64,000 nucleotides of DNA, filler included, from Sphacelaria rigidula (GCA_964200075.2; 3 parts of 3 records of this genome joined end to end with filler, not necessarily neighbours in it), one strand, 5' to 3'. Positions 1 through 64,000 are shown, counted from the whole stretch's first letter. Made by a program: numbers and translations. The notes: generated from the letters alone by a model not told the origin.

Positions 1-3000
1 CTTTGTAGGGATGCGAGGTCAATGGTCTTATGAATATGGCATGCATGATGACGAGTACACTCTCCTCGAGACGAGTCCGTCCTCTTAGGAGATCAATCCA
101 CCTCTCCCTTTGTACAGGTGCCTGCCTTGAGATTCGTTGTGAAACACTGAACGAGCACTGTTGCATTCCATACTTTTTTTTCAACTCACGTTCTTGCGCT
201 TTACATTACAGGCATCAGCAAAACAAGTCACCATCACAAGTGTCGGATCTCGAACCCACTACTTTTTTGATGCCCAAACTGGCCGACGATATATGTATTA
301 GTTTGGCCGGCGAGGCGCGGCGGCTCGTGTATCTCACGAACGTTCAGCATCGAACGGTATAAAAGCTGAAGCATACTTTACATGACGAGCAGACTCTTCC
401 TCTGCTATCTCCCGACCCCAACGTCTGAAACGTCTTGACACAAACAAGAAACACCAAGGTGCGACGAGAAGCGAGCGTGCTGTCCAAAGAGCTGGAGGTG
501 TGTCGGCAACACCTCGACGCTGTATCAGTCGTCGGAGTGACATTTCCCGCCGAACAATCACATGGTCGGGTAAGTGCGATTATTTGAATGTCGTGAATCT
601 CCCCTTGACTCTATCGCCAACCCCATCTCGCTCCCAGCGTTTTACCCTAAACTCAGCCGTAAGGCTACCGCAATCGTAATATCGTCTCCCCAGGAGAGCT
701 GTTCGTCGAACAACCTGCGTACGTGAAGGTGAGCAAGAGTGCCGAGAACCCCCTTCATTCGCGGAAACAAGTAAGTTCAGCGTTATCTCATGAAAAACCG
801 ACGGATTCATAATTGGTTGGTTCGTTGCAGAAGAAAATATCACCATCAGAATAATATAATAGTGTGAATATCATTTTCAAAAGCCTCTCTATCAACGACT
901 TCGGTGCTCCAGACGGCAAAAACGAGACCAAACGGGTGTGTGTATATGAACGTTAAATTACCCTGAGACACCTGAGGAGCATCAGTACCCGTTGCAGATT
1001 ATTTTGAGGGGGGACTGCCGGTCTGTCCGATTCAGAGGGAATGCATTGGCCGTTTCACGTCCGCTGCGTACAGAATTGATTTGGCCATTAGGTAGGTGCG
1101 TAAGGCACCAACAGGAGCCCAACCATAGCGCAGGTGCTCGTCTCGCTCGCCATGTTCACACTGTTGGGATGCAGAGACTGTAGTACAAGTACGCTTCTTT
1201 TGGGCTTTATGTAGAGTATGACCTTTACAGCATTTGTATGATTTTGATACGTATTTCCTTGCAAATGTCGTGAGAGCCACCCACGACGAGCTTGAACCTA
1301 ATAAAGCGCTCACAGTTTTCCTTACCTGCGCCAGCTACAGTGAGGCTACACACAGTCTATCTCCCCCTACTTCACTTGCTTGGGTCATGAGCGTACGCGA
1401 TAAAGATGCTATGGCGTCATCCTCGGCCATCCGTCGAGGATATGCCACTTCTAACGGAAAGTCCTATCAGCCTGCCAGTTGGATTAAGATGCGCTTTATG
1501 CGCATGTATGGGCAAGGACTAGAGGGGAGTCATGTCTGGTGCGCAGACGGCCGCGGACGACGCTAGAGATGAGGCGATCGCCCAGCAGGGAGCTCCTTAC
1601 CGAAGAAGTAAGCAGGGGTTTGACCGAAGGAGTGGTACACTCTTCGCTCGAATATAACTTGCGGTCGCGGACAACGCTGATTCGTGCAACCGCGTTACAG
1701 CGCTAGTGGCAAGAGCGTACGGGCCGAGTGGAGAGGCTGACTTTGGTAATGGGCGCAGCGCGTATCTTGCACTTCTCATCACGCACCGGATTGAAGGTGA
1801 AGCGCGCATGCAGGAATCACATGACATGATCCTCCTCATCAACGTGAGCGCACAGATGAATACTACCCTTCCCGTGTGATACGAGGGCTACCCTGCGTGT
1901 TTCTAGAACTCGCTGGATTCGGAGACAGCGTGATTGACTCTTGCCGAAAGTTGCGCTGTTTAAAGCGCTGCCTCCTGAAAGCTGCGATCCTGTCATTTCC
2001 GAACAGCAGCGATATCGTGTCACTACCTTTGACGACATTGCATCCTAGTCTTCAGCATTCTGTGCTATTCAAAGGAGAAACAAGACCCAGGCAGGCAATC
2101 TATTGCGTGGAGGCTCGAACGACGAATGCGTCCTCAACACTGGCAGGTATCAGGGCAGCCACTGCGATCGCTGCAGTAACGGTCGTACACGCGGACGTAG
2201 ACGAGGTCGCAACGTCAACCCAGGGAGAGGGTTGAACCCTTGCTGACACATCGAGCAGCGTCAGCGCGACATGTGGTCCAGTTGGAAACATTTCTGCTTC
2301 CAGCCAGGGAAAACGTCGGAACATTCGGAACACTCGGAAATTCGGAGTGGAGTGGAGTGGAGTGTATCACCACGGACGTTGTTGATACTATTGCGTGTCA
2401 ACCGATCACGACTGGGACGGCTCCCATTGCGTCGGAAGCACAACCTCGCGGACAACGATACTCCACCGACGCAACAAGCCAACACTGCGTTGATTACCTC
2501 CATAATAGAGACAATATCCCAAGCCAGAGGTACATACGCTGTGTGTCAGGGGGAAGTGTCTGGTGTCATGGACTTCAAGATCATGATAGGCGACCATGAT
2601 GGTGGCGTGCCGAGCGTAGAATGATTGGAGGAAGACGTCGCGACTACTTTAGCGCCAAAAGCTGACACCTTGTACCCGCAGATCGTGAAATACGACCATG
2701 ATAGATTCCCCCTAAGCCTTGGGCGCTTGGGCACGAAAGCATCGAAAACTGAATGTCTGTAGCCTCAGATCGTCCACGACGACCATGCTGATTTCTACCC
2801 TAGTGTTGGATGCTTGGCCGCGAACATCACAGCAATAGCAGTTGCACCGCAGCTGATGGGTTCGCGAGACTGCTTATGCAAGAGCAAGACCTTTCCGGCA
2901 CTACCCTATTTGTTCAGGGTATCCCGCCATGACCGAGGAAGAGACGAGCTCGGCGGGGGTAGACGCTGTCGTCATGGACTGTGCTGCGACAGCGTACACG

Positions 3001-3456
3001 GTATCGGTAACGTCCAGTTTAGAAAACCATTTGGTCGACACGGTCGGACGCCGCGTCCGCATAGATGGATAGTGCGGAAACTCACTTGTCGCACGCAAAT
3101 GCACGCTAAAATCGCGTCTTTTGAGTATCTACGATACACTAGTTCCCCTTACAATAGTCTGGAAGTGCTGATCGTACCGGAGTAAGGTGCAAGTATACTT
3201 GCCGTCGGAACATTGCACGGGAACGGAGCGACGGAATATCTTGTCTCCAAGCCGCTGGGCATTCGTAACGGAAAACTCGCTTCCTCAATATCGACCGCAG
3301 TTCCGAGGGTGTTCGCTCTTCCTCGCGTACTAGACCAGTATTCTCAGCAGCGTCATCATACCGTCGCTGAAGCTGAAATTTGGAGTTGCCGAATGGGACC
3401 TTGTAAGTCACGCGTACTGAAACAACTCGTCGATAATAGGTCGACTAGAGTCACGT

Positions 3457-3879
3457 TTGCATATAACATCAAGTCGGGTGAGTGCGATACTTGTCCCCTT
3501 TCAAAAGAGCAAGAACACCCGCCTTCCGTTCGACCACGGGACGAGAAGCGTCTGGAACTACTTCGCATCGATTCACGGGGGACACCAATTATTCGCCATG
3601 TTCACTGAGATCAGCTCGTGGATGAGATGGGTGCTTCCACTCAAATCCAACCATCACGCGGCACGAGCACTCTCGCACGTCTTCAAGGAAGTTGCAGACC
3701 CTGAGGGTATTTCCTATGGTATCATGTGTGATGGAGGTGCAGAGTTTAAATATCGCTCTGAGCAATTGGCGACAGATCCAGGAATTAAAATTACGACAAA
3801 TGCGCCCTACAATCCCCGAAGCAACCTAATCTCTGAGCGAGGATTTGGAATGATCGGCATCGTTCGTAGCCTCTGCTGA
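3457..3879 (+). pseudogene. Copia integrase core fragment
   Basis: DGGAEF and NAPYNPRSNLISER resemble the DNGGEF and APYTPQQNGVAER motifs of rve integrases. Confidence 0.85.
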
Positions 3880-4529
3880 GCGCCCTCATCTTCCTGCCCT
3901 ACTTTGGACTGAGGCCGTGATTACAGCGTAGTATTCGAGTATTTTCACCGCGACGGAAGTCTTGAACGGCAAGGCTCTACTGGAGGTATGGTATGGCCAA
4001 GCAAGCCCCTCGGTAGCCTGAAACATCTAAACGAGTGGAGTTGCGCCACATACAAACTTGTCGAGGAACACCCACCGCGGAGGTCTCATTTCTTGAGGAA
4101 CCTTGAGAAATCTCGACAGCTGGAAATGGAATAGACCATTTTCCTAAAAATCACGAACCAGACAACAGCCTGCACGGACGCACGTCAGAGGGTAGGTTAT
4201 CGATAACCTAGGCAGCGCCGGCAGTCACGGCAGCGCCTCCGACCAGGAACAGTGCGTGTCGACGCGGACTACCACCTCGTCGGAAGCATTGGTTACCTAA
4301 AGTCGGTGTACAAGACGAAGCCTTGGATCGTGCCGAGTACGCGCTGGTTACAGGAGCAAATTTCGTTTCCGGATCGTCTCATTCAGGGGTCGCATCATGT
4401 CGGCCAGACGACACACGCATTTATCAAGAGGTGACTAGCGGACCTGACACCGCTACCTGGCGAGCCAGCGCGGGGTAGAAGATGACATTCCTCTACGATC
4501 ACCACATCTTTGACTACTAGTAGGTTGAC

Positions 4530-5800
4530 GTGCCCGATGAATGTCAGGTGATACCGTCGAGGGTTTTATTCCGAGTGAAGTTTGACAATGATGCGAAACC
4601 AACCAGCTTCATGATCATAGTTGTGGTTCAGAGGTTCCAAGACTTGGACACCAAAGCCGATAAGGCAGCACTTGTCGCTTCCCTACAGTCTGCATGTGTG
4701 GTTATCACCAACGCGGATGGGCTCAGGATACGAATGCAGGACATCAAGACTGCTTTCCTACACTCGCCCATGGGCGGGGATGAACCATCTTTGCACGTTA
4801 GGCCTCCTCAAGGATTCAAGGACTCCAGTGTTGTTCCTTCTTTTCTTCAGAGCGTGTTTCAGTGTTGTTTTTGTTGGGTACGTCTATCATGAGACCACGG
4901 CTGGATCATGACTCCTGGGGGGTCAGTTAAAGTGCGACAATCGATCAATCAAATCAGTGCTGAGAAGCGGGAAGGACGAAGTATGGAAAGTCATAGCTTG
5001 GCTCTCCGCTCGACGTCTTTCCCTCGTGGGTGGCACCAGACTATTCATCCATGTCTACATTACGCTGGGATTTGTTCCCAGCACTGCTGCTTCTTGTGCT
5101 CATAACGTGGAGGACGGGGGCGTCACTCTAACAGATAAGTAGCGGCGACAAGGTGGAAATGAAGAAATGTTACTGTACACAAGCGCAAGAACAGGTTTCA
5201 GACTGTGGACGTGGGCGACGCCAATCTTTACTTGTTTTCCGGATAATTTGAGACGACGACGCCGGATCCGTCACGCTAACACAAGAGGCGCATGCGGAAT
5301 CAATTCTCGACACATACGGACGGCATGGTTGATGCCCAGCCATAGAAGACGCCAGCTGAAGGCGAAGGAAGGATCAAGATATCCCAATAAGGTTTTTTTC
5401 GGCAGAAGAGATGGAAGACATGACTTGCTTCGGTTCAGCTACAAGAACATTGCTCTGCCTGAGCAGATGCACACGACCTGATACGGCACACTCGGTCATG
5501 ATGCCGACGGGGAGCATGTCCAAGCCAGGAGCGGAGGCCTTAGTATGAGTGAAACCAGCCATAATGTACTTGAAGAGGACGGTTGATCTCAGGACGTGGT
5601 ACAGCTTGGATCTCGACTTCGGAGCGGAGTTGGGTGCATAGGTATATCCCAACTTTCTGGGCGACTAAGAAAAAAGGGTCCTCAACGACAGGCATGATCT
5701 TCTAGTTGACAAGCAGATCGATTGACTGGACTTCGAGACTGCAGGCAGTTGTTGTCACTTCAGTGACTGCGGTGGACTCCGCGGCCCTGTCTAGAGCTGG
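4530..5800 (+). pseudogene. Copia reverse transcriptase / RNase H fragments
   Basis: MQDIKTAFLH resembles QMDVKTAFLN. STTGMIF*LTSRSIDWTSRLQAVVVTS resembles STSGYVF..G.ISW.SK.Q..VA.S. In-frame stops present. Confidence 0.8.
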
Positions 5801-6047
5801 TTATATCATTCATTTGCTACATCTTCGATAGGCTTGAAGATAATAAAACAATCCAAGTCCGCCTTACCTGCGCCAGCTACGGTAGGGTTACACACAGGCT
5901 ATTTTCGTCACTTCGCTCGCTCCATCACTTCACCTATTATACCACACACATCCCCGGTTGACCAACAACCATGGTGGTCAGATCCTCACGATCACTAATC
6001 CTGCTGTATCATCTATAACGTCCTGTGCATACTCGCAAGAAACGCAG

Positions 6048-9000
6048 GAGACAGATGAAAGAGCGACCGTTGGCAAGGCTCCAGGCTCTCGCGATGAGGA
6101 ACGTTTACGCCAGCAGGTACACATGCGTATTCAAGATCTACACTAGTGTAGACGGCAGACAACGGAAGGGAATAAGTTCGGGTCAACCTCTGCAATGCGC
6201 CGCGTCGTTAGTTTGTCACCGAATACCCAACATCACTTGTGCACGTTTCGAAGTGCGTAATAAACGAGGCAGCTGCTGCTGTGATATGGATCCCGGTCGG
6301 CAAAAGAGGACAAATGAGCGCAGTACAACACCTCCGGGAAGCCTTGCGTTATCGTACAACTCCCATCATGGGATATCGAAATCATCTGGGAGTGGACATT
6401 CATCTGCGATAGACGTCTACATCCCAGATAAACATCTCAGAGGGACGAACTCCATATGATATTCCAGATCTATGTCCCAGATGGATGGAGCTCTATGATA
6501 TCCAAGATGGAGGTTTCACGATAATGCATGACCGTAACCCCCTGCGCTGAGAGTGTTTTGAATCTTGACTATCTGAACAAGCCAGACCATGCATCCGAGA
6601 TCGGTATGTCGCAGTCGACGGAGGATAACACCCTGAGCGATTCTAGGCTCAGCCGTGACTTCCTCCACAACCCAGACACTGACTACACTCCCGATACACA
6701 TCGTACTAGATATCGCCTAATAGTAGCGCGATCCCCCTGTGATTTGATTTCCATCTTCGACTTACCCATGGGTCAGAGTCCACAATAAAAAAATGACCCG
6801 TTAACGTATGTCATTAATAAGTAAAGTGACATGTCATGTCACTCCCGGTAGCGGTTGTGGTAGTGATATTAGTGATATTAGCAATATTAGTGATATTCTC
6901 AACGCTAAATTTATCAAAGACTGAAATCCCGCTTAGAGTTGTCCAAGCATCCGAAACACATTGTTTTTCGAAATATCGTGAGGACATATTTCTGGCGATG
7001 CAGAGTTGGGTGGTGTGACCGCAAGCCGTGGGTGACAGCGGCACAGCGGCTTGATCACGGGGTGTAGGGATGGACTACGGTGCGCGAGGATCCTTACGCG
7101 ACATTTCTCGCGACGTTTTACAAAACTGACGGTATATTGGTTGGTTGATTGATTGATTGATTGATTCGACTTATTGATGGATGAATTAATCCTCGAGATA
7201 TCCAGGCTGTGGTCACAAGATGGACGGACCTACCTACCTGCCCAAGGTAAACAAAACGGAAACACTCGCATGAGGAAACTCTACAAAGGGAGAACATAAA
7301 GGAGATACAGAACAAGCGAAGTAAACTGAGCAAACACGAGAAAAAGAACAGAATAAAAGAACAGAACAACGAAGGAAAGGAAAGGGAAGGGAAGGGCAGG
7401 GGAAACGACAGAAAAGGAAAAGGAAGACACTACCCCCAATTGGTCGGCCCCGATGAAAATAATTAAAAAAAATGATGGCAACAGCATCAACGACAGAAGA
7501 AAGAAAATAAGAAAGAAAATAAGAAAGAAAATAAGAAAGAAAATAAGAAGGAAAATAAGAGAAAAAATAGGAAGAAACGGAACACTATGACGACGCTAGA
7601 CATGCATATGAGCAGAGCGAGCAACATCGCTAAGGTTTCAAATCAAGGAAACACGCCAAAAGCCAACCAGAAAAGGCAGGGGTATATTGGTTTCTTGTTG
7701 CCTCCGCCTCTCCTGCTCATTCCTACCTTCATTACCCGAATGCCTTCCTTCACGTCCTTTCGCCTCAAGTTCTGCATAAACCAAATAGCACCTTGTGCAA
7801 ATAAGGTCATACGGGATACAAACGAGAAAGATAATGTCCGGGTGAACTGGCACTTCTGATTTCACCAAAATCAAAACGTATCTGCAACAGCGGCGATTTT
7901 CCACATGGTTAGGGACGTGCTCACTTGCATGTCACGCCGCTGCTGTTGGCATCTTGTTTTTTTATGCCTTGGTGACGTCACGTCAAGGCGCCGTGGATAA
8001 CTCCATTGGGCATGTCGTGATTGTAGTACTGATGAAATGATGTGGCCGTCACAGCTCGTGACTTGGTGCTTCTTATTCCTGACATGTGAGTACGTGGGCG
8101 TTATAGTACCATGTGTTCGTGGTATTGCTTTGTTCGACTGTTTGCCCCTTCATTTTAGGTGGTAACCCTGCGAAACAAGTTGCACACCACGCAGGAGGAG
8201 CTGAAGAAATCTAATAGGTGAACGAATTTTCTGTCGCGCGGCTGCTGCGGTGACAAGTGTTGAAATCCTCCGGTTCCAGGGCATATACGCGTACTTGTTC
8301 ACGGGAGCATCGGCAACTATGATTTTTTCATCAGATGCTTGCTGGATACGGTGTTGTTCTACTGTCTCACGAATATGCAATTGATCAGATGGTGACTGAA
8401 CGATCACCTGGTGTCCTCCCAAACTCCAGAAGTGCGGATAAATTCTGAGTCTGAAAGTTCCATGGAATGATGAAGAATTTCTATGCGACCTTGGTCTTCA
8501 AAAGATGTTAATCTGATTCAACACACGTCGACTACGAAAGCATTTTTTGTATTTCAAATAAACAGAAGAACACTTAGCACCCTCCCCGTACACAGGATGC
8601 TGATGAAAGAGGTGGGGGGAACCGCGGAACTCCAAAAAGCGCTTCATGGAGAGGCCGGGTGGAAAGGGCGCGCTCGGCAAATCGTCATGCTGAAAGCTAA
8701 AGTAAAACATTTGGAGGATCGATTGAGATGCCACCAAAGGGTGAGCAAACGTCGCGGAAAGTAAGTAATTAGTAATACAGTATGAATACGTGGATTGTCC
8801 CAGCACTTCAAGGTGGATTCTCAGTGCTATTATTGTCGTAGTTATCTGGGTATGGTACTTTAGTTCACGTCTACTCAACACACTAGGTGTGTGTTGAGTG
8901 TGGAGAGGTCTGGTGGGGTCGGCGAAAGAGCAGTCGGAGGGTGAGCTAGCGTTGGCGAATCGAAATGAGGGAATTAATCAAGATCCCAATTTCAACCCTG

Positions 9001-10907
9001 AGAAAACAGCATCAACGTTCACAACATAACGGTTTCCGTTGCCTCATTTGCTGACCTGACCAGGAGTCTGGGCTCAACTCCGGCTGCCGTAATATGAAAC
9101 AAACGGATCGGTACGACGTCGATATTCAGGCCCAAGAGGACCTGCACTTCATGGAGCGTCAGCGTGGGCATGCACTGGAACAACTGACAGTGAGCGCTAG
9201 TGACTTATTCTCGCCCGAAGGCACATACTTCCAATTCCTGGTGATGCGTGTTACGCCAGACGTTGCTTCAATATTGCCATATTTGGAAATTACGCTACAG
9301 GTACTACGATATGATTGATATCCGATGTACTACCACACATCGCAGGAGGATTTCGAGGTTCTGCAAGATGACGCTGAAGCGTTGCGGAAGCAGCTGGTTG
9401 CTAAGGGAGCGAGGCGAGTTGACCACGCGATCGTTGTTTGACATTCCTTATCCACCCCTTCCCAATCACTTTGTTTTGGATCGGGAAAACACGGATGAAG
9501 CACGATCGATGTTTGCCTCGCTGTTTCTTGAGGATGGATGGGTCGGAGGAGGATTTTCGGGTTGTGCTGATTTTTTTGTTTGTATTGCTGTGCTCTTGAA
9601 CCCCCGCCCTTTCTTGGGACGAGATCGCAGCCTCGAGGACTCACGCCACTACTCCCCCGGTAGTAGCCTTGAAAATCGTTATCAAACATTGGGTCATGAT
9701 CATTGTTGTACTGTAGCACACCCGCCTCGACTTTCATCGAATGAGTGATCCGTCAGGTTACGGTACCATGCTTTGCACGATGGAGATCAGTACCAGTATA
9801 ACGAGTTGCTATTGTCATGATTCGAACCCACTTCTCGGCTCAAACCGGTCTATGATCTACCAAAGGGACTACTGAGACGTGTGGGACGGGTAGGTGTGTT
9901 TTATTGTATTGTATTTTTGTGTGGCGTACAAGAGTGCAATCGGGATTCCCAGCTGACCACCTCGCAGCGACTATCCTCATCTTGAGCGGGTTCGAACAGC
10001 ACCACTCACTTAACACGTGACGAGTTATGTCAGAAGCCCGTACTCGCAGGAGATTCGTGCAATCGGTATACGTGTGACCGGGCTTCACGACCTGTTGGTT
10101 TTCATTCTTATCGAATGACAGGGCGGCTGGGTTGGAGAAGGCCAATGGACGGCTGCGAGATCGTGTCAAGATGCTCCTGGCCAAGTCGGACACCGATGAT
10201 TGCTTGGTTGATGCTCTGCGCAAAGAAATACGAGTGAGCATCGGATCATGATAAAAAAAGTAACTACGTAGTAGAAAAGAAGAAAATGTCTTCGCACTTC
10301 AAACTTCAGCTGACATCGATAATGAAGTATAACGTTCCACGTGACAGGTCATCGACATCCAATGCTGGTGGGAACCAAGAGTCTGTAGCATCTGAATGTC
10401 CATGCCCCGACTTTTTCCGTGAGAGGCTTCGGTAGCGAGGCCGCCTCAGTTTCGGGAAAATTCTGATTGTAAAAATTCACTCGACGGCGTGATGTTTGCA
10501 TGGCATACGGCAGGTATAATAGCTGTCCCGAAGTAGTTGATGATAACACAGTTGTTAAACAGCTTCAGCCTCTACTTGTTGGACGACATTTTGCCGAACT
10601 CAAGGCACCGCTCACTATGTCCGCAGATGTCGCCAGAAACTGGCAGTGTTATCCCGCAAAGCCTCCATAGCTCTTGCCATGGATTAAGTAAACCCAGCAA
10701 CACTTTTTTTTTTAATTAATAACTGATCTTACACTTATCGGCCCAGTGAGAGGCGCACGCTTTGGGATTAAAGCACAGGCTCAGATCGACGAACCGGAGC
10801 ATGTCTTTGTTGCTCAAGCGAGTACGTTCACCATCCATTGCTGTGCTTCTACGTTGTCTCCACAGGCTCTTCGAAATACGAGAAGCAGCGAAAGCAGATA
10901 TAAGTGA
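6048..10907 (+). CDS. CCDC13: CCDC13-like coiled-coil protein, 3' portion (spliced; 5' exons not located)
   Basis: Phase-compatible exons 6048-6116 (tentative), 8159-8217, 8596-8740, 9064-9189, 9346-9413 (GC donor), 10122-10233, 10866-10907 (tentative last exon). Spliced product ...VVTLRNKLHTTQEELKKSNRMLMKEVGG...GWKGRARQIVMLKAKVKHLE...LLAKSDTDDCLVDALRKEIR matches recalled CCDC13 motifs (REVGE, WRGRAQQILVL, KGRHDDELIDAL). Confidence 0.8.
6345..6528. mobile_element. Short foldback/MITE, family F copy 1
   Basis: Left end TGCGTTATCGTACAACTCCCATC is the imperfect inverted complement of right end GATGGAGGTTTCACGATAATGCA. Internal CATCTGGGA/TCCCAGAT motifs. Same ends as 63134-63775. Confidence 0.65.
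7497..7560. repeat. 12-bp purine-rich tandem repeat (AAGAAAGAAAAT)n
   Basis: About 5 units visible directly, within an A/G-rich low-complexity tract. Confidence 0.9.
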
Positions 10908-11229
10908 ACAACCGTGGCTCGCAGATACAAGCATGAAGGAGCGGTAAAATGCTATGCCTATAAATAAGTTCGCCGCCCGAGGAGTAACCGGGTTGGCTGA
11001 CAAACAAGATCAAATACAGTACGTGGGAGACGTTGATGTTTTTCAAAATTCAGTATCAAGCTTGTGAGGGGGCGAACGGTGGGAAGGCAAATTGCTTATG
11101 AACTCGGGAAAAATAAGACAGGTTTTACAAGCACTAAACTACGGCCATGCGGCCATTCTACAGTTTCTGTATGCGCTGAATCGCGTGAATATTGAGGAAA
11201 AAACAGGCAGCTCTCTTTACGAGATGCCC

Positions 11230-11830
11230 TGTGCTGACGTACTACCTGTATCCGGGATATGGACGTCTACATGGAGCGTCTCTCTATGGTAGGCCTCCAC
11301 CTGAAACACGGACATCCACCCGGTGCGTGACTGTGCAATGCGGCATCTTTACCGAGGAAGTCACGTGGGACCCGTGGAAGTTCATCTGGGACGTTCGTCT
11401 GTGACGTGGACGCCCACCTTAAGCATCCCACCTACTGAGACCAGTCATCTCGGGTGAATCGTTTTTTCATGCGGGTCCTACCTATTCGACCCTAGCCGCG
11501 AAGCTATTCCTAACACGAACCCGTGAAAAACCGTGTGCGTCGGTGACAATACATCTGGCTTAGTTTGCAGAAGCAAAGAGGAGTGCATTGTGAGCTGGTA
11601 GGACGTACACCTTGGCTAGCGTGCGTCGCTGAAGCGTCGTGCCGCGCATGCGAGTATGGCATGGGGACATTTCAGATTAGAGTCCCATATGGACGTGAAA
11701 GTCCCATATGGACACAATCATGCATCCGGTGGGCAGGTATCCGTCTGGGAGATTCACGTTCCCACACACGGACTTTCCGAATGGATGTCCCGGATTGGCG
11801 TTCTAGATCGACCTGAGGTGCTAGACGAAA
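11230..11830. repeat. Degenerate member of foldback family F
   Basis: Repeated GGATATGGACGTC / CATCTGGGACG / TCCCATATGGAC motifs resembling those of 63134-63775; ends poorly conserved. Confidence 0.4.
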
Positions 11831-14800
11831 ATCACGCGCAGTGCAAGAGTTATTCAACGACAGGGGGGAAAAAGATCGCTATTGTTTTTACAACGTGGGG
11901 TCCGTCGTTGACAAAGAAACTCACACGACGTGTTGAATAAGACAATACTTGGTTCTTGCGTCCGATTGAACACACATCTATGACCTTTTGCGAACTTGTT
12001 CCGCGACACAAGCACTATCTTAACTGAGACAGTACGACAGGGGACAGGGGCGCGGCGAGGATAGAGCTTCTACACCTTCCCGCCCTCCATCGTTGAACGA
12101 CTCGCAACTCCGTGATCCACAAATCAGCAATACATGCGTTCGCAGGATGAAAATTGAATCGATTCAGTGCACACTACTGTAGCGCAACAACGCAAGGGTT
12201 GAAAATGGAGAAGCTCCACGCATTCACCGGCAAAGAAGCGTGTTCGGGGAGAGAACAGATGACTGAATGCGCGCGGGGGACAGGCTAGATGGCCACGCAT
12301 CGAAGGGGAAGCGCTTTCTGCTAGTGTTATCGTTCCTCGCTTAGTCCCATACCCCGCCCGGGAGCATTAGAATGAACACGCGAGTAGATTCTTAGCGTTT
12401 ACCTTGATCAGTGGTGCATATGGTGGTGGTGTTGAGGTCAAGGGGTATGGTGCAGTCAGTATACAACTTTTGGCCAACTGTGGCATGCGTGCATATGCTT
12501 GTGTCCGTGAATGCACTGATACAGACATGATCGGCGCGTTGTTCTCTGCAGGGTGTGGCTGGTATATCGTTCTTGTTCAGTTCACTCCGTTTCTTGTATA
12601 GCTTTATCTCTTCGGCTTCTCTCTTTTCGAGTTGCCCTCTGAGTGTGTTTCCACGGTGTCCAGTGTAAGATACTTCGTTGAGTTAGCTGCCTAGACGCGT
12701 TTTTTCTGGGTCCGGGCTCTTGTTTTCTCCAGCGCATGTATGGTTTCCGTACGTCGCATCGTCGAACACCCCAACCCTGTGGTCAGTACTGTGCTGAGTA
12801 GTGTTGAAAAGCCATGAAATGAAGGCACCGCCACCCGTGTGCTTCACGACCTGCCTGCCGGTACAAGACAGACGACAGACAAAACCGAGATGGAGTGAAA
12901 GTAATCAACATTCGAAACGAGTCACTCCATTTTGTTGTCGGGAATTTGAAGTAGCCGGTCTTTTCGGTGAAAATGTGGGGCTAGCTGGTCGTCGAATCTG
13001 CTACAGCATGGCCACTTCACGTTCTAGCACCGTGCGCAATCGAAGTAATGATACCCAATCATCAATCGTCCTCAAAGTCATGTCGTCTCGAGCTCCGAAG
13101 CATCGATGCTTATCGGGTTGATGGGATACAGACATGAACTGCGGCAGGCAAAAAAGAGGTCGGCCCCTCTAAAGCATTGAGGTGAAGTTGCGTTGGTTAG
13201 GTGTTGATACCTATTCATAACTCTTGTACTGCAACAACGCGCAAGATCCCTGCCCCCTTCTAGAGGTCCATTCGCGATGTCGCGTCGCGGGAAAACCTTT
13301 GACAGCATTCGACCGAATCAAACCCGCACCACTTGTTGGGGGTTTGATCGAGCATTGTAGTACAAACCCCCAACCTTCAGTCTAATCCTCACGGCCTGCC
13401 TATAGCGTGCACTGACTGGGCCCGAGTCGGCGCGTGCCGGGCGCCAATGTCAGTTGACTCATGCTTCGAGTAATCTTCAGGAAGAGATCCGTGCGGGCAT
13501 TAGTATCAGTAGGGAAGCTTTGCCGGGTGGATCTACTTGCAAGCTGACTTCATCTTCATCAGATTTGTTTTGCGATAGTGTGGTGAATAGCAAGTTTCAT
13601 TCCTCGCACGAGAGGATGCACCGTGTCTGTCTTCTGTCTGGAAAAACACCTATTATAGCACCTGTGGAGGAGACGGAAGGAGTTGTCGCTGAACAGTTTC
13701 TGCACGCAGCGAGTGAACAAGATCACGTAAGAACCAGCTTGAAGAGCCTTCAGCCTCCCCTGGATATTCGTCGACGTTTGAGAGGTAACGATGAGGCGTG
13801 TGCTGTGCGGGCACGTTTTGCCGACGGTTAAATATTTCCGCGACAGCATGGAGGTCAGAGAACGTATACTGTAGATTTGATAATTGATGAGCGGCACATG
13901 ATGCGCACTGTTGAAAACACGTCGAGGTCGTGGCAATTTCATCAGCTTCAAGGATATTGATTCAAAGCAATGCCACGGTGAGAGTTCACTTTTTCTCTTT
14001 GGGGCTGACTCTTTGCTGTACGAGCCTCTCGGTGACAAAAGTCTGGTCCTCAGTGTGCAGCCTCACAAAACTTGTGGGCTGAAAAGTGCACCCCTATCGT
14101 GGGATTACTCTTCACGCCGTCGGAACCACTTGCATCCGCACTTATAGTTAACGTGAACAGCCAAACACATGGGAAAATGCATAGGCTGCGATCCCTTTCT
14201 GCGCTCTCCAATAATAACATCCGAGGTTCGGGTAAAATGGTCTTCAATAGCAACGGTAGCGCTACACTTCGACCAACGGCTGTAGAAAACCAGAAGACAT
14301 CTATTCATAGCGCAAAGGTGACCACACGGTATTACCAATCCAAACATCTCTCTGAAGGAATCACACCTGCACGTATCTGCACAATATACCCTCATCTAGC
14401 GTGTCGAACACGGTAGCATCGAACAGCACCACATCGCCATCGATCTACACCAAACGGAGGCGAGGAAAAAATAACGACGAGGAAGAGCTGCATACGATAA
14501 GATATCACGGTTCATCAGGGTACGCTCCGGAGAACATACCCATATACCCACCCCCGAACATGGGCCTGCCATCTCCGGTACACAAGGGTTAGACATATTT
14601 CTGCACATCTTGGGGTAATATCAACGTCTAACTGCCTTCCAATCTCAATTCCCTCGTGTGGACTATGGAGCTTCCACCGACTAATGTCTACAAAGCACAC
14701 GTTGCTGTTTCACATGAGCATCGCCTTTTGGATGACACGAACTCACTCGAGAGCATATTGAGAGCAAACATTTCAAAATCGCTAAACGCCCACCTACTGG

Positions 14801-15448
14801 AATGGAGCGCGCAGTTTATTGTGCAGTAGAACCCCTCGCCGTAGCCTTGATTGGCCATTGGTGATAGGCAAAACGTCTACCTTGCGTGCTGGAGAAATTC
14901 GATGGACAGCGAGATGCCGTGAAGTTGACCATGTTGGATCTCATGACAGAGCCATTAATCAACCTTCGTAGCCCGTGCGCTTGCCCGTGAACAAGTAGTG
15001 TTAGTACCATTTTTTTCTGTTTTCATGGCAAACATTATCCGAATGGTGTGTGTATTCTGGGTCTTGGATCATACCACTGTGATGCATACGTTCCACCACG
15101 AGCATATAAGACTCACCCAGTCGGCTCTCTTGAAAGTTGTGTGCTCGATCTTCCACGCGGCTATGTTCGTTCCAAGGTCAGGAAGATCAAGCCTGTTCAC
15201 GATTCGTCGTGCGAGAACCGCAATTTCCTAAAAGGCAAGCGCGGCAGCGAAAACGACCGAATGTGTTTGGTAGTCTTGGCGCAGAAATGTATGTGACGAC
15301 CCGTTGTGCCGTCCTGCTGGAGGGATGGAGCACATCACTGGGTCAACCTGTTCCCTCTGTAATACCGGGAGTATATTATTTGCAGCTTTCGGGCAACTCC
15401 GCTACTGCAGTATCAGGCGGTAATTGATCTATGGAGATTTGTGCTTAC

Positions 15449-18400
15449 ATCAGCACCACCTCGAACTACCTTCCAAACACTCCTTAACGTGACAGGAGGT
15501 ATACATCGCTTAGTACGCTTCGCTATTCCTATCAAAGCCAAGGAAGGGTCGAGAGACTGAAAGACTGTACTCACATACTTCACCGCGGAGCTTTCCAGGC
15601 ACCTCACTGCAGACCACTCTTGAAGAAGTGCGGCCGCCATGCCGGCTTGACCTCCAGACCCCGTCAGATCATAAAACGTCTGTCAGGAGAAAAAAGCGCA
15701 ACAGGGGTGTCGAGTTCTGTTTCCTTTGTCATCATTTGAACCCCCCTCCCCGGGACGAATTCGTATTCCCAAGATATTACGCCATCGTTGGTGGTGGAGT
15801 TTTAGCACTGGATCAGCACTCCCGTCGCCCGTGAACCTCGCAATCCACCGATCGCCTTTTAAGCAGCCCTCGTTCTCACGGCTTTGGACGACGACGCACA
15901 GAAATAATCAAGTCTTGCAATCTAAATCCGCTACACCCACCCACATGAGTGTGTGCGCGTCACTTTCACCAAAGGGGCGCGGCGGTACGTGCATACACCA
16001 CAAGAACACGAAAATTGAGACACGTTAAGTCATCCACAGAAGTAAATTCGTACTAGGTGAGCGACGTACTCTATACAGGCGGAACTCGATACACCTTATT
16101 TGCAGGTTCGCCGGAAGACAGCAAAAGAGCAAGCGATGATGGTTGAATCAGACGTTGAAACGAAAAAGGGAGAAATATGTCAAGGGTGTCAAGGGGTACT
16201 AAATGTTTAGATCAATGCGTTACCGTGTTTTTGCCAGCCCCCGTCCATGCAGCGTTTTCTCAAATAACATGGCGACATGAGATTTTTGGGAATCGTCGGA
16301 TCATTCTTCCATCGGAAACAACACGTTCAGCGTCGACCTGGTGTGTTCGTAACTCCTGCACCGGTGCGCCTGGTTGCAGACGTAACGGCCTCACAGTAGG
16401 GTTCGAATCTCTTCACCTCTGGGATCGGATTTGTCGTGTACGCATTTCGTGGGGGGATTGGCGCCACCGTACCCCCGCGGAAGAGTGGGGAAGATATTGA
16501 TCTTTGTTCTGCTTGCTGCATTTAAAAACATATCCTTATTTATTCTGTCTCCTAACTGTAGGCAGTGCCTTCCGGTCCTCTGGTGGATTCCAACCCTACC
16601 AGGCATTGGACAAATTGCGTTGTGATTTCTCCCCGTCGTTCCAGTATAAATAAATCAGCTCCTTGGGAGACCGAGAGAGCTAACTCTCGTCAATCACCCT
16701 ACCCACGCACAAGACAGAAATAGTACGAGACATATGACCAACACAGACACGGATGGGACAAGGCGGAATTCCAGAAGCCTGGTACGGTAACCAGATCAGA
16801 TCAGATCAGATCAGACCGGAACAGGTCAGACCAGGTCAGACCTGACCAGACCGGATCAAAGTATACGAGACATATCCTCCCCAAAAAACATGGCTTAACG
16901 ATAACTTTTCACCTTACGCCACCTGACACAACCTGCGAAAAGAGCGTACTCCGCGATGGGTTGGACACGATAGATTTAGTTCATAGAAAACATGCGTAAT
17001 CCCTGTGCCCCTCACGCGACCGCATCCATGTGTGCCTCCTACGCAATAATTGCACTGCCTGTCGCAAAAGTATACCTTAAACCGCAAGTCTTGATTAGCC
17101 AGCCCTCCGATCACAAGCAGCTGTGCTCCTAACGTGAAAAACTTCGCCTCCTCAATATCCGGAATGAGCTCTGTTGGGTTCTCGGACTCCTCGCTCACTC
17201 GCCGTTCTCCATGGATGCTACTTTGCATAGCGACTCGATGATAGCCCGAATGCTGCCGCTGACTTTTATCTGCTGCTAAAGCTCCTCCTTCCTGCTGTCT
17301 GTACGGGGGCGAAAGGGTACGTTGATTGACGACTTTGACCACCGGCAGTCCACCATATTATCAGGGATTGGGTATTGCTTTTGTCCACTAGGCTGGTCTA
17401 TTCAGCACTCCAACACACCAACACACAATGTGCAGAGTAGACACAAGGTGATTTCTTGGGAATGTGAGGTGGACCTACAGTAATCCCTCGACGTCTTCTG
17501 TGTTGAGTGCGTAGTGACACAAGAAGACAACAAGTACAATCACAATGCGCGCGGTTTTATCGTCACTATATTCTTGGGAGTGTTCGTCGTGCGCGCATAT
17601 CTTCACGAAGGCAACGCCAGAGTTAGTTGGCGTCTGACTCCAAGAAGTAGTCGTGTCGAAGTTCATCAATATCACCGGTACTGTCCCTTTACTTTCACAA
17701 GTACTGGGCAGTCTACGCAGACACCAGGAGGTTTGGACAAGGTGTATGCAGCTTACCTAGAGCCGGGACCCTTTCAGCGTAGAGGACCCTTCGAGAAATG
17801 TTCGTGTTCGCTCGTTCGTATATGTTCGAATCTGTAGAGTAGTCCACCTCTAGAACAGTCCACGAGGGTTCTATAAGTCACCGATATTCCACTTTTGGTT
17901 TACAATATACTTCGTGCTCTGCGCAAGAGCCAGGAGCTATTGATTGCGTCTTCAGCGTCGAAAACCCCGGGACATGTGCCGTTGGCCTGCCATGCGATGA
18001 GTTTCGGCCTTGCTTTGACTTTTGAATTTCGGTGCTTGCACTGTACTGTCTTCCCCCGTTAAATGGAAAAACACTGAAACACTGAAACACTGAAACACTG
18101 TCAGCCGCGAGGTCCGTGCGATCCATGTGATCAATAGAAGCACGTCGGCGCTCCACAGAGCGGTGCTACCGTAGTGTCGACATATTTCGGTACAATGGAC
18201 CATGTCAGCAGAACACGCTGTCACTCAGGTTGAAGAAAAAGCAAACCGACAGAAACGCGCACAAATGACACACGAAAAGAAAAGCACGGTTTAGACAGCG
18301 GAATCGGCAGGATGAGTTCGACACAGTGCTTGGTGATAAGTCTGGGCCGTGCCCAGAGTTGTGGCCTAGTTGTCCCAGCTCACAGTCCCGTCCTCTTCAT

Positions 18401-21285
18401 CGCCGTGTTGGTAGAAGTGCACATACCGCTAGACTGGAGAGGTGAACGCACTTTAATACAAGAGAGAGAACAAACAGCCTTGTTTCCGCGAAGAAAATGG
18501 ACCACACCATGACGAGATGGACAACGATTATTCTGAAACTTGCCGTGCGGCTATCCGTGGGTACAGGAGCACAAACCAAATGTTTGGAAAGACGGCTGCA
18601 CGAGCATTGAGTCCGAACGGGTTCCGATATCTGGGTGCACAGTTTGTTTCTCGCCGAATCGGCTAATGCATTCTTCATGTTATGGGAGCACGGTGCAACA
18701 TGCTCCGTGAACATTTATCATTACTCTATCAAGAAGAAGGTCTGGGAGATCCCAGGTTGCAGGAAATTGATGTCAGTAAAGTGCATGTTGATTGTAATAT
18801 GGCGTATTTGGCTTAACTCTTATGAAACGCTGAAGTGTTGCTGTTGGTCACGTGGACCATGCGGACCTCGCAGCTTGTAATATTTTTCTGTTTAAGAAGC
18901 GAAGAAACACAATCATCCGATTTGATTTGTGTAGAAAAAGGAGGGCAAAAAGCGGCCAAACGACACATGTCGCGAGCTTTCTGGAAAATAACAGGGACCC
19001 TCGACGCGATCAATAGGTCGAAGGAATCGCCTGGCTCTTGCGTGCAGCACGAAGTACTTCTGAGTAGAAACGTCGATGCTTCGCGGAACCAAACTTTCAA
19101 ATGCCAATGATCCGCGGAGTTATGATCGGTTGAATACAAGGATATACATGAATATCAATAATATGTCCTGTACGTCGATACAGATGTGTGCTCTAGATAA
19201 TGCACATCTTGGTTGGGGACGACGTGATGTAATATGTCGTCGTCAAGGGCGGTGCTCGCGAACACAGACAGGGACATGCTACTCATCTCCAGCGTCGGGG
19301 TTAGAGCCGTCGAAGGTCAGCCATTTGATACGATTTGGAAAAGAGGTCTGGCGACTAAGGCATTACGCGCATATTGACTGGAACGCTGCCTCTCGTTTTA
19401 ACAGGGTTAAAAAACAATGGTGTTGCTACTTCCGTCTTCTCGACGACATCGACATCCTATCGTACATGGGCAAGGTCATGGTTTATAAGCTGAAATGGAC
19501 GAAGGGTATGACTCTCGGCCGACATACATACGTGCTCCTTCCGTGCGATATCATGAAGCTGCGGGTCCGCGCTGGAAGAACTTTCGCCGGAACAGGTGTC
19601 ATTGCAGCCTCAATGTCAATGCCTCAACATCAATTCCTCAACATCAATGCCTCAATACCAAAAGTCAGTCATGGCAGTCCAAACATGCCGCGCTGTGTGA
19701 ACGGAGGGAGCTATCCAATGTCAGATATTTACATGACGAATTGATAGGTCAACCAAAAGCCACACATCATGGATCAAGGAGTAAGATGTGATCCTAAACC
19801 TAGCTCTAGCCCTTATCCACACAGACGTCGGTGAGACACGCGCCAACCTCACAAGACATGTCTGATGGTTTCACTTGCTGTAATGTTTTAGGCAAACTCA
19901 AACTTACTACATACACTGGATTATGTAGACAAGGACTCCCCCAACTCTGTTCGGTCACTGTAACCCGTCCGCAATGGTGATCATATCCAGGGCTGTATTA
20001 CAGCATATGTACTGCTATGGGGTACTGTGACGTACATTTTTCTGTCCCGTACTGACTGTTATTGGTGATATTAAGACGTGCACTTCCCTGCTCTGTGATG
20101 TACTTCCGATACGGGTTTCACATTGCCACGTGCTGTGATGGACCACACTGTACTGCTGTGTCACAAACACATGTAGAGACCCCGCATGCCATGCACCAGA
20201 TCGCAACAACCATTGACTGCTGATTGCAATACACCCTGGCGGATACATCACATTACCTACAACTGTGCGCAATACTAGCATCAAAATGATGAAAACCCCC
20301 ATGAATCCTACGGCACAAGGTACATTTGATCGTGAGCAGGAATGACGGAACAGTAGGTGGCCGTTCAAACAAAATCGAACAAATGGTTGATGAAGTAATA
20401 CTCGGAATATTACTTGCAACAGTACTGCACGGTGCATCGTTACGCATAGATTTCATGTATGAAGATCGTTCCCCTACTACTGTACAGTATTTCTTCCTCT
20501 TTTCTCCTCTTTCCCTGCCCTGTTTCTCTGCCCATCTTTTTTTCGTTATTTCTCTTTATAAGTCTACTCTGTTCTCTCTTTTGTCCTTCTTTCTTCTTCC
20601 TTCGCCCTTCTCCCTTCTTTCTATTTACCCTTTCTCGAGCTTCCTCCAGCGAGTGCTTTTTCCGTACATGCACATCGGGTGCGTCTATCTTGGATCATCA
20701 GTTAATATAATTACTGATGTGCGGCAATCAAGGGCAGATATCCATAAAAAAATAATTCAACGTACACGATAGATCGATAGATGGCAGCTTTTCCCCCTCG
20801 CAGCTACCCATCTCCAGGCACACGCGTATCCATCCACGTAAGCACACAACTCAGACCGCAGAGTTCAGTCCTTCTGAAGGCGGTTGTGACCCGTGCATCG
20901 AGTATTTTAGGCCCCAATCCCATGATAAAAGTTTATAGGCAAACGGGTACGAAAACAAATCCCTCGTCCGATTTTTTTGTGTTTGCGTTCGATGCCTCTC
21001 TTCATCCGTTTCTCTGCGCCTTGATCTTTGATGTCCTACCATATCACGTAGGCTTGTATATTTCACGTGCATATCTGATTAGAGATGCACATATTTTAAG
21101 CGCGGGTTTTGTTTTTGTGCACAGGTACCTGAAGCCATGCGATATGGACCCGCCTTCTTTCTCTCCCTCTTGCTTTAGTTCATTCGATCACGCTGTTTTC
21201 TCTTTTCCTGACTTCTTCACCTTTCCCCTTTTCTCGGGATATTTTCCTTCAGGGAATAAGCTGGTGTTGTTTTCGTTTGTATGTT

Positions 21286-21316
<31 letters not shown>

Positions 21317-22989
21317 GTCTATCTCGTTCTGACCACCGTTAGAGTCATGGCGGACCAGCCGGTATGCATGAACAGCAGTCAATGAACCAATCTATCACTC
21401 CGTCAATCAAATACTGCATGTGCGTAGAGAAATCTACACGAATCTATACAGTGTGGCGAAACATGGAACATCAACATCCATCGTGAGAAGTGAACGATTT
21501 ATCTGGCTACGTCCGCTTAGCTGGCAAAGCTTTCCACACGCTGGACGACCTGAATAACGACTCGTCCACATTCAACGTTCTCATGAATCAATCGAACGTA
21601 CACTCTTACTACCCGCAATTCATACGGCACGGCTCTCTCGCAAATTATGTCCATCCACCAATGACCCATCAATCATTATCACAGCAAAATCAAACGTATT
21701 TTTTCCATTTATGTGTTGTGCGGTCTATGCAACTGGAATAAATGGGGTATATTTTTCCCACCGGTTAGACACCCCTGAGGCAGTGTAAAAGCCATGGCTG
21801 TCTCTGGAAGTGGCGATCCCACAACGTAAAGCAACTCATTGCAGGCTGTCATCCAAATGCAAGAGATTCAGTNNNNNNNNNNNNNNNNNNNNNNNNNNNN
21901 NNNNNNNNNNNNNNNNTTAATTAATTAANNNNNNNNNNNNNNNNNNNNNNNNNNNNNNNNNNNNNNNNNNNNTTTTGGTTCGGTCATCAGTTTGTGTTTG
22001 TCTCTACCATATACACTACGTATGCATATCTAGGTTATATATGCTGGTCTCCGCACATTTGAATACATCTACAGTTCACGCCCATCTCGATTCAGCTCTG
22101 TAGAGGGATCTGTACTTTCGCCATTTATCTGCAACGGATGCCTTCGGGGTGCGATAGGGTGTTGTGCGCCGCAAAAACAAAATGGAACGTTGGAGGAGAT
22201 CTCCAATCACTGTACAGTGCCTGACCTGCTGAGACGCGAGTGCGATCATCATGTGGGTCCAGCCTGCCGTGGTGTTCATTGTTGGGGGCGCTGAACTGAC
22301 CACATGATGTAGAATGCGCTGTGAAGCCCACAACCTGTCCGTATACAAAGTGTGGAGCCGTGGTGTATCTAGTAACCTCGCGCTCAGGTTTTTGATCTCC
22401 TGTTTGCCGCTGACGGGTAGGGCGTGTATCGACGAGAGCACAAAGTGCAAGGCCTTCCGTGTCTCGTTTCGACTCATGAGACCCGTTTGTCTTTGTTTGT
22501 CACATTCCGCTTTCGATTCGGGATCTGCAGACATTGGCATGGCGAACATCTTGAGTTCGGGAACTTGAGCAACCTGTTCATGGCCTTTTTTCTCACTAGA
22601 TTAGAAAAGTAGGTATATTTTTTCGTCAAACACTGTCGAGAAGTCCCCCCCTCCCCCTCCTCCCGTCGAACAAAATCCTGCCTTTTGCCTGTAGCGCCAC
22701 GAATGTTCGATTGAGGCTATAATCAACACTATCACGGACTGCTATCTCAGAGGAGTCTTTGGTCTTCACAAATGTAAGCCCGCATTGCACGTATCACATG
22801 GATCTTGTCTCCGGCGTGAACCATGGGCATGCGCCTGGTCATTGGTGTGTGGGTTGACTCCCCACCTGGCGAATCGAGCTCAATGGCTTCGATACTAATG
22901 ATTGCGTTTGAGCCCGCTAGCCTGGTGCCCACTGAACTGGCACCACTCCAGCTAGAGAATCGAACCATGACATATATGCTATCCACATT
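15449..22989 (-). CDS. Unidentified multi-exon protein-coding gene (partial)
   Basis: Five consecutive AG/GT-bounded, phase-compatible, stop-free exons: 19093-18867, 17497-17475, 17298-17076, 16555-16417, 15606-15449. A second compatible pair: 22989-22866 and 22563-~22080. No family recognised. Confidence 0.5.
16791..16858. repeat. Pentanucleotide microsatellite (CAGAT/CAGAC)n
   Basis: Seen directly: CCAGATCAGATCAGATCAGATCAGACC... Confidence 0.85.
21770..21853 (+). repeat. Dispersed repeat, copy 1 (second copy at 63917-64000)
   Basis: CACCCCTGAGGCAGTGTAAAAGCCATGGCTGTCTCTGG...AAAGCAACTCATTGCAGGCTGTCATC is shared with the end of the window. Confidence 0.85.
21873..21972. other. Assembly gap with TTAATTAATTAA spacer
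   Basis: 100 nt of N with a central all-frame-stop 12-mer (21917-21928); identical layout at 43818-43917. Confidence 0.97.
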
Positions 22990-23826
22990 CTGTTCATATG
23001 ATATAAACCATGTGAATATGTTGGTTCTCACCTGTCACCTGTCATTTCATGGGGCGCAACCTTTTGATGGTGCGGCCCTGGTGCAGGTGGGGTAGGCAGA
23101 TAAGAGTGTAAAAGGCGAACCCCTCAAAAGCAGAATCTGCAATAAACCCAGTTTCAATTTTTATACTCACACGTAACACGTCAACTTTAGTAGAACAACA
23201 CACACGTCTGCGTGCCCCGAGCGCTTTTTCTGGCCAGTTTTTATCCCCAAGCTATGCTATTTTGACAGTAATTGTGGTTGCATGCTGTGTTCCAATGTAC
23301 AGTTGAACTTAACACGATGTATACAATACCACGAACACTTGCGAAGAACACAACACCAGCGCGAGCTGTCCTCCCATGCTCGCGGGAGTTTCTGGAAACC
23401 TCCGGCAGCGTATTCTGCAGTCCGCGGAGAGTACGGTACAGCATGGCACAGCAAGCATCTGCGCACTTAGAGTGATTCTTCTAGTTGTTTATTTTCTCAT
23501 GATATATGTAGCGTGAACCGCGTGATTTATGTACATGTTTTCCGCCTTCCGTTCGTGAGCATGAATCATATATTCACGTTTGCCAGCTCACATTCATACG
23601 AGGCGAATCAAGCGTACATATGTCTCCCCTTTCATCAGTGCACATGAATCGTATGCACGCGTTCTGCACCTTCCATTCATATGAAGTAAATCCCACGTAC
23701 ATGTTTCATGTTTCCCATTTCCCGTTCATGCAGCATGAATCATACGCGCATGTTCCACCTTCCGTCCATACGAGGTGAATCAAGCGTACACGTTTCCCAC
23801 CCTCCGATCATGCAGCATAAGTCGTA

Positions 23827-25976
23827 CAAGGGCAGGTCGAGTAGAGCATACTCAATACTCGGTATTTTATAAACGTCATAATTTTAGTTGCCAAAATATG
23901 CGTAGAGTATTTGAGGTCGTACTCAATTTACCCAAAAATTGAGGAGAGTCTTTGAGGTCATACTTAATCTACACAAAAATGGAGTAGAGAACTGAGGTCA
24001 TCCTCAAGTGATAATCTATGCTCAAGTATTACTGAGCGTGCTTTCCCATTATTTTAGTAGAGGTTGAGGTCGTACTCAATCTATCCAAATTTTGGGTGAA
24101 GTATTGGAGTCATACCCACGTGAAACTCTTTACTCAAGAGTTATGGGAGCACTTAACCCATACTTTAGTAGAGGATTTAAGGTCGTACCCAATCAATCCA
24201 AAATTTGAGTAGAGTATTGAGGCCATACCCAATCTACCACACGTCTAACAACTCATGAGTTAACTCAGTTACGCTGTATATCTCACCTGGCCGGAATGTT
24301 CACCGCTGAGTTATACAGTATACCTCACCCTGCCAGAACATGCACCGCTGACGTACACTGTATAACTCACTTGACCAAGATATGCATCGGTGAGTTATTT
24401 TCTATACCTCACCCGGCCAGAATGTGCAACGCTGAGTTATACTGTACAAGCTACTTGACCAAGATATGCATCGATGAGTTATAGCTTATAACTCACCCGG
24501 TCGGAATGTGCAAAACTGACTTGTAGTTCATAGCTCACCTGATCAAGATATTATGCATAACTGAAATATAGTATATAACTCACCCGGCCAGAATGTGCGT
24601 AACTGAGTTATAGTTGATGATTCACCAGCCCAGATTTTGCATCGCTGAGTTGTAGTTCATAACTCACCCGGCCAGAATAGGCAGCGCTGAGTGGTGCTGC
24701 TACAAATCGCTCGTGAGTTATTGGAAAATGAGTTATGAAGAACAACTCACCCTACCGAAAACACACAGAAGACAATGATCGACACTAATCACTCATGGAA
24801 GAGGAAACGCGTGATCACGTACGTAACACGTCTGCTGGTACACATAGCGTGAGAAGCCTCGGCATATATATCAATACTGCCGCAGGTGTAACATGAAAAC
24901 ATGTACATTATTTTACGAGTATAAAATACGAAAATAAGGTTGTTTCTTACGATATGTTTTCTGGGGACGCGGGCGGGGTTCATGTGCCGTAGCACCGCTA
25001 GAGTTCGTGGTGGATGCCATTGTAGATGATCGTATCGTGTGTCGCATTCAAGGCAATTCTCTATGATCGTCGTGCACGCGCCGAGCGTGTGGGTATGGGT
25101 GTGGAAGGGGGGATGTCACACAACCTGAGGGGAAACGACGAGCTATCTCAATAAAACTCAGAACTCAGAAGATAAGAGCGAGTGATGTGGTCGTGTTATG
25201 ACTTAGGGGGTAAATGTTGGTTTTCTCAGAACTCCGAACACAGAACTGCTCAGAACTCCGAACACAAACCTGAGTGACATGACTGTGTTACATGAGTTCA
25301 GGGGTACATGTAAGCTATCCTCGAAGTCAAAACTCAAATGTAAGGTGCATCTCTGTGTACAAAATGAGCTGTTTCAGAACTCAGAATACATAACTGAGCT
25401 GCTCCACATCACTTTTTCAATCTTTGATTTTAATTCTACAATTCATTCACCCGGCCAGAATGTACACCACTGATTTATCTTTTATAACTCACCTGCCGAA
25501 GATATGCATCGATGGGCTATCTTTTACAACTCACTCGGCCAGAATGTCCACCACTGAGTCATAGTTTATAACTTACCCGGCCCGAATATGCATAACTGAG
25601 GTATGGTGTATAACGCACCTGATCAAGATATGCATAACTGAGTTATAGTTTTTAACTCACCCGGCCACAATGTGCATAGTTGAATTTTAGTTGTCAACTC
25701 ACCTGCCCGAGATATGCATAACCGAGTTATAGTTGATAACTAAGCTCGCCAGATTTTGCATCGCCGAGCGATGCTGTACAACTCACCCGACCAAACTGGG
25801 CACCGCTTAGTGATGCTGCTAAAACTCATCGGTGAGTTATGTCAAAAAGAGTTGACTCGTGGTAACTTGAGTTGAGTTGTCCAACGTGTGCAATCTAACC
25901 AAAAATGAAGTACAGTAAATACTCGGGTAATTTTCAAGATTGTTCTAAAGTATATACTTTACTCGACCTGCCCTTG
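23827..25976. mobile_element. Non-autonomous TIR element A with ~36-37 bp internal subrepeats
   Basis: Perfect 17-bp TIR CAAGGGCAGGTCGAGTA (23827-23843) / TACTCGACCTGCCCTTG (25960-25976). Internal GAGTAGAGTATTTGAGGTCATACTCAATCTACCCAAAA-type units. No TSD seen. Confidence 0.8.
24238..25890. mobile_element. Non-autonomous hAT-like element B nested in element A
   Basis: TIRs CACACGTCTAACAACTCA / TGAGTTGTCCAACGTGTG; 8-bp flanks CAATCTAC and CAATCTAA (7/8 match); ~41-bp subterminal arrays (AACTCACCCGGCCAGAATGTGCA... / AACTCACCTGACCAAGATATGCATC...). Confidence 0.8.
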
Positions 25977-26373
25977 CACTATTTCCACCGGTGGGTCTAT
26001 CGTGGAGGAGTCAGATATGCGGCCCGTAGAATCGCTCATTTTGGCAATACCTACCCGACTACCCGTCGACTTAACTACCCAATGATGATGAGTAGCGCTT
26101 TGTATCGAAACTGATGTCGAACAGGCTGCGAGTTATGAAGTATGTACTGCCATAGGTGGGGGCAGGTGAGCTGGGGCAGATAGGTTCATTTACCTGCACG
26201 CTTTTCTTGTGTTTTTATGGCCACCATTCCCTCACCCTCATTGTAGTGCGTGACGTAATGCCACTCATCTCATTGATGACCGTCGTTCGCCCATATATTC
26301 AACATAGTCTGTAAAGTGATGTCACGAACTCGCCGGCGGTCACGGTCACTCATCATACCCTATTGATAATCGA

Positions 26374-26745
26374 TACCTGAGTATTACTGAGAGTGCTTAC
26401 CCAGTATTTGAGTAGAGTATTTGAGGTCGTCCTCAATCTACCCAAAATTTGAGAGTGTTTGAGGTCATACCCAATCTACCCAAGATTTGAGTGAAGTATT
26501 TGAGGTCATACTCAATCTATCCAAAAAATGGGTAGATTATTGAGGTCATGCCCAAGTGATACTCTATGCCCGAGTATTACTGGGAGCACTTACCCAACAT
26601 TTGAGTGGAAATTTTGATATCGTATACCCAAAAAATGAGTCGAGTATTCGTGGCCGTGCCCAATCTACCCAAAAGCTGAGTGGAGTAAACACTCTGGTAT
26701 TTTACCTGAGTACCCAAAATTACATACTCTACTCGCCCGGCCCTT
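26374..26745. mobile_element. Partial second copy of element A (right end)
   Basis: Same TGAGGTCATACTCAATCTACCC units; ends TACTCTACTCGCCCGGCCCTT, similar to the A right TIR. Confidence 0.7.
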
Positions 26746-28394
26746 CAAATCGTATGCTCACGTTCCCTCCGTTTGATTCATGCGAGATGAGTCAAGTTTA
26801 CATGCTTCCCACCCAAGATTCATACAGGAAGTGTGGTTTGTACATATTTTGCTCTCTTGATTAATCTAATACTACCTGAAGTGCACACATTCCCAGTCCA
26901 TGATTCGTGCGCTATGACCTTGAACATACAACTTCACCATTCACGATTCATACCGGATGGCTCTTCGTACGTGATCCGCTTTCAACATTCATGGGGAGTC
27001 AATCCGTATGAACTCTGAATCGTCCGCACCGTGCAATATCTCATCGACACAGACGAGTTGGCCCGTCCTCCGCGTATCTTATTTGTTGTCTAATGAGGGA
27101 GAAGATGCTGATCCGCTCGAAAGTCTGAGCCATTTTTTCTGGTTGATTAGACGCGATGTCTATTGACTCCTATGTCGTGCGGAAATAGCGTCCATACTAA
27201 AGTATATATGGAATCTCGAACGAAATGTACAGCGGATGATGATGACTTTTGATGTGAAATTCACTGGAGCACAAGAAAACAATCGATACCCTCACCTTCA
27301 CCTACGTCACTATCTGTCCAGAGATATGGCGCACATAGGATTCTATACTAAAATCAATATACTACGAGCAAAATCTATATCTGCACTAGATCTGGATTTC
27401 GCGTCTCCGTTTTCGGAACTTGTGGTTTGAAGTTTGATTTGGAGAACCGCTAGGCCAAAACAAATAAAAACTTCAGCTTCTTGATTTTTTACATTTTTGT
27501 ACACCCGGCGCAGTCATAATAAATTTGAAACCGAACATGGAGAATCGCCAAGGTATGCTGAAAGTTGAAGTTGGTCTTCATTTTTGTTTTTGTTTCAGCG
27601 CTAAAGACGTTCTCGTGAAATGATGAAATTGACTCTATCTACTAAAACGTCCTTCACTCATGGGAAAACAAAACTGTTCCATTCTCTCGGTCCATTGTTT
27701 CCTAACGAGGTCCGACATGGAATTCCCAAACGTGAATTCGAAACCTTGGCCGGTAAGTGGCCAGCGAAATAACGGTCCGAATTTCGACGGAACCGGTCTC
27801 TCAGTTGCCCCGCTCCACCTCAACTTAGGGAGTTGGACTTTCAAATTTCGTGCGTGCGGGAAATGAATAGAACACAACGACAACAAAAGTCGGGACTCTG
27901 GGCTATAAATTTCGCTCCCTCATACGTAAAATGCATCACTCAGTATCCACAGCTTTCAGTAGAATGCGGTCAACTCATGGCAAAAAACGAATAGTCGAGG
28001 TTCCGATTTTTCCACCATTTTTATGCCTATAGCCTCTGCCAGACGATGTAGACAAGAGGACTATCCACGAGGGACTCCTCCCGTAGCACTGGCCTCGTGC
28101 TCGACAAGCCCGTTCTCTTAACTTGTTGTTATGGCGGAGTGATCCATGAAAGACCACATCAAGAGCCAGACAGCAAGGAGCCACACAGATAAGGGTCATC
28201 GATCTAGGGTGCCCTGTCCCCTGCCACTGCTCCAATCATGCATGCGATTATACTGAACCCTACGGCTTGGTATTATTTCGCTACAGCACCCTCAGAGCGA
28301 GTTCAAGACATACGAGCGAGCTTGACACCCGACAAAAAACAAGGCGAAATCGCATGCGCCAGATCACACAGAAATATCATACTTCGACGCTGAT

Positions 28395-31300
28395 TTACTT
28401 GTCAGCGCCCGAGTTCAGCCGCATTTTACGCAGTTTCTTCAAAAGAAATTCAGGTGTAGAAGAAAGAATCTTGCGAAGAGACTCCCACGTACGTTCTTCA
28501 GTACCAAACCCCTCCCAATCGACCAAAACAATGAAATCATCAATGACATCATCATTGACATCCTCAGCGACGTGTACCAAAGCATTCATCCGACATTCAC
28601 CTTGAGCATACGAATGCTGAAATACATCTCTCAGTTCCGCAGTTATGCGCAACTGCGAGTCAGCATAGAAACGCCTACGAGCGACATGGGCCGAGCGCAC
28701 GGCGCCAGAAACAATGTTCTGCACCAAATACACGTGAGCGTGATCGGCTCCGACCACTCCCCACGGACCTGCCCACGTGAACATCAACTTTGGCGTCACA
28801 CCTCGCCTACGAACGGGCATACAGTACGAAATCGCCAACTGCGAACTTGGGCAACACAGCCTGGCCCTGAGCAAGCTTGCGTTTGGTTTCGCGAGACACC
28901 ACAACAGCAGCTTGCACTTCGTTACAAAACCGCACTTGCTCGTCAACGACGCCTCAAACTTTGTCACGCAACGAATCAGCATCTATGACATCGACGTTCC
29001 ACTCGCCGCCAGGGACAGAAGCCAACGCTGTACGCGGCGCACGCCCGAACATCACACAATACGGAGTGTTACGGTAGCGTTCACGAGAAGAAGTATTCAA
29101 CCCCCACTGAGCGGCTGGCAACATATCAACTCCTTCAGACACCGGCCGTCTCTGTTCCGGCAAAATAGACAGCAACGCACGAATAACCCCTTTCGCCATG
29201 CGTTCGCAAGCACCATTCGACCAAGGGGTATACACAACAGCAAATTGGTGTTGCACCTTGAGCGCATCACTCAGCTGCGCGATCACTCGATTTTTGAAGT
29301 GCGTAGCGGTATCACTAACCCACACACGCGGCACCCCCAAAGTCTTATACCAATGGAGCAAGTGCTCAGCCGTAGCCTTGGCGGTACAAGCCTCGATCGG
29401 ATCCAACAAAACGAAATTAGACAAATCATCCCTGATAACCAAAACGTACCAAAAACCATCCTCATCAGGCGAACCATTATCATATTCAGGTCCGCTACTT
29501 CCGACGTACAGAAACTTAAAGTGAACAACTTCACCTGGCGCAGTACCATGCACCGTATCGCCATACAGATGAGGTACAATCGCACCAGCACGAGTGTCTA
29601 CACAATGCAAACACTGGCGAACGAACTCGCGAACGTGGGAACCCCTGTGAGGCCACACACAGTATTCTTTCAAACGAAACAGAGTCGGCGCCACGCCACG
29701 GTGACCAGTCGACCGCATGTGAGTCTACACCATCAAGCGAGTTTGTAGAGCAATGTCATCCGACGGAATCCACACAACATCACTACTACCAACACGCACG
29801 CGAAACAAACCATCACCAACCAAAGCAGCTTGACCGAAAGTCGTAGGAAAAGAATGAACACCGTCGCCGACTGCTTTGCGCTGCGCGGTATGAATGGCAT
29901 CTAACAAGGACAGCGAATCATCGGCATCACACGGGCTGTACACGGGCTGTACACGGGAACAGAACGAACGTGCACGGTAGGAATTTTCACCAAGCGAGCT
30001 TTACCTCGCATGAATAAACCGGCAGGCGTGGCGATCGTGAGGATCTCCTGAGCCCCCGACGCCAGAAACATCTGTCACTACTCCTGTAGCAGGCCCAACT
30101 TGCCGAAGCATTGGACTCCTAGCGACTCCCGCATGTCTTCTTGGCTTGGCATCACCCCCGGAGACTGTTCCACTTGCGCGTTCACCGCCTGATAGTCGCC
30201 GACCAAACGGAATGTGTCCCTCTTCGGCACCGCCATCGCCGGACTCGCCCACACAGCCCGGATGTTCCTAACCACTAAACCAAACGCCACCAAAGCTGCG
30301 ATATAAGAGGCAAGCCACCCGGTCTCCATCGGATCATAGCGTCGGGGTTTGACCTTCACAGCATCTCTCATTGGCTCCACGCGCGCTGGCGGATCACCAC
30401 GCAGCGCACGACTAAAGGTATCCACGCCACGAGCCGAAATATCGCGCAGGCGATATGCGCCATCGGCGCTCAGGCCCTTCTGCTCAGCCTGCCTCACGCT
30501 ATCCTCAAGCGCATGCTCTCCTGCACCTCTCTCCTCCGCCGGGTCAATTAACATGTCGGGGCCCCGATCGACCAAGCGCTCCACCGCTTCATCCGCAGGA
30601 GCCTCCTCCTCATTGGCGCTCTAGAATGGCCGTATGGATACGGTCACACGCCTTGCAGCAAGATGGCTGGGGTTTTCCACGCCAGCATGCACCGGTACAG
30701 CACGCGGATGTAACTTATCCAACGCCAGCGTGTACAAATCAATCCCGAGCTCCTTCATCGTCGCCATCCCAAACAGAATCACGTTGTCCCTACCGGTCAT
30801 GACAGCGAAAGTGATGGGCTGCAACTCCGCAGCCCCCCACGGCGTACGCACGCTAACAGCAATCGGCAACGTGTCATGTGTAACCGTCACGGGAGCACCC
30901 GTGGCGGTCTGCGCCGTTTGCGGTCCACTTTCGAACGGAATCTGAAGCTGAGCGCCGCCAAACTGCGAAGACATTTGTCCTAGCAGCCCTAGACCAATCG
31001 ACGTGAGCGCGGACTCAGAATCCAGAATAACGCGAGCCATGAACGAACCGACGGAACCAGGCGAGGAAAGATCTGCGCGAAAACATTCGGCCTTGCGATC
31101 GACAGGTACCACGCCTGCCGAAGAACCCTGGTCGGTACCAAGAGTCACCCGACGCCAGGGCTGCCCTCCAGCACTTGACATCGATAACTGAGAATCGTCG
31201 GTCCAACCAGACCGAGTCGCCGAATATGCAGACGACGCTGTTACAGCCGTCGCAGTAGTAGGAGATGCACCAGACACAGATCCTGCCCGGCCGAGGGACT

Positions 31301-31795
31301 GCGAACTATTCGCTTCAGCACCCCCCACCGAAGTAGTTGCATTGCCCACGTACACTGCCCGCCCCGCTACGGACGAACCATGAGATCCAGAGTCACCACC
31401 TGATGACGTGGTGGAAGAAACAGCCGCGGAGGAACCACCATCCGCCGCGGATTGCTTGCTACCGTGGCCGCCGCGCCCGCGTCCCTCGTTGGCGCGGCCC
31501 CGTCCACCGTGACGACCACCTCCAGATCCTGATGGATCTCGCATATTTCCTTGAGCAGCGCCTTGAGCGCTAGGCTTGGGGCAGTCCTTGATCGGATGTC
31601 CGGCGTCGCCGCAGTTGTAACACGCGCGAGTGAACGACGCTCGCGAAGACGGCTGTTGTTGCTGTTGCTGTTGCTGTTTGTGGGGCGCACTACCTGCACT
31701 CGCCGCAGAATCGCGCCGGTTATGTGCCTCAATAAATTTTCACTGGTCGGCGGCATCAAATATTTTGTTGAACACCACCGTCGGGTTTTTTTTCC
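28395..31795 (-). mobile_element. Degenerate chromodomain-bearing Ty3/gypsy retrotransposon, 5'-truncated and internally deleted
   Basis: On the minus strand: CCHC knuckle ACYNCGDAGHPIKDC (31622-31581); aspartic protease VILDSESALTSI; RT N-part WASPAMAVPK..FRLVGDYQAVN; integrase GHRG...CLHC and RVWVSDTATHF...YTPWSNGACER; chromodomain LVDWEGFGTEERTWES. Most of RT and RNase H is missing. An 11-bp tandem duplication lies at ~29929-29957. Confidence 0.92.
28954..29718 (-). pseudogene. Gypsy integrase (zinc-binding and rve core)
   Basis: ORF contains GHRG..CLHC, LVIRDDLSNF, WVSDTATHF and PWSNGACER motifs. Confidence 0.9.
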
Positions 31796-32029
31796 GGGTA
31801 TTTCTATTTACGTCAACGTCGACGTACTGTGTTACATACGCCAACGTCGACGTACTCTGTTACATCCGCCAACGTTGACGTAATTTGTCACATCCGTCAG
31901 CGTTCAGCATCCGTCCCACAAGCCCCGCAAGGACACAGCAACACATGGAAAACACTCACACAGTCTCTAGCTATCGTTCAAGCCATCGGACGGAGCAAAC
32001 GGGCCCGTAGCGGATGAGATACGTGCTTA
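31796..32029 (+). repeat. Left long inverted repeat (putative TIR) with 28-bp subrepeats
   Basis: GGGTATTTCTATTTACGTCAACG...GTGCTTA is the reverse complement of 42833-43038. Contains three GCCAACGTYGACGTACTCTGTTACATCC-like units. Confidence 0.92.
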
Positions 32030-34323
32030 TGGAAGAGTGAGCACCGCACTCCATGCAGTGTAGATGTCACAGCACCGCACCCCAAACCGTGTAGGATTTC
32101 AAGGAATCGAAGTCCCACCTGCCTCAAAAAGACGCAGTAATCTATTGTGTAAACTTGAGAAGCCCTTCCCTGTCGTTCGACCCATTCCACGCAGCAAACA
32201 GCTGCGCAGCTGTGTTAACAGAGCCCTAGCTGCACGGTGCAGCTGCCCACAAGAACGCCGAGTATCCATATCCCCAGACCGTGGGTACTGTCGAGATTCT
32301 ATTCTGGTATTGCAGACATCTGGATGGTTGATCATCACCATCAGACCTTGTGGACGCCGGGACACTCATTGCCTACGACGCAAGTTGACACGGAACGTAT
32401 CGGGACACCAAAAACATCCCCGGCGGCGAAGCTGTGGACAAGATGAAACGCTTCACCGTAGATCCCGCTGTAAAGTCACTGGCGAAGTGCAAGGATGTGC
32501 TGTCTTTTGTCGCCCGTCCCCCAGAGTTGGGATCACGGCATGGTTTACGCGTGGATTGCGCCAAGCTGGTGGAGGCGAAGAGGTGGGCCTGGAAACAGGC
32601 AAACCCCCATCAGCGGCGAAGTCCTAGCAGACTCATACCAGGTATACATCGTACGGATGCGTACCACCCAAGATCATGTATCTCCGTATCTCCGTCATGG
32701 TCGTGGGATGCACATGAAATTGACATCACGAGACGAATCACAACCGCCATTGAATTATGCATGTTTCGGTTGGGGCATCACTCGGTACTACCAGGTACGT
32801 AAAAGGTAGGGAAGACTGCAGACGAGTCCATACGCCTGTATGCTAAACAGTACTGCATCAACAGAGCGAAGGTAGGATGAGAAGCACGCGGCGATCGTTC
32901 CCAAGATGGCGTAATCACGCACAGGGCATAACGAGTACAGGATGTAACACCTATGGGGTATAACACCCCTTGACAAGAGAACACCGATGACATAGACCCC
33001 ACCATCACAACAGAGCGCGAAAGATGTCAAGAATCTGGGAGATAATAATGCAAGCCTCGTTTTTGTTGAAAAAAGTGAAGGAACCACGGGTGAACAGTTT
33101 TGCTGACCCCGACGAGAACGTGATATTCACAATTCGGAAAGGGCAAGGAAGTCGGCACTTTGGTCATGACTTGTGTTTCTTTTTTTTTTTAGTGTTTTCT
33201 TTTTTATTATTTTTTTTCTGTTTTTTTCTGCGCTATCCCCTGATTTCTGCGCCTCCCTCCCCTTTTTCCGCCCCTGCTTTTGCACAAAAACTCACCCGCC
33301 AACGGTTGAGACAATACCAAAAAGGGGGAAAAGTTAAGCTAGGCTAGTAAAACGGTGGGGGACCACGTGGGCAGCCCTGTTTTGACTTGACTTTTGATCG
33401 GGGCTCCCCAAGGTACCAGCCTGGCTCAACGGTTGACGTGAAACGTCACCTGTATCCACAAATCAGCAACATTAACTGGTTTTCATGCGATTTTTTGTCA
33501 CGGCCCTTTTTCGGCGCAAAAGAAAACGGTATTGCGCTTTTTCTGCGATGGCATCTGCTCAATTTTCCAAAAATCTGCGACTTATTGTTGTCCTCCTGCT
33601 CCTCTTTTTCACGGCCGTTTTTCTGCGCAAAGAAATGGTATTCTTCTTTTTCTGCTTGTTCTGCGATCGCAGAAGGAGCGCAGGCCTATTGGCAGTTGAG
33701 AATCTGGAAGAATGCACTGCACCTCAGAATAACGAGATACCGCTTCCACAACCACAGTGACTCAACCAGGCCTCCACGCAAGCGGCTTCCTCGGTAAATG
33801 CACGCGGCCATTTGACTACCCCCGAAAATCTCTCCGCACGAAAGTTCACACCTCTTCAGAGGAATAAAACACCGCTACTAGAGGACGAGTGACCTCTGGG
33901 AGGATTTCATGTTGTGCTGGGTCCATCTCCCTCCATCTAGAGCGACTACCTGTGGCCTGTTTCCCTACCGGTGTTCAACCCCTGAGCAAGAGGATACTAC
34001 CCACCCTCCACAGGGATGAAACGGTTCCACCGAGCTTCTGTCCCCTTTGGAACGGTGAATTTCGTATCGAGGGATTTGGAGGATAGTCAACAAGCCGCAT
34101 GTGAAAGTGGCAAAAGACGTTGATATATATTGGGACATCAAATCGACTATGGCATAGTGTTAGAGCTGTACTTTGTTTGAAGCGGATGGGGAACAGGGTC
34201 ATCGATATCGAGGTCCACCCGACACGTCATCAAGAGGTGTGACGTACAAGTCGCGGAACTCCGTTTGCGTCGAAGATCTGTTTTCAGAGACACACACAAT
34301 CTCACTCTTCGGCCCTCCGTCAT

Positions 34324-34896
34324 GTGCCTCCTCGGATGCATGTCGTCAAGGTCAAGAAGGATCTCCTGAAGAAGGGAGTCGACGTGGACAGAGTAACGGA
34401 GGCCCTTTTGAAAGGGGCAAACCCCGAAGATGGTGGTGGGGTTGGCATCGCTTTCCAGTGCATCGGGAACGGGGACTGTTTCATGAATGCCGTCGCGACG
34501 CTGATCATCGCGAAAAGTAGGAGGGGCGACCGTCGGAAGGCCATAATGCGGCTGGCCAAAAAGCTGAGACTGGCCATCGTGATCACGGGGATCAAGTACA
34601 TGGAGTTGTTCCTCGGTGACCAATAGGATTTTTATGGAGCCTGGCCCTGCTACAGCACGGAAGTCAGGGAAGATCTGGCAACCTCCGGGTGGACCGTGTC
34701 TCCCGGAGTGGACGACGGGTTATCTCTCGACTCGACAGACACCGCACGGTTGATGTTCGTGCGGCAGCTGTGGCATATGTCTGCGCCGGGGGTTTTCACG
34801 CAGCAGTTCGCATTCCCCATCATGGCCATTGTCCTAGGAGGTCCGCTGAGGGTCTTCAATCCAAGGAAGTTGGTGTTGCACTTTGGTGAAAAGCGG
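34324..34896 (+). pseudogene. OTU-like cysteine protease domain, one in-frame TAG
   Basis: CIGNGDCFMNAVA resembles the OTU catalytic loop GDGNC(L/F)FxA, followed by KKLRLAIV and QLWHMSAPGVFTQQFAFPIMAIVLGGPLRVF (resembles MS..G.W...A.A..L...I.V). ORFs 34324-34626 and 34696-34902 are in the same frame across the TAG at 34624-34626. Confidence 0.7.
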
Positions 34897-35337
34897 GTGT
34901 GAACACAGTTGGTGCGATTTCAGCGATTTTTTTGTTACGATGGGGATCGCCTATCGGATACCCGCTCGGAGGAGACGGACAACGACAGTAAATGATGTCA
35001 TGATGTCATTACGGTATGGTTTGCAAGCGCTATAGAATTGACTCGAATACGCAACCTCACTCAATCCCAAACGTGCGTCCCCTTTCACACAGCGCTGGTT
35101 CCACTTTCCCCACCCGACGGTGTCGGGATTACAAGATTTTGATCGGGGGCGGGGGGGGGGGGGGGGGGCGCGGGTGGGGCATGGGTATCTTCCTTGTTTT
35201 TTTCTTTTTTCGCCACCGGGGTGGGGGGATTGCCGNNNNNNNNNNGGGGGGTGTCGCGGGGGGGGGGGGGGGGGGGGGGGGCTACGGTTTGGACAATGGT
35301 ACTCTCACTCGTTTCTTCGTGTTCTCCCACCGGATAG

Positions 35338-38300
35338 GGAGGATTCCCACGGTATACTGCGGACACAGGGGGCCAAGAAAATAACGGGAGCAACGCAGGC
35401 GCGGCGCCGGTTGCGAGGATTGGTCGTTCATTCACCGTCACAGGTTCCCCCGACGACACCTGGGGCTCTGTCTTCGCCGAGCTCCTGCGCGATTCCCGCC
35501 AGGCTGGTTATGAGACGCTGCGGGTGCGACGGGTGATAAAGGTGGGTGCCATGCAGCAAGGAACAGGTGACATGACAACCACATGAACACACGGGGCATG
35601 CTGTCACGAGCGATCAGCGTTGGGCACATCGCCTCTTCGCGCGGAATAAATGAAGAGGAGACCTTATGCAATGAAGATGTGACAAAATCAACGAATCCCG
35701 CCCGATCGCAAACACTTGTATCCTTCATCTTGCAGACGGCGGACGGGTCGAGGTACACTTACTGCAAGATCGAGTGCGAGCATTCGGGACAACCTCGGAT
35801 AAAGGATCAGATGAAGCCGGGTGGCTACCGTCGAGCCGTCAATCCATCACATAAGGTCAGTGAACACTGTGTCGGGAACCTGGCGTATGTTGGTAGAACA
35901 TACGAGAGCCTCACCACACGATGTTGGAGGTCGATGTTCCCACGATTTCTGTGCAACGTTTTTTTGTCGTGCCCCCATAGCACACGTGTGTTGGTGCTCA
36001 CGATCCCACACCATGAGCACGACAGGATGCTTGTCGGCAACTTTGTGCTCAGAGGACGCCTCCACTCGTAACCTCCTGGACAGGTGGGATGTCCATTCGT
36101 TGTCGGCATCAGCTGGGCTCTTCGGGATGATGCGCCACACGTCACCGTGGTGAGTGCTGCCGTCCGAACCCAGTCGCCAAAAACTACATCTTTTTTCTGC
36201 GTTTCGGGCGCGGGCACGTGTAGCACCCGACAACATCCACCCCCTCCCCCTCCTTCCGCTCGCCTTGATTCCGTACCACCAGTCCCGTGAGAACCATGAC
36301 CACGACCCGCGGGCATCGATCACAAGGGCCGATCCTCGTATCCTCCCTACCTCCATCGTTGCAACGAGGGAAAGAGATTTTCGGAGGTGGACAGCGGCTG
36401 GCCTCTGAGCGGGGGACATTATAAAATTACTCGAAGCGGATGGTGGTGGTTTGCTACTCGGCAAAGATGGGAAAAAGAAGGGAAGCGAGGACCACTCTGA
36501 CAGAGGATGGGGCGGGAAGCGCGTGTGGGATCTATTCTCTCGCGACGCGAACCATTCCTGAGTAGTGGCGGTTCAACCCTCGGCATTACTCGGGAGAGTC
36601 CTGTCCACCCCTTACCGTGTCATTTGTTTTCCTGTCCCTTTTTATGTTTGCGGTGGATGATCACGTTCCAGGTCCGCAACATGATGCAGAAGGTGCAGAA
36701 GGAACTCTACTGCTCTCCACAGGATGCGACCGAATTCTTGCCTACCCTCAAAAGCGAGCCTGGTATGTTCTGCGAATATAAACTGGATGCAGAAGGAAGA
36801 CTCGTGGATGCATACTGGGCCACCGCAGAGCAGCAACAGAAGTGCGTAACATATGGAGGGTGCATCCAGTTGGATACGACGGTGCTCCTGTGCAGGTCAT
36901 AAGGTATGTCGGGATGTGTTCCAAGCTTGCTGTCTCTGTATCCGTACTTTTTTCGTTGTTCAATGATGCGCGCCGTCACCGACCCACGTGTAATGTGGTT
37001 CGCAGATACGGATGCCCTCTTCTCTTTGTGGTGGGCGTGGATAGCGAGAATCGCAGCTGCATCCTGGGGTACAACCTCTTGCGGTCTGAGTGCACCGAGA
37101 CTCTCGAGTGGATTCTTGACAAATACTGCCGAGCGAGTGGTGGGCGCCGACCCAAGGTATCCTTCACGCCATGTGAACATACTTTTCAACTCTCGAGACT
37201 GAGAAGTTCTGCTGCTCCCAGAATTTTTCTCCGCCGATGCACTACTTGCGACAGTTGCCCCTCTTGACACGGACTGACGTGTTGGTGGTTATGGTGACAA
37301 TATTTCTCAATTTTCGCTGCTGCACAGGTTGTGCTGTCAGATGCGGACCTAGCAATATCGGCTGCGGTGGAGACATCCTGGCCCAGCACACTCCACTTGT
37401 ATTGCTTACGGCACATTTTCAAAAACGTGCCGAAGAATTGTTTTTCTTCGCTGAGCGAAAGTGATCGGTCAGTATTCATGCACAAATTCTCGTGCGCAGC
37501 CTACGCAGCCACTCCCGAGGTGAGGGGTGGTATGTGGTATTCGTCCCAAACACCGTCGGCGGGTCCCTCAAAGTGTACGTCGATGGGCGCACGTGCTGAC
37601 GGAGTATCATCTTGGTTGTACGCGAATCTCATCAGGAAAACGGTAACGGGCAGGAGTTGAGCGATCTCACTCGTGAAAAATCCCCCCTGCCCCTGTATTG
37701 CGTCAGGTATTCGTTCGCTCCCAGCATGAGGTGGAGACAATGGCCAAGGGGACCAAGTGCGAGGGCTAGATCGCCGACATGTTCGCGTGAGTACACAGCA
37801 CAAGTGGCAGAAACCCCCAAAGTGGGTCTCATTTCCAGGACCATGGCCTCCACGCCGCAAACTGCATACATCCGTGTCTATCGGTGGTCGTTCGTGGGCA
37901 CAAGTTGGAATGCTACTGAACCCGACCCTCCATCCGGCGCCGTGTGTTGCATCCACTGACCGGTCTCTCCATCCGTTCAGGAAGAAAGAAAATTGGACTT
38001 TTTCCTGCCGGCCGACACATCTTACCCTGGGTATAGTTGCGACGCAGCGAACGGAGGGTCTGTTCGGGGTGGCAAAATAAACTGGCATCCATAGGGGCCT
38101 GTCACTGTGCGCCCTTTGGGACAAACTTCGTCAGTTGGAAACGCGCCTGTTGATGAAGACCGAGAGGTGAGGCGCTACACGCTTATGCACAATCCCAATT
38201 CAGGAGATGAGGATCGCCTGGATCTCGGGCAAGCGGTGGTCTTGTTTGAAATAATAGCCGATCTTGGATTACCTTGGAGCCGCCTCTTTCACTAACTCGT

Positions 38301-40812
38301 GTTGGATGGTCGCGTGTCTCGATCCTTAACGTTGTGCGTGAACAGCAACCGTGATGTGTCTTCGTGGCCGGCAAATTTCAGAAACTCGCTCCCACTCGCA
38401 ATCGGCTTGAGGTTGAGGACAATTCATGAATCAACGGGCTGGTCAGTCACTCAATCCGTCGATGATCCCGTGCAGCTTGACTAATGGAAGTCATTGTAGT
38501 CTCGTTCCATGGGCATACAAATCCTGGTAAGTTTGTGTCTGTTGAGTCTCACGGAACTTGGTCTTTCGGATGTCCGACAGACTATCGTCCCGCCGCATCG
38601 ATACCGGGAGAACATTCGCTGTGCAGGACCTGGGGAGCATGTTCCGACCCATTCTGGACAGTCTGCGGGCCACCAGGGCGAGTAATTACTGCGAGAAGGT
38701 CAGTACTGACTTGCGTCGTATCGACTCGGAGTGTCCCGTACGTAGCACACCATGATTACGCTGCGTACACCGCGGGTCTTGGCGTCAGAATTGCTACGCT
38801 TGTCGCTTTCAGGAAGAAATGCTGTCGGCGGTTGCCTCTAAGACCGACTTTTAGACCGACTTTTATGCACTGGAATGTAGACTTGTACGAGTTGACGATT
38901 TCAGCAACAATATCAGGTGATTCCCTCCGGCGGATTGAGTTTTCGGACCCCAGCCCGTTGGACAATGTTTTTCGGCTATCTGTGAGCAAGCCAGATCAAT
39001 TCTCCGATTCCCTACACGTCGACTTTGTTATGTGACCTTTCCGAAAAAAATCCAGGTACTCTACGATCTCGCCGCCGCGAGATTGACGGAGATGCAGTCG
39101 AGATCCTAGAGTTGCCCGTTTTTTTTCAGGAACGTGATACATGAAAGTCAACGTCGAGGGAATCGGATCATTGATCTGGGTTGCTCACAGCTAGCCGCAA
39201 AACATTGCCCAACGGAGTGGGGTCCGAAAAATCAGTTCGCGTGAGGAAACCGCGTAATATTGTTGTTCAAATCGTGAATTCGTACAAATCCAGATTCCGG
39301 TACATAAACGTCGGTCTAACAACGCTCAGGATATAAAGTCGGGTTGTGCGATTGAAATGACCGCCTCGTGCTCTTTTCTCGCCCATGCAGGAGCTCCGAG
39401 TGGAGTTCTCAAACGGATGTCAGGCTTACGATGTCAGCATCGCACGAGGGCCAACGGATGCCGACGGCAGACCGATCCCTGTCAGTGCTGCCTATGTTCG
39501 CCGCTTGTCGTCGGTGAAGCCCCGAGCGCAGATCTTGCAAGAGGCGCCAGATTTAACGGACCTGGAAAATTACTTTCACGGCGCGTCGGACGCCAGCATG
39601 TGGGCGCGCACTTCTCTGGAGACATTTTTGAACGTGATTGCTGACGTCCCCGCTGAGGCCGTGGCGATAGTACAGTACAAGCTCACAACTCGGGCGTCGC
39701 GCCCGAGCCATCTCGTCGTTTTGGGGCCCAGAAAATTTCATCTATGTTCTTGCCTGCAGCTTCTGCGCCGTGGACTACCGTGCAGGCACTACTTAGCCGT
39801 CTTGCCGCAAATGTTGGAAAAGCTGGTGGACGCGGGTGGCGAAGTCCAACACCTGTTCGACAGTGCGTGTGTGCACAACCGTTGGCGGGAGCGAACCGAT
39901 GGCCAGGACGCTCCGTGGAGCGTGAAGCAGGTACTCCGGTCGTCGGGGCATGGTGAAGGCTGGGACGGAGTTCGCGACGGTGGCAGCAGCGGTGGTTGGG
40001 GACCTACCCTTGACAACAGTGCCGACGGTGTGCACTCCCCAGAGCCAGCCGAGTCGAAACGAAACGCCAGAGTGGAAGCCGATCAACGACGCATCTTCGC
40101 CACGTTGATTGCGCGCTTCAAGGAGGAAGCAAATACCATCATCAGTTCCGTAATATCGCCGGCAGAGGCGTTGTCGATCCAAACGCAAATGGTGGCATAC
40201 CGGTCTAGTCTGATCCATATGGCGAAGGGCGCACCCGGGCCAGGCAACCCGGCAAAGCCGCCACAAAAAGGTCGCCCGAAGGGATCAGGCAACAAACCGA
40301 AGTTTAGTACACGTGAGGTGGGTAGGGGTAAGGTGAAGGGCAGCGTCAATGTCAAGGAGGAGAGAGCGTCCAACCCTCAGCAGCGGGGGGGCAATTCCAA
40401 GCGCACCAAACGCCACAGAGACTCGATGGAGACGCGAGGATCCCGGCCCATGATCGTTGACCGCGAAAGTGCACCCTGGAACGGTTGTCGCATGATCGAC
40501 CCGCGCGCCCTTGGTTGCCGATGTTCTCTTCGAGCTTCTTATCGGAAAATTGATGTTTGCTGTCGGTGCCCCGCTTTGTCAGTCAGTACTGGTAGGACAC
40601 GTAGACGGTGTATCACGGTGTATGTGGCGAGGTTAACGGTGGGGGCAACGGTTGTACGGTTCACCCGACCTCCTGCCCGTGCTACTGGTATTGTGTGGAG
40701 CCGACCTGCAACTATGTTTGTTGGTAAACGTATTACGGGAGGGAGCGATTTCCGATTACCTACTACGCAGTGTGTTATGGTGTATGATGTGTGGTCGACA
40801 TTTCACGCGTAG
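35338..40812 (+). pseudogene. Spliced FAR1/MULE DDE transposase with SWIM zinc finger, disabled
   Basis: 11 phase-compatible exons: 35338-35541, 35736-35855, 36084-36149, 36283-36468, 36672-36895, 37006-37156, 37328-37519, 37707-37786, 37981-38166, 38581-38698, 39391-40812. Motifs: CEHSG..VGCPF..HDH (FAR1-type DBD), QLDTT, LSDAD, YCLRH, TQRTEG, HLCSCLQLLRRGLPCRH (SWIM), HNRW, KGRPKG. Stops at 36406, 37767 and 38078; donor after 36468 reads GG. Confidence 0.93.
38851..39319. repeat. ~470 bp imperfect palindrome (foldback) inside transposase intron 38699-39390
   Basis: Left arm TTAGACCGAC...CTCTACGATCTCG pairs with right arm CGAGATCCTAGAG...GTCGGTCTAA around a ~25-30 nt loop. Confidence 0.9.
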
Positions 40813-40914
40813 GGAGTGCGTCGGCCACGTGTACTGCACCAGGTGTGGGGAAGAAGATTCCAATGCAGCACTTGAAGTAGAGTTTGACAGTTGAGAGATT
40901 CGGAAACCCAAATT

Positions 40915-41057
40915 GGCAGTATAGAGTCATAGTGGGAGGGGGGGAAATGGGGCTGTGTACTGTTTGTTTTGCCCCTCTTTGTTTTGCGACTGCGCAGTGT
41001 CAACACAAGCACTCTACAGCCCCGTTTTTTTCCCTTCCACTATGACCCTATACTTCC
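40915..41057. repeat. 143-bp hairpin / MITE-like inverted repeat
   Basis: GGCAGTATAGAGTCATAGTGGGAGGG...GGGGCTGT is complementary to ACAGCCCC...CCCTTCCACTATGACCCTATACTTCC. Confidence 0.8.
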
Positions 41058-42832
41058 ATGCTTGGTTTGCCGTACGCGTCTAATGTTTTCCGCGAAAATG
41101 TCGGCAGCAGGAGCTGCAGGAGACGAAGCGGTTGCGCTTCGCATACGCGTTGGTGAATCGCTTGCTTCCGGTGACATTGTCGCTGCTTGATTTTGATATT
41201 AATCGGCCGCTCTTGTCCGTCTCAGCTTTCCTTCACTCCTCGGTATCAAGTTCCGATCGGGGCTCAGTCGTCTCTTCTGCACAATGCGGCGGTGAAGACC
41301 ATACGCATGTACTTGTTTTTTGGTTGAAAAAAAAAACACTCGCGTCGGCGTCTTCTCATAGTGCCGTCTTTTCGCCCACTACTGAGTATGTGTTGATATT
41401 GGCCAGCATATTCTCACGGTTTCGTCGGGAATATGCTGTACATTTCGTTCGCCAATCCATCAAAATAACCTCTACTGAGCCAGCCGTCCGTGCATGCTTC
41501 GTGAACATATCTCGGAAAAACACAAGAACCTGACAGATGAGTCTTGCAGAATTGACGACGAAACACTCTTTGACTGAAAGAAGTGATAAAAGCAAAACGC
41601 CCAGGTATGGCGGACGAATCCTTTTGCACTGAATATAACACGATAAGAGAAGGTAAAAACGACGTCAGAAGAGAAAAATATTCGGGGCTCTCTGACATGG
41701 CTTAAACTGCTGGAGCTTGCGCACCCGGAACTTCGCTGAAGTCTTGGGGGGAAATGCGGTGGAATGGGATAGCCTATGTCGTTCATTGATTACGGAATTT
41801 CTGTTCCTCAACATTCCACTACCATGATGCACCTGCTCGTGTATCCGAGTGAAACAGCTGAATATGGGAACCTTTACGGCTCATCTCTCCCGGTCATGAC
41901 TTGTGTTGCGTGGAACAACTGAGGATAGAAATGTTAAAACCCCCTCGTCTCTCATCTCAAAGACCGACGAAAATTGTGAGGGAACTACCTACAGAGTAGG
42001 CTACACCCTGTAAAGTGTACGCTTCTTCGGCTGAAACACACGGTGTGACGGTGCTATCAGGACATAGTCTGACCCTCGCCAACACTTTGTGCTGGCAGCA
42101 GACTTGGCCGCGCGGCTTGCGCGCCGGCTCCGTTTTGAGGTTTGTTACAAATCTCAAGTGTGCAAAGCTCTGCAGGCCGCTCAATGCCCAGGTAAGGTGG
42201 TGCTTCTCGAGACGATACAGAATCCAGACAAACCAGGAAGGTAGACAAGGAGTTAGCTCGAGCATAGGGCATAGATTGATACCTGCTCAACAGATGCAGG
42301 TGTGCGAGTATTTCTCCGCATACGTTACACGCCAACCGGCACGTTTTTCTACCGACTGTAGTCTCCACACGTACAACATGGGTGATGCGTGAAAACAGTG
42401 CTACTGTGCTTTGACCACGTAGAGGAATGTATAGACAATTTCGTGACAGGTCTATGATTCGTGTGCAGTATAGGCCAAACCACGCGTGAGTAGCCCCTGC
42501 ATCTGTGACTTGCGCATTCTGTGCTCACATTGTCTCGCTGGCTATAAACTGCGCCAAGCAGCAAGAATAACTCACATGCTAATATGAGTCAGCAGTGCCA
42601 CCCGCATGCCGCGGTGTCGAGCGCACGTTTAGTCTACAAAGCTGCCGCTGCGAAGAGTACGGATACGAATCAAGTCTTCCCGCTGCCTATACCCAGCCCA
42701 TGACCTTAGCTATCACGGTAACAACTAGATGTTGTGTCCACCGGCGTGCGGGCTTGCCTATTCGAAGCTTGCGGCCTTTTCGATCACTTATCTGTGATCA
42801 GCACATCGTGTGTAGCATAACGTTGTGACAGC

Positions 42833-43038
42833 TAAGCACATATCGCACCCGCTACCGGTCCGTTTGCTCCGTGCGATGGCTTGAACGATACCTAGAGACT
42901 GTGTGAGTGTTTTTCATGTGTTGCTGTGTCCATGCGGGGCTTGTGGAATGGATGCTGAACGTTGACGGATGTAACAGAGTACGTCAACGTTGACGGATGT
43001 AACAGATTACGTCAAAGTTGACGTAAATAGCAAGACCC
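42833..43038 (-). repeat. Right long inverted repeat (putative TIR)
   Basis: TAAGCAC...GTTGACGTAAATAGCAAGACCC; has one fewer 28-bp subrepeat than the left copy. Confidence 0.92.
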
Positions 43039-43054
43039 AAATGAATTTATTCAC

Positions 43055-45822
43055 AGATTTTGTAACAAAATAATTTGGAATTTTCAAAATTGGGAGGGTC
43101 TCCCCCCGGGGTTGCTTGCAGGCTTTCGACAAAAACGCTATGCAAAATGCTGGTAGAGGTACTAGGGTTTGCAAATGCAGTGCAGGATTTCTCACAAAAG
43201 ACTGTGAAGAACCCCTCTCCATCAGATACGATTTGTGACAACTGTGAGGGTATTCGGGGAATATCGCTCGGAATGAAACATGTAGAATAGTATTCAGGGG
43301 TATCGTAGTACATGTTTCCCTGTTGACAATCGAAATTCCCAGCGCTTTATGCCCGTTACGATGAACGACTGCTTTCCAAGAAAACCATCCGTTATTTATA
43401 GGACTTCCACGGGGGTCTTATCCTAACCCCGAGGTTGTCACAATTCCTATCTGAGGTAGAGGGTGCCAGCACTTCGATGCGGGTTCTGAATTAAAAACAA
43501 ACGGCTCGGATTTTGCAAGCGCGTTGCACTACAGTAGTATCCTTCGACAGCCCCACCGCGAAACCGGTTCTCAACACAGCCACGGCGGAAGTGGCCATAC
43601 AAGGCGTGATAGCTAGTTCAGACTCGATGAAGCGCCTCGCATGGGCGCTACTGGCGAGACAACCCCAAGCGTGGGACTAACCCTTACCCCCGTTGTGTGT
43701 GTGTGCAGCTTTATTGTGGGGCATCCATTTTATCCAGCTAACGACTGTACTGTAGTGATGCTGTACTCTGGTGTGCTGGTATATATCAGCAGACTGCTGA
43801 ATGATGCTGCGTTTCAANNNNNNNNNNNNNNNNNNNNNNNNNNNNNNNNNNNNNNNNNNNNTTAATTAATTAANNNNNNNNNNNNNNNNNNNNNNNNNNN
43901 NNNNNNNNNNNNNNNNNGAAGGTCTTCACAAGTGTTTGATCTCTCGTGCACTCCCCCCAACTCGCGTGTGGTCAAGCGCCCGGTTGGGGTGGCGGACAAT
44001 CAACGATGAATAACACCCCCTAAGTTCATACTGGATCTATCTGGTTTTGCCGCAGCACCGTCCTTGCGGGCATGTGTGTGACAGAGAACAGTAATAGCGG
44101 TGACGGAAATATTGCCCTGTTTTTCAAGGGCATGTTCTTCAGCGCACAGAGGCGCGTGTTGTCCAAAAGGAGAGGCAGAGATAAATTGATCTTCGCATCG
44201 ATGATGAGGTGCTCAGGCAAGACGAAGAGACGAGATCTCTCCGCAGGTCGGTCTTTAGGCACAACATGGAAAATTCGGTTCATGCTGGTAACATGCATGA
44301 TGCCAGTCTCTCGAGCGTTTGGTAATCGCCGAGCGAGGACACACAAAGGACACGGGCGAGGAGCTTCCTCTCTGTCGTTGCTTCTCTCTCTGGTGATATC
44401 GCCATCGACACGCGTGTACACCGCATTCGTTGGGTGCACCTAGCCCGAACTGCCCAACTCCTCCTGCGGAGTTTTGGTGCAAAATACCTTCCTTTTGTGC
44501 TCCTGTTTGGTATTTTCCCAACGAAAGCGATTCGCGGGTTGAACCTCATTCTATAGTTCAACCCCAAAAATAAGGATCGGCTGTTTCATGGTATTTCTTG
44601 CGCCACGTATAGACCTCGTTGACCGCTGTACCCTGAAGGGACAAAAAGAGCTACATTTTCTCTCTTTCTCTCTTGGTAACACAACACGTGTACTCACCAC
44701 CTGCACTTGCCCCCGCTGATGCCGTTGGCGCAGTATCCCTAGCCTTGGCAAACATATCAACACCTCCATCACCCGCAACACTAGAAGCGGTAGCACCACC
44801 AGCAAGAGTGGGCCGCGCCCCTAAAGTAAAGGGCCGTGCTGCAGGGGCCGTTGTTCCGCCATTAGAAGTGGGTGACGATCCCGCCGAGGCAAAGTGAGGT
44901 AGCTTGATATGTCGAATTTCCACACGTTCAGCTGCGGATGATCCAGCCTTATCAGGGACCGGGCAGGACTTACGAGGCCGTGAGAAGAGTTCCATGTTGA
45001 CGATATATCACTTGTAGTACGTAGTGGGGATGTGAACGCGCCGTGCTCGGGACAGGGATTTGCTCAGGAATTTGTGGCACTGTGATTCGTGCATGAGTCG
45101 ACATCGGAGAACATTCGGTGAAGGACAACAACCATGTCAAATATCATGAGGTCCGTGTATGTGAAATGTGCGTCGTTCAATGACAAAGGGGGGATTAAAA
45201 TCGCCATTTGGTGTACACAACGGGGCAAGACGTGTTGTCACCGGTGACGGTTGTGGTCAAAGAGATACACACTGTAATGCGTGAGAGGACCGCGTGCTTA
45301 GAAGACAGCGCCGTAGTTCAAAACACCTCAGGATCGACGTTTTTCATAACCAATCGGGCCAGTCCCTGGAGGTACTACGCCCCTGACCATAACCGTAACA
45401 CTAACCCTGACTCTAACCCTAACCCTAACCATAGGGATGTTCAAATTCCGATGCGGTCCTCTAAGCACGCGATCCTCTCACGCATTACACACACAACGTG
45501 CTGTCTGAGAAACGTTTGGTATTTCCGTCCGACTGAACACATGTTTATGGCCGTGTGCGAGCTTGTTCTGCGGAATAACGACGACCTTAACTCAAACAAT
45601 GGATTTGGGATGAGGGAGCGGCAGAAAAAATGCTTCAACATCTCTCTTTCACCTCTATCGTTGAACGGCGCCTCATCTCATGCCACCAAAACATGCGATG
45701 TACCTCGCTTTTCCGCGCGAATCATGGATTTCAACTGTGCCTACACGAAATTCGACAGCGCGTGGCAGTGCATCAAGCCTTTCCATCCCAGCGTTGGCAA
45801 GAGAGAGCAGCAGCTCCAACTA
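43055..45822 (-). CDS. Candidate exons of an unidentified minus-strand gene
   Basis: AG/GT-bounded open segments 43319-43055 (GNMYYDTPEYY...) and ~45822-45703 (LELLLSLANAGMERL...), plus a GTGAGT donor after 44698. Exon order and phasing not fully resolved; spans a gap. Confidence 0.3.
43818..43917. other. Assembly gap with TTAATTAATTAA spacer
   Basis: 100-nt N block with spacer at 43862-43873. Confidence 0.97.
45273..45489 (+). mobile_element. MITE carrying telomere-type (CCCTAA)n repeats, copy 1
   Basis: ~37-bp TIR TGTAATGCGTGAGAGGACCGCGTGCTTAGA... / ...TCTAAGCACGCGATCCTCTCACGCATTACA; internal degenerate CCCTAA array at ~45382-45430. Confidence 0.9.
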
Positions 45823-46455
45823 TGTACGGTATCACCTGTTGGGCACGAGGTTCATTTTTGGAATAATACCTTCCTGCTAAAGCTGGGCAGCTTCCTCTCT
45901 ATTCAGCACCACTCAATGGCAGATGGGAGCTTATTTCGTGTTTTCTAAACCCTGAATCATGCATAGTTTCAAAACCAAAATGATCAGCAGAGTTTGTCGC
46001 ATTGTGACAGCGGCCAGCCCGGGACCCATCACTGACATCAGGCGTGCGCCATATGGTCGAGGCCACGATACCAACTTGCGCCAACCACCACACAACATAC
46101 GAGAAGAAAAATATACTAATAGAGCGATTGACATTCTAGAGTAAATCGCACATGTCGTACCCTTCCACTCCTCACCTTCTTCCTGCAGCTGTCGATCGAG
46201 TGATGATATAGTGGTGGTATTGTATGTACTGTGTGTGGCTCATGTGCTGCGTTCGTTTCCCGTCGTCCTAAATGCTTTCGTCGTTGATCGGACCCGCGGT
46301 CAAACGATCGCAAATCACAAGAGCGCAAGTGAGAAATTCAAACGAATGCACTACCCTTGTGACATTCAAATCATTCTCTACTGGAAACAGCCGTGCGCAC
46401 AAACTGGGCTACTGAACCAGGAGGAGGGAGATTAGCAGTTGCATAAGTTACTGCC

Positions 46456-46702
46456 GGTCGCTCCGGTGGCTCAGTTGGTAACCTCGTATATCTAACAAAA
46501 GTACAACCGGGGTTCGATCCCTCCGAGGACCATCTTGACGCCTTTTTCTGCAGAATGAACAATCTGAGAAAAAGTCTGGTACACACCAGTCGTCAAAATG
46601 AAGACACATGTTCCCGCCCGTAAGCCGACGAACCGCTTGGGGCAGCGCTGATTAGAGGGATTACAACCCACGGGTGAAATCGGAGTCTAATAGTCTAATC
46701 AA
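46456..46702 (+). mobile_element. tRNA-derived SINE-like element
   Basis: Pol III A-box TGGCTCAGTTGG (46467) and B-box GGTTCGATCC (46511); AGTCTAAT tandem tail near 46684-46700. Confidence 0.6.
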
Positions 46703-46767
46703 CTGTCGGACCCCGGTTGTACTTTAGTTAGATGTACAACATATTATCCACTAAGCCGACAGTCAGC

Positions 46768-47147
46768 GCTGACTGTTAGCTCAGTGGATATGTTGTATAT
46801 TTAACACTCGGAACCTTCTGACGGTTGGGTCGTGGGTTCAAATCTCGGAGCGATCGGGGATTCTTTCTCACACGATGCCCAACAGTGGAGAGCGATTATG
46901 TCGTGGATACACAAAGATCGACCTGACGGTGGACGAGAAAAAGGGACTGCTGAACCCCTCTCGCGATACAAAACAAAGGCAAGCACCGTAGAACGAAGGT
47001 GGAGTACTAAAAACAAACAAAAAAGAAAAAAACTCCTGTGTTGACCCTTCTCCTGTGTGATCCTGGCTGGTGCGCCCACACATTATATACCAAAAGGTGT
47101 AGTCCGGTGTCCAGAATAGATGGGACGACAACACATACATACACATA
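46768..47147 (+). mobile_element. tRNA-derived SINE with (ACAT)n tail
   Basis: A-box TAGCTCAGTGG (46777), B-box GGTTCAAATC (46835), ~290-nt body, ACACATACATACACATA tail. Abuts an inverted truncated head at 46706-46767. Confidence 0.7.
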
Positions 47148-48731
47148 ATCTACAAAACGAATGCACGTTACCCGTTGGATTACTTGCCGTCGCTCCTACG
47201 TTGCGACCACATAATAATAATATTAGCCCAAGGCACCTTGTTCCCACGCCACAACCCCGCATCCCCAGGTCCATGAAGAGAGCACCACAACAGTACCAAC
47301 AGTCAGCCATACAAATACTACATATATTCATATATACGGTGATATCTCCCTACAGGTTTGTTGAGGTATTTACTGCGCTGTACAGCAGTAGTAACGTCTG
47401 CAAACAACAGTGCAGTAGTGTAAAGGTGGACATGTCTAAAATATATCTGCGCATGAATACTTCAAAGCTGCACAGATGGTTAAGGTACGCTTTCGGAGCA
47501 GTTAAGGAACAAAATACAGTTGGTTAAACTCAAAGTAAGTGCGTGTAAGCTACACACCACCAGTGCAATATAGTGCGCATGGCGTACAATCAGTGCATAG
47601 ATGCTCACAGTATAGAGGAGAATGCACTATCAGCCAACGCTACCCCAAATACAAACGGGCGTCGTCAAGTTGCCATGATCCCATCCACCTACTATCTCAG
47701 CCAGAAACATCAATTTCCGCCAAGATGTGCCCGTCACGTACGTCCGGGTCAAGATGGTCTCCTTAGAAGCACGGAACTCTTGACCCTACGACGAGTACTC
47801 GTTCTACAAAGCACACGCAGGCTCGTCATACATAGAATGAACATAGCCAGCAGCCAGTAAACAACCAAGGAGTGCTCTAGAACGATATTATTGTCGTCAG
47901 ATTTCTACATTACAGCGTTGCGTCAAGTGCAGGCTGAAATGTGGCACCACAGAGTACTCACTTACTGTACGTATGTCAATCATGCATGGCCATCCATTTT
48001 TCCCATTTCCTACTCTTTTTTTAGCATGACTAAAATCTCTCCGCATCGCAGGGTATTGTTGATGTATCATCGCAACCAGGGAGCGCAGAGGGAGCGAGGG
48101 GTGGATCGCAAAGCTAGTGAAGTTAGGAACAGGTCGTCGCCGCTTTCGTGTTGTTGTGTGAACTACGCTGTGGTACTGGAATGTTGTACTGCAGACGTTC
48201 GCCAAAGTCCGGACATCAAACAGGCATATATCTGCTCTTTATACTACGGTCATGATCCAGACGGAATGATGGATCCCCATTGATTGTGGCCTACTCGCTC
48301 GGTTTCACCCCTACTACAGCGCTGTAGCGGTGGTTACAAAAGAAACAGATAGCCTGGCAGCATAATTCGTTGTCGCCCATGCTATGCTAGGGCAGTAACT
48401 AATCTGAGGGATAGCCGCTGCTCTCGAATTGGAATAGAGATATATCACCTTCCTTCTCGCCGCATATTTACGCGGCGTGAAGGGCGTCGATTGAACGCGT
48501 GATTGCGCCGCACGCTTCATGATCCTATCATCCTGAAGACATGAGGAATACAAAAAGAGACCGCGCAACCTTACCAGCTTCCGTACATGACCAAGATGAC
48601 ATTGTTCTACCAACAGTATACACGAGGTTTGGGTTTCTTCGGTAGATAAATCGACAAGAGAAGAGTTACACACGCGGCACGAGATACGGGCCCTCACGCG
48701 TTACTTCGTTGTGTCGGGTCACAGCGGGAAG

Positions 48732-51700
48732 ATGTGCAGCTTGCGGATAGACGAAGTCGCCTACAGGCTTGTGGCCAATCCGTGGTTCGACCGCTTTATT
48801 ATCATGATGATCCTCATCAACTGTGTGTTCTTGGCTTTGTATGACCCTACCAAGACCCACGACAAGCAGGCCACATTTATTGTGGTTGGCGATTATGTGT
48901 TCTCCATCATCTTCACAGCGGAATTGCTTGTCAAGTGGATAGCCCTCAGCGTACCAACCTACTTCAGAGACAAGTGGAATTGGTGAGTGCTTTGACAGAA
49001 CAGGTTACCAACACCACACAGCACTTTCACTAGGGTGGACAGTCAACGCCATTCTCAGTGCTTGAACTAGCTTTCCGCATCCACACTGTATATATATATA
49101 TGTATATATATATATACGTGTGTATCTACTTGAGGACGAAGGACGCGCTCACGATATCCAGTAGGGTAGTCGAGCGCTCATCTAAACCCGTGCAGTGATA
49201 CTCTGTCACACGTTGACTTCGCACGTTTTTCTCGTGGACTTCCCGTGATTCAGGGTGGACTTTATTGTGGTCTTGGAAAGTGTGACCAGCATGATCCTTG
49301 ATGCATTGCATAGCACAAATAATCTGGATGTGTCTGCGCTGCGGGCCCTCCGCGTCCTTCGACCTTTGCGAGCCGTGACCTACATCCAACAGGTTCGTTT
49401 TGTCGTTCTCGTCCGATAGCGAGGGGTACATGCATGTGAACGGGCAATATGTATGTAGAGACACACGGTGCACGAGTACTCTGTGCACTGTGTTCCGGTA
49501 GCTTCAAGTGCAATGAGATGGCAACTGCCACACACTGACTGGGATTTCGTTGTTCATCGAAGCAGCGCGCCGCAGTAATGCCTGTGCACTCTCGGCCGTT
49601 ACCCTCTTGCAGACAACGAACGCCAAGGATGTGCCGGTGGACTGGAATTGGAGATATGTGCACCTGGGGGGGTGGGGAAGCAGATTACAAGATCTGTGTA
49701 CTCGATGGTTGCCAAAGACAAAAAGGAGTTAGCTAGTCGACATCTCAAGCGATATATGTGCTATTTTCGCCTCTCTGGATAGTACCGTGCGTCCTTTGCT
49801 TTTATTGCGTGACACTACCTACCCTGCCCGCTAGTACCGTGGTAGATTGTCTGTGGAGCAAAACACACGAAGTGGACAAGGATATGTTTACTGGTAGTGC
49901 CAACGATACTGCCCTAACCCCCTAGTGCTTTATGAGTATTAATGAACATATATGAGTCGGCACTACATGGTTCCACATAGAGAATCTTCATGGAAACGAC
50001 TTTCAATTGATCGGAAGTGTTTATGAAGGCTCACACCCATGTTCTTGGTTTATCCTGTACAGTGGGGGTCCCGGCGTAGTGCAGCGGGTCGCTAGCGCGG
50101 CATGAACGCACTATTATGCTGAGACCCTGCCGCATGCTGGAATAGTACAACTACTTGATTTCAGTAGAGCGGATTGGACGTGTGAAAAATGATGTTTACG
50201 GTGCTGTGGTGGCACCCCGCACGGAGCAGCACTGTGGTGGGATGTAACAGCAACGTGCACGCCCACTACCCGCTGGAGCATAAGTCTAATACTTGAAACC
50301 AGGCCACAATATGCCGCGGATATTGTCACCCCCCCCCCCAAAAAAAAAATCCACCGGGTTCCAAATTGTGGGGCCTACATGCCTCGAAATCGAAGCGTGG
50401 GCACCTCTGACTAAATGCGAGTTGTGTCCCTACGAGTTACTTACGGGCTGGGCCAGGCGGCTGTATTTTTAGTGTGGTTAACAACAGGTCATACGCAGCC
50501 TACTTTGAGGAGTTAGGCGCTGAGGTTTTGACAATAGTTACTTATTATCGCGACACGAAACATATATTCAAGCAACGACGAAAAGTTGATCTGGAAGTTC
50601 AAGCGATTTGAATTTTCATTAAAATATAAAAATATCTCGACTTCCTGAAAGGAATTAATAACGGGGATTGCTTGATTCGCGATTTTTGAACTTGGGTGGA
50701 GAAGATCCCTGTCATTTTTCGGTTCAAATCTCCTGTAATTGGGCTGTGCTTGCAACGTTTTTTGGAGTGTCGCTGCGCTCAAGTGGTTTAACCGATTGAG
50801 AAGTTCAGTCAATGGAGGTCATGGGTTTGAATCCCGGCACGAAAATGTTATATTTTGCAACTGTGAGAAAAAACGATCACCATCGGCGATTGCACCGCGG
50901 AAAAGCGTTGCAGCCCACTTCCAGTTGGATACATGTGCCTGTGCTCATTGTATGTGACAATCGGCTCGGAGGTCCTCTCCCATGATGCAGCTGCTCACGA
51001 GTTCGATGTTATCTCGTAGCATACCCAGTGCACTCTTTATCTCCGTATCAATGTCATATACGAAAGTCTGCCGGGTTTAATTACAAAAGAAATATCAGAA
51101 CATGGTTGCAAGCCACGAAATGAGACGCACCTCATACTTAATGTAGTACAATAGCACCATCCCCAAAACTGTGCCAATCGAACGGCGGCGGGTCCGGAGA
51201 TCACAGCGATATGCTCACATCGAGATGATTCGGAAGAGCGAAAGAGTTGTTGTGAGCTCAGAACGGGTTCCACGTTTTACGACTGGCCCAGCTCACACGT
51301 GTCACCTACGTGTCATCTTGTAGCTGGACCCTTGGAGCACTGGCGGAGATGAAGCAGTAAACAAGAGTTTCGACATACAGTAGTTGGAACTACAATTGCT
51401 CGTAGCTGATAGCTGTAGGAGAGTATGTGACCGTGCAAAAATCGCTGAAAGCCCCGTAAACAGCTTCGAATGTGTGTACTACGCCCTGCCCGATTTCTGA
51501 TCAGCAAGGCCATTGCTAAGACAGCCTACGGCTGAATGTTGTTTTTTTTATATCAAGCTGAATCATTGTCTACTGTACCCAGTCCCTCCAAAATTGAAGA
51601 CAAGTGAAATCACAAAGACGCACCAATACGATGTATCCGAGACCCCCTAATATTCTCCGAGGGCTTTGTGTTCGCAAGGTGTGTAATGTATGTTGACCAG

Positions 51701-54700
51701 CAATAATATCATGATTACGTCGACTTGTGTGCAGGTGAAACTCCTTTTTGAAACAGTCATCAGCGCATTCAGAGTGGTGAATACGCTTCTCTTTTGCGTC
51801 GGTTGCGCTCTCCTCTTCTTCGGGAATGTCGGGTGAGTTGGCAGTTACTCACTTTGTAGTAGAATGAGTAAGGCAAAATGCATCGGTGATGGTAAGACGA
51901 ACGCAAAAGGTGAAACAGAAAATGCTGACCCACTCTTTTTACATCGTAATACTCAGCCCTGATGCCACATGGGCTGATGCCTCCGTCTAATCGTCGGACG
52001 TATTTTTACACCAACCCTTGATGAGGGCTCGACTCTCAGAAAACCCACATTTCCATTGAACACACTCTTGGATCGAAGCTTCCAGCACCGTTTCACTCCA
52101 TACTACGCCGCAGGTTTGAGGAAGTTTGCTGGGTTGTCAGATCCCATTCCCGAGACAACGATTGCAGGCAATAAGAACTCAAAAACCCAACAGACCACTG
52201 CGGTTTGCTGTGATTTCGAGTCGCGATCCCCAAAATAACGATTGCCGACAGTACGTACGCCGGAATCAGAGATATCATCGCTAGAAATACAATACGGCGG
52301 GAGTCGAGTTCAATCCACTTGTGGCGCGAATTTGTCTGCGAATGCCTCGGTGTCAGGTACACCTGTTGGGCAGATGTGTTCGAAAACACCTGTCTCGACG
52401 AGTCTTCTCACGAGGCGCTTGATATCGGACTATCCTGTGGTCTAGGGTACACGTGTCCTGACGGGTACAAATGCCTCCCCAGGAACGATATCATCGTCAT
52501 CAACAACACCAATGCCAACACCTCCAGCGAACTCATGTTCGAGCTCAACTACGGGGTTACCGGATACTACGACATATGGCACGCGTGGCTTCAGGTGTAT
52601 ACTCGGTCGACTGCTTCAGCGCGTTCATTCTCTGACACTAGCTTACCCCGCATGAAGTACACTTCCGGGGGGTGGGCATCCGTTTGTTGACTCCATTTGA
52701 ATTGGCGAGAATGTTCAAAACAAGGCGAACTAAGCAGAAACGAGAAGAGCCACGACCACGAATGTTGTTCCTGCGGATGCTTTTCTGCAATATTTTGCTC
52801 CACACATTCCCTTGCCCCGTTGGTGTTGCCTCAATTTAAGGTTCACGCCTACGATCAGGTCAATACTCGGCTCACACGAAATTCTTGTTGCTTGTTTAAC
52901 AGGCATTCCAGGTGGTATCACTAGACGGCTGGCAGCAAGTGATGTGGCACACTCAAGATGCTGCGGGGTATGTGACATGGGTGTACTTCCTCGTGCTTAT
53001 GATCTTGGGCAGCGTTCTGCTTGTCTCTGTGAGTACCCACATATACGATTTACCCCGTTCCCGCCCATTTCACCCGCTGTTCCAGTACCACCTATCCATT
53101 ATTATGAGGAGCCCGTTGCTCAGTTGTGGACGGCTACCTAAGCATATGAATATCTATATTACATGCTGTTATCGACTATTATACTCTTCCTCTGTGACGC
53201 ACGGTACGGAGAGTTTGTGATTCTTTCCGATCAACTCACATTCAATAATGTTTTCCGATACAACCTAATTCTTGGAATTCGACAACAGAATAATTGCAAG
53301 TTCCCTTCTCAGTTTCAGAAGCCTGCGCAATACCTGTAGCGGTGGACTGAAAAAAAATATCAAAACATTTCCCATGTTTGTCGCAAGCCAGTCCTTGTAG
53401 GTTGCGCTACTTACTTTCGTGATGTGTCTGAATAAATGTTGAATCGAATGCCGCTATTGTTGCTTCCTCGGTAAATGGCCTTAGTAACGTTTTTCACGAA
53501 ACAGTTTTAATCGAGCAGGAGGTGAGAATCTAGCTCGGAGAATCAGGTCGAAGCGCTAAAGTTGCAGTACTGTTTGTATCCCCTTCGAATATCAGGTCTT
53601 GACCTGATTTCGGTGTCAACAGGGAAAAGAATCGTCGAACATCAAACTTGAAATCAACGGTTTTTTACCGGTTTTATACCGCATGCTGTCGCAGAGGTCA
53701 ACTGAATGAGGTTATTGCACACTACGTTGTATACCTGTAAAGATTTATCTCTAACCAAATATTGGATACTCGTTTATTCTTACAGTATCCGACGTTCGCA
53801 GCAGAAGTGTTCTTACTGTGTTCGCTTTGGACATCAGACGCCGTCCGACGAATAGTATTCACCACACTTATTCGAGTTTCGCCTTCAGCCATGCTTTCTG
53901 AGGTTTTCATCCAGACCGGAGACAAACATCAACCAGAAGAAGCTATGTCAGAAGCGCCCTGGATTATTACCCTGGTGGTTTCCTCTACACCCCGCGAGTA
54001 CGGAATGGCAGTGCCTACGTTCAACCTCCGATCAAACGTGAACTTAATATCGCTATCCACCGTTTCCCTTGAATGCTGAACTGTAACTTAAGCGCATGAT
54101 GAGTTTTTCTTTTCCAATTCCGTTCCCGCTCGTATATTTCCGGTGCTGAGTTTCCCCGAGTTGGAGACGACCGTCAAAAACGAGGAGCGTCATCGGATGT
54201 TGCGCGGCTGTTGTACTCGAAGCTTGATTCGAGTACCAGGGTTGAATCGAGTGCTCTCGTTGGCATGCCATTTTCTTACACTACGTCCTCAGATGTTCCC
54301 CGCTGTAATTTCAACGAAGCTGGAGGCGGCCATCGAGCGTGAAGAGGAGCGAAAGCGGAAAGAGATTGAACAGGGCAAGAACACAATCATACGCAAAGGC
54401 ACCCATGCCAAAAAAGGCACACAACTGAGCGAACTCGAACTGCTCGTGAATGACTACTCCAGGATAGAAGCCGATGAGATTGCGGTGAGACTATATCTCT
54501 AGCATCCCTAGCCATTACCCATGAGTCCCAACTCTAACTCTACACTTGACCTCAAACCTTACGACCGAGAACCAAAAACCTCATGCTGACCGTGACCCTA
54601 AGCCGTAAAGGCGTAAAGCCGTAACGACTGTTCCAGAATGCAAGTCTGTGACCCGACACCAGCTTTCGGCGAAAACACACCCAGACTGGGTTGCACGTCG

Positions 54701-57700
54701 AGTTTGATGTGCAGTTTGGGGTACAGTGAAATTGTGATGAAACCAATTGGTCACTTTCTCCGAGAAATGTTTAAACTCTGGTGTGGCCGTCCGGGAGACC
54801 AATCGACGACCTCCGGTCCGACATGGACACGTCTTGCACGCCTGGAGATTGCATTCATGCGCGCATGGTGGTTCAGGATAATTTATGTGTTTCCGGCCGC
54901 CCATTCTATTCAACAGTAGTTTAATGATTAGCCGCCACTTAACAATGGATTTGACGGTTGCAATTTAGACTTGGAAACAGAGAAGTGTTCGATATGTGGG
55001 TGTATTTAAGGGGAGGACAGGGAACAGCTAGCTCTTGCAGAGCAGCAGCCGAACCATCTCTCACCGACCTTCACGCTGTGTTTTTAATCTCGGTCCAGGT
55101 GATCGAGCGATTAGCTGCAGTTCGGCGAGGCCAAGTGACGCAAAAGCAGGAGGAGGAACCAAGGCTGCCTCCGGGGACACCATTCCCTGACAGCTCTCTC
55201 GCAAACCGCCTGCGAAAGTCCATACAGTTGGAGCTCGGACCTCTCTCTATCCTGGTGTACACTGTCACCTTCATCAACGCCCTGGTATTGTGCCTGAACA
55301 GAGCAGATGCCGAGGAAAGCACAACAGTGGTTCTTAGTCAGGTGGGTTCGATAGTTGAGCCCATGGCACACCACCTGGTTCGCTTGATGCCAATATACAC
55401 GGTTGAACATGCCTTTGTCCATGTTCCCAATCCGATGAATCGCTCAACGATAGGAGGGTATCCAACGAATATCTCCGGCGGCTTCGTCGCCCGGGGGTAG
55501 TGCTTCTACTGCAGCAGCTTGAGGGGGAAACCCGAGTCTTCTCGGTATCGTGGTGCGCTCGAGCGTCTAACTCCCATGACCGCGTCACTTGGTCATCCGC
55601 CATTGAAGTTTCTTTGCAACTTTGAACGTGCCCTTCTCTTCGATTTAATGTTACGTTGTGATTATTCCGACAGAAACCATCCCAACTGACTGGTGTGTTG
55701 GGGATTGAAAAATGAGGGCGAAAATCGTCCGGTAGGTAACTCTCGACGAAACGTACGCCGAGTAAGGGTGACTACAATGGAGAACTAGACGAAAATGACA
55801 GGAAAGACCGCGTTGTGTGAAACAGCTTTTTATGAGATGCGTTGACAGCGGGCTTTTGTGAATGTGTTGTCGCACAAAAAACGTTGAAAGCGCGCTGGTT
55901 GAGGGTTTCACAAGAAGGGCACTACTACGATGGATATTTCTAGGCAAGCATATCTTGTGCACTACTGCATGTGCAGTCGACTAGTACGAGACATAGAACC
56001 CTCTTCCCTCTCGGGCAGGCCTTCTTAGTCGCAATATCCATGAGTAAACGAATGGTGCTTAACAGGTAAAAACGGATTTTGCCGTCTACCGGCCAATTTT
56101 GTTTCTATTCGGCTCCACAGTGTTATCTACAGAATAGTATTGTTTCATGGTTACGCGCATCCTGCACTCTGCGGTGTTGCATGGTGTCAAAATGCCGCTG
56201 CACCTGAAGCAGTGTCACGGGTCCACCGTTCGCATGTGGTGCTTCTATGATGAATGCGATGCCTCTCTCGTTACTGTTTGTTGTCAATTCCTCGTCACGA
56301 TTAACGGATCTTGTTTTTCAGATGCATTACATACCTCCGCGACGCATGCCTCTTACTCTTGGTTTTCCCTGTATTTTCAATCAGTGAGACGGAGCACTGT
56401 TTTACGGTTGGCGGATTGATCAATTGTTTGATGGATTTATTCATTCATCCATTGGTTGGTTCGTTGGTCGATCGCTTGTCTTACATTAAGTGATCCACTA
56501 CGAATGCAGTCGTGGTCATTAGATAGATGTGTGTACCCAAGGCGAATACACGGCTTCACGGAATTGAGAAAATTCGAGAAATGGGAAAGATACAGAAGAA
56601 GAAAACACACGTAGTAGAGTGAACACGAAAATAAGCAAACAACGGCAGGCCTCGGCCGCATGGCTTACGGTGAGGAGACCGTGCAAACCAAACCAACGCA
56701 AAACGAAACGAAACGGTTCGAAACGAAGCGAAACAAGTGTACCTACCATACCGATCGTTTCCCTGCTTGCTCCCTTCGTCGCGCTTGCTGATGCTTCCCC
56801 CGACAGCTCGATGACGTCTTCACGGTATTCTTCGTGTTGGAGATGATGCTCAAACTCGGTCTACTAGGGCCGGCCGCCTACTTCGCCGACTACTACAACA
56901 TGTTCGATTTCACGATCACGTGGCTTGGCCTTTGTGAAATCATTTTTCAGGTACAGCAGTACAGTAGGTTGCCTCGCTACGCTGCACCCAGGTTGCAAGC
57001 ACAAAATGAGCACCGTAGTACCGTATGGGATGGCCCATATCTTGCAGGAATGGGGTCGGAAATTGCTTCCTGTTGCCCCCAATCGAAAACCTTTTACAGC
57101 TTCGAGAGTAAGCCTAACTCTAACCCCAACCCTAACCCTAACCCTATTCCTGACGCTACGTTCATCGTGGGCGCCTCATGTGAGCCAATAAAATGCTCCA
57201 ATAATTTCATCTGTTATTTGTGAAGGAACTTGTTCGAGAGATCGTAAACGGAGCGCGCGCATAATCAGCTCTGTTCATAACGTAGATCTACCTGCTGTGT
57301 GATAAACTCCGCATTTACACGGCATGACCACAGTGCACAGTCACATTCTCACACCGTAGACGGGTGCTTCAGTAATGCTAGGTTTTCTGTATTATTTTAA
57401 TCCCAATCCATACGCAGCGTGGAGGATGATATCTCGTTCATAAAAATCAGTGCCACGGTTGGAGCTTTAAGGCATTCATTCATCGGTGCCATCGTGCATT
57501 TCGTGCTCGTGTGCCTTCGTAGGCTACCGCATCCTTTCACCAGAAAACCAGAGCCGTCGTACGCTAGGGGTCCCCTTGAATGATGGTCCGTTCTTCGGTG
57601 TCGTTGCCACCATGTTGATGAAACAATTGTGCAACCGAGCGCAATCTTCGTAACACGTTTTTCATGGCTACACACCCGCTCGCTGACCATGGGATAGGCC

Positions 57701-60700
57701 CTTCCTTCCGTTCTTTTGTATAGTCAATCTCGCAGCGCCTCTAATCTCGTTATCCAACAACAACACGATCGAAGTAAGTAGAGGAGGTCCTCTACGTTTA
57801 CGTTCAAAGTGCGTACAAATAAAAAATTGCTACATCTAATGCTATTTGCGCCGTGACTCGTGTCCAACTCTGCCCAGACGGCTAGATTTGTCACCGGATC
57901 GAGAGTGATTCGCATTTTCAGGATCGCACGAGTCCTTCGACTGGCTACCCTAGGGAGACTCAACAACGGGAAGCTCAATCCTTCACCGCAGGTGAAAACA
58001 CCCGTGCCCAACTAAAGGCGGTTGCCGGGGTCAACGGTCCTTCTTCTGCTGAGAGCGGGTATTTGGTACCCATCACCGGGCCTGAACCTTAAGGCATTGA
58101 AATGACTCATCGCTCACCATGAAAGCACTTGCCTGTCACTTGGTGATGTAATGCGTGAGAGGACCGCGTACTTAGAGGATCGCACTGGAATTTTAAAATC
58201 CCTATGGTTAGGGTTAGGGTTAGGGTTAGGGTTAGTGTTGGGGTTAGGGTCAGGCGCGTGGTCCCTGCAGGGACTGGCCCGATTGGTTTCGAAAAACGTC
58301 GGTCCTGGGGTGTTTCGGACTAAGGCGCGGTCCTCTAAGCACGCGGTTCTCTCACGCATTACAGATGGTGTCCTTACGCCCATGAAAATGTTGGTATGAT
58401 GTGGACGGGTCACCTAGTTGTTGTTGTCGATACGATACAGCCGTGGGTGGCCTGCACAGGAATGGTTCTCGTTCGAAACGATCGTTCTATTCGGTGGTGT
58501 GACTTGATCGTTTAACGGTGCTTCTTCGCTACCTTGGCCAGCGACAAGAAACCTTCAGGTGAACATTGTACGCATGGTGTGCACATGCTTACGCCATCCC
58601 CGGCGCAGGCGGCCGGCAGCACTCTTGCCACGTAGCGTGTTGATGGATGGATCGAGTGATTCATCCGTTGTTGAGTGTCGGAGCTATTGACGTCATTCTG
58701 TATCTGCTTGCATTTTTATGCTAAAAAAATCGATGAATTTCCCGAACTCAAACTTGCAGGTGGACTTCGCGCGCATGGTGGGCATCTTCATGTCCTCCCT
58801 TCCGTGGATACTCAACATTTACGCCGTACTTCTGCTGCTCATGTACACTTTCTCTGTACTGGGCATGCAATTCTTCGGCGACGCCTTGTCCGACACGCAC
58901 ACACATGAGGACAATTCCCTTGCGTTCAACTATCGCAGTTTTGGAAAGGTGAACAAACTTTGCGATCCAACGGCACCACAACCGGTGCTGTTGGTTCCGC
59001 ATTACTTCGGGAAATCCCATATTTATATTAGTACCACGTAGTTCAACCATCATGCTTCCGTCATCTTCCCGTACCAACTCGCCAAACAATCATCGCATGT
59101 TTCCGGAAATATGCCAAAAAGGATGCGCAATTGTTATTCTTCTACAGCTTCGTGGGTGGAAGTATTCGCTTGAAAACCCCGAGCGTTGCATGCCCGGCAA
59201 GCGGAAGTGTATGTCGATTGAACCGAGGATTAATCACACCGTTTTATTGAAATCAACAGTTCGGGGCGTTATTCACGAGACTCCCTATTCAGACTTTTCC
59301 GGAAATTTTTCCGACTTCTCCAAAAACAGAAATGCTGACAAAAAATCCAACGAAAAATCTTCTGAGTATCATGTAGTCAGTCTTGGAGTGTTCTCTTCCT
59401 GTACCTTGTTGAGAAATTGCTGCTACACGTTCCGGGGAGAAGAATCCGGAAAAGTTGGAAAAGTCTCGAAAATAACAGCGCCGTAAGTAACGACCCTCAG
59501 TCAAACTCATTTCGGTCGTCTGGTTTAGATCAATACTCGAACGCGATCGAACAAATTCGAGGAACGCAGTTTCGGAAAAGTGCTCCGAAATTCAGTCAGT
59601 ATGAATGCAGCTGCTGCAGATTCGAAACTATCCCATTCACAAAGTCCGCGCTACGTTTTACGCGCAATTCAAACTATGTTCCATCGGGAAAGTACTTGGA
59701 AAACGTTCTATTTGTGAGTAACTATGGTTCTAAGTGTAGTAGTGTATCCGAACCCCTGGTCTAGACATGAGACGCATTTCTGCATGCCACGAAATTGCGG
59801 TGGAAATTTTGCGTGTGTCGCTCGGGTACTGTGAAATCCAATCTTGCAGACGAAGCAACATTTAACTACCAAGACGAGACCCGTCCTCCCATCGCTGTTT
59901 TTTCCAATCTTTTGCTTGTTCCTCCAGCCATATTTTTATTTTTTCATTCATTTATTTATTTATTTTATTCATTTATCGCACTCTGAACCCCTCCCCTTCC
60001 TCGAGACGAGTCTGTGATCCCAAGGGATGGACCCATCTCTCCCCGGTACACGCCTTGCATTTTGGTCTTGCGGATCGGGTCAGCGCTTCCGCACCGCGTC
60101 AACTCACGTCAAACAAAACCGGTCGACTACTTTGTTTCCTCACGTTCTCACGTTTTCCATGGTGGAAATCAGATGTTACGAAGAAATAACCCAACGCAAA
60201 GGAAATCGAACCCTCGTTCTCTCCACCCTATTGGCGACAGTCGGACCATTACACAACCGGGGCGCGGCGGCAACATGGCAGCACGCAACCCGAGATTCGT
60301 TAACGTGTTTGGTGTGTCGGCTCGCGGCCGGTTGCATATCCCGCACACCCACCCTATTCCGGGAAACTAAACGGAATGGACAAGCTCACCTCTGGCAATA
60401 TTCACTCTCCTTGCTTGTTTTCGTGTTTGTACGCAATCTCCCCACAACACAGGCCGTAATCACCATACTGGATCTTCTCACGGGAAACCTCTGGAGCGAG
60501 GTGCTATTCGAAACTGTCAGAGCTACTCATCAGCAAGGCGAGTCATCCAACAAGAGGCAGCGGGATATCAACTTTCACCGCCGGGATATCTGTTCCGCCT
60601 GGAATACTGTCGCTCTCACCCCCCAACCGTCTTGTTGTACTGCCTTCTAGCCCCAGGCGCATCTCCTCAAGCGATACCACCAATGCCAGAGTAGTATCCA

Positions 60701-62873
60701 CAAGCGATCAATTCCACGCCGGGTCTGATCTTTCGACTCGATACCAATCTATCCTCCAATCAATACAGGTGGCATAGCGTTTTATGTGCTGTGGCTTATG
60801 CTATCCCGCTGGCTGGTGGTGGCGATGGTTGTGACGGTTTTCTTTTACCGTATTGATGTGGACACCGAAGAGTATCTCAAGATTGTAGCGAGGAACTCGA
60901 TGCGGTCCGTGTTTGCGCTCGAGCACGCCTTCATGCAGTGTCACAAAAGCCACGTATTCCACACCTGGCGGAGGTGAGAACCGCGCGTGATACAAGGGCC
61001 ATGTCGTATCAGGGGACAATATTTCCTTCCAACGCATTGCGCAGCTGCAGTACTCCATAGTATCTTCTAGCGAAAATCACACCGTTTACACGCGACCTAC
61101 AACAGAACCCCTTCCGTAAAGTCGCCGAATTCCAATATTTTCTGGCCATATATGGTGAATTTGATGCGTTGTGACTGCATTCCGTGCTGATGCGTGCTTC
61201 GCCGACACATGCCGCACCAGTGCAGGGGATCAACCCTTTATCCGCACATGGCGGCGAATGTGCATACCGTATAATTGAATACGCCACGGCGTCACATGGA
61301 TTGAATACCTGGATACAATACAAGCGGCAGAACTTTCTACAGTACAACATGTCGAAATAGTAGTCTAAATCTAAACGTTCCAGCAAGAGACAAATAGTCG
61401 ATGAATGTATATGCAGCGTCTTCGCGGATTCTGCATTGGAACCGAAATTCTCTTTTTGCTCTTCGCCTCTGCCAATCAACCAACGTCGCACCAGACGCTA
61501 CGAAGAGGCCACAGGCAATCGCAAGTCCAACAAGGGCCAGATGAAGCTGGTGGAATACTCCCCTCCAGCGGCACAGCCGAGCCTATGGAAGCGGGTCCGC
61601 ACCTCGAAGCGATCTCTGTTGCTTTTCACGCGGGACAACCCCGTGCGTGAACTGTGTCGGTGGATTACATCACCCTCTCTCGGCCAAATTATCCCGCAGT
61701 TCCACACAAGGGGTGGTACATCCGACATGGACCGTCGCGTTTCCAGCGGCAGCGTTAACACAGCGATCAGCAGTATTGGCAACGGAGGTTCCGTTAGGGG
61801 TAGTGGTGCCGGGGGCTGGGGGGGAGGTTCTGTGGTGCAGCAGGGGGGCATACGAAAGGGGAGCTCATCAAAGAGCGGAGGACGAGAGCAGAGCGCACGA
61901 ACGCTTAGTTGCTGGGATAAGTTTATTTTCGAAAGGCCGAGGGTGCATCGTTTTGCGCGATATCTCTGGGAGCTCGCGATGTCTGTTGCCGTTCTGCTTA
62001 CCATGATTGGCGTATCTTTTGACGTGGAGTTGTTGACGGGCCGCATGTCACGGGCTGGCATGTCGACGGAATGGCTTGTCGTGGAGAACATTGTGCTCGT
62101 CATGTTTTGCCTGGAAGTACTGATGTTGTGTGTTGCCGACGGGCTGTTTTTTCTCCCCAATGCGTATTTAAGAAAACCTGTGCATTGCGTTGATTTTGTT
62201 GTGACAGTGGTGTCTGTGGTGCGTGTGATGGCCTTTGACGGTGAGCGGTGGGATGACTCTCGAGCTATTTGTATGCTGAGGGCTGTCAGAGGGCTACGAG
62301 CGCTGCGCCTGATCAAGGTAAGATGTTAATTGGAGGTTACCTTACTGTCCCTGAGTGTGGCGCTACTTTGCGGATGGAGCGTTGGGCACACCATTTCTAC
62401 GTTTTCACCGCAGGCTACGTCGACAGTTCCCGACGATTGTGACCCGAAACGAGTGTGGTCCATGGCCGTATCTGCCAATTACGCGAGGTTGCAGCGCCGA
62501 GTTTCCAACGGGGTACGTCGAGGTCGCATAGGCACTGGCTGCTGTTAATTTTCTTGGGTAGGAGCAACTTAACTGTGACTCTGCTGACCAATAGTCAGGT
62601 CGACTACTAGCTGCGAATGAGATTAATGAGTTTATTCAAGTGCACACGCCTTGACGACCTGTGTTTTACTCGCTGGGGCATAGGCGCTACTCGTACTTGA
62701 GTGGCAAGAGACACGCCTAGTTCATTTCAAGTATTTTTAACGTGCAGGTGCTGTGTGCGGCAGAAGGGCTTGCCCGTGTGCTGGAAGCTATTCGCTCTTC
62801 GGGGAGGGCACTCTGTCTGGCCTTTCTCATCACTCTATTCTTCTGGATGCAGTTCGCCATCATGGGCCAACAG
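48732..62873 (+). CDS. Multi-repeat voltage-gated Ca2+/Na+ channel alpha-subunit-like protein (repeats I, II and part of III; continues past window)
   Basis: 14 phase-compatible exons: 48732-48982, 49254-49392, 51735-51832, 52357-52594, 52903-53028, 54293-54484, 55099-55341, 56807-56950, 57878-57991, 58760-58948, 60453-60537, 60769-60973, 61495-62317, 62748-62873. S1 WFDRFIIMMILINCVFLA; S3 YFRDKWNWVDFIVV; S4s LRALRVLRPLRAV, SRVIRIFRIARVLRL, LRAVRGLRALRLIK; P-loops VVSLDGW and LLTGNLW. True start uncertain. Confidence 0.95.
50769..50842 (+). mobile_element. Degenerate tRNA-like SINE head (intronic)
   Basis: A-box-like GCGCTCAAGTGG and B-box-like GGTTTGAATCCC at tRNA-like spacing. Confidence 0.4.
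57113..57146. repeat. Interstitial telomere-like (CCCTAA)n tract
   Basis: CCTAACTCTAACCCCAACCCTAACCCTAACCCTA. Confidence 0.75.
58147..58363 (-). mobile_element. MITE carrying (TTAGGG)n, copy 2 (opposite orientation, in channel intron)
   Basis: Same TIRs and internal sequence as 45273-45489; four perfect TTAGGG units from 58208. Confidence 0.92.
59263..59482. repeat. Imperfect inverted repeat, MITE-like (intronic)
   Basis: GGCGTTATTCACGAGACT...ACTTTTCCGGA pairs with TCCGGAAAAGT...AGTCTCGAAAATAACAGCGCC. Confidence 0.5.
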
Positions 62874-62887
62874 GCATGTTTGATGAG

Positions 62888-62923
<36 letters not shown>

Positions 62924-63133
62924 AAGCACGATATGCACCATTCGACTCACGTCTAATGCTTGAGTAGAAGAATTGCTGGCCGACTTGAAAATATTGTTCG
63001 TCGGCACCGTGTAAATGACCCATGAACCTGGTGAATCGATGTCCGTGTTTGACTGTGTCCTTTGACTGTGTCCTTTGGCCGTGTTTTTTTACTTTGTCCG
63101 AGCCTTCACCCCCTTCCACGTGTGGGGGGGGTG

Positions 63134-63775
63134 TTGCATTGTCGCACAACCTCCGTCTGGGATGTGGATATCCCTCTGGTATATCCATCTGGGATATAGA
63201 CGTCCATTTGAGATATCAGCGTCCCAGATGGACGTCCATCTGGGATGACGATTTGAGACGTCCACTTGGGATATCCACTTGGGATATCCGCTTGGAATAT
63301 CCACTTGGAATGTCAATTTTGGGGGGTTTACCTGGGATGTCCATTTGGGATGTGCATCTGGAATGTGGATATCCCTCCAGCATATTGATCTGGGATATTG
63401 ACGTCCATTTGAGATATCAGTACCCCCTATTGACGTCCATCTGGGATGACGATTTGGGACGTCCCTTTGGGATATCCATTTGTGATGTCCATGTGGGGTG
63501 TTCAGTGGAATGTCGATTTTGGATATCGATTGGGATGTGTATCTGGGTATCTGGAATGTGGAAATCCCTGTGGGATGTCCATTTGGGATATTTTTCGGGG
63601 ATGTCCATTTGGGATGTGTATCTCGGGTGCGGATATCCCTATGCACATCCCAGATGGATATCCCAGGTCGCCATCCGTATCACAAACGGATACCTATCTG
63701 GGATCCGGTACCTATTCCAGATGGACGCCAAACAGGGATAACCACATCCCAGATGGAGGTTTCAAAGTGATGAAA
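63134..63775. mobile_element. Foldback/MITE family F, long copy with internal tandem motifs
   Basis: ~40-bp TIR TTGCATTGTCGCACAACCTCCGTCTGGGATGTGGATATCCC / GGGATAACCACATCCCAGATGGAGGTTTCAAAGTGATGAA; internal 12-13 bp GATGTCCATTTGG-type units. Confidence 0.8.
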
Positions 63776-63916
63776 AATAGTGGTACGTGTTAATTCTATG
63801 GGAACCCTCCTCTCCGTCCTCGTGTGCTCCGTCTCGAAAGGGATGCGTGGTCAATGGTCAAGTGACTAAGGCAAGCAACAGGTGAGTACGCCCCCCCCCC
63901 CCGTAGCATGGTGATG

Positions 63917-64000
63917 CACCCATGAGGCTGTGTAAAAGCCGTGGCTGTCTCTGGGAGTGGCGTCACCAGAAAATAAAGCAACTCATTGTAGGCTGTCATC
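63917..64000 (+). repeat. Dispersed repeat, copy 2 (truncated by window)
   Basis: Matches 21770-21853. Confidence 0.85.

What the first reader, a model, noticed from the sequence alone, without database searches (positions are those of the whole stretch)
34324..40812. OTU-like protease exon that can splice in frame onto a FAR1/MULE/SWIM transposase
Seen: an OTU-like domain (GNGDCFMNA) lies ~440 nt upstream of the first transposase exon on the same strand. Donor CGG|GTGTGA after 34896 and acceptor TAG|GGA at 35338 are both phase 0, giving ...LHFGEKR|GGFPRY...FAR1-DBD...DDE...SWIM. Known: OTU domains are deubiquitinase-type cysteine proteases, and some Mutator elements carry proteases (Ulp1 in plant Kaonashi MULEs). 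Inference: a transposon family whose transposase is fused to, or co-encoded with, a ubiquitin-editing enzyme, possibly countering degradation or chromatin silencing. This copy is disabled, and the catalytic His could not be assigned with certainty.
Basis: partly seen in the sequence, partly recalled or inferred. Interest (0 to 1): 0.78.

Follow-up and report, generated by a model that had tools for sequence, protein, structure and literature searches.

The report
Brown-alga Mutator transposon carrying OTU protease
A broken copy of a Mutator-type jumping gene from a brown alga carries, ahead of its transposase, a diverged ubiquitin-protease-like (OTU) domain; this pairing is rarely described, but it resembles protease-carrying transposons already known.

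Summary
The OTU-like domain is real. The window's own translation has no Pfam hit. Its homologues do (5 of 18 hit PF02338, one above the curated cut-off). An AlphaFold model of the window protein also matches only OTU deubiquitinases in the top 31 rows of a structure search (Z 7.3-4.5; next rows at most 3.8).

The domain lies inside one 11.2-kb Mutator-like element, 31796-43038, with about 200-nt terminal inverted repeats. It is on the same strand as an 11-exon WRKY/FAR1-like, MULE, SWIM transposase.

- The OTU gene starts in an upstream exon (ATG 32443) that is spliced 32641|34351.
- The 35338 acceptor is supported.
- No 34896->35338 junction was seen in any of the four runs laid.
- An Ectocarpus gene model places about 190 residues, including an NHF motif that could hold the catalytic His, between the OTU exon and the GSWPRYT/FAR1 part.
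- That segment is absent here, where poly-G tracts and a 10-N gap sit.

This copy is dead: one frameshift, four premature stops, one GG donor. Whether OTU and transposase form one polypeptide stays open (about 55%).

This is a new variant of a known kind. OTU is already known in Ginger1 and Helitrons, Ulp1 in MULEs, and an OTU-superfamily fusion in Medicago MULEs.

The parts
31796..32029 (+). Left terminal inverted repeat (234 nt) with three copies of a ~28-nt subterminal repeat
   Evidence: Inverted-repeat search (I1/I3, 89% complementary). Ends read. Global alignment.
42833..43038 (-). Right terminal inverted repeat (206 nt, two subrepeat copies)
   Evidence: About 90% identity to the left TIR over 193 nt, plus a shared 22-nt terminus. 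The 9-bp flanks do not match, so no TSD is seen.
32071..32641 (+). Exon 1 of the OTU gene. Candidate ATG at 32443. One extra base near 32600 shifts the frame in this copy.
   Evidence: RNA-like contigs cover 32071-32639 and join it to 34349/34351 with GT..AG (depth 223 in X1, 150 in X2). All four runs lack 1 nt at 32600 (table 4). Gene model P0007 reads ...KQENPISGEVLADSYQ|VKEDLLKKG across the junction. There is a weak match to the P0012 N-terminus (E 0.45).
32642..34350 (+). Intron 1 (1709 nt), holding a very highly repeated stretch at 33180-33405
   Evidence: GT..AG joint seen in X1 and X2 only (table 5). Depth of 44,651 and 36,942 in the DNA-like runs for that bin (table 2).
34351..34896 (+). 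OTU exon: Cys loop GNGDC and the helical part of the fold up to the strand LRVFNP. Conservation runs to 34863. Possible phase-0 donors lie at 34872|34873 and 34896|34897.
   Evidence: Homologues. Pfam OTU in 5 of 18 family members. AlphaFold model plus structure search. Donors and phases.
34477..34479 (+). Codon of the candidate catalytic Cys (C79 of P0001)
   Evidence: Invariant in 18 of 18 aligned sequences. Lies at the start of helix 79-89 in the model. Aligned to the Cys loops of A20, OTUD7B and LotA.
34624..34626 (+). In-frame TAG stop in the OTU exon
   Evidence: Homologues have Tyr at this position.
35135..35290 (.). Poly-G tracts flanking a 10-N assembly gap (35236-35245). This is where relatives would carry the second OTU half and a linker.
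   Evidence: tblastn of P0021 finds nothing for its residues ~95-424. Reads are cut here (table 1).
35338..35541 (+). Transposase exon T1: GGFPRYT linker and the start of the WRKY/FAR1-like DNA-binding domain. It contains no Met.
   Evidence: An RNA-like contig (record 5, 1718 nt) starts to match at 35336, with 1278 nt of its own further upstream (table 8). P0021 425-466 aligns here at 45% identity..
35736..36480 (+). Exons T2 (35736-35855), T3 (36084-36149) and T4 (36283-36480): rest of the DNA-binding domain (CKIEC, GCPF, NHDHD). TGA at 36406. The T4 donor is GG, not GT.
   Evidence: Joints in X1/X2. Exon table and stops. P0021 alignments. P0021 456-537 hits FAR1 at E 0.0015.
36672..37519 (+). 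Exons T5 (36672-36895), T6 (37006-37156) and T7 (37328-37519): MULE DDE core (QLDTT at 36867, LSDAD at 37334)
   Evidence: Pfam MULE, E 1.1e-5 (profile positions 12-92) and 7.4e-6 (64-99). Joints. Naming the D residues is my reading of the motifs (one search gives the coordinates).
37707..38698 (+). Exons T8 (37707-37786), T9 (37981-38166) and T10 (38581-38698). TAG at 37767 and TAA at 38078.
   Evidence: Joints and loose ends in X1/X2 (tables 5 and 7). Frame and stops.
38851..39319 (.). 469-nt foldback insertion (221-nt arms, 80% complementary) inside the last intron (38699-39390)
   Evidence: The intron is defined by the X1/X2 loose end at 38699, which continues with the sequence at 39391 (table 7).
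39391..40812 (+). Last exon T11: SWIM-like CxC...CxH (39745-39792) and a basic C-terminal tail
   Evidence: Pfam SWIM, E 0.023. P0021 590-681 aligns to 40003-40281, E 1.2e-6..

Best explanation
The region is a dead copy of an 11.2-kb Mutator-like element (31796-43038) of a brown alga. The closest named proteins are gene models of Sphacelaria rigidula.

SHOWN
- The element has long TIRs.
- Its + strand carries a two-exon 5' coding part, with ATG at 32443 and the splice 32641|34351.
- That part encodes the Cys-loop half of a diverged OTU-fold cysteine protease.
- It is followed by an 11-exon WRKY/FAR1-like, MULE DDE, SWIM transposase that begins at a spliced acceptor (35338) and has no start codon of its own.

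INFERRED
- In intact family members both parts belong to one multi-exon gene: N-terminal OTU domain, then a charged linker, then the transposase.
- The exons for the second OTU half (with the probable catalytic His, NHF/RHF in relatives) and the linker are missing here. They were either deleted or are hidden in the poly-G/N gap.
- The OTU domain would act as a deubiquitinase-type isopeptidase on the transposase or on chromatin or repair factors at the transposition site, or it would cut the polyprotein in cis.

This copy cannot make either protein. It has a 1-nt frameshift near 32600, stops at 34624, 36406, 37767 and 38078, and a GG donor at 36481.
For: ONE ELEMENT, ONE STRAND
- TIRs at 31796-32029 and 42833-43038.

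OTU KINSHIP
- P0012, a homologue at E 9e-31 to the family profile, scores 24.9 bits on PF02338 against a cut-off of 23.3.
- 5 of 18 family members hit OTU at E<=0.1.
- 12 of 14 weak PDB profile hits are OTU proteases matched at the Cys loop, E 0.019-1.7.
- In the structure search of the AlphaFold model (pLDDT 67.5, core above 80), the top 31 rows are OTU-type deubiquitinases (OTUD3: Z 7.3, rmsd 3.8, 106 residues). Unrelated rows follow at Z<=3.8.

SPLICING
- GT..AG joints appear in the RNA-like runs X1 and X2 and not in the DNA-like runs X5 and X7. They cover 32641|34351 and 8 transposase introns. Two more introns come from loose ends.
- The resulting 11-exon model is in frame over 986 codons.

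LINKAGE
- P0021 (Ectocarpus gene model, 735 aa) is colinear with window 34600-34881, 35410-35535, 35727-35798, 36072-36146 and 40003-40281.
- Exon T1 has no Met, and its contig carries 1278 nt further upstream.
- The motif L-x-HFV(S/P) lies downstream of the OTU first half in P0021 and P0025, with a degenerate RDFV in P0029.
- The Atlas structure rows for P0021 residues 1-175 align to OTU clusters through residues 164-175. This is a lead only.
Against: - No RNA-like contig joins the OTU exon to any transposase exon.
- At 34465 only one X1 contig (depth 232.5) covers the OTU exon. Record 5, the spliced transposase contig (depth 15.9), therefore does not contain this OTU exon at 88% likeness or more (tables 4 and 8).
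- An X1 contig of depth 97.5 runs unspliced from the OTU exon to about 35015 (tables 3-4).
- Only 1 of the 36 profile hits (P0021) combines OTU and FAR1. It is a gene prediction, and it lacks the MULE core.
- P0025 (Nemacystus) has the OTU domain with an unrelated, unannotated C-terminal part.
- 'Longer' searches with the OTU ORF and with exon T1 found no fused protein: 0 of 1361 and 0 of 82 candidates.
- The window's own OTU translation has no Pfam or PDB sequence hit.
- No catalytic His can be shown in this copy.
- No TSD is seen.
Confidence: 0.58

Rival explanations
1. Two genes in one element. The OTU protein is a separate accessory product with its own transcript ending shortly after 34900. 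The transposase is made from a different transcript whose 5' exons are not the OTU exons. This would be analogous to mudrA and mudrB of MuDR (recalled), but on the same strand.
For: - RNA-like contigs read through the end of the OTU exon to about 35015 without splicing.
- The spliced transposase contig (record 5) does not cover 34465.
- No OTU-to-transposase joint was seen.
- Most database homologues are short, OTU-only predictions.
Against: - The OTU fold would lack its His strand if the protein ended at 34902.
- P0021 and P0025 continue past this point in spliced gene models.
- P0021 places the OTU half and the FAR1-like domain in one model, colinear with the window.
- The short homologues are mostly ORF calls on short genomic contigs and cannot show splicing.
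- The runs are contigs and drop rare isoforms (notes).
Confidence: 0.28
2. A Pack-MULE-like passenger. A fragment of a host OTU deubiquitinase gene was captured by the element, has no role in transposition, and is decaying.
For: - MULEs are known to capture host gene fragments. Pack-MULEs are cited in the Ectocarpus TE paper (passage seen).
- This copy lacks the His half and carries a stop.
- The dominant transcript has a 1-nt deletion at 34465.
Against: - The profile search returned no canonical host OTU protein. It gave only short TE-like fragments and brown-alga gene models.
- The domain, its N-terminal exon and its position upstream of the FAR1-like part recur in Sphacelaria and Ectocarpus.
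- The Cys-loop columns are invariant across sequences only 25-67% identical. That argues for past selection on the active site.
Confidence: 0.08
3. Not an OTU protease at all. The GNGDC motif is a chance resemblance in an unrelated helical protein.
For: - The window protein has no Pfam hit at E<=1 and no PDB sequence hit at E<=10.
- Foldseek gave no match at E<=0.001.
- The best Z of 7.3 lies in the range the tool calls middling.
Against: - The top 31 rows of an unbiased search of 48,161 chains are all OTU-type proteases, with a gap down to Z 3.8.
- The Pfam OTU hit for homologue P0012 is above the curated cut-off.
- PDB profile hits concentrate on OTU Cys loops.
Confidence: 0.03

Closest known systems
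Medicago truncatula MULE transposases fused to a papain-like protease of the OTU superfamily (Babu et al. 2006, PMC1702500; one passage read)
   Same: WRKY-GCM1-type DNA-binding domain, MULE catalytic domain and SWIM, together with an OTU-superfamily protease in a Mutator-superfamily element. The authors proposed processing of the polyprotein by the protease.
   Different: There the protease is a C-terminal fusion, in a land plant. Here the OTU domain lies N-terminal (5') of the transposase, in brown algae, and the fusion itself is not proven. No sequence comparison with the Medicago proteins was possible here.
Ginger1 DNA transposons with C-terminal OTU or Ulp1 domains, and animal Helitrons/Helentrons encoding OTU (Bao et al. 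2010, PMC2836005, passages; Arkhipova & Yushenova 2019, PMC6431247, passage)
   Same: An OTU cysteine-protease domain encoded within the transposition protein of a eukaryotic DNA transposon. Its role in ubiquitin-linked steps of transposition or repair is proposed but untested.
   Different: A different transposase superfamily (Gypsy-integrase-like DDE, or Rep/helicase) and different hosts (animals, fungi). There the domain is C-terminal or internal.
Ulp1 (C48) protease-carrying MULEs of plants (KI-MULEs; Hoen et al. 2006 and van Leeuwen et al. 2007, seen only as references and in the discussion of PMC2836005)
   Same: A Mutator-like element carrying a ubiquitin-like-modifier protease of the papain-like clan beside or fused to the transposase.
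   Different: The protease family is Ulp1/SUMO protease, not OTU. It is found in plants, hydra and lancelet.
Cellular and viral OTU deubiquitinases (OTUD3, Otu2, nairovirus vOTU, OTUB1, A20)
   Same: The predicted fold of the Cys-loop half, with the Cys at a helix N-terminus in a G-x-G-x-C motif.
   Different: Sequence identity is 7-20% in the structural alignments. No His loop is present in this copy. The position three residues before the Cys is Asn here, but Asp in the Ectocarpus members (GDGNC).

Membership tests
OTU cysteine proteases (Pfam PF02338, papain-like clan) | Profile HMM match above the curated cut-off | tested here: inconclusive
   The window protein P0001 has no hit at E<=1. 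Homologue P0012 scores 24.9 bits against a cut-off of 23.3. P0011 (20.5) and P0010 (19.0) fall below it. 5 of 18 family members hit at E<=0.1.
OTU cysteine proteases (Pfam PF02338, papain-like clan) | Catalytic Cys in a conserved Cys loop at the N-terminus of a helix | tested here: met
   C79 (34477-34479) is invariant in 18 of 18 sequences, within G-x-G-x-C-x-x-N. Helix 79-89 in the model. Aligned to the Cys loops of A20, OTUD7B and LotA.
OTU cysteine proteases (Pfam PF02338, papain-like clan) | OTU fold | tested here: met
   Structure search of 48,161 chains: ranks 1-31 are OTU-type deubiquitinases, Z 7.3-4.5. Of these, 26 name OTU or OTUB in the title. The other five (3von, 6ks5, 8yka, 3tmo, 3dkb) I recall as OTU family. 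Unrelated rows follow at Z<=3.8. Only the part up to the LRVFNP strand is modelled with confidence.
OTU cysteine proteases (Pfam PF02338, papain-like clan) | Catalytic His on a C-terminal strand | tested here: not met
   Not present in this copy. tblastn finds no counterpart of P0021 residues ~95-280. The His of LHFGEKR is kept only in P0052 and is not conserved across alignment A2. In relatives a candidate NHF/RHF motif is seen by eye only. The P0025 model is below pLDDT 50 in that region.
OTU cysteine proteases (Pfam PF02338, papain-like clan) | Isopeptidase or protease activity | not testable with these tools
   Needs expression of an intact family member and activity probes.
Mutator-like elements (MULE/MuDR superfamily) | MULE DDE transposase domain (PF10551) | tested here: met
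   Two ORF pieces split by an intron hit profile positions 12-92 (26.3 bits) and 64-99 (26.8 bits), E 1.1e-5 and 7.4e-6. Each lies just under the 27.6-bit cut-off on its own. The intron is confirmed by the joint 37156|37328.
Mutator-like elements (MULE/MuDR superfamily) | Long terminal inverted repeats | tested here: met
   234-nt and 206-nt arms, about 90% identical, 10.8 kb apart, with subterminal repeats.
Mutator-like elements (MULE/MuDR superfamily) | Target-site duplication of about 8-11 bp (the size is recalled) | tested here: not met
   The 9 bp outside the two TIR ends do not match. An LTR-retroelement remnant abuts the left end, so the flank may not be original.
Mutator-like elements (MULE/MuDR superfamily) | WRKY-GCM1/FAR1-type N-terminal DNA-binding domain and C-terminal SWIM finger | tested here: inconclusive
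   The window's exons give no FAR1 hit. The colinear region of P0021 hits FAR1 at E 0.0015 (19.6 bits, cut-off 28.1) and AFT at E 0.041. SWIM scores E 0.023 (14.7 bits, cut-off 19.6), and a CxC...CxH pattern is present at 39745-39792.
Transposase-protease fusion proteins (Ginger1-OTU, Medicago MULE-OTU type) | Protease and transposase in one open reading frame or transcript | tested here: inconclusive
   For: the P0021 gene model, and exon T1 having no Met and a spliced acceptor. Not found: any joint from the OTU exon to a transposase exon in 4 runs, or any fused protein in the 'longer' searches.

The most novel reading that the evidence does not exclude
Brown algae harbour a lineage of autonomous Mutator elements whose transposase is made as an N-terminal OTU-deubiquitinase fusion. 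The OTU activity is needed for transposition, by removing ubiquitin or a ubiquitin-like modifier from the transposase, from histones or from repair factors at the excision or insertion site. This would be the same solution reached independently by Ginger1, Helitrons and Ulp1-MULEs, and here it would be testable in a genetically tractable alga (Ectocarpus).
Probability: 0.3. Interest if true: 0.6.

Novelty: new variant of a known kind. Interest (0 to 1): 0.45.

Why it matters
Ubiquitin-family proteases have been picked up repeatedly by unrelated DNA transposons: OTU in Ginger1 and Helitrons, Ulp1 in MULEs. Nobody has shown what they do.

A brown-alga MULE family with an N-terminal OTU domain adds an independent case in a third eukaryotic supergroup. 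The family is transcribed and spliced in at least some copies. Ectocarpus relatives offer a laboratory model in which the protease could be mutated.

For genome annotation, the finding explains a set of short 'unnamed protein products' in brown-alga genomes as fragments of one transposon gene.

The searchable literature holds no description of this family. The main text of the MULE survey does not mention proteases. The supplements of the Ectocarpus TE paper, which could describe its single MuDR family, could not be read.

Tried and rejected
- **Own genome:** not held, so no census of copies was possible.
- **Earlier scan notes:** none by place, sequence or words.
- **Contig collections:** viral contigs and metagenome contigs scanned with the OTU alignment A1 gave no relative. 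The wider alignment A2 had no stretch conserved enough for that tool.
- **Fused forms:** 'longer' searches for fused forms of the OTU ORF and of exon T1 found none, which the tool itself calls weak evidence.
- **PDB by sequence:** P0001 and P0021 gave no hit at E<=10.
- **Foldseek against PDB:** nothing at E<=0.001. The top weak rows were OTU proteases.
- **P0025 model:** made to see the His half. Mean pLDDT was 47 and residues 234-332 were below 50, so it was uninformative and was not searched further.
- **P0021 against P0025 by BLASTP:** no significant alignment.
- **Pfam on both at E<=10:** no OTU hit.
- **Sequencing runs:** no RNA holder is listed on record. X1-X4 are labelled RNA only as a guess.
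- **Contig depths:** about 1,500-3,000 over 32050-35213, about 150-450 over 35214-37699 and about 1,000-2,000 beyond in X5 and X7. These hint that many copies keep the OTU part but lack the transposase core. The tool warns that such sums are not copy numbers, so I use only the explicit deletion joints.
- **Profile hits dropped:** five of the 36 profile hits (P0019, P0020, P0023, P0028, P0039) were set aside. They are long repetitive proteins matching only the LAKKLRLA-like helix in several stretches. Their Pfam hits are unrelated, and P0028 was read.
- **TSD:** searched by eye, none found.
Full report
**What the sequence holds**

The window is eukaryotic DNA of about 50% G+C. No whole genome is held for it. 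The closest named proteins to the ORF in question are gene models of the brown alga Sphacelaria rigidula (P0004 at 88% identity, plus P0007 and P0009). More distant relatives come from Ectocarpus and Nemacystus.

The frame 34243-34902 (+) contains GNGDCFMNA. It is interrupted by one TAG at 34624-34626, where homologues have Tyr.

**Is it OTU?**

The window's own translation has no Pfam hit at E<=1 and no PDB sequence hit at E<=10. The case for OTU rests on homologues and on predicted structure.
- A profile of six close homologues, searched against 1.84 billion representative proteins, gave 36 hits at E<=1e-3. Of these, 13 were at E<=1e-10 and 8 at E<=1e-30.
- Five of the 36 are repetitive proteins that I set aside.
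- Among true relatives, P0012 reaches 24.9 bits on PF02338 OTU (cut-off 23.3). P0011 and P0010 score 20.5 and 19.0.
- In an 18-sequence alignment, 5 of 18 members hit OTU at E<=0.1.
- The profile of that alignment found 14 PDB sequences at E<=10. Twelve are OTU proteases (A20, OTUD7B, LotA/Lpg2248, a nairovirus OTU). All are matched at the Cys loop, and none is individually significant (best E 0.019).
- An AlphaFold model of the window protein built with this alignment has mean pLDDT 67.5, with blocks 80-200 mostly above 80.
- Foldseek found nothing at E<=0.001. Its top weak rows were OTU proteases.
- The Foldseek-independent search of 48,161 chains placed OTU-type deubiquitinases in ranks 1-31 (OTUD3: Z 7.3, rmsd 3.8, 106 residues; Otu2: Z 7.2). 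Unrelated proteins followed at Z<=3.8.

The candidate catalytic Cys (C79, 34477-34479) is invariant in 18 of 18 sequences and starts a helix. I conclude that the exon encodes the Cys-loop and helical part of a diverged OTU fold.

**The element**

Inverted repeats of 234 and 206 nt, about 90% identical, lie at 31796-32029 and 42833-43038. They share a 22-nt terminus and carry subterminal ~28-nt repeats. They enclose both the OTU exon and the transposase, all on the + strand.

The 9-bp flanks do not match, so no target-site duplication is seen. An LTR-retroelement remnant (integrase and zinc knuckle, minus strand) abuts the left end.

**Gene structure from public runs**

Four coded runs of one organism were laid on 32050-38800 at 88% likeness or more. 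All are contigs. X1 and X2 are labelled RNA only as a guess. They carry GT..AG joints that X5 and X7 lack, while X5 and X7 cover introns and exons alike. I therefore treat X1/X2 as RNA-like and X5/X7 as DNA-like.

The joints are:
- 32641|34351 (depth 223 and 150), which joins an upstream exon to the OTU exon
- 35541|35736
- 35855|36084
- 36149|36283
- 36480|36672 (the window has GG at the donor)
- 36895|37006
- 37156|37328
- 37519|37707
- 37786|37981

Loose ends give two more, 38166|38581 and 38698|39391.

The first joint is also present in the Sphacelaria gene model P0007, which reads ...KQENPISGEVLADSYQ|VKEDLLKKG. The OTU protein starts at a candidate ATG at 32443, about 400 nt inside the left TIR. 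All four runs lack one base at 32600, so the window has a frameshift in exon 1 (table 4).

The 11 transposase exons give 986 codons in frame, with stops at 36406, 37767 and 38078. Domain support is as follows:
- Pfam finds the MULE domain in two intron-split pieces, E 1.1e-5 and 7.4e-6.
- SWIM is weak, E 0.023.
- The FAR1-like domain is supported only through P0021: FAR1 at E 0.0015 and AFT at E 0.041.

**The proposed splice**

GT follows 34896 and AG precedes 35338, and both are phase 0. A second phase-0 donor lies at 34872|34873.

The acceptor is supported. An X1 contig of 1718 nt (record 5), which carries the spliced exons T1-T4, starts to match the window at 35336 and has 1278 nt more upstream (table 8). 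Exon T1 has no Met. The first Met of the model is residue 94, inside the DNA-binding domain.

No joint from the OTU exon to 35338 is listed in any of the four runs. The only joint in that area, 34828->35438 with two extra letters, also stands in the DNA-like run X7, has non-canonical ends, and is out of frame by my count. It is a deletion variant, not a splice.

Other DNA-level deletion joints (34065->37796 in X5, 35011->37359 in X7) show internally deleted copies that keep the OTU side.

**What relatives say about the link**

P0021, a 735-residue Ectocarpus gene model, carries the following parts in order:
- the second part of the OTU exon (residues 1-94, aligned to 34600-34881, E 2.8e-17)
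- about 190 residues with no counterpart in the window
- GSWPRYT and the FAR1-like domain (aligned to 35410-35535, 35727-35798 and 36072-36146)
- the C-terminal tail (aligned to 40003-40281)

It lacks the MULE core.

The unmatched stretch contains LLELNHFVSL. P0025 (Nemacystus) has ELRHFVPI about 80 residues after its RIFNP strand. P0029 (Ectocarpus) has a degenerate RDFVTL. By eye these fit the OTU His strand. The Atlas structure rows for P0021 residues 1-175 align to OTU clusters through residues 164-175 (TM about 0.5; a lead only).

In the window, the place where this segment should be holds poly-G tracts and a 10-N gap (35135-35290). The His half is therefore either deleted or unassembled. 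The His in LHFGEKR is shared with P0052 (LHLGET) but not with other members. I cannot assign a catalytic His in this copy.

**Evidence against one transcript**

- At 34465 only one X1 contig (depth 232.5) covers the OTU exon. Record 5 (depth 15.9) therefore does not contain this exon at 88% likeness or more.
- An X1 contig of depth 97.5 runs unspliced to about 35015.
- P0025 joins its OTU domain to an unrelated C-terminal part with no Pfam family.
- 'Longer' searches found no fused protein.
- Contigs drop rare isoforms, and the autonomous lineage may be more diverged. This evidence weakens the fusion reading but does not refute it.

**Mechanism**

Shown: one TIR-bounded MULE with an OTU-fold exon pair 5' of a spliced transposase that lacks its own start.

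Inferred, with about 55% confidence for the fusion: intact members make an OTU-linker-WRKY/FAR1-MULE-SWIM protein. The OTU domain would then serve one of two roles. It could be a ubiquitin or ubiquitin-like isopeptidase acting on the transposase or on chromatin and repair factors. It could instead be a cis-processing protease, as proposed for other transposon proteases (PMC2836005 and PMC1702500, passages read). Neither role is tested anywhere that I could find.

**Comparison with what is known, and novelty**

OTU domains are described as C-terminal parts of Ginger1 transposases and in animal Helitrons. Ulp1 is described in MULEs (PMC2836005; PMC6431247). Babu et al. 2006 noted Medicago MULE transposases with a C-terminal OTU-superfamily protease (PMC1702500).

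- The main text of a survey of MULE diversity mentions no protease (PMC6446971).
- The main text of the Ectocarpus TE paper lists one MuDR family without a domain map (PMC12477816). Its supplements were not readable.
- Six literature searches found no description of a brown-alga OTU-MULE.

The finding is therefore a new variant of a known kind. It is moderately interesting, and this particular copy is a pseudogene.

Noticed in passing
window 28954-31739 (minus strand): ORFs with integrase zinc-binding and rve core domains (28954-29724) and a CCHC zinc knuckle (30621-31739). This is an LTR-retrotransposon remnant ending 57 nt from the MULE's left TIR. It may explain the missing target-site duplication.
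   Followed up: partly
window 38851-39319: A 469-nt foldback (arms of 221 nt, 80% complementary, 27-nt loop) sits inside the last transposase intron. It looks like a small foldback or MITE-like insertion.
   Followed up: partly
window 21873-21972 and 43818-43917: Two identical artificial-looking spacers: 44 N, then TTAATTAATTAA, then 44 N. The window seems to be three pieces joined by linkers. The element lies wholly within the middle piece.
   Followed up: no
window 33180-33405: A stretch inside intron 1 has contig depth 44,651 and 36,942 in the DNA-like runs, against about 2,000 beside it (table 2). It is probably a very abundant short repeat nested in the element.
   Followed up: no
window 35135-35290: Long poly-G tracts lie on both sides of a 10-N gap, and the flanks resemble each other (75% over ~90 nt). 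They may be assembly or sequencing artefacts at contig ends.
   Followed up: no
window 40904-41068: A 73-nt inverted repeat (74% complementary, 19-nt spacer) lies just downstream of the transposase reading frame. Its function is unknown.
   Followed up: no
window 61364-62329 (+): An ORF with an Ion_trans domain (E 3.4e-10). It is probably an exon of a host ion-channel gene.
   Followed up: no
P0021 (Ectocarpus gene model), residues ~150-163 and ~228-241: The motif HFV(S/P)LSS occurs twice, about 78 residues apart. This suggests an internal duplication of the putative His strand and linker.
   Followed up: no
Atlas rows for P0021 residues 1-175: One structural neighbour cluster is vertebrate vertnin, whose members carry HTH_Tnp_1. 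This hints that another transposase-related protein may hold an OTU-like fold. It is a lead only.
   Followed up: no
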